A stretch of DNA of 64,000 nucleotides, taken from positions 14,852 to 78,851 of the forward strand of contig CAYWCV010000005.1 of assembly GCA_964456845.1 (NCBI GenBank), read 5' to 3'. Source of the stretch: an uncultured Chitinophagales bacterium (GTDB lineage Bacteria; Bacteroidota; Rhodothermia; Balneolales; CAYWCV01). Of the stretch, positions 1 through 64,000 are shown piece by piece. The notes beneath the pieces were generated by a model. The model was not told the origin of the DNA. It made no database searches and saw nothing but the letters and a program-made list of their open reading frames with translations. The position numbers and the translations under genes are program-made. Position 1 is the stretch's first letter. The number at the start of each line of letters is the position of its first letter.

Positions 1-1000
1 AACCCATCGGGAATGTATGCCTGAGAATGTCCACACTGGATGTGAGATGCGAGACGCTCGCCCTCACAGTCGACACCATCTGGTGCACGGTAGCGAAGGT
101 CCGTATTTCGAACAGGTGCTCGACCTCCACGCTGCCTTTGTCGGCGATTCGTGCCAGGTCGTTGCGTACCAAGTCGACGATCATCAAATTCTCGGCACGA
201 TCTTTTTCCGAGTTGACGAGATCGTCGATCATGGTTTGGTCCAGTTGAGGGTCCGACGATCTGGGGCGCGTGCCTTTGATGGGTTCTGAAATAACCGTAC
301 CGCCTTCCCTTTTCAAATACCTCTCTGGTGAGGCACACACGACAGAAGTATCGCCGTAGCTGACGAACGAACCCATGGGCACTGGACCTTTGGCCGTCAT
401 GTGTCGGTAAAGGTCATAGATGGTGCCATTGAGCTCCCCCTCAAGCTGATGGGTCAGATTCAGCTCGTAGTATTCCCCCTCGTGAATATCGGCCATTACG
501 CGTCGGATGGTATCCAGATAGTCAGCTTTCGACGTCGTTCCACCAGTCAATACCACATGTGAGGATTTCAGTGGAATAGATTTCGTTGCGAGCTCAAGCG
601 AACCTTCGATGAAGGTGACCTTGCCGTCTTTGTCCATTTCAACAAGGAGCGAGGGCTGTATGGCAACAAGGTCGGGCAGGCCGACCGGGTCAGAGTTATT
701 CGAGTGAAGGTGCTCGTCCTGATTCTTCAAATCGTATCCCAACGCACAAAACCACCAGCCCGGGTACTTGCCGATGGTGTCGTCGAGGGCATCCCAGGCG
801 TTTGCGTTCCAGACTTCGGAGCTTCCGTCTGCGTGCTTTAGCGTAAGCGTATTGCCATGGGCTGTCAAGATTCTAGTCGGATATGATGCTAGCAAGCTGC
901 TACCGACGAAGGGGTGCTGCGTTTCGAGCAGAAATGTGGCGCTGCTGCCTTCGAGCAGTGGCAGAAGTTCTCCGAGTTGGCGTACAGGGCGATCCGACAT
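1..1000 (-). CDS. pabB: aminodeoxychorismate/anthranilate synthase component I (chorismate-binding enzyme); C-terminus runs off the left edge
   Basis: Absent from the ORF track because it is open at the window edge. My translation of the minus strand from the ATG at 1000..998 gives MSDRPVRQLGELLPLLEG...HEGEYYELNLTHQ...GPVPMGSFVSYGD..ASPERYLKREGGTVISEPIKGTRPR...NSEKDRAENLMIVDLVRNDL, which are chorismate-binding enzyme signatures. The ATG overlaps the upstream stop (TGATG). Confidence 0.8.
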   Translation of the reverse strand, partial: MSDRPVRQLGELLPLLEGSSATFLLETQHPFVGSSLLASYPTRILTAHGNTLTLKHADGSSEVWNANAWDALDDTIGKYPGWWFCALGYDLKNQDEHLHSNNSDPVGLPDLVAIQPSLLVEMDKDGKVTFIEGSLELATKSIPLKSSHVVLTGGTTSKADYLDTIRRVMADIHEGEYYELNLTHQLEGELNGTIYDLYRHMTAKGPVPMGSFVSYGDTSVVCASPERYLKREGGTVISEPIKGTRPRSSDPQLDQTMIDDLVNSEKDRAENLMIVDLVRNDLARIADKGSVEVEHLFEIRTFATVHQMVSTVRASVSHLTSSVDILRHTFPMG

Positions 1001-1848
1001 CAGACCAGAGCGTCGTTGCGGAATTCGACCCATTTGCTTTGCAAACGCAAGACCATGTCGCTCTCAGTTTGGTAGGTCGTACGGTTGTAGGTGAGAACAG
1101 GATGAAACTCGCGTAGGGAGTTGGTCGTGAACACCGCATCGGCGGTTTCGAGCACGTTTGGGCTTGCCTTGCATTCAACGACATCCACAACCCCGTTCAT
1201 TGCTTCAATGACAAGTGACCGCATGATCCCCTGGAGGATGTCGCAGGTGGCGTCTGGGGTGTAGAGCACCCCCTCTTTCAACCAGAACAGGTTCGCCATG
1301 GTGGTTTCGCTGAGGTGGCCGTCGATGGTGCACATTACCCCTTCCTGGTATCCGGCAGCCTGGGCCTCACGTTGGGCCAGAATGTAGTTGAGCCCATTCG
1401 AGATCTTCAGGTTCGACGGCAAGCTGGCGTTGGGGATCCTTCTTGTTTGAACAAGCCCGATGTGGTTTGGTGGGGGTGTATTCCCAATAGGAAATGCATT
1501 GACGAGCAAGATGGCATCGGACCAATCTTGCGTCTGGTATCCTAGCGGACCCGACCGCCAAACTTGTATGCGGATGCGTGCCTCGGTTTCCTGAAGTTGG
1601 TTCCTTTCGAGAAGTCCGTCAATGATATGCGCGAAGCGAGCCTCGGTCGATTCTCTCGGTGGGGTGATGCCCAAGTGGTGGAGGCCGCTGTTAAGTCGGT
1701 CGACGTGGCGGTCGAGGGCCAACATGCGCCCATTCCAGGTCTTCAGCGTCTCGAAACAGCCATCGCCATAAGCTGAAGCTCGTGAAGCTGCGGGAATCGT
1801 CGCCTCAGAAACGGGCAAAAAACGGTCGTTCAGAAAAGCGAAGTTCAT
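1000..1848 (-). CDS. pabC: class IV aminotransferase-fold protein, probably aminodeoxychorismate lyase
   Basis: Track ORF 1000..1992. I trim it to the ATG at 1848 (MNFAFLNDRFLPVSEA...). It carries ASAYGDGCFETL and SETTMANLFWLKEGVLYTP..ILQGIMR, typical of class IV PLP enzymes. It is coupled directly to pabB. Confidence 0.75.
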   Translation of the reverse strand: MNFAFLNDRFLPVSEATIPAASRASAYGDGCFETLKTWNGRMLALDRHVDRLNSGLHHLGITPPRESTEARFAHIIDGLLERNQLQETEARIRIQVWRSGPLGYQTQDWSDAILLVNAFPIGNTPPPNHIGLVQTRRIPNASLPSNLKISNGLNYILAQREAQAAGYQEGVMCTIDGHLSETTMANLFWLKEGVLYTPDATCDILQGIMRSLVIEAMNGVVDVVECKASPNVLETADAVFTTNSLREFHPVLTYNRTTYQTESDMVLRLQSKWVEFRNDALV

Positions 1849-1852
1849 CGGG

Positions 1853-2383
1853 TCATTGGAGGTTTGAGAGTTGAGATTCGCCGACGAGAATTTGGACGGG
1901 CTTGGATTCGCGATTGAAGCGAATGGCTGAAGGTACGCCGGGCAGACGCAAATCGAGGTAATGGATCGTACCGTCCACGTATTCGAAGTCATGGCTCTTG
2001 CGTTCGATGTACTCGCGAGCTTCGGACCCGTTGTCCTTAACTGCAGCTGCTACAATGACGAGGGAATCCCCTCTCTGCATTTTCAGGGAGTCGAGATTTT
2101 CGAGCACTTCGAGGCTCTTGCCGGACCATGAGGCCCAGAAGATGAGGATCACCTCCCTGCCCTGGTAGGATGAGAGCTGAAGGCTGTCGGTTCCGTCGAG
2201 ATTTTGGAACCAACGCTGGTGTATCAGTGAATCGGCCGCCACGAAATCGGTCATCGTTGCACGCTGATTCTCAGCGTACCGAACGCTGAAGATGATGATC
2301 AAGCCGACCGCCAGGATGCCTATCCCGAACAAAACCCGATTAAACAGTGTGAGATCTTGGGCCATAATAAATTCTTTCTCCAA
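1853..2383 (-). CDS. membrane-anchored TlpA/ResA-like thioredoxin-fold protein lacking the CxxC cysteines
   Basis: It has an N-terminal TM helix (LFGIGILAVGLIIIF). The motif ILIFWASWSGKS sits where TlpA-like proteins have FWATWCGPC. Confidence 0.6.
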   Translation of the reverse strand: MEKEFIMAQDLTLFNRVLFGIGILAVGLIIIFSVRYAENQRATMTDFVAADSLIHQRWFQNLDGTDSLQLSSYQGREVILIFWASWSGKSLEVLENLDSLKMQRGDSLVIVAAAVKDNGSEAREYIERKSHDFEYVDGTIHYLDLRLPGVPSAIRFNRESKPVQILVGESQLSNLQ

Positions 2384-2401
2384 AGATAGAGAAAGAAGGG
2401 T

Positions 2402-4219
2402 TCACTTTTCGAGCAACCTCACAACAAGGGCCGAACGTGGCGGCAGAAATCCTAAAAGTGTTCCACCCGGCATATCGACGGTATCACCGCCGATGATGAG
2501 GGCGACGTCAGGTGACGGCATTGGTGGAACGGCATCTCGCACAGAAAGCGTGTCGGCCGACTTGTTCAGCAGCACAAAAACCGTCTCATCCTCGAAGGAC
2601 CGTGTGTAGCCGAACAGTCCTGTTTCGTCGTCTGCGATCTGTATGTTTACGTCACCCAACCGGAGTGATTTGTACTCGCTGCGCAGGCGCATCAAGGTGC
2701 GGTACCAGCCGTGCAGCTCGTTGTCAAAAACGACCTTGTCGGGGTTTCTTGCATCGCCGAGCGGATGGGTTGCCTCGTCTTGATAGGTGAAATCGGGCCA
2801 AATCATGGGCTTACGGTCGTCAGGATCGTCGGCACCCCACATTCCAGCCTCGGTACCGTAGTAGATCATAGGTGCCCCAGGCCATGTGTGTTGGAAGAGT
2901 GCCATCAACATGAGCGTCTCACGGGCTTGTGAACCTGGGTATGAGACGTTGTAGGCGGCATTGTCGCGAGGCAACGCCTGACGGTCGTATTCACGGCCAG
3001 GGTTCACGATCATGGAGAAGAGGCGGTCGGTGTCGTGGCTGTCGAGCAGGTTCTGCATGGCGAGCCTCGATGAGGCGGGCCACGACTCGTACACCTCCAT
3101 CTGCCTGCGGGCTAAGCCGGACGCCGTTTCGGTTCCGTTGATGAAGAAGTCGACTGTTGGGTACGCCCAGCGGTAGTTCATCACTGCCGTGAACATGCTC
3201 TCGTTTACGTACTCGAGGGCACGGTCGGTCCATATCTCTGCGATGGTGACGGCGTGCGGATTGATGCTTCGCACGTGTGCGTGCCATTCTGTCCAGAAGC
3301 GGTTGCCGACCTCCTCCGCCACGTCGAGACGCCATCCATTTATGCCATCGGAGGGGTCGCCGTCGCCATTTGGATCCATCCAGCGGCTGGTGGCGGCAAA
3401 GATATAATCGCGTACCGGGTCGGGCAGTCCGCCCTCATGGTCACGAAACTCGGGCAAACCCTTGTAGCCCCACCATCCTTCGTAGTCGAACTCGTTCTGG
3501 GGTGTTGCAGGATCATCCCAGGATGTGATGCTGTACCAATCTTTGTAGGGTGAATCCTGCTGATTGGAAACAATGTCGCGGAAAGCCCAGAAATCGGGTC
3601 CGGTATGATTCCACACCCCGTCGATCACGACGCGTATGCCGCGCTTTCTTGCCTCGTTGAGCATCTTCAAGAAGAGCTTGTCGGCGCTGGTCCACTGCCA
3701 TGTAGTCGGATCATTGGGATCCTCTTGTTCCATGATGGCGGCGTCGCCGGCGGGATCGGGTCCGAAAAAGCGGTCGATGTGATGAAAGGTACTGCCGTCG
3801 TACTTGTGCATGGAAACGGCGTCGAAGACCGGATTGAAATAGATGGCGTTGACTCCCAAATCGGCGAGGTAGTCGAGGCGGTCGATCACTCCCTGAAGGT
3901 CGCCGCCATAACGGCGCGTGGTTGCGGTTCGGTAAAAATCGGTGGACACTGCCTGCTGCCAAGGCTGCAGCTCGTACCAGTCGGAGGTCCATGGCGTAAT
4001 TTCCCAGCCTTCGGGACCGTTGATCCGCTCGCGGGTCGGATCGTTCGAGGGATCGCCGTTAGCGAAGCGTTCGGGAAAGATCTGGTACCAATTGGCGGAA
4101 AGGTGCCAATCGGGGTCGATCGGCAGGGTGGCCTGCGGATCAGGCGGTGGAGTTGGAGAGGCACATGCCGACAGCCTCAGAGCTATGACTGCGAGTAGGG
4201 TGCGTGATATGGGTGCCAT
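2402..4219 (-). CDS. GH13 alpha-amylase family lipoprotein (neopullulanase/cyclomaltodextrinase-like)
   Basis: Lipobox LRLSAC. GH13 regions are present: YQIFPERFANGD, GGDLQGVIDRLDYLADLGVNAIYFNPVF, RVVIDGVWNHTG, GWRLDVAEEV, IAEIW, LLDSHDTDR. Confidence 0.85.
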   Translation of the reverse strand: MAPISRTLLAVIALRLSACASPTPPPDPQATLPIDPDWHLSANWYQIFPERFANGDPSNDPTRERINGPEGWEITPWTSDWYELQPWQQAVSTDFYRTATTRRYGGDLQGVIDRLDYLADLGVNAIYFNPVFDAVSMHKYDGSTFHHIDRFFGPDPAGDAAIMEQEDPNDPTTWQWTSADKLFLKMLNEARKRGIRVVIDGVWNHTGPDFWAFRDIVSNQQDSPYKDWYSITSWDDPATPQNEFDYEGWWGYKGLPEFRDHEGGLPDPVRDYIFAATSRWMDPNGDGDPSDGINGWRLDVAEEVGNRFWTEWHAHVRSINPHAVTIAEIWTDRALEYVNESMFTAVMNYRWAYPTVDFFINGTETASGLARRQMEVYESWPASSRLAMQNLLDSHDTDRLFSMIVNPGREYDRQALPRDNAAYNVSYPGSQARETLMLMALFQHTWPGAPMIYYGTEAGMWGADDPDDRKPMIWPDFTYQDEATHPLGDARNPDKVVFDNELHGWYRTLMRLRSEYKSLRLGDVNIQIADDETGLFGYTRSFEDETVFVLLNKSADTLSVRDAVPPMPSPDVALIIGGDTVDMPGGTLLGFLPPRSALVVRLLEK

Positions 4220-4227
4220 GGACGGGC

Positions 4228-7137
4228 TTATTTAATGAGCAGGATTTTCTGGTTTCGGACGGAGTTGTTCGAAGTGAGGCGCACCAGGTAGGTTCCGCTG
4301 GCCAGGCTTTGTGCGTCGAAGACGTGCTCATGGCGTCCTGCGGGGAGGGTGCGATTGTTGAGGAGGGAGGCGACCCTGCGGCCGAGGATGTCGTAGATTT
4401 CGAGGGTGATGTCGCTGCGCGCGGGCAGCTCGAACGAGAGCACCGTGCTCGGGTTGAACGGGTTCGGGTAGTTCGGCAGCAAGGCAAGCTCGGTGGGCAA
4501 CGCCGACGGCTCGTCGTCGAGGTCTGTGCTGATCATGCCACGGCGGTCGCCCGCAATTTGTTTGCTCGTGTAGAGACGGAATTCACCCGGAAGCATGGGG
4601 AATGTGTTGGATACGTTATCGATCGTAATCGACGTACCTCGGAAGTAATCGTACCACGTGCCCGTTTTCGTGAAATTGACGGGTGCGCTCGCCGCAACAA
4701 CGCTAAAGTTGCCAACCAGCACGACATCCATGTCCTCATGCTGAAGGATGATGCGCTTTACGGCGCCACCCGTGTCCATCGTGAAGTTAGTAGTCGAAAA
4801 TGCCGGCTCGGTTTTCTTGAGGTGTATCAATTCCGAATAGACCGAAAACAGACGTTGATTGTCGTCATCAAGATAGATGTTGTTCCAAGGCAGCGGTTTT
4901 TCGGTGAGTCGGCACGCATCAGAGATGGAACCGTTCAAGCATCGGTTGATCGACTGGGCATACCCGAGCTCGCCGAACTGCCAGATCATCTTGGGTCCCG
5001 GTGTCGTAAGCAAGAATGCCGCCGCTGCCTTCGTACGCTCGAGTGCGACGGCAGGAATCCGTACACTTGGAGTGCCGAAAGTGGATCCAAAGTTTAGATT
5101 TCGGTACATGATGCGCTCCTCGTCATGGCTTTCCATGTAGCCGATGAGGTGAGGCTGTTGCCAGACACGGTTTTTGTAGGAGAGGCTGTTAAAATTCGAG
5201 TTGGAGTTGAAGCCCATCGTGGCTTCGTTGAAAACATGGTTCAGGTTGCCCCATAGCATCATGCCGTAGTCGGCCAGTTGGCGCTCCTCCGTGTTTTCGG
5301 CGAAGTGCTCGAGGATGACGTAGAAATTCGGATTGATGTCCCACATGAAGTCAGACAGATCCTTCCACAGGTTGATGCGGTTGATATCTACCTGTCCCCA
5401 GGCACTGACATTTCCAAGGGTGTTCTTCTGAGTGAATCCTTTGGATAGGTCAAAGCGGTATCCATCGATCTTATACTCACGCATCCAATGCTCAATCACA
5501 CGCCGCGTGAAATAACGGGTGGCCGTCGATTCGTGGTTGAAATCGTTACCGACGTTGAAATCGTGCTTCGGGGTGACATTGAACCACGGGTTATCGGGTG
5601 TGACGGGACCGTATGGTCCGCTGGCGTACATCCGCACAAGAGGCGATTGGCCGAAGGCATGATTGAGAACAATATCCAAAATGACAGCAATTCCGCGTTT
5701 GTGGGCCTCATCCACAAACCGTTTGAATGCGTGTTCAGTACCGTAGAATTTATCGAGTGCGACGTGGAACGACGGATTGTAGCCCCAGCTTAAATTCCCT
5801 TCGAACTCATTCACCGGCATGAGTTGGATGGCGTTGATGCCGAGTCGCTGCAGGTAATCGAGGGTGTCGACGAGGGTTTCGTAGCTGCGCGTGCCCACGA
5901 AATCGCGCAGAAGGAGCTCATAGATCACCAGTTTCTCCTTGGGTGGCGGCACGAAATCGGTCACCTCCCACTGGTATTCGGCTTTGCCCGGCTGAAGCAG
6001 GCCAACGGCAAACTCCGTTTTCCCTGAGGGATATGCCTTCAGGTTGGGATACACGGTAGTCGGGATGAACCGGTCGTCGAACGGGTCGAGGATCTTTTCG
6101 CTGTAGGGGTCGGCGACTCGTACGCTGCCATCCACCAAATATTGAAAGCCGTATTCGAGCCCGGGCTCGAATATGTCGAGGGTGATCCAGAACCGCACGC
6201 TGTCGGGGGTGATTTCGTGTCGGTTCATGATGTAGCCAGGATCAGCCTGCCAATCGTTCATGTCGCCGATCACGTACACGAAATCCTTACGTGGTGCATA
6301 CAGTACGAGAGTGATTTCGGACGGTTTCGATTCGTTGTAATTGATGCCGTCCTTCATGCCCACGGGTACGGGCACGTTTGTCCGTCCAGGATTCACGATG
6401 ATGCGCAGCGTGTCGCGCTTAATGGCTTGGTTTGAGAACGTGGCGGTGGCAACCAGCTCAAGGGCGCCTGGACCCTCGGGTGTCAGGGTGTAGTTGAGGG
6501 TGTCGTTTGCGATGGTTGACACTTGCTCACCATTGATGCTGAGGCTGATGGATGTAACGCCAGACGTGGTCTGTGCGACTGCGCGCACGAGAGTAGGCTC
6601 ATCGACTTCCGCGAACGCTGGGTAGAATGCCGATGACGACGGGGTTGTGAAACGGACGAGATCGGCCTCCTGGGCCACATCTACAAAGATATCGGCATTC
6701 CCCACGCCCTTACCTTCTCGGTTTGGCGTCGGACCCTCGTTCCTGAACACCATCGCCAGTTTCAAAATCTGTTCATTCCCGAGACAGTTGGATCCTTTGT
6801 TGTAATAGGCGCGAATGTCGTTGATGGTAAGTCGGTAGATGTTCGGATTCTGCGGGTCGCGGGTCATCAGGTTGATCGAATCAATATCTTGCCCCCAGTT
6901 GGTGACCACGCACCGCCACGCGGACGGACCGCTGCTCAGGTTGGTGATCACGCCTGTGTGGATGTACACCTTGCCGGCGTAGTTTTCGAGTCCCTTGTTG
7001 CCCTGGCTGGCGTTGAAAACGATGGTGACCGGCTGATCGAGTGTCGGGACAGCGGGGATCGTGGTTACCTGAGCACGGACAGATCCGATACCCATCAAAA
7101 GAAAAAAGGCCAGTAGGCCGCTAGAACGTAGACGCAT
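4228..7137 (-). CDS. secreted GH13 alpha-glucan hydrolase with T9SS C-terminal sorting domain
   Basis: Signal peptide present. GH13 regions are LDYLQRLGINAIQLMPVNEF, AVILDIVLNHA, DGYRFDLSKGF, ILEHF, YMESHDEER. The C-terminus LPNYPNPFNPSTVLSFELP...GTYLVRL...KILLIK is a T9SS CTD. Confidence 0.85.
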   Translation of the reverse strand: MRLRSSGLLAFFLLMGIGSVRAQVTTIPAVPTLDQPVTIVFNASQGNKGLENYAGKVYIHTGVITNLSSGPSAWRCVVTNWGQDIDSINLMTRDPQNPNIYRLTINDIRAYYNKGSNCLGNEQILKLAMVFRNEGPTPNREGKGVGNADIFVDVAQEADLVRFTTPSSSAFYPAFAEVDEPTLVRAVAQTTSGVTSISLSINGEQVSTIANDTLNYTLTPEGPGALELVATATFSNQAIKRDTLRIIVNPGRTNVPVPVGMKDGINYNESKPSEITLVLYAPRKDFVYVIGDMNDWQADPGYIMNRHEITPDSVRFWITLDIFEPGLEYGFQYLVDGSVRVADPYSEKILDPFDDRFIPTTVYPNLKAYPSGKTEFAVGLLQPGKAEYQWEVTDFVPPPKEKLVIYELLLRDFVGTRSYETLVDTLDYLQRLGINAIQLMPVNEFEGNLSWGYNPSFHVALDKFYGTEHAFKRFVDEAHKRGIAVILDIVLNHAFGQSPLVRMYASGPYGPVTPDNPWFNVTPKHDFNVGNDFNHESTATRYFTRRVIEHWMREYKIDGYRFDLSKGFTQKNTLGNVSAWGQVDINRINLWKDLSDFMWDINPNFYVILEHFAENTEERQLADYGMMLWGNLNHVFNEATMGFNSNSNFNSLSYKNRVWQQPHLIGYMESHDEERIMYRNLNFGSTFGTPSVRIPAVALERTKAAAAFLLTTPGPKMIWQFGELGYAQSINRCLNGSISDACRLTEKPLPWNNIYLDDDNQRLFSVYSELIHLKKTEPAFSTTNFTMDTGGAVKRIILQHEDMDVVLVGNFSVVAASAPVNFTKTGTWYDYFRGTSITIDNVSNTFPMLPGEFRLYTSKQIAGDRRGMISTDLDDEPSALPTELALLPNYPNPFNPSTVLSFELPARSDITLEIYDILGRRVASLLNNRTLPAGRHEHVFDAQSLASGTYLVRLTSNNSVRNQKILLIK

Positions 7138-7166
7138 CTTTAAGAAGGTTTGAGAGCCGGCAGGAT

Positions 7167-8228
7167 TTATGGCTGGGCGGTCTCGGTGGCTTGGTTTAGA
7201 ACCGTGGTGGATGATCGCAGTATGAGTTCGGGTGAGAAAATGGTGTGCGACACCATGCGCTCCGGATTTTCAATACGGTCCATAAGTTTGTCGAGCGCCA
7301 TTGCGCCCATTTCGTACATGGGTTGCCGCATCGTGCTCAATCCCAGGAATCGGGAAATTTGAATGTCGTCGAATCCGATGATAGGTATGCTTCTTTCTGA
7401 ATCCCGCATGGCCTTCAAAGCTCCCAATGCCTGTATGTCGGATGCACAAAAGCACGCATCGGGCTTGATCGGATGGTTTAGGATTTTCATCATGGCGGCG
7501 TAACCGGCCTGTTCGGTGAAACCATCGCGGTAGGTGTCGTCGCCACATACGATGAGGTCGGGGTCGACCAAACGCCCCGAATCTTCAAGAGCCCGCTTAT
7601 AACCGTGAATACGGTCGCGTATCGGTTTAGAAGACTCCACAGCCGATATCATAGCCACACTTTGGCATCCTGAGTCAATCAGATATTTTGTGGCCGTGTA
7701 GGCGCCTTCCACGCTGTCGACGCTCACAGAGTCGAATTTGGGCGAGAATTCGTCGACTAGCACTATAGGTACCTTGAATCGAAGCAAGGACTCCCAGTCC
7801 ATCTCGGGTAGATGCACAGAGACAAGTGCATAGCCGTCGGCCAGTCCCTTTTTCATCACGTACTCGACCTGATTTCGGAGCTCTTCGGCAGTCTCGAAAC
7901 CTTTAATATTGTAGATGTTCAGGTCGTACTCGAATTCAAGAAGCTTGTCTTGCATTCCTGCCAAGATCTCCATGAAATAATAATTGGAGAGGATTGGCAC
8001 GATAAGAATGATGGTCTTGGTGTTTCTGCGCGCCAGACCTTGCGCAAATGCCCGCGGATGGTAGCCCATCGACTCGGCGACATCTAGGATCTTTTGCCTC
8101 GTTTTGGGACTTACGTTCGTGTTGTTGTTGAACACGCGTGAGACGGTGGCGATGCTTACCCCGGCTGACTTGGCGATATCGTATATGTTGATGGACAACG
8201 CAGTATCGAATTCGACGCGTGCCCGCAC
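7167..8228 (-). CDS. LacI-family transcriptional regulator
   Basis: HTH IYDIAKSAGVSIATVSRVFNN followed by a periplasmic-binding-fold sugar sensor. The track start at 8228 is GTG and lies inside a GC hairpin. A TTG at 8198 (MSINIYDIAK...) is the more likely start. Confidence 0.9.
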   Translation of the reverse strand: MRARVEFDTALSINIYDIAKSAGVSIATVSRVFNNNTNVSPKTRQKILDVAESMGYHPRAFAQGLARRNTKTIILIVPILSNYYFMEILAGMQDKLLEFEYDLNIYNIKGFETAEELRNQVEYVMKKGLADGYALVSVHLPEMDWESLLRFKVPIVLVDEFSPKFDSVSVDSVEGAYTATKYLIDSGCQSVAMISAVESSKPIRDRIHGYKRALEDSGRLVDPDLIVCGDDTYRDGFTEQAGYAAMMKILNHPIKPDACFCASDIQALGALKAMRDSERSIPIIGFDDIQISRFLGLSTMRQPMYEMGAMALDKLMDRIENPERMVSHTIFSPELILRSSTTVLNQATETAQP

Positions 8229-8247
8229 CCCAAAGTTGGGGTGCGGG
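8222..8247 (-). terminator. GC-rich stem-loop between the CBM20-like gene and lacI (10-bp stem CCCGCACCCC/GGGGTGCGGG, 6-nt loop); no U-tract
   Basis: Perfect inverted repeat read directly from the sequence, 16 nt after the stop at 8264. The absence of a T-run makes a classical intrinsic terminator uncertain. Confidence 0.35.
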
Positions 8248-8263
8248 TCGCATCGTGAAGGTA

Positions 8264-10435
8264 TTATTTGATAAGTACCATCTTACGGTCGGCCGTGAAG
8301 TTGTTGGCTTCGAGGCGGTAGATGTAAACACCAGATGCCAGGCGTGAAGCATCGAAGTTCACGGCATGTGTACCTGATGTAAAGCGCTGGTTGTTCAGAA
8401 CCGTGGCCACTCGTTGTCCAAGCGTGTTGTAGATCGCAAGGCGCACTTCGCTGGTAACAGGAAGCGTGAAGTTGATCGTCGTGCTTGGGTTGAATGGGTT
8501 CGGGTAGTTCTGCGACAGAGCATAGCCTGCTGGCAGATCAGAGAAATCGCCCTCGTCGCTAGACAAGATGGCGCCATAATTTGGAAGCGGCTCGAATGGC
8601 AGGTCTTCACGGGTCCATGTCAGTAATGGGAACTGATAGGTCGAAGGCCAGCGAAGTTCACCGTCCACAACGATCGGCTTGATGAATTGGTAGTAGCGAC
8701 GGCCAGAGTCGAAACCACCGCCATTCAACAACGTGCTCTTAGCGCCACGTGGATGTCCGTAAGCGATACGGAATCCGATGTCGTTCAGCGTAGGCATGAC
8801 CAGAGGCATCACAAGCTCATAAATGCCGTCGCCGTCGGGATCGCGCATCATGATACGCTCAAGCTCCGCCGTGGTCGGCGTGTAGTTACGTGTCGGATTG
8901 TTTAGATCCTCGATACCGTTTACCGACTGCTCACCTGGACGAATGCCTTGGGTAAGAGCAAAGAAGTTGGTCTCAAACACGACGAAAACGGAGTCAGAGC
9001 TTGGTACAAACGGTGTTTCAAAGGTTTTGGCAGGATTCATGTCGATACGGAAGGTCACCGTAGAGGCGTTGCCAACGGTGTTTTCTTCGTTGATGAACGC
9101 CTGGCTCGAAATTCCGTTGAAGAAGGAAATACCCTCTAGCGGATTGAAGGTATCCTGGATCTCAGCATCAACGACGGTGTACACGCGGTCACCTCCACCA
9201 AATTCACCTGGCTCCTCGTAGCCTGTATCACCGGTCAAACCTGGGATATACGAATTTGGGCGGTAGTTTACGTCAAGCGGGTTGTTCACAAAGCGTGAGC
9301 GTGCCCACTGAATGTAGTACTTGAACTTACGCGTTGAGCCGACAGCGACGTTGTCGCTTGGAATTACTTTAGTCCATGCCTGCAGTGATGACTCGAACGT
9401 CATACCGCCGACTGCCGGACCTCTCTTTGGTCTTGGGTCGGAGCTGTCGGGGCTGTCTTCTGCCCATCCCGTGAAGTCGGACGCAACGAATACAGAGTCG
9501 CCCTTTGCGGCATCGAAGTAACCGAGGTCTTCAAGAGCACCCACTTGGATGGCGAAGCTGAACGATGTATTGATGCGTTTTGCGTTAGTAGGGCGCAGGC
9601 CGTTGAAGAAAGACCATTCGACAGACTTAGTTGTGATATCGCCAGAAAGATTCAGTTGCTTGTTGTTGCCATCTTCCCATGTCACGCCTTCTGAACCGCG
9701 ATCAATTGCGTATTTCCACTCAACAACGCCATTTCCTGGCAAGTTTGCTTTCGCAAACTTAGCTACACCACTGTAGAACGTTACTCCGACATTGTTGTTC
9801 GGGTTGGCTTCTCTGGCCAGTGTAACCGTCGCACTTCCCCAGTCGAGGGGAGCAGTACCACCGCGTACCTGAACCAAGTGGTTGCTGTTGGTGTCGTCAA
9901 GCAAACCATCCTGGATCATACGTCCCACGTTTACACGGAATTGGACTTGTACCGTGTCGGGGTGTGTTGCTCCAAAGACGGCGATCTCATCATAAAACAC
10001 TGTCGGCAGCACGACAGGGGCCGTTGCATTAGCCGGAAGTGTGTAAAGACGGTTTGGTGCGCTTTCCCAGCCTGTGTTGGGGACTGTTTCCGTGTTCACA
10101 ATCTGGTCGTCGGCATTACGGTAGCCGACCCAGTATTTGTGCTCAAAGGTGTCGCCTGGGGTCATCATGACTTCCATTTCCCAGGTGTTATCACCGACAT
10201 ACTCCATAATGAGTGTGGAACCTGCGTTCCAGTCGATGACCTGACCATTATATTGGGGGGCCTTCCCTTGAATGGCACCGCGCATCTGCACAACATCCGT
10301 TGTGCGTACGGTATCCTTCACCGTCGAGGTGTTGACTCGGAAGGTCACTTTCACAGGATCCTGTGCATATGACCAACCGGCCAGCCCCAAGACCATCATC
10401 AGCGAAGCTATTGCTAGCCTAGTAACCGTTTTCAT
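8264..10435 (-). CDS. secreted multi-domain putative starch-binding protein (CBM20-like modules) with T9SS CTD
   Basis: Signal peptide present. It has repeated beta-sandwich modules beginning VKVTFRVNT / VQVQFRVNVG / TVTFRIDMN. One fits the CBM20 pattern (VQVRGGTAPLDWG...VEWKYAI...VTWEDGNNKQL). CTD is YPNPFNPSTTINFTLP...GVYIYRL...KMVLIK. Confidence 0.6.
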   Translation of the reverse strand: MKTVTRLAIASLMMVLGLAGWSYAQDPVKVTFRVNTSTVKDTVRTTDVVQMRGAIQGKAPQYNGQVIDWNAGSTLIMEYVGDNTWEMEVMMTPGDTFEHKYWVGYRNADDQIVNTETVPNTGWESAPNRLYTLPANATAPVVLPTVFYDEIAVFGATHPDTVQVQFRVNVGRMIQDGLLDDTNSNHLVQVRGGTAPLDWGSATVTLAREANPNNNVGVTFYSGVAKFAKANLPGNGVVEWKYAIDRGSEGVTWEDGNNKQLNLSGDITTKSVEWSFFNGLRPTNAKRINTSFSFAIQVGALEDLGYFDAAKGDSVFVASDFTGWAEDSPDSSDPRPKRGPAVGGMTFESSLQAWTKVIPSDNVAVGSTRKFKYYIQWARSRFVNNPLDVNYRPNSYIPGLTGDTGYEEPGEFGGGDRVYTVVDAEIQDTFNPLEGISFFNGISSQAFINEENTVGNASTVTFRIDMNPAKTFETPFVPSSDSVFVVFETNFFALTQGIRPGEQSVNGIEDLNNPTRNYTPTTAELERIMMRDPDGDGIYELVMPLVMPTLNDIGFRIAYGHPRGAKSTLLNGGGFDSGRRYYQFIKPIVVDGELRWPSTYQFPLLTWTREDLPFEPLPNYGAILSSDEGDFSDLPAGYALSQNYPNPFNPSTTINFTLPVTSEVRLAIYNTLGQRVATVLNNQRFTSGTHAVNFDASRLASGVYIYRLEANNFTADRKMVLIK

Positions 10436-10486
10436 GGTTTTCTCCTTGGTTGTTGGTTGGTACGGGTTTTTCCGTAAGCTTTTCGG

Positions 10487-11557
10487 TTAGAATGAAATTG
10501 AAAAAGAGACTCGGTTAACCAACCCGAGGTTGGTGTACGAGTTGAGTGCGTATCCGAAATCGAAGCCAAGACCGTTGTTGAGGCTGTGCTTGATTCCGGC
10601 ACCGGCCGTGAATTTGAGCGTGCGCTCATCTTCGGTGCGTCCTGTGATGTACGGCACGCCTGCACGCAGGGCAAAGCGGTCGCCGAGGAAGGTCACCTCG
10701 GTGCCGAGGCTTACGCTCTGATAATTATCGTTGGGCGAGGTTCCGTCGACCATGATCGTCGCACTAATCTGCTCCGTCTTGATCGGCTGCCAGGCTAGAC
10801 CTACACGCAGCATGAGTGGCAAGTCGAATTCGTCGGTTTCAAGCCGCGTGTTCACTTGGCCGTTGTTGCCGTTGTTGGTAGGGTCGATGTCGACCGTCGT
10901 GGTCAGGTCCTTACCGTTAATCTGCATCTTCTGACCAAAGTTGGTGATGCTCACTCCTAAGATGATGCCATCGAAGGGCGTTTCGTAGGTTGTGCCGATA
11001 TCGAAGGCGATTGCGGAGGCGCTCGAATTCCAGATGGTTTCGTTCACATATTTGACGTTGGCACCTAAGGCAAACTTATCGATGAGATACCTGGCGTAGG
11101 TCACACCTACCGCATAGCTGTACGCACGAAATTTCAGGCCCAATGAACCCTCTGGATCTTCAAAGGTGGTCACGGTCATGTCGTCCATGGTCAATGCGGT
11201 GATGTTCACACCTACAGCGCTTCGGTTACCCATGGGCATCACGAAACCAAGGTAGTTATGCTTAAGGTCGAGGAACCAATCGGCGTGCTCAACCATGAGC
11301 GAGTTGTTCTCGATATTCGCAATGGCGCTTGGGTTCCAGACCATGGCGGAAGCATCGTTGACGGAAGCACCAACGGCACCCCCCAAGGCTGCCGAGCGCG
11401 AGCCCACCGGAATTTTTAAGAACTGTGCGGCCGTTGTACCCGTTTTTGAAACGGTTTGACCAAACGATGAGACGGGGGAAAAGCAAATCGCCATCATCAG
11501 GAAGGTCAATCGGAGAGTCAGATGTGTTTTCATAGTGTGTTTTCTCCCTGATATCAT
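10487..11557 (-). CDS. PorV/PorQ-family outer-membrane beta-barrel (T9SS-associated)
   Basis: After the signal peptide comes GTTAAQFLKIPVGSRSAALGGA...DASAMVWNPSAIA, the N-terminal hallmark of PorV/PorQ-family barrels. The C-terminal residue is F. The ATG at 11557 overlaps the upstream stop (ATGA). An alternative ATG lies at 11533. Confidence 0.7.
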   Translation of the reverse strand: MISGRKHTMKTHLTLRLTFLMMAICFSPVSSFGQTVSKTGTTAAQFLKIPVGSRSAALGGAVGASVNDASAMVWNPSAIANIENNSLMVEHADWFLDLKHNYLGFVMPMGNRSAVGVNITALTMDDMTVTTFEDPEGSLGLKFRAYSYAVGVTYARYLIDKFALGANVKYVNETIWNSSASAIAFDIGTTYETPFDGIILGVSITNFGQKMQINGKDLTTTVDIDPTNNGNNGQVNTRLETDEFDLPLMLRVGLAWQPIKTEQISATIMVDGTSPNDNYQSVSLGTEVTFLGDRFALRAGVPYITGRTEDERTLKFTAGAGIKHSLNNGLGFDFGYALNSYTNLGLVNRVSFSISF

Positions 11558-14500
11558 TTGATGACTGCGAATTTGTCTTTCTTGACCCCTATGCCTGGGG
11601 CATCAACTACGTACAGATAGACCCCATAGGAGAGCTCCAGGTTATCCTTGGTGAGCATATTCCAAATGTAGGTCCCGTCGTCGTTTCGGTTGTTCACTTC
11701 CAGCTTATTCACCAGGTGACCAGACACCGTATAGATGTAGATCGTGCACTTTGCGGGCAAGTGGTTGAAGTGCATCTGCCGCGTCTGTTGTGGCTGAGAT
11801 GTGGTTGGTCGAGGCTCAACAATGTTGGTCACGACATATGGATTGGGTACGACCTTAATCTTATCGAGGGCATTCTTTGCGGAGTCGGCTTCAACCCTGG
11901 CCATATTCAGTTCGGGATCGATCTTGAATTCGAAGATGTCGTTTGCCGTGAACGGTTTGATGGTCTTCAGTTCTAGTCTGTCGCCATTGGTTGGGTTCAC
12001 ACTCTGCACGACGTTGCTAGGCACTAAGTACACACGCCAGGTGAACTGGTTGCGCAATGCCCCTACATTCTCGATGAAGATGATGTCGTCTCGTACGGTG
12101 AATGACGAAGCTGAGAAGTTGCCGTCCTGACCGTCGGTTGCCAAGAACGCAAATTGCACCTCCCGGTCTTCGGTGCGGTTGAACACCTTAAAGTTGGTTG
12201 GACGCGATATTGCCCGCACCGGTATGGCGCCGATGCGAATGGTGGTGTCTTTCGAGGTGCCAAAACCCGGCGGACCCATCACGATTTCATAATCGCTCGG
12301 TTTGGTCTGGTTGCGGAACACCTCAAACCGGACATCGTGAATGGAGACATTTCGATCGGTACGCCATCCCGACAATGTTGGGTTGTACGCGGTCACTTCA
12401 CCGGCATTGGTGACGATAACCCTGAAGCCCTGCTGCACCGGATTGCTCTCTCCGTTAAAGCCTGGCGAATTCTTGATCAGGGTGTCGATGCGACCGGCTG
12501 AAATGTTCAATAATGAGAAATCCTTGGTCTTGACCGTATCAGGTACGTTTGGGTTGCCCGACCGGATCAAGGTATCGCGGAAAACGACACGGTAGGTGTT
12601 ATCAGCTCGCAGGGAATCGGGGTCAATGATCGATACTTCGACGGTTCCCCCGGCAGAACCCTGCACTAAACGCGCCATCGGGTTGTCAGGGTTGATATAG
12701 CCTGCCGAGCTGGCACGTGGGCGCACGACAACAACATTCTCGCCGGTTACGACCGATCCGTCCGGATTCAGGTTGATCTGAATCGGCGACTCAGAAGGAG
12801 AAATCCCGGCAGGGGTTGCCCCAAAATCGTAGGCGGTAACGGCATAGTAGTACACACGACCATTGATTACATCGGTGTCAGTGAACTGACGTTGCAGACC
12901 GGTGTCGTTTCCTAGGAAGAACTTGATGCCGTTTACATCGACAGGATGGAAACCCGAGAATCCGTTCACCTTGTCGAACTGAGCAATTGGGCGGTTGAAT
13001 ATCAAGTTGCCGAAGCCGTCGGTAATCGTACGGGAGTCGGCGAAGGCAGGATCGGTCGACTTATAGATCTTGTAACCTTCGAAATCGTTTCCAGGAAGTC
13101 CAAGCTTGTCGACATAGCGGTCAAATGAAAGCTCTGAGTCAGTGTCCCAATACAGTGTGACGTAACCGTCGCCGGCTACAGCCTTCACTTTTGGAGGCTT
13201 AGGCGCCACGGCAAACTGATAGTCAGCTTCGTATGCGTTTGTAGCCTGGTTCAAGTTCTCGTTGTTTTTCACCCGGTCCTGCTCGAGCGAACCATTGGTC
13301 TGGGCGACCGATATTGCCACAGCGAAGCGTTCGATGGATCCTCGCCGCAACGGAAAGAAGGACGAGGTGATCAAAATGTCAGAGTCTTGGCTCGTGGCGC
13401 CGGCTTCGAAGACACCCGGACGCATGTTGTTGTTCCAGAAACTCTCGTCGGCAGCGAAGTTGGCTCCAGATCCCAACGTGCCGGCACCGGGGAACGTGAC
13501 GGATGAGATACCGATCTGGTCTGATTCTGAGACGTCTGTCTTGTCAATATTAGGCTCGCCAGGAAACGGCGTGAACGCACCCGATGTCGGCCTTCCGTCG
13601 CCCTCGCCGGTGTCTCCCGTAGCCTCGACCCCATCAAGTCCGACATCGTCGCTAACCTCAACCCAATCGCGGTCGTTGTCGAAGAAGTCGTCGCGAGCTT
13701 CGTCGATCATCGGCGCACTGGTGAAGTAGTTGCGGTCTTCGGCCGGGAACGATGGACTCGATGCGCGTCGCTGCGTGATCAAGCGGTTGGGTACGATCAG
13801 GCCACGTTGAATGGTATCGCCTACCTCAAATCGGAGGTAATTAATGTAGCGAACAGGTCTTGGAAGGAAATTGCCGTTCACAAGTGTCTGCTTGGTGAGG
13901 TGGTTTGGACGGTTCTCATCAATAAGTCCATCCAAGTCGTTATCTAACAAATCTGTATTGTAGAACTCGTTCGTCGAGCCCGGAATGGCGATGGCATCTT
14001 CAATGAGCGTGATACCGTTGGGGGGCAAAACAATCTGCCTGCCCTGGGATACGACCGTACCACCACCTTGTGGGTAAGTGGATATCACCCGATCACCGTT
14101 TTCCTGGATCAGGACGATCTTGTCGCCAGGACGCAGTGTGCGAGAAGCGAAGTCTTCGGCGGTAAAGAATGGAATCACTTCCGAAACCAGTTGGTTGCGG
14201 TTGTAAAAACCGTTCGGACCCGTGAGCAAATTGAACAAATCCTCGTTTTGTGGATTCGTGCCATCGTACTGGTCACTGTCGCCGTCGTTGTCGATGCCGT
14301 CGATGGAATTGCCCGGGGTTTCGAGGAACTTCATGGCAAGCATACCAATTGGCTGGCCGTTAAATTCGGGCGGCGACTGTGTGCGCTGAAGATCTGTCAA
14401 ATAGGCGACGGCACGTCTCTGGTCAAATTCGGGACGGTCGTTCGAAGGAGTGCCCACCCAGTCGGCAACCCAAAGGGTGAAGGCCATCTTGTCGTAGTTG

Positions 14501-15252
14501 TAGGATCCGTCGTTGAACACCTCCATGATGTTGAAGTGAACGTCGCTGATCAGGATCTGCGACCATGCCAAGACACGGGTGTCGAGCTTGATGGCGAGTC
14601 CGCCTCGGGTAGGATCCGTTTGATCCGGTGCAAAGCGGCCATTCTCGATGAATCGGGTGTAGTTGTCATCGCTGGCACGATAGAAGAACTCCTGGTCGGC
14701 GTTGAAGATGTCTTTGCCAAAGAAGCCGTTCCATGCGTTTGGCCAACCGGGATCGACGGTGTCAGTAATTTTGTCAGGCCAGAACGACGGCCAGGTGTTA
14801 CCCAAGGTGGAACCGGGTCCACGATCGCTTCGGGCCAATTCAGGGCTTCCTGCATTGAAATAGCCTGAAACAGGGTTCATGTTCCAGCTCCTGCCCTGAC
14901 TCGTGCGCCCGTTGGGCGTGTTGACGATGCGCAGCACGCCAGTGGCTCCTGGAGCTTGGTCGTTTACTTCGGCGCCCACGAAAATCGCGAACAGGTACAT
15001 GTACTGGCGTCCCGTGTTCTTCGGATATTCAAAGATGATTTCGTCTTGACCGGAAATGCGTCCAGCCCACCCGAAATTGTGATACGTGGCGCGCACGTTG
15101 TTGCCATCGAGGATCGACTTGCGCCTGTCCTGAAAGGATGAGCGCTCGTCGCTCGGAATATGCTCGCCGTTGCTCTGTGCAACCACGGGTGCAACCAGGG
15201 CCAGGTATAGTGCTCCAGTCAACAAATATTTGAGTGCAAACATAGATTTCAT
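11554..15252 (-). CDS. 1232-aa secreted protein of unknown function with Asp-rich Ca-binding-type repeats and a divergent T9SS/FlgD-Ig-like C-terminal domain
   Basis: Signal peptide MKSMFALKYLLTGALYLALVAPVVAQ. Motifs IDGIDNDGDSDQYDG, LLDNDLDGLIDEN and FFDNDRDW..DDVGLDG resemble thrombospondin type 3 repeats. The C-terminus is VVPNPY...TIYIYTVSGHLV...YGVYLYVV...KFAVIK. Confidence 0.8.
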   Translation of the reverse strand: MKSMFALKYLLTGALYLALVAPVVAQSNGEHIPSDERSSFQDRRKSILDGNNVRATYHNFGWAGRISGQDEIIFEYPKNTGRQYMYLFAIFVGAEVNDQAPGATGVLRIVNTPNGRTSQGRSWNMNPVSGYFNAGSPELARSDRGPGSTLGNTWPSFWPDKITDTVDPGWPNAWNGFFGKDIFNADQEFFYRASDDNYTRFIENGRFAPDQTDPTRGGLAIKLDTRVLAWSQILISDVHFNIMEVFNDGSYNYDKMAFTLWVADWVGTPSNDRPEFDQRRAVAYLTDLQRTQSPPEFNGQPIGMLAMKFLETPGNSIDGIDNDGDSDQYDGTNPQNEDLFNLLTGPNGFYNRNQLVSEVIPFFTAEDFASRTLRPGDKIVLIQENGDRVISTYPQGGGTVVSQGRQIVLPPNGITLIEDAIAIPGSTNEFYNTDLLDNDLDGLIDENRPNHLTKQTLVNGNFLPRPVRYINYLRFEVGDTIQRGLIVPNRLITQRRASSPSFPAEDRNYFTSAPMIDEARDDFFDNDRDWVEVSDDVGLDGVEATGDTGEGDGRPTSGAFTPFPGEPNIDKTDVSESDQIGISSVTFPGAGTLGSGANFAADESFWNNNMRPGVFEAGATSQDSDILITSSFFPLRRGSIERFAVAISVAQTNGSLEQDRVKNNENLNQATNAYEADYQFAVAPKPPKVKAVAGDGYVTLYWDTDSELSFDRYVDKLGLPGNDFEGYKIYKSTDPAFADSRTITDGFGNLIFNRPIAQFDKVNGFSGFHPVDVNGIKFFLGNDTGLQRQFTDTDVINGRVYYYAVTAYDFGATPAGISPSESPIQINLNPDGSVVTGENVVVVRPRASSAGYINPDNPMARLVQGSAGGTVEVSIIDPDSLRADNTYRVVFRDTLIRSGNPNVPDTVKTKDFSLLNISAGRIDTLIKNSPGFNGESNPVQQGFRVIVTNAGEVTAYNPTLSGWRTDRNVSIHDVRFEVFRNQTKPSDYEIVMGPPGFGTSKDTTIRIGAIPVRAISRPTNFKVFNRTEDREVQFAFLATDGQDGNFSASSFTVRDDIIFIENVGALRNQFTWRVYLVPSNVVQSVNPTNGDRLELKTIKPFTANDIFEFKIDPELNMARVEADSAKNALDKIKVVPNPYVVTNIVEPRPTTSQPQQTRQMHFNHLPAKCTIYIYTVSGHLVNKLEVNNRNDDGTYIWNMLTKDNLELSYGVYLYVVDAPGIGVKKDKFAVIK

Positions 15253-15267
15253 TGGTCCTGGTATGGC

Positions 15268-18114
15268 TTAGTAAAAGGATAATTGCAATCCGAACTGGAC
15301 CCTGCGGGGCTCGGAGTAAAACGTCGGGTTCGTGTAGAAGCCCGGGTCAAAATTTGTGGGGAACAGCAATGGCGACTCCGGCCTGCCCGAATCTCCGTAG
15401 ACATTGATCGGATTCTGAGAATCGAACACATTGAACACATTCAAAAATATCCTCGCCGTCTGCCCTTTGATATTGAAATCTTTGTATGCATTCACGTCGA
15501 CACTGATGTTAGACGGACGCACCAGGCTGTTCGTCAGCACATCGGTGGAGGCATTGATACCCACCCGGCTTGGTATGGACGTGTCGGGTGTGTATGGGTT
15601 TCCGGTCTGGAACTTCTGCAGGATGTTCATGCCCCACGACTTGCCGGCATAAAAGATGGACGAGTTGAAGATGTGCTTGCGGTCCCAATCGAGTGGCCTC
15701 AGAAGCTTTGTGAGTGCCGAACCTGTGGTGTCGTTTCTGGAGAGGGCCGCGAAAAACTCGGCGGCAGGATCGGAGTTCGACCCCTCGGCAATCGAAAACG
15801 TGTAGTCGAACCTGACGCTGATGGCATTGGCCACGTTCTGGTTGAGGGATGCCGTGATGCCGCGCACATTGGCATAGTCGCGGTTGATCCAAGTACCATA
15901 TCGCACGCTGGGGATGTAAGTCTCGGTGGTCGGACCCGAAGATATCCAGTCGCGGATGTCACGATAGAAGCCCGTAACATCGATGGCGGTTCCGGCAATG
16001 ATTTCCTGCTGCAGACCCAGCTCGTACTGGATCGTCTTCTGTGGCTTCAGATCCGGATTTCCGTAGATGCCGTAAATACCGGAATTTTCCTCAAGAATGA
16101 TCTGATCGCGCGTAAATAGTCGGTCATATTCAGGAATCTGGAAGAAGTAGCCGTAGGAGAAACGAATTACACCACGGTCCGAAATCGGATATGCCACACC
16201 GAGGCGTGGGCTTAGGGCAAACTTCGGATCCACCCTGCGGAACCAGTAGGACTCGCGCTGTTGCAGGGTGTTGTTGCGGTTTTCGGTCAGGAAGGGGTTG
16301 AAGATGTCTGGATCTTTCGGATCGGCCGGCACATTGGCATTGGCGTTGAAATAGTCGAAGCGAACACCCAAATTGATGATCAGGTTCTCGTATTCCATCT
16401 TGTCCTGAATGAATGCCGCTGCAGCATAGGGCTTACGTTGATACCGCTGGTGATCGGAGGTGTTGATCGGTGGGATACCCATCGACACTCCGGGAGGTGC
16501 CGTCACCCCGTTTTGCTCGTTCACGGGCTGCAGCGAGAATGAATCGTAGTCGAGAACATCCGACTGAAATTCAATGCCCGTCTTTATGTAATGGCGCTGA
16601 TTTACCTGGCTGGAGAGTTCGACCTTTGCGATGAAGGTCTTGGTGTTTCTTTCGAAGAATCCGTTGCTGGTTCCCAATCGGTTGAACCTGCCGGATTGGC
16701 CAGGAGTGAAGATGGGGTCGAGCGATCCTAGCCGTTGGTAGTTGAAGTATCTGAGGTCGTATGGATCCTTGTACAGGTAGCTCCTGAAGTTGTTTTCCTT
16801 CTGAGCGATATTTGCCGTAAGGAAGGTGTTGTTCGACGGCGTCACGGTAGTCTTCAGGTTCAGCGAATAGTTTTGGCGCAGACTTTGGGCACGGCCATCG
16901 GGAACGGTGCGGTTCTGGTGGTCGTATCCCCTGCCACGCTCGTCGCCAAATAAACCGATCAGGTTGAAGCGCAGCTTTTTATTCACGTTGAACTGCAAGT
17001 TGCCTTGGGCCGATACGGTTTCGAAGGTGTTCATGGCGACCAAAGCAGAGTCGCGCACCCCTGTGTCGCGATAAACGATGTTCCCGTTTGCCAGTGTGTC
17101 GAGTGGCAGATACCACGATCTGCTGAAATCGACACGGTCACCAAATCGGTTGACACCACCCGTCGTAAGCGTGTCGGTAAATGGCCCGAGCGGTGAGTAC
17201 GCATTGTATCCATTCAGCCATCCGTCGTTCTTAAAGTGTCGGCCCGTTATGAAAAACGTCAGTTTATCTTTGATGATGGGACCGGACACACTCGCGTCGA
17301 TGTTGTACTGCCGCTGCGGATTGAGCCCTGTGATAGCCGTGTTCGTCCCATTGAAAATATGGCCGTTCGAAGTGAGGTAGTCGCCGGCCCAGATGCGGAA
17401 GTTGCCGTCAAATTTGTTTGATCCTGCTTTGGTCACCACATTGATGATACCGGACATCGCCTGTCCATATTCGGCATTGAATGTTCCAGATATCACCTGG
17501 AGCTCCTGCACGGAGTTGTTCTCGATACGCACGCCCTGGCTGTTGTCGAAGTTGTCGGTCACGCGAACGCCGTCGACGATGTACGAAACCTCGGTGGAGC
17601 GGCCGCCACGGATGTGGATGGATCCCGTCGAGCTGACGGAAACACCCGCCTGCAACTGCACGACGTCGCGCAGCTCCTGTACCGGAAGCTTCGCGATCTC
17701 CTCGCGGCTCACACGGGCTTCGGTACTGGTCAAATCCTTGATGATGACATCCCTGTTGGCCTGTACGACAACCTCTTCGCCAACAAATGACTCCGTGCGC
17801 AGACGGAAATTGGCCTCTGTGGTCAGGTCGGTACGCACAATCACCCCTTCGGTGGTTTGCGTGACGTACCCCAGGAATCTGGCGACCAGCTTATACGTGC
17901 CAGGTGGGACATTCAGAATGAGGAAGCGTCCTTCGATGTCGGTTGGCGCACCGATGGTCGTGCCCTCGATGAATACGTTTGCCCCAGGAAGCGGCTCGCC
18001 GTCGGTCGCATCGAGAACCCGTCCGGTAATTTTCCCAGACTGGGCAAAAATGTCGGCTGGCATTGCTACGAATGCAATGAGGCAAAGGATGAGTAATAGA
18101 AACCGTGAGTTCAT
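15268..18114 (-). CDS. TonB-dependent outer-membrane receptor with N-terminal carboxypeptidase-regulatory-like domain
   Basis: Signal peptide present. GKITGRVLDATDGEPLPGANVFIEGTTIGAPTDIEGRFLILNVPPGTYKLVARFLGY is a CarboxypepD_reg domain. A plug (IHIRGGRSTEVSYIVDGV) and a long barrel ending QLSFY follow. Confidence 0.9.
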   Translation of the reverse strand: MNSRFLLLILCLIAFVAMPADIFAQSGKITGRVLDATDGEPLPGANVFIEGTTIGAPTDIEGRFLILNVPPGTYKLVARFLGYVTQTTEGVIVRTDLTTEANFRLRTESFVGEEVVVQANRDVIIKDLTSTEARVSREEIAKLPVQELRDVVQLQAGVSVSSTGSIHIRGGRSTEVSYIVDGVRVTDNFDNSQGVRIENNSVQELQVISGTFNAEYGQAMSGIINVVTKAGSNKFDGNFRIWAGDYLTSNGHIFNGTNTAITGLNPQRQYNIDASVSGPIIKDKLTFFITGRHFKNDGWLNGYNAYSPLGPFTDTLTTGGVNRFGDRVDFSRSWYLPLDTLANGNIVYRDTGVRDSALVAMNTFETVSAQGNLQFNVNKKLRFNLIGLFGDERGRGYDHQNRTVPDGRAQSLRQNYSLNLKTTVTPSNNTFLTANIAQKENNFRSYLYKDPYDLRYFNYQRLGSLDPIFTPGQSGRFNRLGTSNGFFERNTKTFIAKVELSSQVNQRHYIKTGIEFQSDVLDYDSFSLQPVNEQNGVTAPPGVSMGIPPINTSDHQRYQRKPYAAAAFIQDKMEYENLIINLGVRFDYFNANANVPADPKDPDIFNPFLTENRNNTLQQRESYWFRRVDPKFALSPRLGVAYPISDRGVIRFSYGYFFQIPEYDRLFTRDQIILEENSGIYGIYGNPDLKPQKTIQYELGLQQEIIAGTAIDVTGFYRDIRDWISSGPTTETYIPSVRYGTWINRDYANVRGITASLNQNVANAISVRFDYTFSIAEGSNSDPAAEFFAALSRNDTTGSALTKLLRPLDWDRKHIFNSSIFYAGKSWGMNILQKFQTGNPYTPDTSIPSRVGINASTDVLTNSLVRPSNISVDVNAYKDFNIKGQTARIFLNVFNVFDSQNPINVYGDSGRPESPLLFPTNFDPGFYTNPTFYSEPRRVQFGLQLSFY

Positions 18115-18122
18115 TTTTCGTA

Positions 18123-19760
18123 TCAGATAGTGATTGTAACCGTTTTCATTTTCTCGTAGTCTGCCGTGGCGCCGTGAGTCTTTTTGGTCTCGTCGATAAT
18201 GGCGTTTCGCAGTTTTTTCACCTCGTCGGCCTTGCGGATCTCAATGAGGTTTAGTTTGGCCTGATCAAAGCTGACCGGACCTGGTTCTTTTCTGTCGATG
18301 CACAGGTAGACGATCCACCGGTCTGGTGTGTACTCGAGTGGACCAGCGATACCTCCCCGTCGGAGGTCTCGGAGATTGGGCGCAAACTTGCCAAATGAGT
18401 CTATTGGCCGGAAGCCGAGCTCGCCGTCGTATAACAGCGCCTCGCCCATCACCCCGTATTTTAGCAGAACAGTTTTAAAGTCGGAACCGGCTTTCAGTAG
18501 AGTAATGGCCTCCTCGGCATCTGCTTTGCTGGCCGTCACCAATTCGCCAAGGTTCAGCTCAATGGTGCCGGTGCGGTATTCCGCGCTAGAGTTGTACATG
18601 GCGCGGAGTTCAACCTCGGGGATCACAACTTCCTGGTACAGATGCTCGTTGAAACGGTCGATAAGCCAGGAGTGGAAGGTCGCCTCGACGGTTTGTCCAG
18701 CAAAGGATGCGTCAAATTCAGGATGGTTACGAACCTGATCGATTGCATAAGACCTGTAGGCGATGCCGTCGATGATCTCACGCAGTGATTTCCTGGAGGC
18801 AAATCGCCAGTCTGGCAGGAGTGCAGCTTCGATGCGGAAGTCTTCAAGGGTTATCGTAAATCCGCGAAGCTCGGCCACAACGGTACTTTCTGGCAAATTG
18901 ACATTAAACCGGTTCCCTTCGGTTGTTACCCGCATGACCTGGTAAAGTTCCTCGAGGACCTTGTCGTCAACTCGAATTTCGCTTGTCAGATTTTCGAGGT
19001 CACGGCGGGTCGCCATTTCACGGTTCCGCTGCAGTGCATAATCGGATAGAGCTGCCCTCCGATTGGCAAATTCGGTCTCCGTCACGATCGGTTTTGTGAC
19101 AATATCGGTCACCTTGATGATACTGTAGCCCTGGTTCGTGCGCACTGGAGGCGATATCTGCCCTGGATCCATTCGGAAAGCGATGTTCTCGAAAGCGGGG
19201 TCCATTTCGTCGATCGTGAAATAACCGAGGTCGCCACCGTTTTCACGAAGGTGCTTGTTGGTAAAAATCTCGGCCGCCAGATCCTCGAAGCTTCCTCCGT
19301 TTTGAAGGATCGCGTACAGCGAGTCGGCGGTGTACCGGTCGGGGGCATACAAGTGGGACGCACGTACGCGGGCGTTGAACCTACGGAACAGCTCTCGGAG
19401 ATCATCCTCGTCGACACTAACGTTCGCGTGCACGAGCAACCTCTCGTATTCCTGCATGTGCACCTGCCGTTCGATGAGGGCGCGCTGCCTGCTTCCTGCC
19501 TCGTCGCTGTCCCACCCCCTGTCCTCGGCCCAGGTTACGACCGTGTAACGTTCCAGTTCGCCATCGAGCACCGCCTTGAGCGTGACGTCGTTTACAGGCA
19601 CAGCTTGGCCCGTCTGGTAATAGTAGTTTCGGAATGCGTTTTGAAAATGGAGATCTGTGACCTCATACTTGCCAATGCTGGCCAGTACCTGCCTGTCATC
19701 GTGCCGGTTGCAAGCCGCCAAGCCGCCCATCACAGCAGCCAACAGCGCATACCGAAACAC
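18123..19760 (-). CDS. SurA/PpiD-like parvulin peptidyl-prolyl isomerase, predicted lipoprotein
   Basis: Parvulin domain VRASHLY....GGDLGYFTIDEMDPAFENIAF.MDPGQISPPVRTNQGYSIIKV. The track ORF reaches a TTG at 19814. A GTG at 19760 gives a canonical lipoprotein signal, MFRYALLAAVMGGLAAC. Confidence 0.8.
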   Translation of the reverse strand: MFRYALLAAVMGGLAACNRHDDRQVLASIGKYEVTDLHFQNAFRNYYYQTGQAVPVNDVTLKAVLDGELERYTVVTWAEDRGWDSDEAGSRQRALIERQVHMQEYERLLVHANVSVDEDDLRELFRRFNARVRASHLYAPDRYTADSLYAILQNGGSFEDLAAEIFTNKHLRENGGDLGYFTIDEMDPAFENIAFRMDPGQISPPVRTNQGYSIIKVTDIVTKPIVTETEFANRRAALSDYALQRNREMATRRDLENLTSEIRVDDKVLEELYQVMRVTTEGNRFNVNLPESTVVAELRGFTITLEDFRIEAALLPDWRFASRKSLREIIDGIAYRSYAIDQVRNHPEFDASFAGQTVEATFHSWLIDRFNEHLYQEVVIPEVELRAMYNSSAEYRTGTIELNLGELVTASKADAEEAITLLKAGSDFKTVLLKYGVMGEALLYDGELGFRPIDSFGKFAPNLRDLRRGGIAGPLEYTPDRWIVYLCIDRKEPGPVSFDQAKLNLIEIRKADEVKKLRNAIIDETKKTHGATADYEKMKTVTITI

Positions 19761-19832
19761 CGTGTCGAGCGATACGATTCCTCCTTTGGTGCTATGGCAT
19801 CTTACAGTGGACAATACCTTTTCCTTGTTTTA

Positions 19833-19846
19833 TGTAATCGCTTACA
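19833..19846. promoter_or_regulatory. LacI/cre-type palindromic operator TGTAATCGCTTACA
   Basis: It matches every constrained position of the LacI-family/cre consensus TGWAANCGNTNWCA. It lies 73 bp upstream of the probable PPIase start, at the head of the alpha-glucan operon that encodes the LacI regulator. Confidence 0.55.
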
Positions 19847-19858
19847 TTTGAATAATAA

Positions 19859-19872
19859 TGAAAGCGCTTACA
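19859..19872. promoter_or_regulatory. second LacI/cre-type operator TGAAAGCGCTTACA
   Basis: It also matches TGWAANCGNTNWCA at all constrained positions. It sits 26 bp centre-to-centre from the first site. Confidence 0.55.
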
Positions 19873-20047
19873 TCTTACAAGCAAAAAGTTGCCATTTTTT
19901 TATTCTTTCATAACTTTTAGAAAAAAAGCACCCCATCTCCCTCGATTGGCCGTAATTCGTCAGCCACCAATATTCCAGATGGCCTCGACATGCCCGTATA
20001 TCACCTGAAAAAATGGCATGTAAGCACTATCATTCCTTGTGTTCGGA

Positions 20048-20692
20048 TCAGGGCGACAGACGGTCGATAACCCAGCTCCCATCGACGAGCCGGAACCGAA
20101 TACGGTCGTGCATGCGGCTTCCCCTGCCCTGCCAAAATTCGATCATGTTCGGTACTAGCCTGTACCCGCCCCAATAGTCCGGCATAGGGATGTCGTCTCC
20201 CACATATTTCGCCACGTTCTCTTCATAACGCCTCTCCAGGAAGTCTCTTGAAGCAACCACCTCGCTTTGGTTCGAGCTCCATGCACCAATACGACTTCCG
20301 GCTGGACGAGAATCGAAATACGCCCTCGATTGGTCCTTGCTGATTTTTTCGATGTCGCCCTCGATCCTGACCTGACGTTCGAGCTCCCCCCAGAAAAACA
20401 GCAGGGAGGTCTTAGGATTTTGGTCCATGTCCTTTCCTTTTCGGCTCTCGTAGTTCGTGAAGAATATGAACCCCCTGTCGTCAACACCCTTGAGCAACAC
20501 GATGCGGATGCTGGGCTGGCCGTCGGGCGACACGGTGGCATGCGACATCGCGTTTGGCTCGACGATTCCGGCGTTGGTGGCCTGCTCAAACCAAACGGAG
20601 AACTGACGGAATGGGTCTGCGTCGACATCCGTTTCAAGAAGACCGTTTTTCGTATATTCGCGCCGAAGATCGGCTAAATTAAGTTCGCTCAT
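20048..20692 (-). CDS. pdxH: pyridoxamine 5'-phosphate oxidase
   Basis: [88 protein letters not shown]. Confidence 0.9.
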
Positions 20693-20698
20693 GGTCGT

Positions 20699-21355
20699 TC
20701 ATTCAAATGGTTTTGTTGGGGTGGCCCGAAAACAGACATACCGAATGATACGTCCTTCCGACAGGTGCTTTCCTTCATAAAAGGTCTGTATGAAAAGGTC
20801 TGAGCCGTCTGGCGCGCCGGCATATATGTCGGCGTTGTGCTCAATAAGCTCCAATCCGTACAGTTCGATCATCTTTAGGGTGTAATCATGCAACACGGGG
20901 TCGTCCGTTTTGAGGTGGACCAAACCGGTGTCGGGAAGCAGTTCGGAATAAATCTTCAGGAATCTCGGAGATGTGAGCCTTTTGCCAGGTTTGCGCAAAT
21001 AGGGGTCAGGAAACGTGATCCAAATTTCGCTGATCTCGCCAGGCTCAAAATAATGGAGCAGATCTTCGATCTGAGTCCTCAAGAAAGCTGCGTTGCTTAG
21101 CTTCTCCTGCAAGCCTTGCAAGGCACCGATGTAAATGCGCTCACCCTTGATGTCGACGCCGATGAGGTTCTTATGAGGATACCTCCTTGCAAGCTCGAGC
21201 GTGTAATGACCCTTGCCGCATGCAAGCTCCAGTACGATCGGGTTGGAATTATGGAAGAAATCAGCCGCCCATCTCCCCTTCAGGCGGGGATCCAGCTCGA
21301 TAACGTTATCGAGTTTGCCTACTTCGGCATAACGAAATAGCTTCTGCTTTGCCAT
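20699..21355 (-). CDS. trmB: tRNA (guanine-N7)-methyltransferase
   Basis: SAM-binding LELACGKGHYTLELARRYPHKNLIGVDIKG, plus FPDPYLRKPGKRL. The start is taken at the ATG at 21355; the track begins one codon earlier at a GTG. Confidence 0.85.
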   Translation of the reverse strand: MAKQKLFRYAEVGKLDNVIELDPRLKGRWAADFFHNSNPIVLELACGKGHYTLELARRYPHKNLIGVDIKGERIYIGALQGLQEKLSNAAFLRTQIEDLLHYFEPGEISEIWITFPDPYLRKPGKRLTSPRFLKIYSELLPDTGLVHLKTDDPVLHDYTLKMIELYGLELIEHNADIYAGAPDGSDLFIQTFYEGKHLSEGRIIRYVCFRATPTKPFE

Positions 21356-21373
21356 CACCCCAATATACGGATG

Positions 21374-22147
21374 TCAGAAGTCTTTTCTGACAAATCTCCT
21401 CCCACCCAGCATCACGGGAACAGCAGCCCAAATCATAAGCATGGATACGCTCACCCATACTCCAATCGACGAACCAAAAAACTGACGGTACAACGCGCCG
21501 GTGAAGCCCATCATGGCCGATTCGTCGGCCGACAACACCAAGATGATGCGCCCCAAATCGACGGGATTCGCAAGCGTCAGCGCCAGAACCGGACGTTCCA
21601 GCGGGTATTCGGCAAACATGGCGATCACGAACATGATCAATGCGTCGTATAGAATGGTGAGGATCAGCCATGTCACAATTGCCAAGCCCATCCCGCGGAT
21701 TTTGTCGTCCTGTTTGAGTGCGATCACGAAGGCTATCGCTACAAAGATGGCCATCAGGATGAGTCCTGTGCCCACTACCGTGAGGAACGGGCCAAATGCA
21801 GCCCGAAGCATGATGGGCACGCCGACACCCAAGGTGTACGCTGCCATCAGAGGGACTACCAAACCGGCATACAGACTGACGTACAAATCTCGGCGCCTGA
21901 TTGGCTGCGACAACATCAGCTCGATGTACTCCCGGTTGTTGTACACATAGATGGTTCCAAAGATGAGGCCGCATAGCGGGATGATCGAGAGCGACAGGTT
22001 CATCAAGCTGAGCATGGTGCCGTCGCCGGTGCCCCCAAAACGGATGAGCAGTTCCGACACTACAGCGAAAAAGATGCCGAATCCAATGACGGCCTTGCTG
22101 CGGAGACCATCCAGAATTTGATATTTGAGCAAGGTGTTACTACTCAT
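21374..22147 (-). CDS. nosY: ABC-2 type permease of the nos maturation transporter
   Basis: Six-TM ABC-2 permease. It is translationally coupled (ATGA) to nosF within the nos cluster. Confidence 0.8.
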   Translation of the reverse strand: MSSNTLLKYQILDGLRSKAVIGFGIFFAVVSELLIRFGGTGDGTMLSLMNLSLSIIPLCGLIFGTIYVYNNREYIELMLSQPIRRRDLYVSLYAGLVVPLMAAYTLGVGVPIMLRAAFGPFLTVVGTGLILMAIFVAIAFVIALKQDDKIRGMGLAIVTWLILTILYDALIMFVIAMFAEYPLERPVLALTLANPVDLGRIILVLSADESAMMGFTGALYRQFFGSSIGVWVSVSMLMIWAAVPVMLGGRRFVRKDF

Positions 22148-22854
22148 GACGCCATCTCCATTAAGTGAGCCGCCATGGCGCGTTCTAAGGTGGACGCTCC
22201 GGTCCTGTCGAGCAACTCCTCCAATGGGGTGTCGAGCACGACCTGCCCACCGATGATGTACACGAGATGGTCGGCCATCTGCTCGACCTCGCTTAATACG
22301 TGCGATGTCAGTATGACGGTTCTGCCGGAGTCTCGAAGGCCGATCACTTCATCTTTGAACCGGCTGCCGACGATAGGGTCCATGCCGGCGGTCGGCTCAT
22401 CGAGAAACAAGATTTCCGGCGAGAACATGAAGGCGACCAGGGCATTCAGCTTTTGGCGGTTTCCACCCGACAATTCCGACGGCCGTTTTGACATGTGCTC
22501 GGACAAACCGGAATCGACAAGCCAATGATCAGCAATTTGAGCATCGTTCCCCCGTATGTCCTTGAGCATGTTGATGATATCGCTGATTTTCAGGTTTTCG
22601 GGAAACGAGGGACGCTGAGGCATGTACCCGATTATCTTTTTCCATGCAATCGGGTCGGTGACAGGCACTCCATTCCAGGCAAAGGATCCGCTGTCGGGGT
22701 GCACCATGCCCATCAGGCACTTGATCAGGGTGGATTTACCGGCTCCGTTCGGACCCAGCAACGCCGTTACCTGCCCTTTAGGGATGTCGAGGTTGACATC
22801 CTTCAAGACGCTGTTACGGCCGTATGATTTATTTAAGTTTCGTATTTCGATCAT
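22144..22854 (-). CDS. nosF: ABC transporter ATP-binding protein
   Basis: Walker A GPNGAGKST, signature LSGGNRQK, Walker B LFLDEPTAGMD. It has an ATGA overlap with nosD. Confidence 0.85.
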   Translation of the reverse strand: MIEIRNLNKSYGRNSVLKDVNLDIPKGQVTALLGPNGAGKSTLIKCLMGMVHPDSGSFAWNGVPVTDPIAWKKIIGYMPQRPSFPENLKISDIINMLKDIRGNDAQIADHWLVDSGLSEHMSKRPSELSGGNRQKLNALVAFMFSPEILFLDEPTAGMDPIVGSRFKDEVIGLRDSGRTVILTSHVLSEVEQMADHLVYIIGGQVVLDTPLEELLDRTGASTLERAMAAHLMEMAS

Positions 22855-24092
22855 GACCTGTGGGGTTTCATGGAAGGTGATGAATCGGCCAGCATTTCCG
22901 GGCTCAACACGGGAAATACTTTCTCTGCGGCATCCAATAGTTCGATGAAAAGGCTTCTCAGCAGCACCATGGCCACCGGATTTCGCTCGATGAGGTAGGC
23001 GAACAGGCGAACTGGACGGTGTTGCACATCGCCGACCCCGTTGCGGTCGAGGTCATACCCGGCGTACGCGCTCCAATAATTCGACTCGAAGTGGTTGTAA
23101 TGGGTTCGGCTGTTCGTGCTCACGTCAAGCGTGTTGTCGACAAAATCATTTTCCACGAAATTGTTGTCGTTGCTGCTAGCCATCAGCACAACGGCCTTGC
23201 CGTTCGAAAGGAACCGGTTGTGCCGGATAGTTACACGGTTCGAGCCTTCCGAATGGAGTCCGGTCGTATTCGATTGTATGAGGTTTCCTATGATCTGCGA
23301 ATCATTGATGTCTTTGAGGAGCAATCCGTACGACGTAGGCCCCCAATTCATCACGAATTCGTTCTGTTCCATCAACACGCGGCTGCTGTACATCACGGCA
23401 ACACCCGCGCCGTTCGCTTCGAACCTGTTTCGGATATATGCGCAATCGTTGGAGAACATGTAATGCAGGCCGTAACGAAGGTTGTTATGGCTCAGGTTTC
23501 CTGAAACGGTTACAGAGTCAGCGAATTCAAGATAGATCCCGTCCCTGTGACCCATGATGTTGTTGTCAGTGATCTGGACGCCCCTGCTCTTCCACAGATG
23601 GATCCCATTTCCGGCACTCGTTTCAGATACGGCGTCCGACTCGATCTGATTGTCTTTGATCACGCACGAATGGGACTCCTTCAAGTAAACCCCGAAGTAG
23701 TTCATGCTGAACCTGTTGCCGCTGATCTCGCAGAAGTTGCCCAACTCGACCAAAATGGCGGCGTTGTCGATGATGGAACTCGACTTGACACCCGAAAAGT
23801 GGATGTTGACGATCCTCACGGAATCGGCCCTCACATGGAAGATGGAATTCACCGCAACGGCTTCAAACCGGGAGTTCCCGTTCCCGATGATGCTCAGGGG
23901 CTTGTGGACCGTGTATGGGTTCCTATCCCAGACACCGTCGCCCAAGAGGAGCGTGTCGCCAGGAGCCGCACGGTCGATCACCGACTGCAAATCGTCACCG
24001 GCCGACACGACGACCTTCTGACCGACGGCTGACCCAACCGTAAGGGTCAGAAGAGCCACTGCGATCGATATTATGATGTAGAGACGTAGCAT
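22851..24092 (-). CDS. nosD: periplasmic parallel beta-helix copper-binding protein
   Basis: Signal peptide present. It carries repeated beta-helix units (NNAILVE.., GNGIHLWKS, DNNIMGHRDGIYLEF, ...) and sits between nosL and nosF. Confidence 0.85.
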   Translation of the reverse strand: MLRLYIIISIAVALLTLTVGSAVGQKVVVSAGDDLQSVIDRAAPGDTLLLGDGVWDRNPYTVHKPLSIIGNGNSRFEAVAVNSIFHVRADSVRIVNIHFSGVKSSSIIDNAAILVELGNFCEISGNRFSMNYFGVYLKESHSCVIKDNQIESDAVSETSAGNGIHLWKSRGVQITDNNIMGHRDGIYLEFADSVTVSGNLSHNNLRYGLHYMFSNDCAYIRNRFEANGAGVAVMYSSRVLMEQNEFVMNWGPTSYGLLLKDINDSQIIGNLIQSNTTGLHSEGSNRVTIRHNRFLSNGKAVVLMASSNDNNFVENDFVDNTLDVSTNSRTHYNHFESNYWSAYAGYDLDRNGVGDVQHRPVRLFAYLIERNPVAMVLLRSLFIELLDAAEKVFPVLSPEMLADSSPSMKPHRS

Positions 24093-24113
24093 ACCTGCGT
24101 CCTTATCTGCCAG

Positions 24114-24563
24114 TTATCTGTTGTCGAACGTATTGATCAGCTCCACCCACGTGAGAATGCCGCCTTCATGTCCCCCGAGCCTGGCCATAGCAGCTTCCCG
24201 GTTTTGATAGGCGCTCAGGTTGCCCCCCATAGGGCTTGGGATGGACGGACTTACCACATACACTGCTTGGGTTGCATCGAACATGTCGTTTGGCTCAATT
24301 TGGTCCGCCACTCTGAAAAGCCTGATTTCGTCGGTTGATCCAACATTGGATGCCGTGTACTTCATCATGCATTCGATGGCATCAAAACTGTGTGTGCGAC
24401 CCTTGTCGGTCACAAGCTGTGCTGCGAATGCCTTTTCGGTGATCGTCATGCGACAATGAGCGCACTCCTGCACTCCGAACAAAATGGGATCAGGCTCGGT
24501 CGTGCATCCAGCGAAAAACATGCTGGCCATAAGCAGAAATGAAATAGAGGTTAAACGTCTCAT
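24114..24563 (-). CDS. nosL: copper chaperone lipoprotein
   Basis: Lipobox FFAGC. The motif CAHCRMTI....AAQLV...G....FDAIECM is the NosL signature. The start is taken at the ATG at 24563 (MRRLTSISFLL), which overlaps the upstream stop (ATGA). Confidence 0.85.
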   Translation of the reverse strand: MRRLTSISFLLMASMFFAGCTTEPDPILFGVQECAHCRMTITEKAFAAQLVTDKGRTHSFDAIECMMKYTASNVGSTDEIRLFRVADQIEPNDMFDATQAVYVVSPSIPSPMGGNLSAYQNREAAMARLGGHEGGILTWVELINTFDNR

Positions 24564-25141
24564 GCCCGCTTCCCCTTCTTCCTGTTTGTCCACAGCACGC
24601 CAAATCCCAGCATAATGGAGGCCAATGCATAAGCACTACCCCAATGCGGCCATGAACCAGCATTCATGTTCAGGAGCTGCTTGGTCCCAATGAGGGGCGG
24701 TTGATAGGTCATGCCAGGCACTTGGATGGCGGCTTCAGGGTTGAGATTATGACCATAGTCGTAACCCCACATGAAGTAATCTACAAAGGCCGCCGTCAAT
24801 CCTATTAAGATCAAGATTAACCATATCCAGCCTAGGCGAACCGAGCCCGTTATCGCAACAATCATGCCGAAAATCACGTAGAACATGATTGCGTAGGGGA
24901 TAATCTTCAGTGTGGGCACCATGTCGGGCACAATTTCTTTCATCCCGATGTAGTGATTAAGCCCGTTGATGTTCTTCAGGTCATTCGGGGAGTGACCCGT
25001 AATCGTGTTGTGGTGAATCAGCAAACCTAAGCCTTCGGGGTACTGCGGCGCGCTCAACCTGATCTGCCAGATCGGCACGGTGTAGATTCCCAAAAGCAGA
25101 AGTGCGGAAATTGCGATTAATATTCTGCTTCGCGTAGTCAT
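24560..25141 (-). CDS. four-TM membrane protein in the nosB position of clade II nos clusters
   Basis: Four hydrophobic helices, located immediately 3' of nosZ. Trimmed to the ATG at 25141 (MTTRSRILIAISALLLL). Confidence 0.55.
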   Translation of the reverse strand: MTTRSRILIAISALLLLGIYTVPIWQIRLSAPQYPEGLGLLIHHNTITGHSPNDLKNINGLNHYIGMKEIVPDMVPTLKIIPYAIMFYVIFGMIVAITGSVRLGWIWLILILIGLTAAFVDYFMWGYDYGHNLNPEAAIQVPGMTYQPPLIGTKQLLNMNAGSWPHWGSAYALASIMLGFGVLWTNRKKGKRA

Positions 25142-25239
25142 AATAGGTCCCCTTTTGAGGGTGAAGATTCTGATTTGTCGGGAAATTTCCCGAGATGGTA
25201 TCATCCACCCCGGGATATTTTCCGCACAGGGTGTTAACC

Positions 25240-27201
25240 CTATTTGCCTGTCCCGAACTTAATCGGAACATTTGCCCCCTTAGGAGACACTCGTACATAA
25301 CCCTGCATTTCTTGGTGCAGGGCCGAACAGAAGTCGGTGCAGTAGAAGCTGAAGATGCCCGGTTTCTGAGGGACCCAAACAAAGGTGCGCGTTTCGCCCG
25401 GCATCACGAGAAGCTCGGCATTGTTGGCACCCTGCATGGCGAAGCCGTGGGGCACGTCCCAGTCCTGCTCGAGGTTGGTGATATAGAACGTTACCTTGTC
25501 GCCCACCTCAATCCCTTCGATGTTGTCGGGTGCGAAGTGGCTTCGGATCTTGGTCATGTAGACCTCGACTTCATTACCATTGCGCACAACCTTTACGTCG
25601 CCTTCAGACTTGGTCGCCTTCGGGTGCGTGTTCGTCTCGATCGGATAAATTCTGACCTGTTTGTCTTTGATCTTGCTAGCCGCAATCGCCTGTGCATAGT
25701 GCGGTTCGCCAATGGTCGGGAAGTCGAGCAGCAGCGTCATCTTGGCACCGCTGATGTCGTAGAGCTGTGCCGAGTGGGTTAGCTCCGGACCGGTAGGCAG
25801 GTACCTGTCCTTGGTGATCTTGTTGAGGGCCACGACGTACTTGCCGTCTGGATTGCTGCTGTCCCCGCCTGGGATCATAAGGTGACCCACCGAGTAGTAC
25901 GTCGGAATGCGGTCGACCACCTTAAAGTCGCTGAGCGACCACTTGACGATTTCAGATGATATGAATGCCGTCGTATAGGCAAAACCCTTGCCGTCGAATT
26001 CGGTGTGGAGAGGTCCTAAGCCCGGATCCTGCACCTCACCTGCGATGGTTGCCTCATATTTGAGCACGGGGATGCCCTCGATCACACCGTCAACTTCATT
26101 GTTTTCGATGGCGGCAAGCATCTTGCTGAAACTGTGCACCGGAATGACCGACGCCAATTTGCCACCGCCTACGATATACTCGCCAGATGGGTCCACATCG
26201 ACGCCGTGAGGCGACTTGGGCGTCGGCAGGAAGTAGACCAAGCCCGGCACATCGGCTGGATCGATCATCAGGACTTCGTTGAGCGACTCTGACGTGGCCA
26301 CACGGCTGCCCTCGTCCATGATGTTGTGACGGTAGTCGGCTGCCATTTTTGTTCCACCGCCCGATGCGATGTACTCTTCGGCCAATTTCCAGTTCACGGC
26401 GGCGATGAAGTCCTTGTCATTGCGCGATGCGTTTACCTCTAGAAGCGTGTGGGCCTGCTCGGAGTTGTAGCTCGTGAAAAACGACCAGCCGTGCGACGGA
26501 CCCCTGCCAGAATGCGACAGGTCGTAGTTAAAGCCCGGCATCTTGATTTGGAAGGCCAATTTCATGTGTCCGTGCGTCGGGTCGACGCTGATGAAGCTGA
26601 ACACCCCCTTGAAATTCTCCTTGTATGAGTCGATGGGCACATCCGCATTAGGCACAGGTACGCTGAATCGGCTCGACGATACCACATATTCCGTGTTTTC
26701 GGTCAAGAACGGTGAGGCATGGCTACCCGAGGAGTTGGGAATCTCAATGATTTCGGCCGTTTCGAAGGTGGTAAGGTCGATACGGGCAATACGGGGCGTA
26801 TTGTTGGCATTGATGAAAAGCCAGCGACCGTCCGTCTCACCAGCGGTCTGCGACAACTGCGGGTGGTGGGCGTCGTCCCACGGAATCGATCCATACGATG
26901 TTTCTAGCAGAGGCTTCGTCTCCTCACTAAAACCGTATCCGTTTTCGGCGTTCAACGAGAACACGGGCACCACTTTGAGCATGCGCCCTGAAGGCAGACC
27001 ATAGACGGACACCTGCCCGCTGAAGCCTCCCGACATAAACGCATAAAACTCGTCGTGTTCGCCGGGAGCCACATATACTTTCGAGGCGGCGTCGCCCGAT
27101 CCGACCAGATTTCCGTTGTTGGAGCAGCCTATGACCGACAGCATCAGCAGGAGCGGAATGATCCTGGTGGTAAGGGTTGACACATTTATCCTTGTTTTCA
27201 T
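25240..27201 (-). CDS. nosZ: nitrous-oxide reductase, Sec-type (clade II), predicted lipoprotein
   Basis: GEHDEFYAFMSGGFSGQVSVYGLPSGR is the N-terminal propeller start. The C-terminal CuA motif is FYCTDFCSALHQEMQGY. The signal peptide ends in the lipobox SVIGC rather than a twin-arginine motif. Confidence 0.95.
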   Translation of the reverse strand: MKTRINVSTLTTRIIPLLLMLSVIGCSNNGNLVGSGDAASKVYVAPGEHDEFYAFMSGGFSGQVSVYGLPSGRMLKVVPVFSLNAENGYGFSEETKPLLETSYGSIPWDDAHHPQLSQTAGETDGRWLFINANNTPRIARIDLTTFETAEIIEIPNSSGSHASPFLTENTEYVVSSSRFSVPVPNADVPIDSYKENFKGVFSFISVDPTHGHMKLAFQIKMPGFNYDLSHSGRGPSHGWSFFTSYNSEQAHTLLEVNASRNDKDFIAAVNWKLAEEYIASGGGTKMAADYRHNIMDEGSRVATSESLNEVLMIDPADVPGLVYFLPTPKSPHGVDVDPSGEYIVGGGKLASVIPVHSFSKMLAAIENNEVDGVIEGIPVLKYEATIAGEVQDPGLGPLHTEFDGKGFAYTTAFISSEIVKWSLSDFKVVDRIPTYYSVGHLMIPGGDSSNPDGKYVVALNKITKDRYLPTGPELTHSAQLYDISGAKMTLLLDFPTIGEPHYAQAIAASKIKDKQVRIYPIETNTHPKATKSEGDVKVVRNGNEVEVYMTKIRSHFAPDNIEGIEVGDKVTFYITNLEQDWDVPHGFAMQGANNAELLVMPGETRTFVWVPQKPGIFSFYCTDFCSALHQEMQGYVRVSPKGANVPIKFGTGK

Positions 27202-27211
27202 GGCATTGACA

Positions 27212-27676
27212 TTATTGGTTGTTGTTTTGGGAGCGCAGATATTCGAGGATGTCTCTGGCCTCTTCCTCCGTCACGTTCTGAAATGGCATGGGCGTCATGT
27301 ACTCGGCCAGCTTTGCCCTTGCCTCTGGGTGCTTCTGAACCATTTCTGCCGGATTCAGAATCATGTTCATGATGTAGGCGCCCGATCGTGTTTCGGTGAC
27401 TTGGGCTAAGTCGGGACCTACATACCGGTCGCCAAATTTGTGGCACGACATACATTTGCTGTCGAATATGGCCTTGCCCCTCTCCACCATCGCGGGGTCG
27501 ATATCGCCGTAGTCGAACTGCTGGGTAATTGGACCGATGCCGTGTTCCTGCTCGAAGGCAGACAGCCCATTTCCGGGTGTCGTGCTTGATGCAGACGATG
27601 CATCCGATGCCGGATCATCCCCTGTGGAGCACGCGACCATACCGAAGAGGGCTAGTGAATAGAGAAGGTATTTCAT
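27212..27676 (-). CDS. monohaem c-type cytochrome lipoprotein, probable electron donor to NosZ
   Basis: One CMSCH haem-binding site. Lipobox GMVAC. It lies 10 nt upstream of nosZ. Confidence 0.8.
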   Translation of the reverse strand: MKYLLYSLALFGMVACSTGDDPASDASSASSTTPGNGLSAFEQEHGIGPITQQFDYGDIDPAMVERGKAIFDSKCMSCHKFGDRYVGPDLAQVTETRSGAYIMNMILNPAEMVQKHPEARAKLAEYMTPMPFQNVTEEEARDILEYLRSQNNNQ

Positions 27677-27775
27677 ATTTAGTACAATTTTATCCTAATT
27701 TATGGCCGCAGTATGCCACATGACACGAAAAGACTATGATGCGGAAGTGGCGGCAGGCAAGGTGCGGTGATTTGT

Positions 27776-27801
27776 TTGTATATTAAGTACTATTTTATCT
27801 T
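27776..27801 (-). promoter_or_regulatory. bipartite AT-rich motif TTGTATATT-N6-TATTTTATCTT upstream of the nos operon
   Basis: The same architecture occurs upstream of the Rrf2 gene, with an identical 11-mer and a near-identical 9/10-mer at the same 6-nt spacing. It is a candidate Rrf2 operator or shared promoter core. Confidence 0.3.
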
Positions 27802-27835
27802 TTATCAATAGCAAACAAGATAATTTTTCCAAAAA

Positions 27836-28270
27836 CTACAAATGAAGCCTCAAACCAAGCGAATTGATATCCACCGTAATGTCGGCCAGGCCCCTCGATA
27901 TAAAGGCTCCCTTGAGGTCCTCGCGAATTTTTGCCCATTCATGATGCAGCGGACAAGGCTTCTGCTCGCCGCACCCGGGCAGCCCAAGGATACACTGTAC
28001 GAACATGGACTCGCCATCGATCGCCTTGATCACGTCGTACATGCTGATGTCAGCCGATGGCTTCGCTAGCGCCACTCCCCCCTTCGCACCTCGTACGCTG
28101 TGGAGCATTCCATGCTGGGTTAGAATCTGGAGGATTTTCGTCAGAAACGCAAAACTGATGTTTAGTTCCGTACTGATGGTCCGAATCGATATGTACTCGC
28201 CGGGCTTGGATTCCTTTGCGATGTAAAGCATCGACAGGATACCGTAGTTGCATGCTTGTGACAGTATCAT
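27836..28270 (-). CDS. Rrf2-family transcriptional regulator (NsrR/IscR-like, three-Cys cluster site)
   Basis: Winged HTH ISIRTISTELNISFAFLTKILQILTQHGMLHSVRGAKGG. The C-terminal cysteines are CILGLPGCGEQKPC. Confidence 0.85.
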   Translation of the reverse strand: MILSQACNYGILSMLYIAKESKPGEYISIRTISTELNISFAFLTKILQILTQHGMLHSVRGAKGGVALAKPSADISMYDVIKAIDGESMFVQCILGLPGCGEQKPCPLHHEWAKIREDLKGAFISRGLADITVDINSLGLRLHL

Positions 28271-28278
28271 GTGGCAAT

Positions 28279-28305
28279 TGATATATTGCGGAGTATTTTA
28301 TCTTA
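28279..28305 (-). promoter_or_regulatory. bipartite AT-rich motif TTGATATATT-N6-TATTTTATCTT upstream of the Rrf2 gene
   Basis: Second copy of the motif seen at 27776..27801. It lies 9-35 bp upstream of the Rrf2 ATG. Confidence 0.3.
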
Positions 28306-28397
28306 TTTTAATGACTTGCTAGGACAAATACAAGTGGAATCCGGCATCTGAGAATCCTTTTTACACGTTTTAGTTTCATTCTGCGTTATTTTGGTGC

Positions 28398-31300
28398 ATG
28401 GCTGCACAGCATTTTTTTACGACTTCGGACATCAGGGCTGCTTATGCCGGCAAACGGCACAAGCTTCACGGGCTATACCTAGCGTTTTCCATTTCGCTGG
28501 TGGTCGGCACCCTTGCACATGCTCAGCACGCTCCGTTTCAGCTCACGACACCGAACACGCCGGAGACAATACGGATCAATACGCAGCCATCCGATTCAAC
28601 TCGTGAGTGGATCGTCGTTTTCGATGATCGTTTACCAGAAAAGACAGCACTTGCTAACCGGTTTGAATCGGACCTTCAAAGGGCATTAAACCGCCATTCT
28701 GGATCCCTGAAAGCATCCGAAGCGCATGTAAAGGCATTGCCCCTGATCAACGGGGCGGTGTTCTCCGCTCCGACCAGGGTTCTGCCGGAGCTACTAGACC
28801 ACTCCTATATCGCGTACATCGACATTAACCATGAGGTGACACTACATCCTGTCAGTGATGCAGGCACCATATCAACTGGCTATTTTGGTCGAAACCTTAC
28901 GAGGGTGGCTGATGGCGGCATTGGGGTAAACATTGCCATCATCGATACAGGTGTCGACTACACCCATCCGGACCTTGGCGGATGTCTTGGGGCGACCTGC
29001 AAGGTTATCGGTGGATATGACACGGTCGACGACGATCCCGATCCATTCGACGAAAACGGCCATGGCACCCATGTGGCGGGAATAGCAGCGGGTACGGGGT
29101 TATCGAACGGAGTTGCGCAGGGCGCCAAGATCCTTGCCTACAGGGCGCTGAACGCGGCAGGGTCTGGCACGTTCGCGACAACCATCGAGGCTATAGAGCG
29201 GGCAATAGCCGACGGCGCGCACATCATCAACATGAGCTTGGGTTCCTCGAGCGCACCTCCCGGGAACCCTCTTAACCTTGCGGTAAGGGAGGCGGTGAAA
29301 CAAGGGGTTCTGGTGGTGGCCTCGGCCGGAAACAACGGACCGCAATGGGGGACCATATCATCGCCCGGCAACGAGGAGCTTGCACTTACGGTGGGCGCAA
29401 TTCGTTCGGACGACATGGTCGCCGCGTTCAGCTCGAGAGGGCCATCCCGTATTAACTTCGCGTTGAAGCCGGATGTCAGCGCTCCAGGTGTCGACATCTT
29501 GTCGGCGGTTCCGGGAGGGGGCCACCTACGACTGAGCGGAACCTCGATGGCTGCGCCCCATGTGGCCGGGATCGCCGCACTCTATCGTGAACGGATGCCG
29601 CAATCTGACGTACTCGCCATCAAGGCCAGGATCATCCAATCGGCACGGCCGCTGAATCAGCCGTTGTGGCACACCGGTTTGGGGAAGGCGTCATCAGACA
29701 TCGCTCACAGCCGGCAGGTGGCGATCCACCCCGCTTCCATAAGCGTACGGGTATCCAAACCTGAAACGATTGACGGAACCCAGATCGTAGAGGGTTCCTT
29801 GAGGGCCTGGAATTTCGGCGACTTTGCAACAAACGCGCGGATAACTTGGGATGTACCCGCCGGAGTCGACCTTCAAATGCCTCAGACTGTGAATTTGCCG
29901 TCTTTGGGGGAAATCGAGATTCCATACCGCATCCTGATAGACCCCAATGTTGTGACCTATCCAACCGATAGCCCGCCCATTTTTATGGGAAGCATCCGTA
30001 TTGTTGCACATGCAGACACCGTCGTCATCCCAATTCTCGTTGCAAGGCCTTCCGAGATCGTATTCGAGTTCCAGAGCCCGCCGAGCATTGTCGTAGTGCA
30101 CGACCGTAAGGGCGGGTTTGAATTCCGAGGCAACCCAGGACGCGTCTTCTCGATGCTCACGGGTGCCGGATCGTACGATGTTTGGGCGATCAGGGATGAG
30201 GATGCTACAAAATGGGTCTTTGAAGGTGTCGAGGTGCTCGGATCAACCACCTTAACGGTAAACGAGACTGATGCCAAAAACACGCTCCGCTACGATCTGT
30301 CGGATCCCAACGGGGTCAATGTCGGAGCTTGTGGATACTCGCGGGAGTTTTTAAGGCACAAGCCCTCCAAATTAGCCTTGTCGTACCAATATGAGCGTTC
30401 GTGTGCAGAAGTATCCGAACTGGTCATCCAAAATCAGATATCGGATATTAGTTCGCACTATCTGTATGAGGTCAGCCATGTCGCCTATGGAGCTGCCACA
30501 GCATACGAGTATCTGAGATATCCGTTCCGATTCGACGGTGGGATAACCGGAAACAGGCTGCTTCGATCAGGTGGTACCGATTTTAAACCCGTCAGATGGC
30601 ACTATGTCATGCCGTCTGGGATCGAGTCGGCATCGTTTATCAGAATTTATGAAACGATAGGCGGCAACATTTATACCCCTCCCAGCTGGCTTAAGTATGC
30701 CATCGTGGATCCTTGGTACCGAACCGAATATCTTACGGCAAACCCTGACCGCACGTTTGCGCCATTCCATCGGCAATACGACAAGATCTATGCCATGGAG
30801 GCCAATCAGTTTGATCCTGACCAAGACGCGGTGTTGTTGACGACACCCTCGGCCGCCCTCATCCAAAACGACTCTTTGATTCTCGGTGTTGCGGAGCTGC
30901 CGAGTGCTCGAGACGTGACTGTGCCGTACGACGGGGAGCCGATCGTGATCGGTGCAGGTCCCGACAGCTGGAGCCCGGGGTCCATGACATTGACAGATCA
31001 GGTGCTCCAGATCCCAACGACCAATTCATGGTTTCTAGGATGGAACCGTGAGATGAGGACCGGGATAGTGGAACTCGAGGTGCTCGACGAACGTGGACAA
31101 CCTGTACTTGGAAAATCCGTTAAAAACGGCATCCCAAATCTCGGAAGCATCAAGACCGAAGATTGGATCACCATCCCCGTTTCGAACGATTATCATTCCC
31201 TCCACCTCACACGGTCTGACACCTGGCTCGAAACCAGGAATCAAGTGACTAGCGTTTCGGTTGCTCTGAACGAAATATCGATCCAAACGGCCCAGAACTG

Positions 31301-32207
31301 CATCCACAGAGTCGCGATGATCGATCCAGACGGCTTTGTCGTCCAACGAACTGCGACATCTTCGGGAGTTCACCTAGTGATCGAAAGCCGGAACTGCGAC
31401 ATCGTGCCGGACGTGACGATTAGCGATTGGAAAAACCAAGGGTCCACCAGATTATCAGGATCGATAACCTATCTGGACGACCGCCGAATCACGCGATTTG
31501 CACTACCCGAAGGGTTACCCACGGGTTATGTCGACGTCGATGTACGTCTTCAATTTCAGGGTGAGAACTTATTTCGGCAGACGGTATCTCCTGCCCTTCT
31601 GTTGACAAACAACCAGCCTGTGGAGGTCCCACCGAAGGCCCCCAGCCTGACCAGCCCAGCATCGAGGCAATTCGTTTTCGACAACCAGGTCGAGTTGAAG
31701 TGGAACGAAGTTGACGGTGCATACCAGTACAGGGTGCAGCTTGCGATGGATGCTGATTTCGCGATGGTTGTCGAAGACAGCACAGTGAACGTGGCAAACA
31801 CGCGATTTTCTGTATATGGATACGGCATACAGTGGTATTGGCGTGTATCTGCAAAAAACGACCAGGGATGGGGCCCATGGTCATTGCGGCGCAGCTTCAC
31901 AACGGTGATCGAATCGACCACTATGCACGAAACGGACGTTCCGCATGAGTGGTATCTAGGGCAAAATTTCCCGAATCCATTCAACCCGTCTACGCAGATA
32001 CAATTCGGGATCGGCGCCGTCGAACCTGTTCGATTGGAAATTTACTCATTGACAGGCCAACTTGTGAAATCGGTCGATTTCGGGACGCTAAACGCAGGTT
32101 CTCATTCGATATCGGTCGATTTGGGGCGCCTGGCGAGCGGTCTTTACCTGTACCAAATCAGCACACCGAGCTTCCGGCAGTCAAAAAAGATGACCTTAAT
32201 CAAGTAG
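28398..32207 (+). CDS. 1269-aa subtilisin-like (S8) serine protease with T9SS CTD
   Basis: The catalytic triad contexts are AIIDTGVDYTHPDL, HGTHVAGIAAG and SGTSMAAPHVAGIAAL. It has a long beta-rich extension and an FN3-like module. CTD is FPNPFNPSTQIQF...GLYLYQI...KMTLIK. Confidence 0.9.
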   Translation: MAAQHFFTTSDIRAAYAGKRHKLHGLYLAFSISLVVGTLAHAQHAPFQLTTPNTPETIRINTQPSDSTREWIVVFDDRLPEKTALANRFESDLQRALNRHSGSLKASEAHVKALPLINGAVFSAPTRVLPELLDHSYIAYIDINHEVTLHPVSDAGTISTGYFGRNLTRVADGGIGVNIAIIDTGVDYTHPDLGGCLGATCKVIGGYDTVDDDPDPFDENGHGTHVAGIAAGTGLSNGVAQGAKILAYRALNAAGSGTFATTIEAIERAIADGAHIINMSLGSSSAPPGNPLNLAVREAVKQGVLVVASAGNNGPQWGTISSPGNEELALTVGAIRSDDMVAAFSSRGPSRINFALKPDVSAPGVDILSAVPGGGHLRLSGTSMAAPHVAGIAALYRERMPQSDVLAIKARIIQSARPLNQPLWHTGLGKASSDIAHSRQVAIHPASISVRVSKPETIDGTQIVEGSLRAWNFGDFATNARITWDVPAGVDLQMPQTVNLPSLGEIEIPYRILIDPNVVTYPTDSPPIFMGSIRIVAHADTVVIPILVARPSEIVFEFQSPPSIVVVHDRKGGFEFRGNPGRVFSMLTGAGSYDVWAIRDEDATKWVFEGVEVLGSTTLTVNETDAKNTLRYDLSDPNGVNVGACGYSREFLRHKPSKLALSYQYERSCAEVSELVIQNQISDISSHYLYEVSHVAYGAATAYEYLRYPFRFDGGITGNRLLRSGGTDFKPVRWHYVMPSGIESASFIRIYETIGGNIYTPPSWLKYAIVDPWYRTEYLTANPDRTFAPFHRQYDKIYAMEANQFDPDQDAVLLTTPSAALIQNDSLILGVAELPSARDVTVPYDGEPIVIGAGPDSWSPGSMTLTDQVLQIPTTNSWFLGWNREMRTGIVELEVLDERGQPVLGKSVKNGIPNLGSIKTEDWITIPVSNDYHSLHLTRSDTWLETRNQVTSVSVALNEISIQTAQNCIHRVAMIDPDGFVVQRTATSSGVHLVIESRNCDIVPDVTISDWKNQGSTRLSGSITYLDDRRITRFALPEGLPTGYVDVDVRLQFQGENLFRQTVSPALLLTNNQPVEVPPKAPSLTSPASRQFVFDNQVELKWNEVDGAYQYRVQLAMDADFAMVVEDSTVNVANTRFSVYGYGIQWYWRVSAKNDQGWGPWSLRRSFTTVIESTTMHETDVPHEWYLGQNFPNPFNPSTQIQFGIGAVEPVRLEIYSLTGQLVKSVDFGTLNAGSHSISVDLGRLASGLYLYQISTPSFRQSKKMTLIK

Positions 32208-32218
32208 TGGCTGATGCA

Positions 32219-34573
32219 TCACTCTTTCCATGCGGAAGGTGGGGCAGGATCAGGTTCGATCACTTCATTATTCAAGATGATGGCCATCCCTCCCCTGGTT
32301 TCGCGGATTTCAAAACGCTGTTCATTTCCGCTCAACTCAAGGATCACGGGGTGCTCCATGCCCGGAACCATGAACCTCAGCGGCATCGGGCTGGCCGCCT
32401 CCGACCCTTCGACTCGCATCAGCCAGGTCCAGTTGCCTTGCGAAACCACCCTGCGAAGCTCAAGAGTATAACCTGCAAATGTCCTGGTCGCCATGACATT
32501 GCCCCATGTGCCCGGAAACTGCGGTTTCAACTCGAAACCGGTTCCGATCGTATACCGCAGTCCGACATAATCCTCAGCGATGTTCCTGATGAACTCGGAG
32601 AGGCTCCACGCTTGCGACCATGTACCCGATAACGCGGGGATGGAATCGGCCACACCTGCTTCGTTACGCAGGCTCATCTGATCTAAGCGGGATATCCCGG
32701 CAAAATTTTCGGCATCCGGATAGGTGGTGGCAAAGACACCTTCTCTCGGCTTGGAGTCGATCAACTCGGGTAAAGTGCCCAGCGTGATATTTTCGAGCAT
32801 GAGATCGACATAATTTCGGGTCACTTCCCAGGCCTTGTCCACCATGCCCTGCCGGAGCAGCAGCTCGATCCATATACCTGTGTTCCACAGCCATACGATA
32901 CCGTTATGATAGGAGGCATCCTGCTCGTAGAGCGGCTCTGCTTTGTGATAGGCCAGATATTTCGGGTCGGACGGATCAAGCGAGGAAATTCCCCACGGTG
33001 TGCCCAAGCGGTTGGTAGCCTGCAAGATGATGTCGCGTTTCGTTTGGGTCCCGGGGACAAGGTGCGTCGCAAACAGTGCGTTTGGCCTTAGTTGAAACGA
33101 TGGCACCCCATTTGGTAGGATCGCATCATACACATATGGGTTGGGGACCTGGGGGTCGTCGGCACCTGTGTTGCGAAACAGGACCTGAAATGACTCAAGT
33201 GCCTGATCGCGGGTTTGGTCGGCGATGGCAACGACCTGATCGGCCCTGGAGCCCCTCGTAAACCTCGCAAGGTTTGCCGCGGCCTGTAGCGCGTCGATCC
33301 AAAGCGCCTGTATATCGACGGCCCTGTCGCCCCTTGGCGAATACGGCCCCAGGGGGCCAACGGCATCCATCCACGTATCTGCGGCGCCATGCGTGAGCAA
33401 CGCGCTCGAATCGGTCCGATTGATCAGGGTTCCATGAATGGCAGCATCAACGTTTGGGAATACGCGTCTGGCAAAGGCAGTGTCACCAGAGTAGGCGACA
33501 TAGCGGTCGGCCTCGATGAGGAATCTAGGTGTGGCATCCGCCGTGTTGTAGATGATTTCGTCGGGACGCACGCGATTCGGGATCTTCCCGTAATCGCTGC
33601 TCGACGAATCCAAGTTCTGGAACTTGAGAAAGGATTCGAGATTGTCGGCAGCGAGCCGATACTGACCCGTCACTGTGAGGGCGCGCAATGCGATGAACGA
33701 ATCTCGGCCCCAATAGTCCTGAAACCACGGATATCCCGCATAGATCCCCTTGCCCAAACCGGTTAACTCTTCATCCATGTTCAGTGCATCGAACGAACTA
33801 AGTGCCCAAACCCAAGCATCGTTCAATCTTTGGTCGTCTGTGAAAAATGTCGATGCCGTGGCCAGTGCTTCAATTCGTTTCCTTTTTGCGGTCATATGTT
33901 CTTCGATGTCGGCTTCAGTGAGCATTGGTTCACCATCACCGATTCGAATGACGCAGAAAAGATTCGCTGCGTCGGGTCTGATATCGATCTTAAGGTGTGA
34001 ACCGTCCACCACATCGGCGGCAATAAGTGCCCCGCCCAACAGCTGGACCGTCATCAATCGGTTTAAGCTGTGTCGAAGTGGGATGCCAATCGAAGTGGAA
34101 TCGATCACGAGCGAGTCTGTCGCGATATCTGCATGCCATGCGATGTCTTCGATTCTGAATTGAATTGCTGTTGAGCCGTGACCATCCAACCGCACGATAA
34201 TGGCGTCGACCCCATCGGGCATGAACCAGTGTTCCGTTGATCCATTTTCATACCTTCTCTCGAAATCGACAGGTGTGAGGGCGATCTTCGATGCGTCCCT
34301 TGGAAGCAGCGTGCCGTCGAGGTAAATGGATACGTCCCCAAAAATCCGCTCACGGTGGCTGACGTACCCCGTACTCCAATGGTTGTTGTACGCTCGAGAC
34401 TCGGCAGACCAAAAACTCCCCTTTTTGTTGCTGAAGTGGACGATATGGTTTCCTACATCCTTTTCTATGAGTGGCAAACCCACTGTAGTTCGCTCTTGCG
34501 GGTTCGTGCAGTTTGGCAGCAACATCAGTGCCGGTAAGATAAAAAAAAGCAGGCGGGTGAATTTCATGATCAA
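32219..34573 (-). CDS. exported amylo-alpha-1,6-glucosidase / glycogen-debranching-enzyme-like (GDE_C) protein
   Basis: (alpha/alpha)6 barrel motifs: GKGIYAGYPWFQDYWGRDSFIALRAL, GAADTWMDA, PRGDRAVDIQALW, YHNGIVWLWNTG. N-terminal signal MKFTRLLFFILPALMLLPNC. Confidence 0.8.
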   Translation of the reverse strand: MIMKFTRLLFFILPALMLLPNCTNPQERTTVGLPLIEKDVGNHIVHFSNKKGSFWSAESRAYNNHWSTGYVSHRERIFGDVSIYLDGTLLPRDASKIALTPVDFERRYENGSTEHWFMPDGVDAIIVRLDGHGSTAIQFRIEDIAWHADIATDSLVIDSTSIGIPLRHSLNRLMTVQLLGGALIAADVVDGSHLKIDIRPDAANLFCVIRIGDGEPMLTEADIEEHMTAKRKRIEALATASTFFTDDQRLNDAWVWALSSFDALNMDEELTGLGKGIYAGYPWFQDYWGRDSFIALRALTVTGQYRLAADNLESFLKFQNLDSSSSDYGKIPNRVRPDEIIYNTADATPRFLIEADRYVAYSGDTAFARRVFPNVDAAIHGTLINRTDSSALLTHGAADTWMDAVGPLGPYSPRGDRAVDIQALWIDALQAAANLARFTRGSRADQVVAIADQTRDQALESFQVLFRNTGADDPQVPNPYVYDAILPNGVPSFQLRPNALFATHLVPGTQTKRDIILQATNRLGTPWGISSLDPSDPKYLAYHKAEPLYEQDASYHNGIVWLWNTGIWIELLLRQGMVDKAWEVTRNYVDLMLENITLGTLPELIDSKPREGVFATTYPDAENFAGISRLDQMSLRNEAGVADSIPALSGTWSQAWSLSEFIRNIAEDYVGLRYTIGTGFELKPQFPGTWGNVMATRTFAGYTLELRRVVSQGNWTWLMRVEGSEAASPMPLRFMVPGMEHPVILELSGNEQRFEIRETRGGMAIILNNEVIEPDPAPPSAWKE

Positions 34574-34985
34574 AGTTACAAACTCGAACCATTAATCACA
34601 CGCCTGCACGGTGTCGATTTGCTTATCCATGTGGACCATATTTGGTTACGATTAACTCGGCCATGCATTGGGACCTGCTGATACCAACAGAAGGATGCGT
34701 GGCTTCCTCGCTTGGCCGGCGAGATTCCCGAGTATGTTCGCCGCAACATGCTTCAAGCGTTGCACGTGCCAATTCTTCAGCACAAGGTGGTGCATGTGGC
34801 CCCCTTATGCGGAGCTCGATTTTGCGTTTTTCAATCATCACGACCATCGTATTCTCCATTAGTTGTGGGTTCACACCTACTATCACTATATAAATAAACT
34901 TCTATTTTCTTTACCCGTATTATGCCACATTCTTTACTTATTTTGCTTTAATTCGTACTATGACAAAAAATGAAGACGCTAGTAC

Positions 34986-35897
34986 ATGGATCGAGACCAC
35001 GCACTTAAGATGGGTTTAGAGCTGACCAAGTCAGCCATATTCAGGGATTTTGAGGATGCCTTTCACAAGCTCACCAATTTGCCCCTGCATTACATCCCTG
35101 TAGGCAGCGACGAGGCGATCGATGGAATCACCGAGCATGACAACCCGCTGTGCCGTCACTTTCAGGACGATTCGTCCGTTTGTGGCACATGCGCGATGAT
35201 GCATGAACGACTTCGCGAGCACGGCCAATCACAATCGTATACAGCCCAGTGCTTTGCTGGCCTTACAGAATCGGTTGTTCCGGTCAAGCTTGGTGAGGAA
35301 GTGATCGGATTCCTTCAGACTGGCCAAGTGCTCATGCAGGCTCCGAGCGACGAGGAAGTGGACGAAATCGTCGGCAGCCTGAAGACACACGGCGTTGACA
35401 TGAGCAGCGCCAACGTCAGGGAAATGTACCTCGAGAACCATGTGATGTCGAAAGAGCAGTATGATGCCGTGATCCGCATGCTCGAGATCTTTGCCGGGCA
35501 TTTGTCAACCATCGTCAACCAGCTGGCACTCGACAAGACGGACCAAGAGAAGGAGCCTGAACGTGTGGCTATGGCAAGAGCCTACATCACACAGCATCTC
35601 GACGAAAATCTCACCCTCCCCCGAGTGGCGGAAGCGGTCAATACATCTTCCTTTTATTTCAGCAGGATGTTCAAGCAGGTAACCGGGCATACCTTTACCG
35701 AATATCTGGCGATGGCGCGTATCGAGCGGGCAAAGAAGCTTATGCGCGACAACAACAAGAACATTACTCAGATTGCCTACGAGTCGGGGTTTCAGTCGTT
35801 ATCGCAGTTCAACCGTGTATTCAGAAAGGTCCAGAACGAAGCCCCGGGCACCTTCAGGAAGCGGATCCACACGATGTTGGGCACTTCCACCAACTAG
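34986..35897 (+). CDS. AraC-family transcriptional regulator with N-terminal PocR-like sensor domain
   Basis: The Cys-rich sensor region is CRHFQDDSSVCGTCAMMHERL...AQCFAGL. The C-terminal double HTH is VAEAVNTSSFYFSRMFKQVTG....ITQIAYESGFQSLSQFNRVFRK. Confidence 0.85.
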   Translation: MDRDHALKMGLELTKSAIFRDFEDAFHKLTNLPLHYIPVGSDEAIDGITEHDNPLCRHFQDDSSVCGTCAMMHERLREHGQSQSYTAQCFAGLTESVVPVKLGEEVIGFLQTGQVLMQAPSDEEVDEIVGSLKTHGVDMSSANVREMYLENHVMSKEQYDAVIRMLEIFAGHLSTIVNQLALDKTDQEKEPERVAMARAYITQHLDENLTLPRVAEAVNTSSFYFSRMFKQVTGHTFTEYLAMARIERAKKLMRDNNKNITQIAYESGFQSLSQFNRVFRKVQNEAPGTFRKRIHTMLGTSTN

Positions 35898-37120
35898 TGG
35901 CAGGGTAAACCGGACACTTTTTCGAGAGCCGCAGCGATCGCATCCAACGCCTGATCGAGTACCTCGTCGGTTATCGTAAGGGGCGGTGCGATACGTATGA
36001 GCGTGTTAGAGTGCAGCGTCCAACCCAACAGCACCTGTGCGTCAAAACATAATTCGACGACTCTTCTGGTTGTGTCATAGTCGGGCAACAGAAGTCCCAG
36101 CATGCAGCCTGTACCCCTGATTTCTACGATTGACGGATGCTTGAGCCGCGTCCGAATCTTATCTTCAATGATGGCCGCACGCTCGTAGAGCCTTTCGTCC
36201 AGCAGCACCTTGAGCGCCGCATGCCCGGCTGCACAGCTCACGGGGTGCCCGCCAAAGGTGGTAACGTGACACAACGGAGGGTTGTCGGTAAAGACCTTGA
36301 AGATGGCGTCGGAAGAAGCGAAACCTCCGACCGGGAGTCCGCCACCCATGGCCTTCGCCATCGTCAGGATGTCGGGCACGACCCCGTATTTCATGAAGGC
36401 AAACAATTCGCCCGTTCTTCCAAAACCGCTCTGGATTTCGTCGAAAATGAGCAATGCGCCAGTCGCGTCGCATCGCTCCCTTACCGACCGAAGCCAGCCA
36501 CCATCCGCCCGAATAATCCCTCCTTCACCTTGGATGGGTTCCAATATCACGGCTGCCGTGCGTTCGTCGATCGATTCCAAACCGGACTCGTCGTTGAAAT
36601 CAAGAAATTCGACGTCTGGGAGCAACGGCAAAAAGGGATCGCGGTACACATTGCGTCCCGTCACACTCAGCGATCCGTGCGTGTCGCCATGGTAGCTGTT
36701 TTTGAAGGCGACGAGCTTAGTTCTACCCGTGTACTTCTTCGCAAGTTTCAAAGCACCTTCATTGGCCTCGGTTCCACTGTTGACAAAGTAGATCCGTCCC
36801 AACTTCGGCGGAAGAACGGAGGCCAAGAGTGACGCAAACTCCGACTGTGGCTTCTGGATGAACTCGCCGTACACCATTACATGCAAATGGCGGTCAACCT
36901 GGTCATGGATGGCCCTCACCACCTCAGGGTGACGGTGACCGAGGCTGGAAACCGCGATTCCAGATATGAAGTCGATGAATGACCTGCCGTCCGACGTGTG
37001 CAAATGGGTCCCTTCGGCAGAAACGATGGTCAAGCCAAGCGGCGCATCGCTCGTTTGTGCCACATGGCTGTAAAAAGATTCTTCCCACCGCCGGGATTCG
37101 ATATCAGGATTATGTGTCAT
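35894..37120 (-). CDS. class III PLP-dependent aminotransferase (acetylornithine/GABA aminotransferase-like)
   Basis: FVNSGTEANEGALKLAKKYTGR, LIFDEIQSGFGRTGELFA, DILTMAKAMGGGLPVG (Schiff-base Lys). Confidence 0.85.
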   Translation of the reverse strand: MTHNPDIESRRWEESFYSHVAQTSDAPLGLTIVSAEGTHLHTSDGRSFIDFISGIAVSSLGHRHPEVVRAIHDQVDRHLHVMVYGEFIQKPQSEFASLLASVLPPKLGRIYFVNSGTEANEGALKLAKKYTGRTKLVAFKNSYHGDTHGSLSVTGRNVYRDPFLPLLPDVEFLDFNDESGLESIDERTAAVILEPIQGEGGIIRADGGWLRSVRERCDATGALLIFDEIQSGFGRTGELFAFMKYGVVPDILTMAKAMGGGLPVGGFASSDAIFKVFTDNPPLCHVTTFGGHPVSCAAGHAALKVLLDERLYERAAIIEDKIRTRLKHPSIVEIRGTGCMLGLLLPDYDTTRRVVELCFDAQVLLGWTLHSNTLIRIAPPLTITDEVLDQALDAIAAALEKVSGLPCH

Positions 37121-37278
37121 GTCCGAAATATAACTCTAAGCACGGTGCTTCTCGAAATAGTGAGCCTGCCGGGAACGAGTTGCCTCAATTTTGCAATTTT
37201 CATTCATGAAATTAGTTTATTTGGTTAAACTTGGATTTCCGATTTTTTAACGGCCGATCAGTACCCCATCGAGAACTC

Positions 37279-40113
37279 ATGAACAGTAACTACCGTCTTG
37301 GCAGAAACCATTTCGTATTGGTCACCATTGCAGTGTTGGCCTTGGCTGTATGGGTTCCAGCCACGCTCGTCACTTCCGAAACGGCTGAGTCGCCTCTGCG
37401 CGTGAGATCATCCGGATCAGCCAAAGCATCGGTTGAATCGAAGGCTGCCAGGGACGACTATTACTTTTGGATGTTGCGTGACCCGGCAACAAACACGGTT
37501 CCGTCGGGTATCAGGCAGATGGAGTTGGAACACGCACGGCTGACTGCCGTAATGAAAACCTCTGCCGACCCCCAGATCGACTGGGTGGCGCGCGGACCAT
37601 CCAATATTGGAGGAAGAACCAGGGCTCTGGCCGTCGACCTTCGCAATCCCAGCATTATTCTGGCGGGAAGCGTGTCGGGTGGAATGTGGAAATCGATTGA
37701 CGGTGGCAATTCATGGTCGCTCAGGAACACCCCCGATCAGAACTTGAGCATAACGTGGGTGGTGCAAGACCCAAGACCGGGGCATCGAGATACGTGGTAC
37801 TATGCCGGTGGCGAATACATTGGCGGATCATCCCGTGACAGGGGTGGGCGTGCGTTCACGTATGGGAGTGGCATCTACAAATCGACCGACAACGGCGACA
37901 CCTGGCAGGCAATTCCGTCAACTGTGATCAGAAATCCAGTCGTGTTCGACTCCCCGTTCGACTATGTATCCAGAATCGTGATAAGCCCCGTAACCGGCAC
38001 CATCTTCATGGCCAGCAACGTCATTGGCATTTACCGTTCGACAGATGGAGGGAACAATTTCATCACCGGCGAAGACATTGCCGGTGGAATCGTTTTGGGA
38101 AACATCAACGAGCACACCTACAACGATGTGATCGTTCTGCCAAACGGGACGGTTGTCGCCTCGTTGAGTGGCGACCGTGCAACCGATACAGCCCCATTCG
38201 CTGGCATTTACAAATCTACACAGGATGGCGCACCCGGCACCTGGGAGTTGATCACACCGAGTGGATTTCCGCAGAATCATCACCGGTCGGTGATGACCTA
38301 CAGTGAGTCGGAACCCAACTGGGTTTACATACTCACCCATGAAGTGCTTGAAGGGAGCAACTTCCGCATGAACCTGTTCCGGTTCAATGTGGAGACTGGC
38401 GAGAGCGACAACTTAACTGGAACGATTCCGAACTTTGGCGGAACGGTTGGGTCATTCAATCCACAAGGAGGTTACAACATGGTCATAGCCGTCAAGCCGG
38501 ATGACCCGAATATCGTACTGCTTGGCGGAACCAACTTATACAGGACCATCGACCGCTTCGAGACCTATCCCGGTAATGCCGAAGTGAATTGGATTGGCGG
38601 CTACAACATCACAAACAACGCCAGCCGCTATCCTTCACATCATCCCGATCAGCACGTTATTTTCTTCGACCCTGAGAATCCGAATCGTGTTTGGAGTGGT
38701 CACGACGGGGGCGTGAGCCTCACGGAAGACATCACCCTCTCGAAAATCACCTGGCAAAATAAAAACCGCGGGTATGTCACGACTCAGTTTTATACCATCG
38801 CATTGGCCGAGGAGGCCGGAGACCAGCGGGTGATCGGCGGAACCCAAGATAATGGCACCTTGTTTTTTGTCGGCCAAGGAGATGCCAGAGATGTGACCTC
38901 CGGCGACGGCAGTTACACATTTTTGGGCCAAAACTTCGCATATGGTGCCACTCAAAGTGGCAACTCATACCGATTGAGGTACAATACAGACGGCACCATC
39001 GCCCAGGGAAGCCGGACGAGCATCCAGCCATCGAGCGCCTCGGGCCAGTTGTTCATCCATCCGTTTGCCTTGGATCCGATCGATCAGGAGATCATGTACT
39101 ACCCCGAGAGGAATACGATCTGGCGAAACTCGAAGATCTCGACGGCTGTTGGCGATCCACGTGGTTTTGACGGGTCAACCGACGGGTGGACCAAGCTGAC
39201 CCTGAGCATTCCCACCACCTTGACAGTGTCGACTCTTGAGGTCTCCCAAAATCCACCTCATATCCTATATATCGGAGCCAGCCAAAGAAGTTCGTCCGGC
39301 ACTGCATTGTTGCCGGGCGTTTACCGAATGGATAATTCCAGATCGGCAACCGACGTCCTGCCCATACCTCTTCCAAGCGGTGGTGGTGCCAATGCCGTCA
39401 CCCCTGGGTCATATGTGCACGATATTGCCGTCAACCCTGGTAACGCCGACGAGATATTGGTGGTAATATCGAACTACAACGTCAACAGGCTGTTCCACAG
39501 CTTGAACGGGGGGCTTTCGTACCAGGTGGTTGACGGGAACCTGGGAAATATCGGGTCAATTCCGGGTCCGTCGGTTCGAAGTGCGCAGTTACTGCCGATA
39601 GAGGACGGTACGTTTGCCGTTGTCGCGACGAGCACTGGCATCTACTCGACCGACCGCCTCAACGGCGCTCAGACCGTCTGGGCGCGCGAAGGTTTCGATG
39701 AGATCGGAACGGTGGTGGTCGAGCGGCTTGCAGCAAGAATGAGTGATGGCACCGTTGCAGCCGGCACACATGGCAGAGGCATCTTCTCGGGTATATTGCG
39801 CTTGCCGGTCGTGCAGCCGGAGTTGCCGGAGACCTTTGCCCTGTATCCAAACTTTCCGAACCCGTTCAACCCCGAAACGACGATAATGTTCGACTTGCCA
39901 GAGACATCCATTGTCAGCCTGCGGGTATACGACATCCTCGGCAGACCCGTATCGACCATATTGAGCAATCAGGAGCTGCGTCCTAGAACACACAGGGTGA
40001 GGTTCGATGCAGGCAATCTTGCCAGCGGGGCATATTTGTATCGGTTGACCGTAATAAGCGCCGAGAACGGTAACCAAATCACTCGCACGGGAAAAATGAT
40101 GCTTATCCGATGA
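37279..40113 (+). CDS. BNR/Asp-box repeat beta-propeller protein with T9SS CTD
   Basis: Asp-boxes SIDGGNSW, STDNGDTW, STDGGNNF, SLNGGLSY. CTD is FPNPFNPETTIMFDLP...GAYLYRL...KMMLIR. The start is taken at the ATG at 37279; the track starts at a TTG at 37231. Confidence 0.75.
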   Translation: MNSNYRLGRNHFVLVTIAVLALAVWVPATLVTSETAESPLRVRSSGSAKASVESKAARDDYYFWMLRDPATNTVPSGIRQMELEHARLTAVMKTSADPQIDWVARGPSNIGGRTRALAVDLRNPSIILAGSVSGGMWKSIDGGNSWSLRNTPDQNLSITWVVQDPRPGHRDTWYYAGGEYIGGSSRDRGGRAFTYGSGIYKSTDNGDTWQAIPSTVIRNPVVFDSPFDYVSRIVISPVTGTIFMASNVIGIYRSTDGGNNFITGEDIAGGIVLGNINEHTYNDVIVLPNGTVVASLSGDRATDTAPFAGIYKSTQDGAPGTWELITPSGFPQNHHRSVMTYSESEPNWVYILTHEVLEGSNFRMNLFRFNVETGESDNLTGTIPNFGGTVGSFNPQGGYNMVIAVKPDDPNIVLLGGTNLYRTIDRFETYPGNAEVNWIGGYNITNNASRYPSHHPDQHVIFFDPENPNRVWSGHDGGVSLTEDITLSKITWQNKNRGYVTTQFYTIALAEEAGDQRVIGGTQDNGTLFFVGQGDARDVTSGDGSYTFLGQNFAYGATQSGNSYRLRYNTDGTIAQGSRTSIQPSSASGQLFIHPFALDPIDQEIMYYPERNTIWRNSKISTAVGDPRGFDGSTDGWTKLTLSIPTTLTVSTLEVSQNPPHILYIGASQRSSSGTALLPGVYRMDNSRSATDVLPIPLPSGGGANAVTPGSYVHDIAVNPGNADEILVVISNYNVNRLFHSLNGGLSYQVVDGNLGNIGSIPGPSVRSAQLLPIEDGTFAVVATSTGIYSTDRLNGAQTVWAREGFDEIGTVVVERLAARMSDGTVAAGTHGRGIFSGILRLPVVQPELPETFALYPNFPNPFNPETTIMFDLPETSIVSLRVYDILGRPVSTILSNQELRPRTHRVRFDAGNLASGAYLYRLTVISAENGNQITRTGKMMLIR

Positions 40114-40146
40114 CCCGGTGCTCCGACGACCCGATGATATATCTGT

Positions 40147-40749
40147 CTAGCTTCCAGACCTTTGGATGATCGCCAAGAGCTCCTGCTGTAGGGTTCGGCT
40201 TTTGTCCGAATTGTACCACTGCTGCATTTCAATCTGGATGTCGCGTGTTTCGTCAGGGTTCGCCTTGTAGTCGGCCATCATTTGCTGCACAGGTGCCGGA
40301 CGCGGACCCCAAGTACCCACTTCTTCGCCCGTATGTGCCTTATAAACAACAAGTCTTGGTATGGATCTTCCGCCGTTAACAAGGTATTGATCCATAATAT
40401 CGGGGTTATCGTCACGTAAGATCATACCCAACTGTATACGGCCGTCACTTGCTTTCGAAACCAGGTCGAAAACCGGAATCACGTGGGCAGAGTCGCCACA
40501 CCAGCCCTCGGTAATCACCATCCAGTACTGGGGCTCAGCAGTCTTGGCGGCAGCAACCAGCTCTTCGGATAACTTCGTGGTCTTGTGTACGCGGGCCATG
40601 CGGTGCACATTCAGTTTCGAGACTTCCGTGCGTTTCGGGGTCTGTTTTTCACCTGTCGACTTACCCTCGTCGAGCAGGGAGTTGATCAGTCCCTCGTAGG
40701 CCTCATAAGAAAATGCTGTGTCTTTTATTTCGAAATATGGGCTGGTCAT
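40147..40749 (-). CDS. thioredoxin-fold family protein (WCGDS active-site variant)
   Basis: MVITEGWCGDSAHVIPVF, followed by a thioredoxin-like beta-alpha-beta pattern. Confidence 0.55.
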   Translation of the reverse strand: MTSPYFEIKDTAFSYEAYEGLINSLLDEGKSTGEKQTPKRTEVSKLNVHRMARVHKTTKLSEELVAAAKTAEPQYWMVITEGWCGDSAHVIPVFDLVSKASDGRIQLGMILRDDNPDIMDQYLVNGGRSIPRLVVYKAHTGEEVGTWGPRPAPVQQMMADYKANPDETRDIQIEMQQWYNSDKSRTLQQELLAIIQRSGS

Positions 40750-40793
40750 TATAGAATCGGTACCATTAGTTGTTTATAACAAATATACGCATA

Positions 40794-41747
40794 TCATTTC
40801 ATGAGTATGTGAACGAACACCATGGCCGCAAGGATGAAAGCCACAAATGACAAGGATGTCAGGTATTTCACTCTCATAACCGGCCCATACTCACTGGCAT
40901 CGCCCGTAAGACGATTGATTTGAGTGCCGACAAGTCTTCCGGTGACGAATCCTGAGGCGATAAACGCCAACCCAATGGGCCATTGGATCAATAACAGAGG
41001 GATGCCAGACATGATCAGGCCGATATGGTATGCGTTTCTGTAGAACTTTTTCACCCCTGTTACACCAAACTCGATGGCGAACGTACGATCGCCCCTTTTC
41101 GAATCTGATCGCATCTGATAGAGCTGCGACACGGGATAAAGCGAAAGAAAAACCAGTGCCGTGCCAATGCCTGCAATCACGATACCGGGGCTGAACGCAT
41201 CCCCACCTGCCGCAAAATACCCCATCCAAAACGAGTTTGTGCCTGTGCTGATTCCGATTGCGATGATACTCTTGAGTGGATGCCCTTTCCAACGGGCTCT
41301 TCTTGTGCTGTACAGCCAAAAGAAAACCATACTCACCAGATACAGATAGGTGAATTCCATTCCAGCATAATGAGCAAGCAGCAAACCGCCAAACTGCATC
41401 CATAGGGCAACTTTCCGCATCCAAGGCTGCATGCCAGGGGGATTCTTCAAGCCGCCAATCGGCCCCTCGTCCTTATCGTGCCATGAATTATAGACGGTGG
41501 CAGTTCCAAAGAGGAGTACGGACACGTTCAAAAACTGGAGCCAAAACGTTCCGGCATGAAACCTTTCAGAAAACAGGGCTCCGAACAAGTAGCCACCAGA
41601 AAGTATGAACACTTGATAATGCAGTCGGAAGTGCACAACGAAGGACCGGACATCGTCGGGCAGGACGCTTCCAAGCCTTCGGAACAGGCCTAGTAATGAC
41701 TCCAGAAATGCATCGATTTTTTCCACATCCGAAAGATACGCAAGCAT
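40794..41747 (-). CDS. polytopic membrane protein, possibly UbiA-superfamily prenyltransferase
   Basis: About 8 TM helices. It has two Asp-rich loops at the UbiA-like spacing (YNSWHDKDEG and YQMRSDSKRGDRT). The assignment is weak. Confidence 0.4.
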   Translation of the reverse strand: MLAYLSDVEKIDAFLESLLGLFRRLGSVLPDDVRSFVVHFRLHYQVFILSGGYLFGALFSERFHAGTFWLQFLNVSVLLFGTATVYNSWHDKDEGPIGGLKNPPGMQPWMRKVALWMQFGGLLLAHYAGMEFTYLYLVSMVFFWLYSTRRARWKGHPLKSIIAIGISTGTNSFWMGYFAAGGDAFSPGIVIAGIGTALVFLSLYPVSQLYQMRSDSKRGDRTFAIEFGVTGVKKFYRNAYHIGLIMSGIPLLLIQWPIGLAFIASGFVTGRLVGTQINRLTGDASEYGPVMRVKYLTSLSFVAFILAAMVFVHILMK

Positions 41748-41807
41748 GAAGACAGATGGATGAACCGCATCTTGCCAGACACCGAATATGTCGTGGTCGT
41801 ATATGGG

Positions 41808-44800
41808 TCACTTGAGTAACGTCACGGTTTGTGTTGTGTGATGGCCGCCGAATCTAGCTCGAATGATGTAGATTCCGCTCGGTAATCGAACCGCATTCCA
41901 TATAAAATCGTGCACCCCCGACTTCATTACGCCGGTATGTATCGTACGTACACGCCTTCCGAGGATGTCGTGCACAACGATAGATAGATCACCAGCATCA
42001 GGAAGATGTACACGCAAAGTAGTGCTTGGGTTAAAGGGGTTAGGCCTGGCCGGCTCCAATATGAACTCGTTGGGAATGTCCATTACATCAGTGTCATACA
42101 AGGCCTTTAGCCGAAGAAGCCGGAACGATACCCAGTTGTCAAGCCCATTGCCGTTGTTGACTTCGTCTCCTATTCCGTACAAGCCAACTGTCCACTCCAG
42201 CTCAGTGGTCAGCTGCAGGCTGTCGGATGAGCTATGTGAGCGGTGTAATTCGCTGGCCAGAAAACTGCGTGATAGTTCGCCAGAATCCAACTTAAGCATG
42301 TTTACTAAACTCCGATCCGGACTGCGCGTGAGAAAGTAGGCACTACTTGCCACGGAGTCGGGAAACTGATCATACGGTCGTTGAGCCGGCTTGATTTCCC
42401 AATTAAACTCAACGTCGGTGTCATCATTTTTGGTCCATGAGATCAGCTGATCCTTGTTGGGCGATATCAACACCGGTACTGGTGGTGTGTATATGTCGAT
42501 GTCAGATGTTGAGGTGACAACAACTTTGAGGTATGGCGAACTGGGAAGATATAATGGATGTCCAGTAACTGCCCATTCTTGTTCAAATGGACTCCGCCCA
42601 TCCCCTGGCCTTTCACCAGACATGCATATCATTCTGGGTTGCCTGCCGCGCTGTCTATACATTGGGCTTCCGTCCTCGCACACGTGGTTGGTTTGCATCA
42701 CATTCCCAAGCGAGATTTGAGCGTGACCATAAACTGATGCGTTTGACGAATCCGGATGGACGACGTAAGGTACGGTCGGTATATGTGTTGGTTTGTCAAG
42801 TAATCTGAAGTCGATGATGTCGATGCCGAACTCTTTTAAAACTGCGACCAAAGCAATTTCTCGAGGCAACTTAGTTTGCGAGATTCGGCCATAAGGATCG
42901 GTAAACATCATATTCCCGCCAGGGAGGTGCAACAAGACGTCTTGTCCATTGATCCAAAGTGCCGATCCCGTTGTTGCAATGGTATCGCCGATTGCCGTAT
43001 TCCAAACATCAGGTGCTGCCATGGGTCTCTGAGCAGGATCAGGCAGCGTTTCGAAAACGAAATCCGTAAATGAGCTGCTGTAAGTGATTGACCCATGCAA
43101 CGTGTTGAAGGCGAAAACCCTGAGTATCCATTTTTGCCCAAGAGGAAGCCCATTGACCGTCAACGTACGCTGAGCGGGTCCATTAATGACAAACGTTGCG
43201 TCACCAATCTTATCGCCATGCGAATATTCGTGACCAGAGTGATAGAACACATCGTGTTCGGGCCGACTTGGCTCGGTGCCAAACGGTGTGATCGTGAATA
43301 GCAGAAACGACGAATCGGGTTCGGAGACTGTCATGGCTACTGAATGCATGCTTTTGCTCTGCAAACGCACTTCCAAATGTGGCATTTCGGGTTCTGCCAG
43401 TCTTGGAATTGCTACATCGATATAGGGATGCTCCGGTTTTGAGTAACGCGCCACAGAATCAGGCCCTGCGACAGATAGGGCCCATATGCGGTAGTGGGAA
43501 CCGGGCCGCAAGCCACCGATCACAGGCAGATGTTGATCTGGAGTTCTAGGGACGTGTCGAAAATCAGTACCATTCAGCTGGTCCGATGCGGTTGAGTCAG
43601 CCAGTTGTGGTTGCGCCGCACCCTGTGGCGCATAAACAATGATGACATCGAAACCGCCCGATGAAACTTTCAGTTCTAAGGAATCAGGTTCTTTGAAATG
43701 GTAGTGGGTAATTACCGGCATCGCCGGTGGCATGTAAGGGGTCGCAAACTCAATCGGACTGCTGCACGAATATGCTTCACCAACGTATCCACAGTGAGAT
43801 ACTCGATAGTGGGTGGCTGGTTTCAGTCCTTCAAGATGAAACTCACTGCGTTGATCTGACACCACATAGAACTTTTCGTCGACTTGACCTTGAGATTCCA
43901 ATTTCAGCGACTGCGTGGTGGGCCATTTACCAACTGCCGATATCCACCTGCCGACGAGTGTCACTCCTGCATCTACATTAGAAGATAAAATCAGGTCTCC
44001 CATGAGGGGTAGTGACCCGACTTCGTAGCTTCCGTATAACCGTACATCATCCAGCCTTGACGTGCCCGATCTGGATATGGGATTTCCATTCATGGCGACA
44101 TCATCGACAGGTGTGATCAAGAGCTTCATCTGAGGTTGATCCAGACACGGTGAAGGCAATTCGACTAATTGGACAATTGAATTCGCCCATGTGGACGATG
44201 CATCCACAACCTGGGGACTTGTAACATTCTGACCTCCGATATCGCATACGACGCGAAACCTTGCCGGACCCGTAGCAGACGATATGACCCTGAATGCAAT
44301 GTGTCCAAACGACAGACCGTGGGTAGTCATGGACAAAGTCCATGATTTTTCGAGACTTGGCTCGTGCCATTGATCCACATAGGATGCCCTACCTGAATGG
44401 CCCGTTGCATAACCCCTGTCGCGTGCTCCATTCACTGATACATCAACATGTTGATGCTCCCAAACGGCCCACGATGGACTGCTCGATTCTGAGTCGAAAC
44501 TCCATTCTGCCAACAAGCGGCCTATGCTTGGGTCGGGCCAAGATGGTTGCCACACTGCAATTGGCAGCTTTTGTATCGATTGATGACCTTCAGGCCCGTC
44601 AATGGTAAATGCGACGACATACTTGATACCTACAAGGTCACGGTTTACCGTACAGGGTGACGCCACGCATCCCGTGTCAACGAACTCGGTGTCTGTATCC
44701 TCACCATCGAGAAAACTCAATAAATCAATATCTGATGGAATTTCATCAACAACGAGTACTTTGACAAATCCTTGTACAGGCGAAGCCCAAGTGAATGTGA

Positions 44801-45959
44801 CTTCCTCGAAGGTTACAAGCTTAACACGAAAGCTCTCGAGAGGAGGAGGGCTTTTGGCCCGGGTCTGATAGCTCACCACCTCTTGTCCGTCCTCAAGGTA
44901 GTTTTCCATGCCTCCTTCGCCGTTAAATTCAAGAACGGTGAGCAATACACTTTCGAGTGGTTGAAGTCCGAATATGATGGCCTGATTCCCGATACCACTC
45001 CAAAGCACGCGGCACCCATTTTTTGTCAGTCCAGCAACATGGATGTTTGGATGGGCATCATATGTAGCGGATGTATCGGTCTCGCAACTTGTGACACCAT
45101 CAGGCAATGCAGCAAGGATGCTGTAATCACCATTGCCTCGATCCCATGCGACATACATCGATGTGTCCGATCGAGCCGTCAGATTGATATTTCGTGCCTG
45201 AACCGTGGGCTTGTCTGCATAGGGTGGTGGCTCTGGTGGGGTAATGTCGTCGTCTTCATCGTGATCATCGGTGCTGTAAAGGCGAATCTCCTCAAGCCCC
45301 CATTCGTCCCTTGAACCCGTTCCGGATCCGTCCTTCATGACCCAACGTATGAACAGAGTGCCACCTTCGGTTGCTTCACCGATTGGCAGCGTAGCCGAAG
45401 CAGTCTGTTTCTTCCAAACCACGCCTACCTCCGCAGCTGCAGGCGTCATCGTTCCACCCCCGTTTGAAGGATAGAAGTTATCCCCATCGGTAGACCATTC
45501 CAGCTCAATCAACGTGCTTCTCCCCTGATCGTTATATATCCACAAATCGTACGAAACACCAATTTTCGAGGCAGTTACATCGTTGCCAATCAGAATCTTG
45601 AGCGTTGCAGAGCCAGGTGACAAATCTGTACCGGTTGGCTGAAATCCGAGAAGCCTGATATCTGCCGCCGGGGTGAATGCATAAACCCCACCCGTAGTCA
45701 CACGTCCGGCACTGATACCCCTACCGAAGTCGCCTCCCATTCTAGTTTCGCCGAAATCCATCGCTCCATCCGAAAGCCCGTTTACTATCCAAGACCTTGA
45801 GTCAATCCTTCCCTGAACAACCTCCGGAGCAAAGCCAAGGCCCGCCCAATTGTTGAAACGCACCTTGAGTGTGTCGCCCGAGAACACTTCCTGAGCGTGT
45901 GTAACAATACTGATGTTCACGAATAGAGCTAAAAAAAGCAGGCATGCTGTCGCTTTCAT
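41808..45959 (-). CDS. 1383-aa secreted FN3-repeat-rich protein of unknown function with T9SS CTD
   Basis: Signal peptide MKATACLLFLALFVNISIVTHAQ. FN3-like strand patterns are present (GLKPATHYRVS, GLRPGSHYRIWALS, SMYVAWD). CTD is RPNPFNPSTTLRVHLP...GIYIIRA...TVTLLK. The ATG overlaps the upstream stop (ATGA). Confidence 0.8.
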   Translation of the reverse strand: MKATACLLFLALFVNISIVTHAQEVFSGDTLKVRFNNWAGLGFAPEVVQGRIDSRSWIVNGLSDGAMDFGETRMGGDFGRGISAGRVTTGGVYAFTPAADIRLLGFQPTGTDLSPGSATLKILIGNDVTASKIGVSYDLWIYNDQGRSTLIELEWSTDGDNFYPSNGGGTMTPAAAEVGVVWKKQTASATLPIGEATEGGTLFIRWVMKDGSGTGSRDEWGLEEIRLYSTDDHDEDDDITPPEPPPYADKPTVQARNINLTARSDTSMYVAWDRGNGDYSILAALPDGVTSCETDTSATYDAHPNIHVAGLTKNGCRVLWSGIGNQAIIFGLQPLESVLLTVLEFNGEGGMENYLEDGQEVVSYQTRAKSPPPLESFRVKLVTFEEVTFTWASPVQGFVKVLVVDEIPSDIDLLSFLDGEDTDTEFVDTGCVASPCTVNRDLVGIKYVVAFTIDGPEGHQSIQKLPIAVWQPSWPDPSIGRLLAEWSFDSESSSPSWAVWEHQHVDVSVNGARDRGYATGHSGRASYVDQWHEPSLEKSWTLSMTTHGLSFGHIAFRVISSATGPARFRVVCDIGGQNVTSPQVVDASSTWANSIVQLVELPSPCLDQPQMKLLITPVDDVAMNGNPISRSGTSRLDDVRLYGSYEVGSLPLMGDLILSSNVDAGVTLVGRWISAVGKWPTTQSLKLESQGQVDEKFYVVSDQRSEFHLEGLKPATHYRVSHCGYVGEAYSCSSPIEFATPYMPPAMPVITHYHFKEPDSLELKVSSGGFDVIIVYAPQGAAQPQLADSTASDQLNGTDFRHVPRTPDQHLPVIGGLRPGSHYRIWALSVAGPDSVARYSKPEHPYIDVAIPRLAEPEMPHLEVRLQSKSMHSVAMTVSEPDSSFLLFTITPFGTEPSRPEHDVFYHSGHEYSHGDKIGDATFVINGPAQRTLTVNGLPLGQKWILRVFAFNTLHGSITYSSSFTDFVFETLPDPAQRPMAAPDVWNTAIGDTIATTGSALWINGQDVLLHLPGGNMMFTDPYGRISQTKLPREIALVAVLKEFGIDIIDFRLLDKPTHIPTVPYVVHPDSSNASVYGHAQISLGNVMQTNHVCEDGSPMYRQRGRQPRMICMSGERPGDGRSPFEQEWAVTGHPLYLPSSPYLKVVVTSTSDIDIYTPPVPVLISPNKDQLISWTKNDDTDVEFNWEIKPAQRPYDQFPDSVASSAYFLTRSPDRSLVNMLKLDSGELSRSFLASELHRSHSSSDSLQLTTELEWTVGLYGIGDEVNNGNGLDNWVSFRLLRLKALYDTDVMDIPNEFILEPARPNPFNPSTTLRVHLPDAGDLSIVVHDILGRRVRTIHTGVMKSGVHDFIWNAVRLPSGIYIIRARFGGHHTTQTVTLLK

Positions 45960-48022
45960 AATCTTACCAGAAGGCTAGAATTGATTTGAGTTCTCTTGTT
46001 GTTTTGGATGAGGTCGTCACCCGATCCTATTTGGTATTGATGAGGCCAATGGGTCCTTGCGATTTTAAACCTCACATCAACGTGTTGGCTGGGTTTGTAA
46101 GTGACCAGCATGAAGTGGCGGCTGCCCTCGCCTTGGTACGATGGCAAGGCCGATGCCAATCCTACATCGGGTTCCCAAGCGTATAACCTGGATGCATTGT
46201 TGTCTGAATAAAAAATGGTAACCCGTGCCTGCAAGCGAGTTTTGGATGAAATCCACCAGCTCAGGTCTTGGTGGATCAAGTAACCGTGATGAGCGGCACT
46301 TAAGTCCTCTGTCGCCCGCACCCATTCGGCACGAGTTACCCATGTTGCGCGAGGCAACAAGCTTGTGATAGCGTCTATCTTTGCATTGGCACGAGATGCC
46401 GTAAACTGTTTTCGGTATACCCTGCCCGAAGGGTCTGTTGTATCTTTCTCCTCTTCCCGAACCCTTTGCCGCACCGATGCCTGCAACTCCATGATGCCAA
46501 AGCTTCGTACGAGTTTGCCCCCCCACTCGCTTCCTGCCGTCGGCATAAAGTTGTTGCCTCTGGGTTGAAGGCTCGCAAACAAATCGTTATAAAAAATGAG
46601 CCTTGTTTGCCTGTTTGGGCTGTAATTCAGGCTCAAGAGCCATCCCTTTTCGTTGGATGGCCTGCCAGACCAATTACTCAACGGCGCACCGTACGGCGAC
46701 TGAAACCTCTCACCGTAGTACCTGACCGATGCAGACAGCTCGAGCACATCCGTCAAGGATGACTCAACGGCCAAAATGGCGGCATTGCCGGCGGCATAAT
46801 CTGTGGCCACTTCGGCTTGGAATGAAGCTCCTCTGAAGGTTAGCGCGAAGTCTGAGCTGAGAATCCCAAAATACCGGCCTTGCAAACCCATGTCTCCATA
46901 TGGAGTAGGAGTTGGTTTAATAGGGGTAGACGTCGTGGCCGACCATGCGGCAACGCCCAGCTGATACCGTTTTTTATGTATTCCCCCTCTAGCGCCGATC
47001 AACTTGACTGAAAAATTATCCCTTCGGCCAACCTCATCGTTCGTGCGGAATAAAGGTTCAGACGCACCCCATTTCACACCTGTGCTGTCGGCATTGGTGC
47101 CCGTGTAGGATCGGTTCGAGGCCCATATCACAGTCCGAATCTGATTTCCCAGGCTTACCGCAACACCTGAATGTCCGATAACGTAGGATGAACCTGCATA
47201 GGGGGACAATTCACTCCTTGGTGTGCGGGTCGTTGTCAAATCAAATCCCTTTTTGGGAGACCTGCCGGCGCTCATCGACAAACCCATCCCATATGACACC
47301 TTGTACTTGCCAAGGAGCACTTGGTTGGCAAGCGGCAAATTCGAAAGACCGATGTGGGACACCTGGAGTATGGTTCGACTATTCAACCCGACGGCACCGG
47401 GCGCACTCCTTAAGTGGGTTCCAGCAGTAAGCCTTCTGGATCGCAGGATGAACCGTTGGTACCTCTCCCAGGGCGGACCTGGATATACACGGTCCCGGTT
47501 TGGCAAATCGTCCCGGAAACCATTGGCCTTTTCGACGGTACCCCTCACTCTCGACAGTGATTCGAACTTAAGACCAGCGGTCCAGTAGTCGGGATCCAGA
47601 ACGGTGTCTCGTATGACGTCCACGGCAGAACCAAGCGTTATATAGGGCTGAATCCTTTGCCATACGCTCGTTGGGATGCCCGGGATTGATCGCAGCTGAT
47701 CATAACTGGCAAACCCTCCAAGCCTTTCCCGTTGGCGAAGAATTGACCGAGCATACGTTGGACGCATGGCTGGTATTTGCATGAACTCCTCAAATAGCGC
47801 CGTATTCACTTTCACGGGGTTGCGAGCCAGCTCGTCGAGCACGATTAGAACATCCTCAATTTCATCGCCGGTAGACTCCTCATCGATCAAAAAAGCATCC
47901 ATTTCGGAAACTTGGTCTGTTCGGTACAACCAATTGGGATCGCCGGCCATACCATGCTGCTGGCGTACAGTCGAACAGGAGGCGAGCAGAAAAAGGGCGA
48001 AACATGAATGAGAGCGCATCAT
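45956..48022 (-). CDS. lipoprotein with N-terminal tandem helix-hairpin-helix (ComEA-like) region and a large predicted beta-barrel C-terminal domain
   Basis: Trimmed to the ATG at 48022 (MMRSHSCFALFLLASCS, lipobox LASC), which overlaps the upstream stop (ATGA). The HhH region is FMQIPAMRPTYARSILRQRERLGGFASYDQLRSIPGIPTSVWQRI. About 500 aa of amphipathic beta-strand pattern follow. Confidence 0.7.
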   Translation of the reverse strand: MMRSHSCFALFLLASCSTVRQQHGMAGDPNWLYRTDQVSEMDAFLIDEESTGDEIEDVLIVLDELARNPVKVNTALFEEFMQIPAMRPTYARSILRQRERLGGFASYDQLRSIPGIPTSVWQRIQPYITLGSAVDVIRDTVLDPDYWTAGLKFESLSRVRGTVEKANGFRDDLPNRDRVYPGPPWERYQRFILRSRRLTAGTHLRSAPGAVGLNSRTILQVSHIGLSNLPLANQVLLGKYKVSYGMGLSMSAGRSPKKGFDLTTTRTPRSELSPYAGSSYVIGHSGVAVSLGNQIRTVIWASNRSYTGTNADSTGVKWGASEPLFRTNDEVGRRDNFSVKLIGARGGIHKKRYQLGVAAWSATTSTPIKPTPTPYGDMGLQGRYFGILSSDFALTFRGASFQAEVATDYAAGNAAILAVESSLTDVLELSASVRYYGERFQSPYGAPLSNWSGRPSNEKGWLLSLNYSPNRQTRLIFYNDLFASLQPRGNNFMPTAGSEWGGKLVRSFGIMELQASVRQRVREEEKDTTDPSGRVYRKQFTASRANAKIDAITSLLPRATWVTRAEWVRATEDLSAAHHGYLIHQDLSWWISSKTRLQARVTIFYSDNNASRLYAWEPDVGLASALPSYQGEGSRHFMLVTYKPSQHVDVRFKIARTHWPHQYQIGSGDDLIQNNKRTQINSSLLVRL

Positions 48023-48876
48023 TTCACTAACCTCCCGATCCAGTAATTCTGACGCCACCCCAAGGGTTCGTTGGTGATCTTCGCAAGGCTGATGCCAGAA
48101 AGAAATCCACTTTTGTAAAATCGCATCCCCATTTCGATACGCGATGGCATCGTGCCAAGACCAAGGCTGAGTACAAGGATGTCGTGGACTTTCCATGCAA
48201 GGCCTCCCCTGTAGTCGATCGGAAACTGATCGCTGACACTCAGTCCCCCTCCCATCGACACATTCGGGTGAGGGGTGTGAAATAAGTCGATATCTACGAG
48301 ACGCTCTATCGGATCGCCACCCATCATCCAGTTTGATCCAAGAACATTTTGGACACGTGCTGCGAGCTGTAGATCATCGCGGATTGCTTTATGGATATGG
48401 CTCTGAACGACAATTGCTCTGTCGTTTTGGTAGGGGTTTTGAAGTTTAAGCATCCAGAACTCAGCCCCAAGGCCCAATTTGACGCCATTGGTGGCATATT
48501 GGGCCGACGCTTGGGTAACCCAATGCCGCATTTGGGTCCAGCCCAACAAGCTGCCACCTAATGCAACCGATGACTTCGATCGTCTCAAACCTACTTGAAT
48601 CCATGGCTCGTCAAGTTCTTTCAGGCCAAACGAGCGTTGCACACCACTGGCGAACCAGAATCGGCCGTCTGGGTGTATTACAACGTCTGGTGCCCTATCT
48701 GAAGTCGGCAATAATGCCACTCCCGATTGGGACCAGTTTCCAGAGCCCTGTGCATGAATCGGATTGGTCGTGCATACGCAAGCCCACACAATGATCGTTA
48801 TAACGGCAAAACAAACCGGACACAGGTGGCACCGTTTTTTGGGATGGTCGATATGTGTACCTTTAGTCGTATACAT
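48019..48876 (-). CDS. small predicted outer-membrane beta-barrel protein; start uncertain
   Basis: The track ORF (to 49323) overlaps the divergent gene. A plausible start is the ATG at 48876 or 48888, preceding the hydrophobic signal CFAVITIIVWACV...IHAQ. The mature part is rich in alternating aromatic/hydrophobic strands. No recognisable catalytic motif. Confidence 0.5.
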   Translation of the reverse strand: MYTTKGTHIDHPKKRCHLCPVCFAVITIIVWACVCTTNPIHAQGSGNWSQSGVALLPTSDRAPDVVIHPDGRFWFASGVQRSFGLKELDEPWIQVGLRRSKSSVALGGSLLGWTQMRHWVTQASAQYATNGVKLGLGAEFWMLKLQNPYQNDRAIVVQSHIHKAIRDDLQLAARVQNVLGSNWMMGGDPIERLVDIDLFHTPHPNVSMGGGLSVSDQFPIDYRGGLAWKVHDILVLSLGLGTMPSRIEMGMRFYKSGFLSGISLAKITNEPLGWRQNYWIGRLVK

Positions 48877-48915
48877 GGCTATATCCATAAGAGCCACGAG
48901 AAAGCAATTCCTTAC

Positions 48916-49824
48916 ATGCGAAATCGCATTTTTTACAACTTTTTTTTCATGTTGGCCCTGTTGGGTCTGCACAGCTCGACCTTTGCCCAAGAAATCAAGG
49001 CTGTCGTGACCCTCGACAAGTCGCAATTGACCGGTGCCACCGGCATCAATTATGTCGACGACATCAAATCGGTAATCGAACGGTACATTAACGAGCACAA
49101 ATGGACCACCGACACTTACCGCGAGGAAGAGCGGATTGTCATGAACATCCAGGTAAGCCTTCTGTCGATCGACGGCAACTCCAATTTTGAGACTGCTCTG
49201 ATCGTCACCGCTGAGCGTCCCATTTATAATTCGACGTCTCAGAGTATGCTGTTCCAGTTTTCGGAACCGTCGTGGAGGTTCAACTACACACCGAACAGGA
49301 CGCTCTTGAACGACCCGCTGCAATATGACGACTTCGCAACCATGCTCGATTACTATGCTTTGCTTGCATTGGGCTATGATGGCGACTCTTTTGCCGAATT
49401 GGGCGGCTCACCCTTTTTCAGAAGGGCCCAGAACATCGTGGATGTGGCATCAGCCGCAGGTGGCACTGGTTGGTCGAGCAGCACCTCGACTTTAAGAAAC
49501 CGCTACTTTTTAATCTCGCGACTCAACGACCCCAACTACGACCGTTTCCGTCGGGCCTACTACCAGTACCACCGTCGCGGTTTGGATGTGTTTATCGACA
49601 GTCAGGCGACAGCCAGGACTAATGTCATGGAGGCGTTGCGCTCGATCTATGAGAACAAACGCCAGACTGCAGACACCTTCGTCTTCGACATGTTCTTCAA
49701 CGCGAAATACCGTGAACTTACCGGCATTTTTGGAGACGCGGACCAGCAACAGCGTATCCAAGCCTACCAGCTACTGTCGCAGGCCGACCCATCGCACCTT
49801 ACGGAGTATGATAAACTGAGATAG
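48916..49824 (+). CDS. DUF4835-like periplasmic protein (a family I believe has been linked to T9SS as PorD; unverified)
   Basis: Trimmed to the ATG at 48916 (MRNRIFYNFFFMLALLGLHSSTFAQ). The conserved-looking blocks VVTLDKSQL...YINEHKWT and LLALGYDGDSF...RNRYFLI..L match my memory of DUF4835 proteins. Confidence 0.55.
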   Translation: MRNRIFYNFFFMLALLGLHSSTFAQEIKAVVTLDKSQLTGATGINYVDDIKSVIERYINEHKWTTDTYREEERIVMNIQVSLLSIDGNSNFETALIVTAERPIYNSTSQSMLFQFSEPSWRFNYTPNRTLLNDPLQYDDFATMLDYYALLALGYDGDSFAELGGSPFFRRAQNIVDVASAAGGTGWSSSTSTLRNRYFLISRLNDPNYDRFRRAYYQYHRRGLDVFIDSQATARTNVMEALRSIYENKRQTADTFVFDMFFNAKYRELTGIFGDADQQQRIQAYQLLSQADPSHLTEYDKLR

Positions 49825-49870
49825 GTTTTTTCCTATATTCAACACAGCACTGAATAAAAGCTGTGAAATT

Positions 49871-50845
49871 TTGGATCGTAAATCATTTGTAAAATTAGCT
49901 GGAATTGCAACAACAGGAATCGCCCTAAGTTCTTGCGCACCCCAACTTAACACACAAAAAGGTGCTGCACCTTTGGTCGTGGCTACATGGGCTAACCGTG
50001 TGGCGGTTCAGACGGCTTGGGACGTATTGCTACAGGGCGGAAGCGTGGTCGACGCCGTTGAAGCTGGAGCCCGGATACCGGAGGCGGATCCCAACGACAG
50101 GTCGGTCGGCTACGGAGGTCATCCCGACCGCAATGGGGTGATGAGTCTCGATGCAAGCATCATGGACGGCAAAGGCAATTGCGGGGCCGTAGCGGCCGTC
50201 GAAGGCATCATGCATCCCGTCAGCCTGGCTCGCATCGTGATGGAGAAGACACCCCATGTGATGATTGCCGGAGATGGAGCCCGCAACTTGGCTGCCGAGC
50301 ACGGAATTCCTATTGAGAATATCTTGTCGCCCGAATCGGAAATTGACTTTAATAAGTGGCGCGAAAGCCAGGGTGATTACAGCCCGTTCGAACATCCTAC
50401 AGATAACCACGACACGATCGGGATACTGGCGCTTGGGGCCGACCGACAGATGGCTGGCGCGTGCAGCACCAGCGGCATGGCCTACAAACTGCCAGGACGC
50501 GTTGGAGACTCGCCTATCATCGGTGCCGGACTCTTCGTGGACGACGAGGTCGGTGCCGCCACGGCCACCGGTAACGGCGAAGAAATGATCCGAATTGCCG
50601 GATGCCATCTTGTCGTAGAGCTTATGCGCAACGGTGCCACACCGCAGTCGGCATGTGAGGAAGCCATCGCGCGCGTGATCAAGAAACACGGTGAATCGGC
50701 CAAAGACATCTTGGTTTGCTTCCTGGCAACAAGTGTCCAAGGCGAAATTGGAGCATGGAGCACCAGGCCGGGTTTTGAGTACTGCATCATTACACCCGAT
50801 CAAGAACTAACGGTGGTAAAGGTTGGTAACGCCTTTGGTTTATAA
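49871..50845 (+). CDS. N4-(beta-N-acetylglucosaminyl)-L-asparaginase / isoaspartyl peptidase (Ntn hydrolase)
   Basis: Autoprocessing site HDTIGILAL. GAGLFVDDEVGAATATGNGEEM is also present. It has an exported signal with a TTG start (MDRKSFVKLAGIATTGIALSSC). Confidence 0.8.
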   Translation: MDRKSFVKLAGIATTGIALSSCAPQLNTQKGAAPLVVATWANRVAVQTAWDVLLQGGSVVDAVEAGARIPEADPNDRSVGYGGHPDRNGVMSLDASIMDGKGNCGAVAAVEGIMHPVSLARIVMEKTPHVMIAGDGARNLAAEHGIPIENILSPESEIDFNKWRESQGDYSPFEHPTDNHDTIGILALGADRQMAGACSTSGMAYKLPGRVGDSPIIGAGLFVDDEVGAATATGNGEEMIRIAGCHLVVELMRNGATPQSACEEAIARVIKKHGESAKDILVCFLATSVQGEIGAWSTRPGFEYCIITPDQELTVVKVGNAFGL

Positions 50846-50946
50846 GACTTAGTGATTCGCCAATCAACGAGCAGATTGAGATTTCTTTATTTATCTTGGA
50901 TGTATAGGGGAGATTTTGACATTCAAAGAGAGATTAAAGAAATACC

Positions 50947-53355
50947 ATGAAATCCTTTCTGACGACGATCATATTGTTATTGTCTGTCGTCCCATCATTG
51001 GCGCAGATCAGCCAAGTCACCGTTTCCGGGATTGTCCGCGAGGAGCAGGGCCGCACCCCCCTCCCCTATGTCAATGTCGTGCTTTTCCAGGGGCTTGACA
51101 GCACCTTTGTATCAGGCACAGTAACCAACGAGGCCGGCCTGTTCACGTTTCAAGGAGTCAAACCGGGGAACTATACGATGCGTCTATCGATCATAGGCTT
51201 CGAGCGCAGATACATTCCGATCCAAGTGGGCAGCCTTTCGGCATTTCTTGATGTGGGCTCCTATTACATGAAGGAGTCAAGCACCCGCTTGGGCGATGTG
51301 ACGGTGACCGGCCAGCGCGACGCGATCGACGAGCAGCTCGACAAGAAAAGCTACTCCCTCCAAGATAATATCAGCCAATTGGGTGGCTCCGTTCTGCAGG
51401 CGATGCAAAACCTTCCGGGTATCACCATAGACCGCGAAGGGAAGGTCTTCCTGCGTGGCAGTGAGAATGTCGCCATCTTGCTCGATGGCAAGCAGACCGC
51501 CATAACCGGTGTGGGTGCCCAGTCGGGCCTCGACAATATCCCGGCATCGGCCATCGAGCGGATCGAGATCATAACGAACCCTTCGGCCCGATTCGACGCC
51601 AGCGGTAACGCAGGTGTGATCAACATCATCTTCCGAAAAGAAAGCGACGAAGGTCTGAACGGCCGAGCCGGCTTCGTGTTCGGGATGGGTGGACTTACGT
51701 CGCGTCGGACCAATTTCGCCGGGATGCGCGACCAGTACCGTTTCAGCCCAAAACTGAACCCGTCTATATCGGGCAACTATAAGAAGGGAGACGTCAATCT
51801 GTTCGTTCAGTCCGATCTGCTTTGGCACAAGACCAATATGAAAAGCGAATTCACCGACAGGGTGTACCTGTCGGGCGAAGGAATCACCCAACAGTTCCAG
51901 GAGAACCGGACGCAGCCCATCTTCAATTTCAAGACGGGCTTCGACTGGTATGTGAATCCATCGAACGAATTCAGCTTTTCGTTGCTGTTCAACCATCGTG
52001 AGTACACCGACCTAGGCGACATCCCCTACCTGAACACGATTACCAGGCAGCAGAACCGCCTGTGGAAGTACTACGAAAATGAGGTGAACCAAACACTTTT
52101 TGCCACCCTTACGCACGCGTTCGCCTTTATTCAACCAGGCCACAAGCTCGTCACGTCATTGAACTACTCCTACAGACACAAAGACGAGGTGTTTTACTTC
52201 GACAACATCTTACCGAGCTTTGTTGGGACGGATACTACCAGCCTCATTGCCGACGAGCACATCTGGGATTTCACGATGGATTACACCAAACCGCTGCGTT
52301 CAGGTCGTCTTGAGTTGGGTACCAAACAGCGCAGCCGGGTTTTCCCAAACGACATCATGTTTGACCCAGGGTTCAACTCGATTCTTGACCCCGGTTTGGC
52401 GGGTACGGCCGAATACAGAGAATGGCTCTCGGCCGGATACGCGAACATGGTCTTCGAACGCGACCGGCTCCAGCTCGAAGGTGGGCTCCGGCTCGAGTAC
52501 GTGGAGGTCGACTACCTCGTCGATCCCAACCACAGGGTATACACAAGCGACGGATTCAGCTATATCGACCTGTTTCCAAGCCTGCGGGCCACTCGCCTGC
52601 TGCCGGGCGACGTACGGGTGTCGGCGCATTACAACCGACGTGTCGACCGACCGGAAGAAAGTGCCCTTCGCGTGTTTCCGACCTATGCCAACCCTGAAAT
52701 CTTAGTGTTGGGCAACCCCGGTCTGGAACCGCAGTTCACCCAGAGCATGGAATTGGGTTTCCGTAAGGCTTGGGGTGACGGGTACGTTTCGAGTGTTGTT
52801 TACCACCGCATCACCGACAACCTGATGACCCGTATCATCACGCAGGTTCCAGGTACCGAGCGGCTCACCTCTGTCTCACAGAACGCCGACAAGGGTTGGA
52901 ACACCGGCTTTGAAACGGTTTTATCGCAACGCTTTGGAAGCAGTTTCAACTTGAACGCCAGTGCGAATCTGTATCAAAATCGGATCGGGGATTTCACCAT
53001 TGTGAATGCATACCCGAACAATACCACCTTCAGTCGGGGTGAAGAGTCGAATTACACCGGTAACGTGAAGTTAAATGGCCTCTTCAAGTTGGCTGCTGGG
53101 TTCGACTTCCAGGTGACAGGCACCTATTTGGCTGCAGACATCATACCACAAGGCAAGATTCTGCCCAGGTATTCGATGGATATCGGCTTGAATTGGAAAG
53201 TCCAAGGCGGCCAGGGTGAACTTTTTCTTAACGCCAGCGACCTGTTCTCGACCTTGGTCACCGAGCAGGAGCTCGAGGGAGCCGGATTCGTGTTGCGCTC
53301 GAAAGACTACTACGAAACACAGGTGGTTCGTATCGGATATCAATACCGATTTTGA
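50947..53355 (+). CDS. TonB-dependent-receptor-like outer-membrane beta-barrel (CarboxypepD_reg + plug + barrel)
   Basis: Signal peptide present. VSGIVREEQGRTPLPYVNVVLF...TNEAGLFTF.GVKPGNYTMRLSIIGF is followed by a plug (VFLRGSENVAILLDGK). The terminal sequence is IGYQYRF. Confidence 0.8.
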   Translation: MKSFLTTIILLLSVVPSLAQISQVTVSGIVREEQGRTPLPYVNVVLFQGLDSTFVSGTVTNEAGLFTFQGVKPGNYTMRLSIIGFERRYIPIQVGSLSAFLDVGSYYMKESSTRLGDVTVTGQRDAIDEQLDKKSYSLQDNISQLGGSVLQAMQNLPGITIDREGKVFLRGSENVAILLDGKQTAITGVGAQSGLDNIPASAIERIEIITNPSARFDASGNAGVINIIFRKESDEGLNGRAGFVFGMGGLTSRRTNFAGMRDQYRFSPKLNPSISGNYKKGDVNLFVQSDLLWHKTNMKSEFTDRVYLSGEGITQQFQENRTQPIFNFKTGFDWYVNPSNEFSFSLLFNHREYTDLGDIPYLNTITRQQNRLWKYYENEVNQTLFATLTHAFAFIQPGHKLVTSLNYSYRHKDEVFYFDNILPSFVGTDTTSLIADEHIWDFTMDYTKPLRSGRLELGTKQRSRVFPNDIMFDPGFNSILDPGLAGTAEYREWLSAGYANMVFERDRLQLEGGLRLEYVEVDYLVDPNHRVYTSDGFSYIDLFPSLRATRLLPGDVRVSAHYNRRVDRPEESALRVFPTYANPEILVLGNPGLEPQFTQSMELGFRKAWGDGYVSSVVYHRITDNLMTRIITQVPGTERLTSVSQNADKGWNTGFETVLSQRFGSSFNLNASANLYQNRIGDFTIVNAYPNNTTFSRGEESNYTGNVKLNGLFKLAAGFDFQVTGTYLAADIIPQGKILPRYSMDIGLNWKVQGGQGELFLNASDLFSTLVTEQELEGAGFVLRSKDYYETQVVRIGYQYRF

Positions 53356-53464
53356 GCCTTCGGCTTAAAAGTTATCTGTTGGGTATTTGGGATATCTGAT
53401 CTACATTCCCTAAAACTGGGTCCGTAAAGCTCGTGTCGCATTTATTCAACTAATTGTATATGCC

Positions 53465-56400
53465 ATGATTCGATTTGTGTGTCGTCCGTTGCGTGTTGCA
53501 TTCATCGCAATTTTTCTGGTTGGTTCATTGGGTATGGTGGGATGGGCCCAAGAATCCGCATCACAGAAGTCCGATTCGCTGAAGATTACCAAGCACGACA
53601 AAGATTTGCCGATGGATCCAGACCGCGTGGTTTCGTTCACGACCCAGGAGGGCTCTTGGATGTCGATCGATGTGAGCCCTGACGGGAAAACAGTAGTCTT
53701 CGACATGCTCGGCGACCTGTTCACCATGCCTATCACGGGGGGCAAGGCCGATCGCATCACCACAGGGATGGCTTTCGACACACGGCCTAGATTCAGCCCC
53801 GATGGGAAGAGCCTGCTGTTCACTTCCGACCGCGACGGTGCCGAGAACTTGTGGGTCATGAACTTGGACACAAAGGAGAGTAAGCAGCTCACAAAGGGCG
53901 ACAATAATAACTATCCCTCGGCCGATTGGACACCCGACGGGTTATACGTGGTTGCAGCCAGAGGACGTATGCAAGTCAAGTTGTGGCTTTTCCATGTCGA
54001 GGGCGGCAGTGGCGTTCAGCTCACGAAAGGCGCGGACACGTGGAAAACCATCGATCCGGCGGTGAGCCCCAACGGACGCTACGTCTACTTCTCGCAGCGC
54101 ACCGGTGCCTGGAACTATAATGCGCAACTCCCACAGTACCAGATTGGGCTTTTCGACCGCGAGGACGGAACCACACAGACGTTGACATCCCGCTATGGAT
54201 CGGCCTTCACGCCAGTAGTTTCGCCCGACGGTAAGTGGATGGTGTACGGGTCCAGATTCGAGACTGAGACTGGATTGGTCATTCGTGACCTTGCTACCGG
54301 CGAAGAACGTTGGCTTGCGTATCCCATTCAGCGCGACGACCAGGAGTCGATCGCAACCATGGGTGTTCTTCCGGGGATGTCGTTCACACCCGATAGCAAG
54401 GAGCTTGTTGCTACATGGGACGGAAAATTCTGGCGCATACCAGTGGATGGTGGAGAGGCAATGGCAATTCCATTCGAAGCCGACGCTGAAATTCATCTTG
54501 GTCCCATGGTCGAATTCAAGTATCCGATTTCGGACGACAAGCAGGCTGTTGCGACGCAGATCAGGGATGCTGTTCCATCTCCAGATGGCAAACACTTGGC
54601 CTTCACGGTATTGAATAAACTTTACGTGATGGAAATTCCCTCTGGTGAGCCACGCCGTGTAACCAACGCCACGCACACGGAGGCACAGCCCGCATGGTCA
54701 CCAAACGGACAGTCGCTGGCTTGGGTAACGTGGGATGGCAACGAGGGTCATCTTTACAAGATCCAGCCGTTCGCACGAGGCGCACAGCCCGTAAGGCTGA
54801 CATCCATGCCGGCGTTGTACACGCAGCCCGCCTGGTCTTACCTCAGCGACCGCATCGTGATGCTGCGCGGTTCAAGCCGAAGCTACCAGCAATCGTCGGG
54901 TCCAGGTGCCTTTGGCTCTTCGGAGGACATCATATGGATCCCCTCAAACGGAGGTGATGCTACACTCGTCAGTAAAGCGTCAGGACGCAGCAATCCGCAT
55001 TTTGTGAAATCAAACGACCGAATCTACATGAACCAAGGCGCCCAAGGCCTTATATCGATACGATGGGATGGTACTGACCAAAAGTCTCACGTACGTGTTA
55101 CGGGTATCACGACGTTCGGCATGATGGACTTCGAGGGCTACATTCGAGACCATGCATCGGGCGACGGTCACGACCATGCCCTAAAACCCCAGTTACTCCC
55201 CGATCCGAAATACATGATGGAGCCTCAGACGCCGACATCCGCCACATGGCTGCGAATGGCCCCCGAGGGAGATCAGGCACTTGCACTGATCAACAACGAC
55301 ATCTATACCGTGACTGTGCCGATGGCGGGTGAAGCACCGACCATATCGGTTTCGAACCCAAGCAACGCATCCTTCCCCGCCCGCAAGCTCACCGAGATCG
55401 GAGGCCAGTTTCCTGCTTGGTCGTCCGACGCCAATAACGTGCACTGGTCAATTGGAAATGCCCACATTGTCTACAACTTGGAAGACGCAAGTGCATTTGC
55501 CGACAGCCTTTCGGCAGCAAAGAAAGCCGAAGAGGAAAGAAAGAAATTGGAAGAAGGCAAAGGTGAGGATAAAGAGGATGAAGGGGCGAAGGATGATGAT
55601 AAAGATGAGCCGAAAAAGCCCGAGAAGTATTCGCCGACCGAATTCAGGGTTAAGGTCAGCTTTACCCGCGACATTCCGGATGGTACCATTTTAATGCGGG
55701 GAGCCAGAATCATTACGATGAACGGGGATGAAATCATCGAAAGTGGTGATATCCTGGTCGAACGGAACCGGATCGTAGCCGTTGCTCCCTCTGGTAGCAT
55801 CACGGTTCCAGCAGGAACCAAGGAGATGGATCTATCGGGTAAGACGGTGGTCCCTGGATTTGTTGATACCCACGCCCACATGTGGCCGGCTTGGGGACTA
55901 CATAAGACGGAAGTGTGGAATTATGCCGTGAACCTCGCATATGGCGTCACCACCACACGCGATCCCCAGACAGCCACCACCGATGTACTGACCTACAGCG
56001 ACATGGTCGACGCAGGAATGATGCCGGGACCTCGGGTATATTCAACCGGACCCGGGCTCGGCTTTTGGGGGTATAACATCGAAAGTCTGGACCATGCACG
56101 TAATGTGATGAAACAGTACAGCGAGTACTACAACACAAAGACACTGAAGATGTACTTGGCCGGGAATCGCAAGCAGCGGCAATGGATCCTCATGGCAGCC
56201 AAAGAACAGCAGATCATGCCCACGACTGAGGGTGGACTGAACTGGAAGCTGAACATGACACAGCTGATCGACGGATATCCTGGCCACGAGCATGCGTTCC
56301 CAATCTATCCGATCTACAATGACGTCATCAAGACTGTCGCCACATCACAAATGGCCTATACCCCGACGCTATTGGTAGCCTATGGTGGACCCTGGGCGGA

Positions 56401-56938
56401 GGAGTTCTTCTACGCCACCGAGAACCCGTACCATGACACAAAGTTGCGGTATTTCACCCCATACACAGAGCTGGCCTCCAAGACCCGGCGCAGGGGTGCT
56501 TGGTTCATGGAAGAGGAGCACATTTTCAAACGCCATGCCGAGTTTGTGAAAGAACTCGTGCTAGCCGGAGGGATTGCGGGGGTAGGAGCGCATGGCCAAC
56601 TTGAAGGCTTAGGCTACCATTGGGAACTGTGGGCCATGCAGGCTGGCGGTTTGTCGGCACATGACGCGCTCAAGGTTGCGACCATCCACGGTGCCAAAGC
56701 AATCGGACTTGACCAAGATCTCGGTACCATCGAGAAGGGAAAACTTGCCGATCTTGTGATTTTAGACGCCAATCCGCTCACCGACATCAGGAATACCAAC
56801 AGTGTGCGCATGGTCATGAAAAACGGTCGCCTCTATGACGGAAACTCGCTCGACGAAATCTACCCTCTGAGCCGACCCACATTCAAGAAATCTGACCCCT
56901 TACTTCCAAGGGGTAATCTACCGGGAATAAAAGAGTGA
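53465..56938 (+). CDS. 1157-aa secreted PD40/TolB-like beta-propeller fused to a metal-dependent amidohydrolase
   Basis: It has repeated SPDGK/WSPNG propeller blades and a K/E/D-rich linker. The amidohydrolase motif is VVPGFVDTHAHMW, and the C-terminal part carries GKLADLVILDANPL. Confidence 0.85.
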   Translation: MIRFVCRPLRVAFIAIFLVGSLGMVGWAQESASQKSDSLKITKHDKDLPMDPDRVVSFTTQEGSWMSIDVSPDGKTVVFDMLGDLFTMPITGGKADRITTGMAFDTRPRFSPDGKSLLFTSDRDGAENLWVMNLDTKESKQLTKGDNNNYPSADWTPDGLYVVAARGRMQVKLWLFHVEGGSGVQLTKGADTWKTIDPAVSPNGRYVYFSQRTGAWNYNAQLPQYQIGLFDREDGTTQTLTSRYGSAFTPVVSPDGKWMVYGSRFETETGLVIRDLATGEERWLAYPIQRDDQESIATMGVLPGMSFTPDSKELVATWDGKFWRIPVDGGEAMAIPFEADAEIHLGPMVEFKYPISDDKQAVATQIRDAVPSPDGKHLAFTVLNKLYVMEIPSGEPRRVTNATHTEAQPAWSPNGQSLAWVTWDGNEGHLYKIQPFARGAQPVRLTSMPALYTQPAWSYLSDRIVMLRGSSRSYQQSSGPGAFGSSEDIIWIPSNGGDATLVSKASGRSNPHFVKSNDRIYMNQGAQGLISIRWDGTDQKSHVRVTGITTFGMMDFEGYIRDHASGDGHDHALKPQLLPDPKYMMEPQTPTSATWLRMAPEGDQALALINNDIYTVTVPMAGEAPTISVSNPSNASFPARKLTEIGGQFPAWSSDANNVHWSIGNAHIVYNLEDASAFADSLSAAKKAEEERKKLEEGKGEDKEDEGAKDDDKDEPKKPEKYSPTEFRVKVSFTRDIPDGTILMRGARIITMNGDEIIESGDILVERNRIVAVAPSGSITVPAGTKEMDLSGKTVVPGFVDTHAHMWPAWGLHKTEVWNYAVNLAYGVTTTRDPQTATTDVLTYSDMVDAGMMPGPRVYSTGPGLGFWGYNIESLDHARNVMKQYSEYYNTKTLKMYLAGNRKQRQWILMAAKEQQIMPTTEGGLNWKLNMTQLIDGYPGHEHAFPIYPIYNDVIKTVATSQMAYTPTLLVAYGGPWAEEFFYATENPYHDTKLRYFTPYTELASKTRRRGAWFMEEEHIFKRHAEFVKELVLAGGIAGVGAHGQLEGLGYHWELWAMQAGGLSAHDALKVATIHGAKAIGLDQDLGTIEKGKLADLVILDANPLTDIRNTNSVRMVMKNGRLYDGNSLDEIYPLSRPTFKKSDPLLPRGNLPGIKE

Positions 56939-57203
56939 TAGAGGCGCTCATGCACCATTAGGCGACATCTGACATTGAGATCCCACTTCGAAGGGACTTA
57001 GCCAACTCGATACAGAACGCAACCCCATCTCTCACATGTCGTTTATGCCCACCTATTTGAAAAAATATCAAGTTACTTAACTGCAATTTGCAAATAGTTT
57101 TGATTGATCGGCAGTAATACGGATATTTGTATCAAAAGTGTCGTATTCAAATGCGATGAACGGCTATACACCAGTACCGCAACTGTAAGAAGCACAATAT
57201 CGT

Positions 57204-57632
57204 ATGAAGCCTGTCCACATCTTACTGGTCGAAGACAACGAGGGCGACATCCTGCTTACCACTGAGGCTCTTGAAGAGGGTCGGTTATTGAACAAAATCA
57301 GTGTCGTCCGAGATGGCAAGGCGGCAACGGACTTCTTATCTAAGTCAGGCTCGTATACGGACGTTGAGTCACCTGACCTTATTTTGTTAGATATTAACCT
57401 GCCAAAAAAGAACGGCCTCGAGGTGTTGGAGTTTATCAAGACGAACCCCGATCTGAAGCAAATACCCGTCATCATGCTCACCACGTCATCATCGATGCGC
57501 GACATTGAGCAATCGTACCGTAACTATGCCAACTGCTATATCACTAAGCCAATCGAAGTGTCGGAGTTCATGGATGCGATAAGCAGGATCGAGGATTTTT
57601 GGCTGTCTGTTGTCAAATTGCCTAACTCGTAA
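57204..57632 (+). CDS. single-domain response regulator (CheY-like receiver)
   Basis: ILLVEDNEGD, phospho-acceptor context LILLDINLPKKNG, IPVIMLTTS, CYITKP. Confidence 0.9.
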   Translation: MKPVHILLVEDNEGDILLTTEALEEGRLLNKISVVRDGKAATDFLSKSGSYTDVESPDLILLDINLPKKNGLEVLEFIKTNPDLKQIPVIMLTTSSSMRDIEQSYRNYANCYITKPIEVSEFMDAISRIEDFWLSVVKLPNS

Positions 57633-57656
57633 GTTTGATGTCCTAATCGAAATCCA

Positions 57657-58712
57657 ATGAAAAAGGACAACCGCAACTATCACATATTGGTTATTGAGGA
57701 CAATCCCGGCGATTTCATGCTGATTCAGGAATACCTCGAAGATAACATCCTGGCACCTGAACTCACGCATGTACAAAGCTACAAGGAGGCGTTCAATGCG
57801 TTAACCGACCCAGACATCAAGCCATTTGATGTCATTCTGCTTGATCTGACCTTGCCCGACCGTAGCGGCGAGCCGCTTATACATGAAATCATCTCGATCG
57901 GTGTACGAGCTCCGGTCATCGTGCTCACTGGGTACACGGACTTTGAGTTCAGTATTCGTTCGATGGCAATGGGAATTTCGGACTACATACTCAAAGACGA
58001 CCTGAACTCCTTCAGCCTGTACAAGAGCATCATTTACAACATCGAGAGAAACCGGACCCTCGCCAATTTGGAAGAGTCGGAAAAGCGGTACAGCGACCTG
58101 TTCCATCTGAGTCCAATTCCGATGTGGGTGTACGATCTCGATTCGCTGGCTTTTCTGGATGTGAACGAGGCGGCAGTCAAACACTACGGATACACGCAGG
58201 AGGAATTTCATGCAATGACCCTCCGTGACATTCGCCCGTCGGAGGACATCGCATTACTTGAGGATGCGGTCAGCTCGGTCAAACAGGGCACAAATCTGGC
58301 AGCCCATTCCTATTTTCGTCACAAGAAAAAGAACGGCGACGTCATCATCGTCGAAATTCAGAGCAACGTAATTGTTTATAAAGGCAAGCAGGCTGAGGTG
58401 GTGTTAGCCGTCGATGTGACAGACAATTTGGTCTACATCAACGCCATCGAAGACCAGAACCAGAAGCTTCGGGAGATTTCTTGGATTCAGTCGCATGTTG
58501 TTCGAGCTCCAATTGCGCGTCTGATGGGCTTGTCTGAACTGATATTGGAGCATGAAAACAGCGCTGAACAGCTCGACAAACTCGTTGGCCACATTGTGGA
58601 CTCCGCTAACGAGTTGGACACCATCATCCGTGAAATAACCGCAAAGGCACAGCAAGCCAATCAGGATATCCGTCCCGACCTGGATGTGTCGGAATTGAAG
58701 GGTTTATTGTAA
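57657..58712 (+). CDS. receiver-PAS-DHp protein (HisKA-like H-box but no ATPase domain)
   Basis: REC (ILVIEDNPGD...VILLDLTLPDRSG...VIVLTG), PAS (YSDLFHLSPIPMWVYD...) and a C-terminal SHVVRAPIARLMGL H-box. The protein ends about 60 aa later with no N/G1/G2 boxes. Confidence 0.8.
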   Translation: MKKDNRNYHILVIEDNPGDFMLIQEYLEDNILAPELTHVQSYKEAFNALTDPDIKPFDVILLDLTLPDRSGEPLIHEIISIGVRAPVIVLTGYTDFEFSIRSMAMGISDYILKDDLNSFSLYKSIIYNIERNRTLANLEESEKRYSDLFHLSPIPMWVYDLDSLAFLDVNEAAVKHYGYTQEEFHAMTLRDIRPSEDIALLEDAVSSVKQGTNLAAHSYFRHKKKNGDVIIVEIQSNVIVYKGKQAEVVLAVDVTDNLVYINAIEDQNQKLREISWIQSHVVRAPIARLMGLSELILEHENSAEQLDKLVGHIVDSANELDTIIREITAKAQQANQDIRPDLDVSELKGLL

Positions 58713-58730
58713 GCCCGGCTGTTGGCGCCG

Positions 58731-59033
58731 CTATCCGTAATTCCAGGTGACGCCCCTGCCGTCTTCAGGATGCGGGTATCTCCAAGTTACGGCACCCTGG
58801 TCGCATGCGAACATGCAGGTGCCGCATTCGATGCAGTCTTCAAACTGGAAATGGACTTTCCCAATTTCATCGAGCGTGTAACAGTTTGCGGGGCAAACGT
58901 ACGTCGTGCACTTATGGGGACAAGTGGTATTGCAGATGTCGGTCTCAACCTCGATATGTGCCTTGGCTGCGCTTTTGCCTTGGTTGCGGTAGTTCACCAT
59001 GCCCAGGCGTTCTGCGATTGTGAGCTCTTTCAT
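58731..59033 (-). CDS. fixX: ferredoxin-like protein of the ETF-oxidoreductase system
   Basis: It is 100 aa with Cys clusters CPHKCTTYVCPANC and CIECGTCMFAC. It has an ATGA overlap with fixC. Confidence 0.8.
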   Translation of the reverse strand: MKELTIAERLGMVNYRNQGKSAAKAHIEVETDICNTTCPHKCTTYVCPANCYTLDEIGKVHFQFEDCIECGTCMFACDQGAVTWRYPHPEDGRGVTWNYG

Positions 59034-60358
59034 AGCGATCGGCCCCCTTTCAGGCCCAGTTTCAGTAATTCCCAGTATGAACTGTGCCGCTTGACGGCAC
59101 CTGCGAGCATATTGCTTACTTTTGGAGTGGGTTGATTCTTGATGGTAAAGAACTCACGCCCAAAATCGCAAACCAGCGCCGGCACTTTTGTAAACATGGC
59201 CTCGTTGTGCAAGAAGTGCACCGCGCCTTGAAATGCCCGCATATCTTTCATGACATAGCTCTTTTCAAGGTCGTCGCGGTACGTTTTGAGCGATGCACTT
59301 CCAAAATCGTTACGCTCCTTTGCCTTGAGCGCCGTGTCGGCGGCGATCACGCCAGATGCCATGGCATAATCCATGCCCTGAATGGCTTTGCCGCTGTTCA
59401 TGAGCAAATTTGCTGCCTCGCCGGCTACCATCACACCGTCGGCATAGATTTCCTTCGGCATGATGCGCATATCGCCGGTAGAGACGACGTGGGCTGAATA
59501 TTCGGCAACCTCGCCACCCCGTATCATATCGCGGACGGCTGGGTGCTTTTTGAACTCGTTGAGGATGTCGTAGGGTTTCTTCCCGCTCTTACGCAGTTCA
59601 GCCAGACCGAGTACCAAGCCCAGCGAAACGGAATCGCGGTTCGTGTACAGAAACCCTCCACCTTCCACGCCCTGGGTGGCATAGCCCAAAAATTCGTTCG
59701 ACATCCCCGAGTCGCCGTCGAGCTGGAAGCGATCCTCAAGAACCTTGCGGTCGAAGCGAATAACCTCCTTTACCCCAGTGGCCACATAATCGGCAGGCAC
59801 ATAATGATTTTGTAGGCCAACTTGGCGTGTGAGGAGATTATTGACCCCTTCTGCTAGAATGACGCAATTGCTGTGAAACACCTCGTCGCCGGCACGGATA
59901 CCTATCACCTGGCCCTTGTCGTCTTTTACAAGCTCCTCGACCAAGATGTCGGTGGCTATGAAGCTCTCGTCGGCAAATGGACCTGCATCGATGGCCTCCT
60001 GCACCTTCCCTGCCAGCCAAGCGTCGAATCGGGCCCGAAGGACCACAACACCCGTGTAGGGTTTTTGCTTGAAATGGTCCGACTTGAAGTCGATGGAGAA
60101 CGAAGATTCCCCATCCATGAACGTGAGCCGCCTGTGCGCAATGTACCGCTCGAAACCAGCGTCATCTTCGTCGAAGTATCCGGGTACCAGATCGTTGAGC
60201 TGGGTACCCCAAAGTACTCCGCCAGAAACGTTCTTCGCACCGCTGAACTCGCCTCGCTCGATGAGCAGAAATTTTGCCCCGCCCCGTGCAAGCGTGAGGG
60301 CGGCACTCAGGCCTGCTACCCCACCACCAACTACGATACAGTCAAAGCGGTCGTCCAT
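59030..60358 (-). CDS. fixC: FAD-dependent ETF:quinone oxidoreductase-like protein
   Basis: The dinucleotide fold is FDCIVVGGGVAGLSAALTLARGG. Length and neighbourhood fit FixC. Confidence 0.85.
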   Translation of the reverse strand: MDDRFDCIVVGGGVAGLSAALTLARGGAKFLLIERGEFSGAKNVSGGVLWGTQLNDLVPGYFDEDDAGFERYIAHRRLTFMDGESSFSIDFKSDHFKQKPYTGVVVLRARFDAWLAGKVQEAIDAGPFADESFIATDILVEELVKDDKGQVIGIRAGDEVFHSNCVILAEGVNNLLTRQVGLQNHYVPADYVATGVKEVIRFDRKVLEDRFQLDGDSGMSNEFLGYATQGVEGGGFLYTNRDSVSLGLVLGLAELRKSGKKPYDILNEFKKHPAVRDMIRGGEVAEYSAHVVSTGDMRIMPKEIYADGVMVAGEAANLLMNSGKAIQGMDYAMASGVIAADTALKAKERNDFGSASLKTYRDDLEKSYVMKDMRAFQGAVHFLHNEAMFTKVPALVCDFGREFFTIKNQPTPKVSNMLAGAVKRHSSYWELLKLGLKGGRSL

Positions 60359-60363
60359 AGATG

Positions 60364-61335
60364 CTATAAGGATTGCTCAAGTTTCAGTATGAAGGCAGGC
60401 ACAATCTTGTTCAGATCGCCCACGACACCGTAGTCGGCAACCTGAAAAATTGGTGCGTCGGCATCCTTGTTGATGGCCACGATCACCTTGCTGTTAGCCA
60501 TGCCGGCAACGTGCTGGATCGCGCCCGAAATGCCGATCGCGAAATACAGTTGAGGCGAAACGACCTTGCCCGTCTGACCAATTTGCAGCGTTGCAGGAAA
60601 AAGGCCAGACTCGGTTACGGCACGGCTTGCTCCGACTGCGCCATTGAGCATATTTGCTAGCTTTTCGACCATCGCTTTTCCGTCTTGGTCCTTGATGCCA
60701 CGGCCGGCGGCTACGACTACTTCTGCCTCCGACAGATCGACGGTGCCACCCGAAGCTGTTTTGACTTCTTTGAGATCGACTCGCATCGACGAGGTGTCGT
60801 AGCTGAAATCCATCGCTACCACCGATGGCGACCCAGACTGAGGCACGGCATCGTAGGAACCCGAGCGGACGCTCACAAGCGTAGTAGAAGCTTTCGAGAT
60901 GGTTGATGCTAACACCTTGGACGCCATAACAGGACGCAATGCCTTCACACCGTCGGATGTGAGCTCGTAGCTCGACACATCCGGCAAGGCGGCGGCCCCG
61001 GTACGAACGGCGAGGGCCCCCAAAATATCCTTGACGGCTTCTGTGGACGCGAAGGAGACCAACACAGGATGCTCCTTTGCAATCACAGCGGCTAGGGCCG
61101 CGCGAAGGGGCTCACTCCTATGGGCGTCGAAAACGGCGTGGGAAATGGTAATGATTTCGTCAGGACCGTACTCAGACACGCCGGCGACAAAACTGGCCGC
61201 CTCGGGATGTGCAATGACGGCCTTGAGTGTGTGTCCGGACGAAGCGGCGATGGCGCGGCTCCGACTTAGAACTTCAAGCGACGAACGCTTGATCTTGCCG
61301 TCCTGAATGGCAACGTATGATAAAATTACACCCAT
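60364..61335 (-). CDS. etfA: electron transfer flavoprotein alpha subunit
   Basis: The C-terminal FAD motif is [47 protein letters not shown]. Confidence 0.9.
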
Positions 61336-61344
61336 GATAACTCC

Positions 61345-62109
61345 TTATAAAACCTTGGCTTCGTTTCTGAGAAGGTCGAACAGCTGGGATGCGAGTTCTT
61401 CGGCATCGCCTTCAAACTTACGTCCGGCCTTGCGTGGTGGCACAGATTCGTAGCCTGCAACTGTAGTGGTAGCTGCCTTCGTGTCTGGTGAGGAAATCTC
61501 AATTACTTCGACGCTTTTTTTCTTCGACGACATGATGCCCTTTAGGCTCGGAATACGAGGATCGTTCATGTCGTTCGAGCAGGTCACAAGACACGGCGTC
61601 GGCAAGTGGATGATCTCCTGCCCCGTGTCGCCCTGCCGGGTCACAACCAATTTGGCCATCGATGCATCCCAGTGCATCCCCACGGCGTTGGTGGTATAGG
61701 GCAGGTCGAGGAGCTCGGCAAGCATGGATCCTGTCAGACCGGAATCGGTGTCCTGCGACTGTTTTCCCACGGCTACGACATCGTACCCTTTTCCGTTCAA
61801 AAAATCGGCCAGCACGGCGGCATAGGATGCAGAATCCCATCCATCGTCTTCCGTATGCAGGTGGAAACCCTGCTCCGCACCCATCGCTAGGGCCTTGCGG
61901 ATGGTTTCCTTTGCCTTGTCGGGTCCGGCCAGAACAACATCGACCTGGCCGCCTTCCTTTTCGGTGATGACAAGGGATTCCTCGACGGCGGACGCGCTGT
62001 AGGCATCCAAAACGAGACGCTCGGCATCTTGGCTGAGCACTCCGTCGCGGATGTGGACAGGGGCCGTCACATCAGGCACCTGTTTGATGCAAACACAAAA
62101 TTTTAGCAT
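61345..62109 (-). CDS. etfB: electron transfer flavoprotein beta subunit
   Basis: MLKFCVCIKQVPD..., VVAVGKQSQDTDSGLTG.MLAELL..P. It lies directly upstream of etfA. Confidence 0.9.
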   Translation of the reverse strand: MLKFCVCIKQVPDVTAPVHIRDGVLSQDAERLVLDAYSASAVEESLVITEKEGGQVDVVLAGPDKAKETIRKALAMGAEQGFHLHTEDDGWDSASYAAVLADFLNGKGYDVVAVGKQSQDTDSGLTGSMLAELLDLPYTTNAVGMHWDASMAKLVVTRQGDTGQEIIHLPTPCLVTCSNDMNDPRIPSLKGIMSSKKKSVEVIEISSPDTKAATTTVAGYESVPPRKAGRKFEGDAEELASQLFDLLRNEAKVL

Positions 62110-62249
62110 AACGATGAATACAATTTATGGTACACCCAAAAAATAGGGACTGCCTGCGTCTGTAAAAAACACAATTAGGCTGCTCTCGTTCCAAGGGGGC
62201 AAGATACGAAATCAGCCCCTACAATTGGAAGCGCTTTTAGTCGCGTATA

Positions 62250-63152
62250 TCAGGCCCAAAGATTTCTCGGATAGACACCTTCGTCCAGCAGCTTATTCAA
62301 TGAGGTCTGCACAATGGGCTTATCGTCGGGGTACGTCACGCCAAACCATGTGCTTCCGCCCCTGAGCACCGAAAACTTCCCGATGCCGCTGTCGATGATG
62401 TGCTGCACGCCGATCGGGATGAAGAATTCTGCTGACATGCTGCCAGAGTTTGCATCAAGAAACTGATCGAACAACACCTGGGTGACCTTAAAATAGGAAG
62501 GCTTAAAACCCCAAAAGTTCATCGACACAGAATCTTTCGCATTTAGCTCATACGAGGCGTCACCGTCGCGGTGCACAATCGTGCCATTTGATCTGCCTAC
62601 TTTCAGGCGCTCGACGATTCTGGTCAGGTAGCCGTCAGAATCGACTTCGCAGACCCCACGCGAAACGGTGCCATGCTCAGAAAGCACATTGCCTAGCTCG
62701 TACCCCACCATAGAGTGATGGTTTGGGTCTGTGTTTGAGGTCAGAAACTCCGCCATGCTCCGGAACGACTCCGGACCATAGAAGTCATCGGCATTGATCA
62801 CGGCAAATGGGCCGTCGATTACCTCGGAGGCACACAGAACGGCGTGCCCCGTGCCCCAAGGTTTGACCCGCTCCTTGTTGCGGTACTTTTCTGCCACGAA
62901 TCGATCGCCGTCTTGGATCGCAAACTCATACGAAACCCGTCCCTTCAGCCCGTGGGCCACAATGCGGTTCACGGCTTCCTTGATGTCCTCGCGCACGATG
63001 AACACAATGTTGCCAAATCCAGCCCTTATGGCGTCGTATATGGAGTATTCGAGGATGGTTTCTCCCGAAGGACCAAAGCCTTCGATCTGTTTGATGCCTC
63101 CGTAACGGCTGCCCATTCCTGCGGCCAGAACTAATAATGTAGGTGTCTGCAT
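62250..63152 (-). CDS. sugar-phosphate nucleotidyltransferase family protein
   Basis: Trimmed to the ATG at 63152. The N-terminal motif is LVLAAGMGSRYGGIKQ (GxGxR nucleotide-binding loop). The track's 116-aa upstream extension overlaps the divergent symporter gene. Confidence 0.75.
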   Translation of the reverse strand: MQTPTLLVLAAGMGSRYGGIKQIEGFGPSGETILEYSIYDAIRAGFGNIVFIVREDIKEAVNRIVAHGLKGRVSYEFAIQDGDRFVAEKYRNKERVKPWGTGHAVLCASEVIDGPFAVINADDFYGPESFRSMAEFLTSNTDPNHHSMVGYELGNVLSEHGTVSRGVCEVDSDGYLTRIVERLKVGRSNGTIVHRDGDASYELNAKDSVSMNFWGFKPSYFKVTQVLFDQFLDANSGSMSAEFFIPIGVQHIIDSGIGKFSVLRGGSTWFGVTYPDDKPIVQTSLNKLLDEGVYPRNLWA

Positions 63153-63231
63153 CGATCTGTTTTGATTGTCTCCCTGTTTAACTATACTATTCGAAATCCT
63201 TACGCATAGATTCCAAACGGAGGCAATATAC

Positions 63232-64000
63232 ATGGTTTTGGGCTTTCTTGACTGGTCGATCGTGGCAGCGGTGTTTGTACTTTCGATTGCAATAGGTGTG
63301 TGGACTTCCCGAAAGGCTGGCCGCAGCGCGACAGACTTCTTCCTGTCGGGACGAAACATGCCCTGGTGGCTGTTGGGTGTATCGATGGTGGCAACCACCT
63401 TTTCGGCCGACACTCCCAACCTCGTGACCGACATCGTGCGAAAGAACGGGATTGCCGGCAACTGGGCCTGGTGGGCATTTCTCCTAACCGGCATGCTCAC
63501 CGTGTTCGTCTATGCCCGTCTGTGGAGACGGTCGGGCGTGAACACCGACATCGAGTTCTATGAAATCCGCTACGGCGGCAAGCCGGCCGCCTTCCTGCGT
63601 GGGTTCAGAGCCCTGTATCTCGGCGTTTTCTTCAACATCATGATCATGGCATCGGTTTCGCTGGCAGCCATCAAGATCGGCTCGGTTATGTTAGGGCTGA
63701 GCCCCATGCAGACCATTTTAATTGCATCTATCGTCACGGTGATCTACAGCTCGTTGGGTGGACTGCGGGGCGTGATCTTCACCGACTTCTTCCAATTCAT
63801 GCTGGCGATGGCCGGATCGATCGGTGCGGCCTACGTCGTGCTCAACCTGCCTCAAGTCGGTGGTCTCGACAACCTCCTGAGCCATCCAAACGTCGTGCCG
63901 AAGCTCAACTTCTTTCCTGACTTCACCGACACCTCCACGTTGATTCCTTTGCTCATCATTCCTTTGGCGGTGCAATGGTGGAGCGTGTGGTATCCGGGTG
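63232..64000 (+). CDS. sodium:solute symporter family transporter; C-terminus beyond the window
   Basis: Not in the track because it is open at the right edge. My translation from the ATG at 63232 gives MVLGFLDWSIVAAVFVLSIAIGVWTSRKAGRSATDFFLSGRNMPWWLLGVSMVATTFSADTPN..., which is the SSF N-terminal signature. Confidence 0.8.
   Translation, partial: MVLGFLDWSIVAAVFVLSIAIGVWTSRKAGRSATDFFLSGRNMPWWLLGVSMVATTFSADTPNLVTDIVRKNGIAGNWAWWAFLLTGMLTVFVYARLWRRSGVNTDIEFYEIRYGGKPAAFLRGFRALYLGVFFNIMIMASVSLAAIKIGSVMLGLSPMQTILIASIVTVIYSSLGGLRGVIFTDFFQFMLAMAGSIGAAYVVLNLPQVGGLDNLLSHPNVVPKLNFFPDFTDTSTLIPLLIIPLAVQWWSVWYPG

What the first reader, a model, noticed from the sequence alone, without database searches (positions are those of the whole stretch)
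10487..19872. Starch locus with no SusD: PPIase, TonB-dependent receptor, 1232-aa Ca-repeat protein and PorV-like barrel
Seen in sequence:
- Eight same-strand genes run from 19760 to 2402 with gaps of at most 51 bp or ATGA overlaps; the only larger spacing, 35-65 bp before lacI depending on its start codon, holds the 8222..8247 hairpin.
- They include a LacI regulator, two GH13 enzymes and a CBM20-like protein, so the substrate is very probably alpha-glucan.
- The slot directly 3' of the receptor holds a 1232-aa secreted protein with thrombospondin-type-3-like Asp repeats and a divergent T9SS-type C-terminus.
- That protein is translationally coupled to a PorV/PorQ-family barrel.
- No SusD-sized lipoprotein is present in the locus.
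- The operon opens with its own SurA-like lipoprotein chaperone.

Established knowledge: in the Bacteroides Sus paradigm the gene after the SusC-type receptor is a roughly 550-aa SusD lipoprotein.

Inference: this looks like an alternative glycan-capture machine. A T9SS-exported giant protein, held by a dedicated PorV-like barrel, would do the job SusD/E/F do elsewhere. I am not aware of such a triad being characterised.
Basis: partly seen in the sequence, partly recalled or inferred. Interest (0 to 1): 0.8.

Follow-up and report, generated by a model that had tools for sequence, protein, structure and literature searches.

The report
SusD-less glycan-uptake module: receptor, giant, PorV-like barrel
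This starch operon of a Balneolales bacterium carries, in place of the SusD partner, an uncharacterised 1232-residue secreted protein and its own PorV-like barrel, and the same three-gene module sits next to many different sugar-degrading enzymes across at least eight related lineages, so it looks like a widespread, undescribed alternative to the Bacteroides Sus system.

Summary
Eight minus-strand genes (19762..2402) are packed with gaps of -4 to 65 bp: parvulin PPIase lipoprotein, non-SusC TonB-dependent receptor, 1232-aa protein, PorV/PorQ-family barrel, CBM20 protein with a T9SS tail, LacI, GH13 with a T9SS tail, GH13 lipoprotein. No protein matches a SusD family.

The 1232-aa protein has no Pfam, NCBIfam or PDB sequence match. 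It belongs to a family of at least 2669 representative clusters. Its AlphaFold model is confident (pLDDT 85) and almost all beta. The 500-residue head has no PDB fold match. The C-terminus is a divergent T9SS type A sorting domain (hhalign 94.6%).

In 80 genome loci from Balneolales, Rhodothermales, Ignavibacteria, Calditrichota, KSB1, Marinimicrobia and others, the receptor lies directly upstream in 59 of 61 testable loci. The barrel lies directly downstream in 58 of 63. Neighbours are GH13, GH16, GH26, GH43, GH66, GH94 or GH130 enzymes, CBM-bearing T9SS proteins, LacI regulators and sugar transporters. The giant proteins group by locus type, not by taxon.

The module and its glycan link are real. 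A SusD-like role for the giant is still inference. The CBM20 T9SS protein is the likelier SusE/F analogue. Eight full-text searches found no description.

The parts
19852..19880 (-). Sigma-70-like promoter candidate (-35 TTGTAA, 17 nt spacer, -10 TATTAT) overlapping the first operator
   Evidence: This is a consensus match only; the number of such matches in the region is no higher than in shuffles.
19859..19872 (.). LacI-family operator-like palindrome O1, TGTAAGCGCTTTCA
   Evidence: Exact pattern match. The window has 11 matches against 1.66 expected, and 0 of 100 shuffles reach 11. The same 14-mer lies upstream of the PPIase gene in Balneolales loci L001, L003, L010, L011 and L012; L026 carries the variant TGTAAGCGCTTACA at that position.
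19833..19846 (.). Second operator-like palindrome O2, TGTAAGCGATTACA
   Evidence: exact match, 71 nt upstream of the PPIase GTG (19762).
18123..19762 (-). Parvulin-type PPIase lipoprotein (PrsA/SurA-like), first gene of the operon. Signal peptide VFRYALLAAVMGGLAAC.
   Evidence: Rotamase, Rotamase_2 and Rotamase_3 hits. PrsA scores 77.8 bits and SurA 39.7 bits, both below cutoff. Lipobox read. A PPIase lies directly upstream of the receptor in 30 of 80 related loci.
18135..18148 (.). Operator-like site with 1 mismatch (TGTAACCGTTTTCA), 21-34 nt upstream of the receptor start
15268..18114 (-). TonB-dependent receptor, 948 aa: signal peptide (IFA|Q), CarboxypepD_reg N-terminal domain, plug, 22-strand-type barrel. 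Not SusC/RagA.
   Evidence: Receptors at the same position in 66 of 80 loci match it at more than 200 summed tblastn bits, full-length ones at about 460-1070. Five receptors from other locus types also fail TIGR04056.
11554..15252 (-). 1232-aa 'giant' protein: Sec signal peptide (VVA|Q), ~500-residue head of unknown fold, Asp-rich loop region, fn3/Ig-like beta-sandwich domains, divergent T9SS C-terminal domain
   Evidence: No Pfam, NCBIfam or PDB sequence hit. More than 1000 homologues at E<=1e-3 and 2669 representative clusters. AF2 pLDDT 85.2, pTM 0.80, almost all beta. Foldseek finds only weak Ig/fn3-array hits.
13657..15156 (-). Head region of the giant (residues 33-532)
   Evidence: AF2 pLDDT 83.2, pTM 0.77. 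The best Foldseek PDB hit has E=0.13 and probability 0.02. Many invariant Trp, Asp and Asn residues.
11557..11916 (-). C-terminal 120 residues of the giant: divergent T9SS type A-like sorting domain (VVPNPY...GRGxR...CTIRIFT...YGVYIYHV...GKFAIIK)
   Evidence: hhalign against type A sorting domains of the same loci: probability 94.6%, E=6.9e-8. Weak hits to the C-terminal domains of PorU and PorZ and to TIGR04183 in 10 of 10 family members. PDB profile hits to PorU 6za2 (E=0.005) and PorZ 5m11 (E=0.53). 58% mean column identity across phyla. Modelled as seven beta strands.
10487..11557 (-). PorV/PorQ-family outer-membrane barrel, 356 aa. Its start overlaps the giant's stop (ATGA).
   Evidence: NF033709 scores 191.8 bits (cutoff 90). 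PorQ scores 98.7 (cutoff 220), PorV 77.2 (cutoff 250) and PorV2 73.8 (cutoff 325). Overlap shown. The barrel lies directly downstream of the giant in 58 of 63 loci with room.
10421..10434 (.). Weak operator-like site (2 mismatches) abutting the start of the CBM20 gene
   Evidence: Weak on its own.
8264..10435 (-). 723-aa secreted CBM20 protein with a canonical T9SS type A sorting domain; candidate surface starch-binding protein
   Evidence: CBM_20 E=5.2e-9 and Por_Secre_tail E=8.9e-11. TIGR04183 scores 45.8 bits. Other locus types carry analogous CBM9, CBM4_9 and X25/CBM20 T9SS proteins, and L056 a GH43-CBM6 T9SS enzyme.
8222..8247 (-). Perfect 10-bp hairpin with a 6-nt loop between the CBM20 gene and lacI; no T-tract
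   Evidence: Not called as a terminator.
7167..8228 (-). LacI-family regulator (probable start TTG 8198)
   Evidence: LacI HTH plus Peripla_BP domains. Start read.
4228..7137 (-). 969-aa GH13 enzyme with a T9SS type A sorting domain (secreted or surface amylase/pullulanase-like)
   Evidence: Alpha-amylase E=2.9e-24 and Por_Secre_tail E=7e-10.
2402..4219 (-). 605-aa GH13 lipoprotein (lipobox LSAC), cyclomaltodextrinase/neopullulanase-like
   Evidence: Alpha-amylase E=1.3e-47. Cyc-maltodext_AglB scores 218 bits, below cutoff. Lipobox.
2372..2397 (-). Terminator-like hairpin plus T-rich tail 5 nt after the last gene
   Evidence: 11 pairs, tail TTTATTATGG.

Best explanation
The locus is a LacI-controlled alpha-glucan utilisation operon. 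[quoted passage not shown]

Proposed mechanism:
1. (Inferred) The T9SS amylase and the CBM20 protein bind and cut starch at the cell surface.
2. (Inferred by analogy with PorZ-PorQ and PorU-PorV) The giant crosses the outer membrane through the T9SS. Its unusually conserved C-terminal domain is not cleaved. It stays bound to the cognate PorV-like barrel, which fixes the giant beside the receptor.
3. (Inferred) The giant's head and variable beta-sandwich regions capture or hand over malto-oligosaccharides to the receptor. This is the job SusD does in Bacteroides.
4. (Inferred from family) The receptor imports the oligosaccharides with TonB energy, and the GH13 lipoprotein finishes the degradation.
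5. (Inferred) The parvulin PPIase lipoprotein helps fold or assemble the complex.

Shown here:
- the gene content and spacing;
- the family assignments;
- the conservation of the triad;
- its linkage to many CAZyme families;
- grouping of the giants by locus type, not by taxon;
- conserved LacI-type operators.
For: - Tight operon with the stated domains.
- Triad conserved. The receptor is directly upstream in 59 of 61 loci. The barrel is directly downstream in 58 of 63. In three of the five exceptions the order is simply receptor-barrel-giant.
- The loci span Balneolales, Rhodothermales, Ignavibacteria/Melioribacter, Calditrichota, KSB1, Marinimicrobia, Kryptonia and Stahlbacteria.
- Neighbours are CAZymes and sugar transporters:
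  - GH13 and CBM20 in 37 of 80 loci;
  - GH26, GH94, GH16, GH66 and GH43 enzymes, CBM9, CBM4_9 and CBM6 modules, and SSF and SBP transporters;
  - GH130, GH2, GH94 and SSF in a census of 98 flanking proteins;
  - a GH130/GH43-like gene and an MFS transporter in L007.
- Several triads occur per genome. Giants group by locus type across phyla: 59% identity between Marinimicrobia L072 and Ignavibacteriales L057, against 37% between L072 and the starch copy L036 of the same genome.
- The giant's C-terminal domain is homologous to type A sorting domains. It is atypical: it scores about as well against the C-terminal domains of PorU and PorZ, whose own C-terminal domains are retained, as against the generic model. 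It is very conserved.
- PorZ-PorQ and PorU-PorV retention is described in PMC10202324.
- The barrels are a distinct PorV/PorQ subfamily in all six tested.
- The giant is all-beta and secreted, with a compact high-confidence model.
- LacI operators are conserved upstream of the operon.
Against: - No carbohydrate-binding module or any known fold was found in the giant.
- Each locus has its own CBM-bearing T9SS protein that could supply all the glycan binding.
- The best-conserved parts of the giant (residues 33-300, 481-830 and the C-terminal domain) are shared across substrate classes. This fits a generic structural role as well as a binding role.
- The window protein's C-terminal domain is below the curated TIGR04183 cutoff (14 bits against 23).
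- No complex prediction could be run.
- No inner-membrane sugar transporter lies in this operon.
- A few related loci show no obvious CAZyme, for example L008 with a GDSL lipase and an FG-GAP protein.
Confidence: 0.55

Rival explanations
1. The giant is a scaffold or attachment platform, not a substrate binder. Held by the PorV-like barrel, it tethers or organises the locus's other T9SS cargo (the CBM protein and the GH13 with sorting domains) next to the receptor. The result would be a utilisome-like assembly in which the CBM protein does the binding.
For: - Almost every locus has one or more type A sorting-domain proteins with a CBM or GH domain flanking the triad. Por_Secre_tail is the commonest flanking family, in 14 of 98 proteins.
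- The giant's conserved core is shared across substrate classes.
- Its beta-sandwich arrays resemble surface stalk and adhesin proteins.
Against: - Giants form deep subfamilies that follow locus type across phyla. A generic scaffold would not need that.
- No known docking domain was detected.
Confidence: 0.2
2. The PorV-like barrel is a dedicated secretion shuttle, not an anchor. It escorts the locus's cargo through the T9SS. The giant is then cleaved and released, or attached to LPS like ordinary cargo. It acts independently of the receptor.
For: - PorV itself is a shuttle for type A sorting-domain cargo, and PorP/SprF barrels are needed for secretion of their neighbouring cargo (PMC10202324).
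- The barrel passes only the broad PorV/PorQ family model.
Against: - The near-universal adjacency of the receptor to the pair (59 of 61 loci) is unexplained.
- The high conservation of the giant's C-terminal domain is unusual for a signal that is cleaved and discarded.
Confidence: 0.1
3. The giant is a new carbohydrate-active enzyme or another kind of catalyst.
For: - Dozens of invariant Asp, Glu, Trp and Asn residues in a head domain of unknown fold.
Against: - One family serves loci for alpha-glucan, beta-mannan, beta-glucan, dextran and arabinoxylan-type substrates. That argues against a linkage-specific catalytic role.
- Dedicated GHs are already present.
- No structural similarity to any GH, PL or CE fold.
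Confidence: 0.07
4. The giant-barrel pair is a general surface-coat or adhesin module with no role in glycan uptake. It travels with a receptor subfamily only through shared ancestry of the locus.
For: - Some loci lack recognisable CAZymes.
- Function is untested.
Against: - Repeated, type-specific linkage to CAZymes, CBM proteins, LacI regulators and sugar transporters in many phyla.
- LacI operators in front of the operon.
Confidence: 0.05

Closest known systems
Bacteroides thetaiotaomicron starch utilisation system (SusC/SusD with SusE, SusF, SusG) and SusCD-based PULs or 'utilisomes' (own knowledge of the Sus paradigm)
   Same: A co-regulated locus that combines a TonB-dependent outer-membrane importer, a surface amylase, surface starch-binding proteins, a periplasmic or lipoprotein GH13 and a regulator. 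There are several paralogous, substrate-specific loci per genome.
   Different: - The receptor fails the SusC/RagA model (78.7 bits against a cutoff of 368).
- There is no SusD-family protein.
- The partner is an all-beta 1232-aa Sec/T9SS protein, not an alpha-helical lipoprotein.
- Surface proteins carry T9SS sorting domains and not lipid anchors.
- An extra PorV-like barrel and a PPIase are present.
PorZ-PorQ and PorU-PorV pairs of the T9SS attachment complex (PMC10202324)
   Same: A T9SS cargo whose C-terminal domain is kept and bound by a PorV-family 14-strand barrel, which holds the protein on the cell surface. The giant's C-terminal domain scores against the C-terminal domains of PorU and PorZ. 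The barrel is a PorV/PorQ-family member.
   Different: - The barrel fails the PorV and PorQ equivalog models.
- The giant shares nothing with PorZ or PorU outside the C-terminal domain.
- The pair is present in several copies per genome and sits in nutrient loci next to a TonB receptor, not in the secretion machinery.
- Retention of the C-terminal domain is untested here.
SprB-SprF and other type B sorting-domain cargo with adjacent PorP/SprF barrels (PMC10202324)
   Same: A very large T9SS surface protein is encoded next to its own dedicated PorV-like barrel, which is needed for its secretion or anchoring.
   Different: - The C-terminal domain here is type A-like, not type B.
- The barrel is of the PorV/PorQ family, not PorP/SprF.
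- The context is glycan uptake, not gliding motility.
Putative lipoprotein 'lids' of non-SusC TonB-dependent transporters in Bacteroides (bioRxiv 10.1101/2023.03.17.533168, seen)
   Same: The concept that non-SusC receptors have their own non-SusD surface partners encoded next to them.
   Different: Those partners are lipoproteins of other families. None is a T9SS cargo with a dedicated barrel.
TBDR-based carbohydrate utilisation (CUT) loci of Xanthomonas and the MalA maltodextrin receptor of Caulobacter (own knowledge)
   Same: Glycan loci built on a TonB-dependent receptor without SusD, together with CAZymes and a LacI-type regulator.
   Different: Those loci have no obligatory surface partner, no PorV-like barrel and no T9SS. 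This operon also lacks the inner-membrane transporter that is typical of CUT loci.

Membership tests
SusC/SusD-type polysaccharide utilisation locus | Receptor is a SusC/RagA-family TonB-dependent transporter (TIGR04056) | tested here: not met
   78.7 bits against a cutoff of 368.25, N-terminal 200 residues only. Four receptors from other locus types score 50-82 bits and a fifth gives no hit at E<=1e-10.
SusC/SusD-type polysaccharide utilisation locus | Adjacent SusD-family (TPR-like, alpha-helical) lipoprotein | tested here: not met
   No SusD Pfam family at E<=0.01 in any of the eight proteins. The protein in the SusD slot is all-beta and has no lipobox. No SusD family is among the 25 commonest families in 98 flanking proteins of related loci.
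SusC/SusD-type polysaccharide utilisation locus | Co-localised CAZymes and a regulator for one glycan | tested here: met
   Two GH13 enzymes, CBM20 and LacI. LacI-type operators upstream.
PorV/PorQ family outer-membrane barrels (NF033709) | Full-length match above the curated cutoff | tested here: met
   191.8 bits against a cutoff of 90, profile positions 1-326 of 326. Five barrels from other locus types score 194-243 bits.
PorV proper (NF033710), PorQ proper (NF033711) or PorV2 (NF052325) | Equivalog model above cutoff | tested here: not met
   PorV 77.2 (cutoff 250), PorQ 98.7 (cutoff 220), PorV2 73.8 (cutoff 325). The same pattern holds in five other loci.
T9SS type A sorting-domain cargo (TIGR04183 / PF18962) | C-terminal domain above the curated model cutoff | tested here: not met
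   For the window protein, TIGR04183 gives 14 bits against a cutoff of 23 on the isolated C-terminus. There is no Pfam hit on the full protein. Some homologues are named T9SS type A by NCBI (P0114, P0117).
T9SS type A sorting-domain cargo (TIGR04183 / PF18962) | Homology of the C-terminal beta-sandwich to bona fide sorting domains | tested here: met
   hhalign of 43 giant C-termini against 17 canonical sorting domains of the same loci: probability 94.6%, E=6.9e-8. Modelled as seven strands.
T9SS cargo anchored by a cognate PorV-like barrel (PorZ-PorQ type) | C-terminal domain retained and bound to the barrel on the cell surface | not testable with these tools
   Indirect evidence only: gene overlap and near-universal adjacency, a highly conserved C-terminal domain, and weak similarity to the C-terminal domains of PorU and PorZ.
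TBDR-based CUT locus | Receptor + CAZymes + regulator + inner-membrane sugar transporter in one locus | tested here: not met
   The first three are present. None of the eight genes is a transporter. Related loci do carry SSF, MFS or ABC transporters.
Thrombospondin type 3 calcium-binding repeats | Tandem TSP_3 repeats detectable by the Pfam model | tested here: not met
   No TSP_3 hit. Only isolated DxDxD motifs at residues 321, 437 and 525.

The most novel reading that the evidence does not exclude
Receptor, giant and PorV-like barrel form one stable outer-membrane machine. This machine is the main glycan-import device of the FCB lineages outside class Bacteroidia (Marinimicrobia, Ignavibacteria, Calditrichota, KSB1, Balneolales, Rhodothermales). 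The T9SS-delivered giant, held by its retained C-terminal domain, replaces SusD as the substrate-loading lid. That would be a second, independently evolved solution to TonB-dependent polysaccharide uptake, built on a protein fold that has not been seen before.
Probability: 0.4. Interest if true: 0.9.

Novelty: new variant of a known kind. Interest (0 to 1): 0.8.

Why it matters
Polysaccharide uptake in the Bacteroidota is explained almost entirely by the SusC/SusD paradigm. PUL prediction tools key on the SusC/SusD pair. The lineages that carry this module include abundant degraders in the ocean, sediments and hot springs, such as Marinimicrobia, Ignavibacteria, Calditrichota and Balneolales. 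Their glycan-capture mechanism is poorly understood.

A conserved, easily recognised three-gene marker (this receptor subfamily, the giant and the PorV-like barrel) would allow their glycan loci to be predicted in genomes. It would also define a large protein family with no Pfam or NCBIfam model. If the anchoring model holds, it would give PorV-family barrels a role outside secretion.

Cultured hosts exist (Melioribacter, Gracilimonas, Balneola, Natronogracilivirga), so the question can be tested directly.

Tried and rejected
- **SusD-like fold for the giant: rejected.** The model is all-beta and there are no SusD hits.
- **Known fold for the giant: none found.** Full-length Foldseek against the PDB gave only low-TM Ig/fn3-array matches (TMq <= 0.08). 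The head alone gave nothing (best E=0.13). A PDB sequence search was empty.
- **A true thrombospondin type 3 repeat array: rejected**.
- **A simple 'variable N-terminal specificity domain plus conserved C-terminal stalk': not supported.** Variability is concentrated in residues 301-480 and 831-1110. Residues 33-300, 481-830 and the C-terminal domain are conserved in all locus types. The starch/other grouping used there was imperfect.
- **The hairpin at 8222-8247 as an intrinsic terminator: not supported.** It has no T-tract and was not called.
- **The PDB profile hits of the C-terminal domain to designed WRAP-T repeat proteins are spurious.** They are sums of sub-threshold repeats.
It was rerun on residues 33-1232.
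- **Literature.** Eight full-text searches and three papers read found no description of the triad. Subscription-only papers are not covered.
- **Tandem pair in L011.** L011 shows two giant-barrel pairs with identical barrel scores after one receptor. I did not use it as evidence because it may be an assembly duplication.

Full report
**What is in the window.**
- Eight minus-strand ORFs run from 19762 to 2402. The gaps are 8, 15, -4, 51, 35-65, 29 and 8 bp.
- Pfam and NCBIfam scans give this order:
  - a parvulin PPIase;
  - a TonB-dependent receptor (CarboxypepD_reg + Plug + barrel);
  - a 1232-aa protein with no hit at all;
  - a PorV/PorQ-family barrel (NF033709, 191.8 bits against a cutoff of 90);
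  - a CBM20 protein with a canonical T9SS type A sorting domain;
  - a LacI regulator;
  - a 969-aa GH13 with a T9SS sorting domain;
  - a 605-aa GH13.
- The PPIase most plausibly starts at GTG 19760-19762 and has a lipobox (LAAC).
- The last GH13 also has a lipobox (LSAC).
- The giant's stop overlaps the barrel's ATG (ATGA).
- The hairpin at 8222-8247 is a perfect 10-bp stem without a T-tract.
- No protein matches a SusD family, and there is no room for another gene.
The 'thrombospondin-like repeats' are three or four isolated DxDxD motifs, not a repeat array.

**Regulation.**
- Two exact LacI-type palindromes lie 71-110 nt upstream of the PPIase start: TGTAAGCGCTTTCA at 19859-19872 and TGTAAGCGATTACA at 19833-19846.
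- A one-mismatch copy precedes the receptor gene (18135-18148). A two-mismatch copy abuts the start of the CBM20 gene.
- The window holds 11 matches against 1.66 expected, and 0 of 100 shuffles reach that number.
- The same motif sits upstream of the PPIase gene in six orthologous Balneolales loci. A TGTAAACGTTTACA variant sits in front of lacI in three non-starch loci. In all there are 12 hits in 1.39 Mb, against about 0.3 expected.
- A sigma-70-like promoter candidate overlaps the first operator.
- A terminator-like hairpin follows the last gene.
- This fits one LacI-repressed transcription unit. Co-transcription itself was not tested.

**The receptor and the barrel.**
- The receptor is not SusC-type. 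TIGR04056 matches only its N-terminal 200 residues, at 78.7 bits against a cutoff of 368.
- The barrel passes the broad PorV/PorQ family model. It fails the PorV, PorQ and PorV2 equivalog models.
- Five barrels and five receptors from other locus types behave the same way.

**The 1232-aa protein.**
- It has a Sec signal peptide (cleavage VVA|Q), no lipobox and a single Cys.
- It has more than 1000 homologues at E<=1e-3 in the word-indexed search. Those that carry a name are called hypothetical or T9SS sorting-domain protein. Full-length relatives at about 50% identity occur throughout Balneolales.
- An exhaustive phmmer search of residues 33-1232 found 2669 representative clusters at E<=1e-3 and 432 at E<=1e-30.
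- AlphaFold2 with 88 homologues gave pLDDT 85.2 and pTM 0.80. The model is almost entirely beta.
- Foldseek against the PDB returned only low-TM matches to arrays of fn3/Ig-like domains: anosmin-1, Aureispira GhpA, complement C3, an S-layer protein and PorZ.
- The head (residues 33-532), modelled alone at pLDDT 83.2, has no PDB match (best E=0.13).
- The protein is therefore neither SusD-like nor a recognisable enzyme. Its head is structurally uncharted.

**The C-terminus.**
- The last 120 residues are among the best-conserved parts of the family: 58% mean column identity over 43 sequences from many phyla.
- A profile of them aligns to a profile of 17 canonical type A sorting domains from the same loci with 94.6% probability (E=6.9e-8).
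- The window protein alone is below the TIGR04183 cutoff (14 bits against 23).
- In 10 of 10 family members the C-terminus also hits the C-terminal domains of the PorU and PorZ models. Those hits are as good as, or better than, the hit to the generic model.
- The only T9SS hits in the PDB are PorU (6za2, E=0.005) and PorZ (5m11, E=0.53).
- PorU and PorZ are the two cargo proteins whose C-terminal domains are retained and bound by PorV and PorQ (PMC10202324).
- I treat this as suggestive, not as proof, of a retained, barrel-binding C-terminal domain.

**Conservation of the module.**
- Orthologous loci in two Balneolales contigs have the whole eight-gene arrangement.
- A 39%-identical relative sits in PPIase-receptor-giant-barrel order among GH13 genes, an ABC sugar transporter and a TrmB regulator.
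- More distant relatives sit in receptor-giant-barrel triads next to a GH130/GH43-like gene and an MFS transporter, or next to a GDSL lipase.
- One scan of one genome per GTDB species found at least 591 relatives.
- The 80 loci kept come from Balneolales, Rhodothermales, Ignavibacteria/Melioribacter, Calditrichota, KSB1, Marinimicrobia, Kryptonia, Stahlbacteria and unclassified bins.
- A few are labelled Cytophagia or Chitinophagales. Those MAG labels were not verified.
- By tblastn with the window proteins:
  - The receptor lies directly upstream of the giant in 59 of 61 loci with room.
  - The barrel lies directly downstream in 58 of 63.
  - Three of the five exceptions have the order receptor-barrel-giant.
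  - A PPIase precedes the receptor in 30 loci.

**Linkage to glycan genes.**
- Thirty-seven of the 80 loci are starch-type, carrying GH13 or a CBM20-like protein.
- In the other loci the genes next to the triad are as follows:
  - CBM9, CBM4_9 and X25/CBM20 T9SS proteins, and a GH43-CBM6 T9SS enzyme;
  - GH26, GH16-malectin, GH66 and GH94 enzymes, and PF10091 glycoamylase-CBM30;
  - SSF and SBP transporters.
- A census of 98 further flanking proteins from 25 loci is headed by Por_Secre_tail (14), rotamase (6) and SSF (5).
- GH130 (3) and two each of GH94, GH13, GH2 and GH16 also appear. No SusD family is in the top 25.
- LacI genes recur at the head of these loci.
- Giants group by locus type, not by taxon:
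  - Marinimicrobia L072 is 59% identical to Ignavibacteriales L057 (both CBM9 type, with GH26 in L057). It is 37% identical to the starch copy L036 in its own genome.
  - Calditrichota L059 is 62% identical to L084 (both GH94 type). It is 41% identical to L074 (GH66 type) in its own genome.
- These are the properties of paralogous, substrate-dedicated uptake loci.

**Interpretation.**
- The best-supported reading is a PUL-like system whose outer-membrane core is receptor + T9SS-delivered giant + dedicated PorV-like barrel.
- Anchoring of the giant through its C-terminal domain to the barrel is inferred from four points:
  - the gene overlap;
  - the universal adjacency;
  - the unusual conservation of the C-terminal domain;
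  - the PorZ-PorQ and PorU-PorV precedent.
- A SusD-like substrate-loading role is inferred from its position next to the receptor and from its type-specific diversification.
- Against that role:
  - No binding module or known fold was found.
  - Each locus has its own CBM-bearing T9SS protein. In the window that is the CBM20 protein, the likelier SusE/F analogue.
  - The conserved core is common to all substrate classes.
- A scaffold role is the main rival.
- Residues 301-480 and 831-1110 are the most variable. They are the candidates for type-specific contacts.

**Novelty.**
- No Pfam (2025) or NCBIfam (June 2026) model covers the giant.
- Eight full-text searches and three papers read found no description of the triad.
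- The nearest concepts are:
  - SusCD PULs;
  - lipoprotein lids of non-SusC receptors in Bacteroides (10.1101/2023.03.17.533168);
  - cargo-barrel pairs of the T9SS (PMC10202324);
  - the use of a FadL/PorV-like barrel as an attachment platform in the Bacteroidota BAM complex (PMC12578637).
- I rate it a new variant of a known kind (a TonB-dependent glycan utilisation locus) with a new partner pair.
- It is of high interest because it is widespread, sharply defined and testable in cultured strains.

Noticed in passing
window 15178-15252, 18030-18114, 10440-10435 region and the N-termini of the genes at 8264-10435 and 4228-7137: All five Sec/SPI-type proteins of the locus have Gln right after the predicted cleavage site: receptor IFA|Q, giant VVA|Q, barrel FG|Q, CBM20 protein YA|Q, GH13 RA|Q. 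This is the 'Bacteroidetes Q-rule' pattern (PMC5837995, seen), here in a Balneolales organism.
   Followed up: no
window 20048-27676: Directly upstream of the operon lies a nitrous-oxide reductase cluster: NosZ-like 25240-27201 and NosD 22851-24092. In other Balneolales the same starch locus is preceded by ABC, amine oxidase, two rhomboid genes and GcpE. The upstream synteny is therefore broken here.
   Followed up: partly
window 32219-34573: A 784-aa GDE_C amylo-alpha-1,6-glucosidase (glycogen-debranching type) is encoded 12 kb from the starch operon.
   Followed up: no
window 41808-48196: A 1383-aa protein with fn3 traces and a FlgD_ig-type C-terminus (41808-45959) overlaps by 4 bp a 746-aa protein with an HHH_3 motif (45956-48196). 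Neither has a clear function.
   Followed up: no
window 28398-32207 and 37231-40113: Two more T9SS type A sorting-domain proteins: a 1269-aa S8 subtilase and a 960-aa protein with no other domain. The organism therefore uses the T9SS widely.
   Followed up: no
window 50947-56938: A second, different TonB-dependent receptor (OMP_b-brl_3 type, 802 aa) is followed by a 1157-aa PD40/amidohydrolase protein. It has no giant or PorV-like partner.
   Followed up: no
L057, L066, L072 (about 4600-13800 in each): A gene-order variant: receptor, PorV-like barrel, giant, then PPIase. It is flanked by a CBM9 T9SS protein in all three loci and by a GH26 T9SS enzyme in L057. It is shared by Ignavibacteriales, Melioribacteraceae and Marinimicrobia, and the giants are 59-67% identical.
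   Followed up: partly
L011 8447-17070; L062, L020, L007: Two giant-barrel pairs occur in one locus. In L011 the two barrels score identically after a single receptor, which may be an assembly duplication. L062, L020 and L007 carry two distinct sets.
   Followed up: no
L003/L004 22652-22705: In Natronogracilivirga the same LacI-type palindrome (TGTAAGCGCTTACA) also precedes a second CarboxypepD_reg-type receptor just after the starch locus. This hints at a larger regulon.
   Followed up: no
window 18123-19762: After its lipid-anchor Cys the PPIase has two Asp within six residues (C-N-R-H-D-D). In Bacteroides this pattern is taken to mark surface-exposed lipoproteins, including the BAM-associated PPIases BamJ and BamK (PMC12578637). 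It is untested outside Bacteroidia.
   Followed up: no

What the first reader, a model, noticed from the sequence alone, without database searches (positions are those of the whole stretch)
41808..48888. Translationally coupled operon: small barrel, HhH lipoprotein barrel and a 1383-aa FN3-rich T9SS cargo
Three consecutive minus-strand genes share ATGA stop/start overlaps at 48019..48022 and 45956..45959, implying stoichiometric co-production. The first two look like outer-membrane beta-barrels. One of them carries a ComEA-like DNA-binding HhH pair. The third is a giant CTD-bearing surface protein.

The operon is divergently transcribed from a DUF4835 gene, with only about 30-40 bp between the start codons. 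I recognise no enzyme motif in any of the three.

Inference: this is a surface machine that links a giant adhesin-like protein to an outer-membrane DNA-binding platform, for example for extracellular-DNA-dependent adhesion or DNA capture. I do not know of a characterised equivalent.
Basis: inference. Interest (0 to 1): 0.7.

Follow-up and report, generated by a model that had tools for sequence, protein, structure and literature searches.

The report
PorV-like barrel plus HhH barrel cassette
The three overlapping genes are real, but the conserved unit is a widespread, unstudied pair of outer-membrane barrel genes (a relative of the secretion protein PorV plus a large barrel with a ComEA-like domain), and only this lineage has added a giant secreted surface protein behind the pair.

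Summary
**Observation: confirmed.** Three minus-strand genes (g1 48019..48888, g2 45956..48022, g3 41808..45959) share exact ATGA overlaps. They lie 27 bp from a divergent DUF4835 gene, which NCBIfam now names the T9SS component PorD.

**What the three genes are**
- g1 is a divergent member of the PorV/PorQ barrel superfamily.
- g2 is a lipoprotein with a ComEA-type HhH pair and a barrel of about 24 strands. The barrel has no Pfam, NCBIfam or PDB relative.
- g3 is a type-A-CTD T9SS cargo with two lectin-like modules and FN3 domains, and no enzyme domain.

**Conservation**
- The g2 family is large: 1,626 clusters at E<=1e-30.
- A g1-like gene abuts g2 in 82 of 93 loci. Ten of the eleven loci without one have under 600 nt of upstream sequence.
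- porD sits divergently next to the pair in the window and all 12 loci of its clade and a Balneolaceae-like group. It is absent from all 80 Bacteroidota-type loci.
- g3 homologues exist only in the window's clade, always overlapping g2.

**Reading**
- Best reading: a T9SS-linked outer-membrane module that this clade has coupled to a dedicated cargo.
- The "surface DNA-binding platform" reading is weak. The HhH domain is probably periplasmic, its Gly-x-Gly hairpins are degenerate, and no competence genes are nearby.
- All mechanism is inferred.

The parts
48019..48888 (-). g1: 289-aa outer-membrane protein, a divergent member of the PorV/PorQ barrel superfamily. The start could instead be the ATG at 48876. 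Has a signal peptide with a possible lipobox (VWAC) and an AQ cleavage motif.
   Evidence: - No direct Pfam or NCBIfam hit.
- Clade alignment A2 against 46 g1-like proteins: hhalign probability 97.1%, E 5.6e-11.
- Those proteins hit NF033709 PorV/PorQ at E 5e-5 to 7e-24, and their profile hits PorV chain 6h3i_F at E 2.3e-9.
- The AF2 model is all-beta but low confidence (pLDDT 51.6). Its Foldseek matches are OmpG, FadL and PorV.
47975..48022 (-). g2 signal peptide with lipobox LLASC (Cys16)
   Evidence: - Cys16 is invariant in the 13 clade members.
- Most distant family members instead have a plain signal peptide ending in AQ.
47636..47821 (-). g2 ComEA-type helix-hairpin-helix pair (aa 68-129), preceded by an acidic linker; predicted to face the periplasm
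   Evidence: - PF12836 at E 2.4e-10.
- ComEA, EEPD1 and Tex are the best PDB sequence matches.
- The hairpin glycines are degenerate.
45959..47575 (-). g2 large beta-barrel domain (aa ~150-688, about 24 strands) with no named family
   Evidence: - AF2 model: pLDDT 61.5, pTM 0.52, with long antiparallel strands.
- All top Foldseek PDB hits are outer-membrane barrels, although TM-scores are only 0.2-0.3.
- The C-terminal residue is Phe or Trp in 96 of 142 family representatives.
- The family profile finds no barrel relative in PDB.
45956..48022 (-). g2 whole gene (688 aa), overlapping g1 and g3 by 4 nt each
   Evidence: The family has 1,626 representative clusters at E<=1e-30.
41808..45959 (-). 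g3: 1383-aa T9SS type-A cargo, specific to this clade
   Evidence: - Full-length homologues exist only in the clade, and each one sits directly after g2.
- fn3 and Por_Secre_tail are each found in 10 of 13 homologues; no enzyme family appears.
45279..45857 (-). g3 N-terminal beta-sandwich-like module (aa 35-227), an unannotated domain family
   Evidence: - 37-42% identical to N-terminal modules of secreted proteins that carry EEP nuclease, LTD, 5'-nucleotidase or ExeM/NucH-like parts.
- No Pfam, NCBIfam or PDB hit.
44028..44534 (-). g3 second module (aa 476-644), discoidin / F5-8 type C-like
   Evidence: 27% identical to repeated modules of the Bacillaceae thermonuclease-family protein P0203. 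One of those repeats overlaps its F5_F8_type_C hit.
41811..42044 (-). g3 T9SS type A C-terminal sorting domain (aa 1306-1383)
   Evidence: TIGR04183 at 27.7 bits against a cut-off of 23. PF18962 at 17.8 bits is below its cut-off.
48916..49824 (+). porD (DUF4835), a T9SS Extended Translocon accessory protein, divergent from g1
   Evidence: - NF052317 at 257.7 bits against a cut-off of 170.
- The divergent adjacency to the g1-g2 pair holds in the window and 12 loci, L001-L006, L087, L089-L092 and L094.
40147..41747 (-). UbiA-family prenyltransferase (40794..41747) and Thioredoxin_9 protein (40147..40749). They always follow g3 in the clade; operon membership is unproven.
   Evidence: for the families. 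for the synteny. No terminator signal above chance lies between g3 and the UbiA gene.

Best explanation
**What is shown**
- The conserved unit is a translationally coupled two-gene outer-membrane cassette.
   - One gene encodes a ~275-aa barrel of the PorV/PorQ (FadL-like) superfamily (g1).
   - The other encodes a ~690-aa protein with an N-terminal ComEA-type HhH pair followed by a barrel of about 24 strands (g2).
- In one deep branch, the window's clade plus a Balneolaceae-like group, the cassette is always divergently paired with porD. PorD is a periplasmic accessory of the T9SS translocon.
- The window's clade alone has inserted a cargo gene, g3, overlapping the end of g2. g3 has a type-A CTD, two lectin-like modules and FN3 domains.

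**What is inferred**
- g1 and g2 form an outer-membrane complex that works with the type IX secretion system.
   - This would parallel the small PorV carrier docking on the large SprA barrel, or PorQ, PorV and PorP-like barrels holding PorZ, PorU and SprB-type proteins at the surface.
- The HhH domain faces the periplasm and serves as a contact module, towards PorD/PorW, peptidoglycan-side partners or possibly nucleic acid.
- In this clade g3 is exported by the T9SS and is handled or anchored by the g1-g2 module. The result is a large binding protein displayed on the cell surface.
For: **The pair is the conserved unit**
- A g1-like gene lies directly upstream of g2 in 82 of 93 loci. Ten of the eleven misses have under 600 nt of upstream sequence.
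- The pair overlaps or lies within 19 nt in 71 of 79 measured cases, and 24 of those show the 4-nt overlap.
- The family is large and uniform in length: 1,626 clusters at E<=1e-30.

**g1 is PorV/PorQ-like**
- NF033709 is hit by 10 of 10 tested g1-like proteins.
- The g1-like profile hits PorV chain 6h3i_F at E 2.3e-9, the only significant PDB hit.
- The window clade's g1 alignment matches that family at 97% hhalign probability.

**g2 is a barrel**
- AF2 and Foldseek results.
- An aromatic C-terminal residue in most family representatives.

**Link to T9SS**
- porD is divergently adjacent in the window and all 12 loci of the two groups that hold upstream DNA. This holds although the g2 proteins of the Balneolaceae-like group share only 29-49% identity and every other neighbour differs.
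- PorD binds PorW/SprE in the translocon (PMC8754138, PMC10994853).
- g3 carries a type-A CTD. Every g3 homologue found, down to 31% identity, overlaps a g2 gene by 4 nt.
- The window encodes several other CTD cargoes.
Against: - No experiment or paper connects this pair to the T9SS.
- porD is not adjacent in any of the 80 Bacteroidota-type loci. There purE or unrelated genes flank the pair, and no flanking family recurs in more than 5 of 95 neighbours.
- The window's g1 does not itself reach any PorV/PorQ model. Its relatives score below NCBIfam's cut-off (23-85 bits against 90). The clade has also lost the N-terminal GARSxGMGNA motif of the family.
- Within the clade the whole ~20-kb block is syntenic, so g2-g3 adjacency could partly reflect shared descent.
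- Whether the pair also occurs in T9SS-negative Bacteroidota was not tested.
- Both AF2 models are low to moderate confidence, and no complex was modelled.
Confidence: 0.45

Rival explanations
1. DNA capture or uptake machine, the first reader's idea made topologically consistent.
- g3 binds extracellular DNA at the surface.
- The g2 barrel is the conduit across the outer membrane.
- The periplasmic ComEA-like HhH domain of g2 binds and ratchets incoming DNA.
- g1 assists as a lateral-gate partner.
For: - The HhH_3 match is above its cut-off, and ComEA chains are among the best PDB matches.
- The HhH region of the window clade is basic, with net charge +2 to +6.
- The Balneolaceae-like group keeps a canonical GIG in the second hairpin.
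- Both g3 modules recur in secreted EEP nucleases, LTD proteins, 5'-nucleotidases and a thermonuclease.
- The outer-membrane step of DNA uptake in Bacteroidota is poorly understood (PMC8459023).
Against: - The G-h-G hairpins are absent in the window (IPAMRP, PGIP) and present in only 24 of 148 family members. The mean net charge of the region is -0.85.
- The same fold serves protein contacts outside the cytoplasm: PsbU and GspK appear among the profile's PDB hits.
- No ComEC, DprA or ComF appears among the flanking genes censused or in the annotated loci.
- The transposon screen in Riemerella anatipestifer found a different outer-membrane pair and a different HhH protein with the HhH at aa 236-301 (PMC8459023). 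That screen was not saturating.
- g3 is absent from almost all lineages that carry the pair.
Confidence: 0.15
2. General outer-membrane transport unrelated to T9SS.
- g1 is a FadL-like channel for hydrophobic or polymeric substrates, working with the large g2 barrel in uptake or export.
- The porD and g3 neighbours reflect genome history rather than function.
For: - PorV/PorQ belong to the FadL-like barrels. Weak hits of g1-like proteins to Toluene_X, DUF5777 and DUF3187 barrels fit this.
- In Bacteroidota-type loci the pair sits among housekeeping genes (purE, folD) and sometimes next to SusC-like receptors.
- Foldseek matches of g2 include polymer exporters such as AlgE and PelB.
Against: - The porD adjacency survives complete turnover of all other neighbours at 29-49% g2 identity. 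That is hard to explain by history alone.
- The closest solved relative of the g1-like family is PorV itself, not FadL.
- The g2-g3 4-nt overlap is conserved down to 31% identity.
Confidence: 0.2
3. The g1-g2 cassette is a functional unit, but g3 (with the UbiA and thioredoxin genes) is merely a co-transcribed passenger inserted downstream in one clade. g3 would be secreted and attached by the general T9SS, with no specific tie to g1 or g2.
For: - g3 has an ordinary type-A CTD, which the standard PorU/PorV/PorZ/PorQ attachment pathway handles (PMC9143113 for the type A versus type B distinction).
- The pair functions without g3 in almost all lineages.
- Whole-block synteny in the clade.
Against: - Every g3 homologue recovered lies after g2 with the same 4-nt overlap, and none was found elsewhere.
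- Overlap maintained at 31-35% protein identity suggests selection for coupled expression.
Confidence: 0.2

Closest known systems
PorV with the SprA/Sov translocon (T9SS carrier barrel plus giant barrel; PDB 6h3i, 8gl6)
   Same: - A small PorV-superfamily barrel is encoded with, and presumably works with, a much larger outer-membrane barrel.
- PorV is the only significant solved relative of the g1-like family.
- There is genomic linkage to a translocon accessory, PorD.
   Different: - g2 has no sequence similarity to SprA: the profile search of PDB finds only HhH proteins.
- g2 has about 24 strands, against 36 in SprA.
- g1-like proteins are ~275 aa, against ~400 for PorV, and score below the PorV/PorQ family cut-off.
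- No interaction has been shown.
PorQ-PorZ and PorV-PorU attachment pairs, and PorP/SprF-like anchors of type-B CTD proteins (PMC9143113)
   Same: A T9SS-related small barrel is encoded next to a large surface protein that it may hold at the surface. g3 sits in the same operon as a PorV/PorQ-like gene.
   Different: - g3 has a type-A, not a type-B, CTD.
- A second large barrel (g2) lies between the genes.
- Most lineages have the barrel pair with no adjacent cargo.
ComEA, the periplasmic DNA receptor of natural transformation (PDB 8dss, 2duy)
   Same: The same HhH_3 domain family, with ComEA chains among the best PDB matches to the HhH region. Both are extracytoplasmic.
   Different: - ComEA is a small protein with a C-terminal HhH. 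g2 fuses the domain to the N-terminus of a 540-aa barrel.
- TIGR01259 scores 28.7 bits against a cut-off of 152.
- The hairpin glycines are degenerate.
- There is no competence gene context.
Riemerella anatipestifer transformation genes RA0C_RS04920/RS04915 (surface protein plus CarboxypepD_reg barrel) and RS02645 (HhH protein) (PMC8459023)
   Same: A Bacteroidota set of surface protein, outer-membrane barrel and HhH protein, proposed to move DNA across the outer membrane.
   Different: - The families differ. RS04915 has a CarboxypepD_reg domain and RS04920 has DUF5689/DUF5017.
- RS02645 has its HhH at aa 236-301 and has homologues in Firmicutes.
- None of those domains is found in g1-g3.
PsbU and GspK (HhH-type folds used for protein contacts outside the cytoplasm)
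   Same: Both appear among the PDB hits of the g2 family profile. They show that this fold need not bind DNA in an extracytoplasmic setting.
   Different: The matches are weak (E 0.045-0.5) and the overall proteins are unrelated.

Membership tests
PorV/PorQ family (NCBIfam NF033709) - g1 | Scores at or above the curated family cut-off (90 bits) | tested here: not met
   - The window g1 has no hit at E<=0.1.
- Ten g1-like relatives score 22.9-85 bits with near full-length coverage.
PorV/PorQ family (NCBIfam NF033709) - g1 | Detectable homology to PorV at profile level | tested here: met
   - g1-like profile A6 against PDB: PorV chain 6h3i_F at E 2.3e-9, in three segments along the protein.
- Window clade alignment A2 against A6: hhalign probability 97.1%, E 5.6e-11 over 179 columns.
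PorV/PorQ family (NCBIfam NF033709) - g1 | 14-strand FadL-like barrel with a conserved N-terminal segment | tested here: inconclusive
   - The AF2 model has pLDDT 51.6 and about 11-12 modelled strands. Its Foldseek hits are OmpG, FadL and PorV at TM 0.3-0.45.
- The N-terminal GARSxGMGNA motif of the wider family is missing in the window clade.
PorV/PorQ family (NCBIfam NF033709) - g1 | Binds CTD-bearing proteins or T9SS partners (SprA, PorU, PorZ) | not testable with these tools
   This needs pull-downs or complex modelling.
ComEA (TIGR01259 / TIGR00426) - g2 | HhH_3 domain present | tested here: met
   PF12836 at E 2.4e-10, 40.8 bits against a cut-off of 27.
ComEA (TIGR01259 / TIGR00426) - g2 | ComEA-length protein that scores above the family cut-offs | tested here: not met
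   - TIGR01259 scores 28.7 bits against 152.35, and TIGR00426 scores 22.1 against 53.1.
- The protein is 688 aa, with a 540-aa barrel.
ComEA (TIGR01259 / TIGR00426) - g2 | Canonical Gly-hydrophobic-Gly hairpins and a basic DNA-binding face | tested here: inconclusive
   - The window has IPAMRP and PGIP in place of G-h-G, but the region is net basic (+2 to +6).
- Across the family, 24 of 148 members have G-h-G and the mean charge is -0.85.
ComEA (TIGR01259 / TIGR00426) - g2 | DNA binding, and a role in transformation | not testable with these tools
   No competence genes were seen among the neighbours. This is context only, not a test.
T9SS type A CTD cargo (TIGR04183) - g3 | C-terminal sorting domain above the curated cut-off | tested here: met
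   - 27.7 bits against 23, aa 1306-1378.
- Por_Secre_tail is found in 10 of 13 homologues.
T9SS type A CTD cargo (TIGR04183) - g3 | N-terminal Sec signal peptide | tested here: met
   Read from the sequence: MKATACLLFLALFVNISIVTHAQ/E.
T9SS type A CTD cargo (TIGR04183) - g3 | The host encodes a T9SS | tested here: inconclusive
   porD and at least four other CTD proteins are in the window. The core genes sprA and porKLMN are not in the window and could not be looked up.
T9SS PorD (NF052317) - divergent neighbour | Scores above the equivalog cut-off over its full length | tested here: met
   257.7 bits against 170, covering aa 9-301 of 302.
TonB-dependent receptors and other named large barrels - g2 | Plug, TonB_dep_Rec or another named barrel domain | tested here: not met
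   - No such Pfam or NCBIfam hit.
- The family profile finds no barrel in PDB.
- Foldseek similarity is generic, at TM 0.2-0.3.

The most novel reading that the evidence does not exclude
The PorV-like / HhH-barrel pair is an unrecognised outer-membrane component widespread in Bacteroidota-type and related lineages. It could be a PorD-linked station of the type IX secretion system. Alternatively, in the bolder version, it could be a pilus-independent DNA conduit. In that version the barrel carries its own periplasmic ComEA-like ratchet, and this clade has added a surface protein built from nuclease-associated binding modules.
Probability: 0.2. Interest if true: 0.85.

Novelty: new variant of a known kind. 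Interest (0 to 1): 0.55.

Why it matters
- The T9SS parts list is still growing. PorD itself was accepted only in 2022-2024, and its deletion phenotype is mild.
- This pair is conserved and translationally coupled: a PorV-superfamily barrel plus a large barrel of an unnamed family with 1,626 clusters.
   - One deep branch keeps the pair back-to-back with porD. That makes it a concrete candidate for a missing outer-membrane partner.
   - It can be tested in species with genetics, if they carry the pair; candidates are Flavobacterium johnsoniae, Cytophaga hutchinsonii and Porphyromonas.
- The g2 barrel and the g3 N-terminal module both lack any Pfam or NCBIfam model, so both are annotation gaps.
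- If the HhH domain does bind DNA, the pair would bear on how DNA crosses the outer membrane in Bacteroidota, which is poorly understood.

Tried and rejected
- **Direct family searches for g1** found nothing. The link to PorV came only through syntenic relatives.
- **The genome-contig scan** returned only 2 loci, because its peptide patterns were clade-specific.
A Bacteroidota-type subset, A4, was used instead, so the 80 loci are biased towards that group.
- **PDB sequence searches** found only FlgD-like Ig matches to the CTD for g3, and nothing for its N-terminal module.
- **Promoter and terminator scans** were at chance level, so operon ends remain undefined.
- **Rfam and tRNA scans** of the window were empty.
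- **Literature searches** linking HhH or ComEA with PorV, PorQ or T9SS gave nothing relevant. One hit was the author name "Comeau".
- **BT3167**, an HhH protein of the T9SS-negative Bacteroides thetaiotaomicron, could not be checked for family membership.
- **Considered and rejected:**
   - g2 as a TonB-dependent receptor, because it has no plug or receptor domains.
   - g2 as the Riemerella transformation HhH protein, because the architecture differs.
   - g3 as an enzyme, because no catalytic family appears in 13 homologues.

Full report
**1. The observation**

The ORF list shows three consecutive minus-strand reading frames.
- g1, 48019..48888, 289 aa
- g2, 45956..48022, 688 aa
- g3, 41808..45959, 1383 aa

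Reading the DNA confirms ATGA at 48022..48019 and at 45959..45956. A GGGAGG lies 8 nt before the g2 start.

The divergent plus-strand gene begins at 48916. That is 27 bp from the g1 ATG, or 39 bp if g1 starts at the next ATG. It is DUF4835 and passes the NCBIfam equivalog model for the T9SS protein PorD, at 257.7 bits against a cut-off of 170.

Four-base overlaps are common. ORF coordinates suggest at least three other gene pairs in this window share one (those start codons were not checked). So the overlap alone is ordinary. Its conservation in distant relatives is what carries weight.

**2. The three proteins**

*g2*
- It has a lipobox, LLASC, with Cys16 invariant in 13 clade members.
- An acidic linker follows, then a ComEA-type HhH pair (PF12836, E 2.4e-10, aa 68-129).
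- A further ~540 residues have no family assignment.
- AlphaFold2 on the 13-sequence alignment (pLDDT 61.5, pTM 0.52) gives a helical N-terminal domain and about 24 long antiparallel strands.
- The 50 listed Foldseek PDB matches are almost all bacterial outer-membrane barrels (FpvA, BtuB, AlgE, LptD, ushers). TM-scores are only 0.2-0.3, so this supports the fold class and no particular family.
- The family's C-terminal residue is Phe or Trp in 96 of 142 representatives, as expected for barrel proteins.

*g1*
- It has no direct family hit.
- Its low-confidence model (pLDDT 51.6) is all-beta and matches OmpG, FadL and PorV weakly.

*g3*
- It has a signal peptide and a type-A T9SS sorting domain above the NCBIfam cut-off.
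- FN3 signals are weak in the window protein but present in 10 of 13 homologues. No enzyme family appears in any of the 13.

**3. The g2 family and its partner**

An exhaustive profile search found 11,985 proteins at E<=0.001 and 1,626 representative clusters at E<=1e-30. Nearly all are 650-740 aa and match over their full length.
- They come from Balneolaceae, Cytophagaceae and Labilibaculum.
- Most have a plain signal peptide rather than a lipobox.

I collected 93 loci:
- two GTDB MAGs labelled "uncultured Chitinophagales"
- contigs encoding chosen homologues
- 80 metagenome loci found with a Bacteroidota-type sub-alignment

In 82 of the 93 loci a ~265-320-aa gene on the same strand abuts g2.
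- Ten of the eleven exceptions have under 600 nt of upstream DNA. The eleventh is L011.
- The two genes overlap or lie within 19 nt in 71 of 79 measured cases, and 24 of those show the 4-nt overlap. The start-codon choice in that measurement is heuristic.

These upstream proteins are PorV/PorQ relatives.
- All ten tested hit the NCBIfam PorV/PorQ family model over its full length (E 5e-5 to 7e-24), though below its 90-bit cut-off.
- A profile of 46 of them finds Flavobacterium johnsoniae PorV (6h3i_F) as the only significant solved relative, at E 2.3e-9.
- The window clade's g1 alignment matches that profile at 97% hhalign probability.

So g1 is a divergent PorV/PorQ-superfamily barrel, and the g1-g2 pair is the conserved unit.

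**4. What else is conserved**

*porD*
- It is divergently adjacent to g1 in the window and in all 12 loci of two groups that hold upstream DNA.
   - One group is the window's own clade.
   - The other is a Balneolaceae-like group whose g2 proteins share only 29-49% identity with each other and about 25% with the window.
- Every other neighbour differs among the Balneolaceae-like loci.
- A PorD profile finds none in the 80 Bacteroidota-type loci.
   - There purE precedes the pair in 24 loci.
   - A census of 95 other flanking genes finds no family in more than five, and no ComEC, DprA or ComF.

*g3*
- Full-length homologues, down to 31% identity, exist only in the window's clade.
- Every one looked up lies directly after g2 with a 4-nt overlap, followed by a UbiA-family gene and a Thioredoxin_9 gene.
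- The whole ~20-kb block is syntenic in that clade, which weakens synteny as an argument. The preserved overlap at 31-35% identity still suggests coupled expression.

**5. The HhH domain and the DNA idea**

The domain lies between the lipid anchor and the barrel. By the usual topology of outer-membrane barrels it should therefore face the periplasm; this is an inference.

Evidence against conserved DNA binding:
- The window has IPAMRP and PGIP where ComEA has Gly-hydrophobic-Gly.
- Only 24 of 148 family members keep such a hairpin, mostly in the Balneolaceae-like group.
- The region's mean net charge across the family is -0.85, although it is +2 to +6 in the window clade.
- The family profile's PDB hits include DNA binders (ComEA, Tex, EEPD1). 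They also include PsbU and GspK, which use the fold for protein contacts.

DNA binding is therefore possible here but is not a family-wide property.

The Riemerella anatipestifer transformation screen implicated a different HhH protein and a different outer-membrane pair (PMC8459023).

In favour of a nucleic-acid theme:
- The N-terminal module of g3 (aa 35-227) is 37-42% identical to N-terminal modules of secreted proteins carrying EEP nuclease, lamin-tail, 5'-nucleotidase or ExeM/NucH-like parts.
- Its second module (aa 476-644) matches discoidin-like repeats of a Bacillaceae thermonuclease-family protein.

**6. Interpretation**

*Shown*
- The gene pair and its PorV kinship.
- The barrel fold class.
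- The porD linkage in one deep branch.
- The clade-specific addition of a CTD cargo.

*Inferred*
- g1 and g2 form an outer-membrane complex tied to type IX secretion. This would be analogous to PorV docking on SprA, or to small barrels anchoring PorZ, PorU and SprB-type proteins (PMC10994853, PMC9143113).
- In this clade the module handles or anchors g3.

I give this 0.45. The rivals are:
- a DNA-uptake machine (0.15)
- transport unrelated to T9SS (0.2)
- a real pair with g3 as a passenger (0.2)

These readings overlap in part, so the values are not meant to add up to one.

**7. Comparison and novelty**

- g1 is a new, shorter subfamily within a known superfamily.
- The g2 barrel has no model in Pfam or NCBIfam and no sequence relative in PDB.
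- I found no paper on the pair in the searchable library.
- I rate it a new variant of a known kind, a T9SS-associated outer-membrane module, with moderate interest.
   - It is a large, unstudied family with a testable link to PorD.
   - All functional claims rest on context and weak structural models.

Noticed in passing
L002:5653-6727: The PorD homologue in this MAG is split into two overlapping ORFs. This is either a frameshift or pseudogene, or an assembly error.
   Followed up: no
window 45279..45857 (g3 aa 35-227): - This ~190-aa module has no Pfam, NCBIfam or PDB match.
- It recurs at the N-terminus of secreted proteins that carry EEP nuclease, lamin-tail, 5'-nucleotidase or ExeM/NucH-like domains.
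- It looks like an unannotated domain family.
   Followed up: partly
alignment A7 of g3 homologues (L001, L003, L094 and others): - The 1645-1656-aa versions of g3 carry one extra discoidin-like module after the first module.
- Eight cysteines are invariant across the family.
   Followed up: no
window 40147..41747: A UbiA-family prenyltransferase and a Thioredoxin_9 protein follow g3 in every clade member. They are absent from the g1-g2 loci of other lineages. Whether they belong to the operon is unknown.
   Followed up: partly
L007-L068 (24 loci, e.g. L007:6369-6875): In Bacteroidota-type loci, purE lies directly upstream of the g1-like gene on the same strand.
   Followed up: partly
L011:7902-10034: This is the only locus with ample upstream DNA where no g1-like gene precedes g2. 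An opposite-strand gene abuts it instead.
   Followed up: no
window 48840..48915: - g1 of the clade has a conserved stretch, KGTHIDxP, before its signal peptide. It lies next to the 27-bp spacer to porD.
- The two divergent promoters must therefore overlap coding sequence, or the true g1 start is further downstream.
- The clade's g1 also lacks the GARSxGMGNA motif of the wider PorV-like family.
   Followed up: partly
window 28398..32207 (+), 37231..40113 (+), 4228..7137 (-), 8264..10435 (-): Four further T9SS type-A CTD cargo genes lie in the window: an S8 peptidase, a 960-aa protein whose sequence looked BNR/sialidase-repeat-like by eye (no such Pfam hit), and two others matched through their CTDs.
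   Followed up: partly
window 48030..48035; L005 near 9760: Shine-Dalgarno-like GGAGG motifs precede g2 in the window and in the Balneolaceae locus. From general knowledge this is unusual for Bacteroidia. The "Chitinophagales" label of the nearest MAGs may therefore be imprecise.
   Followed up: no
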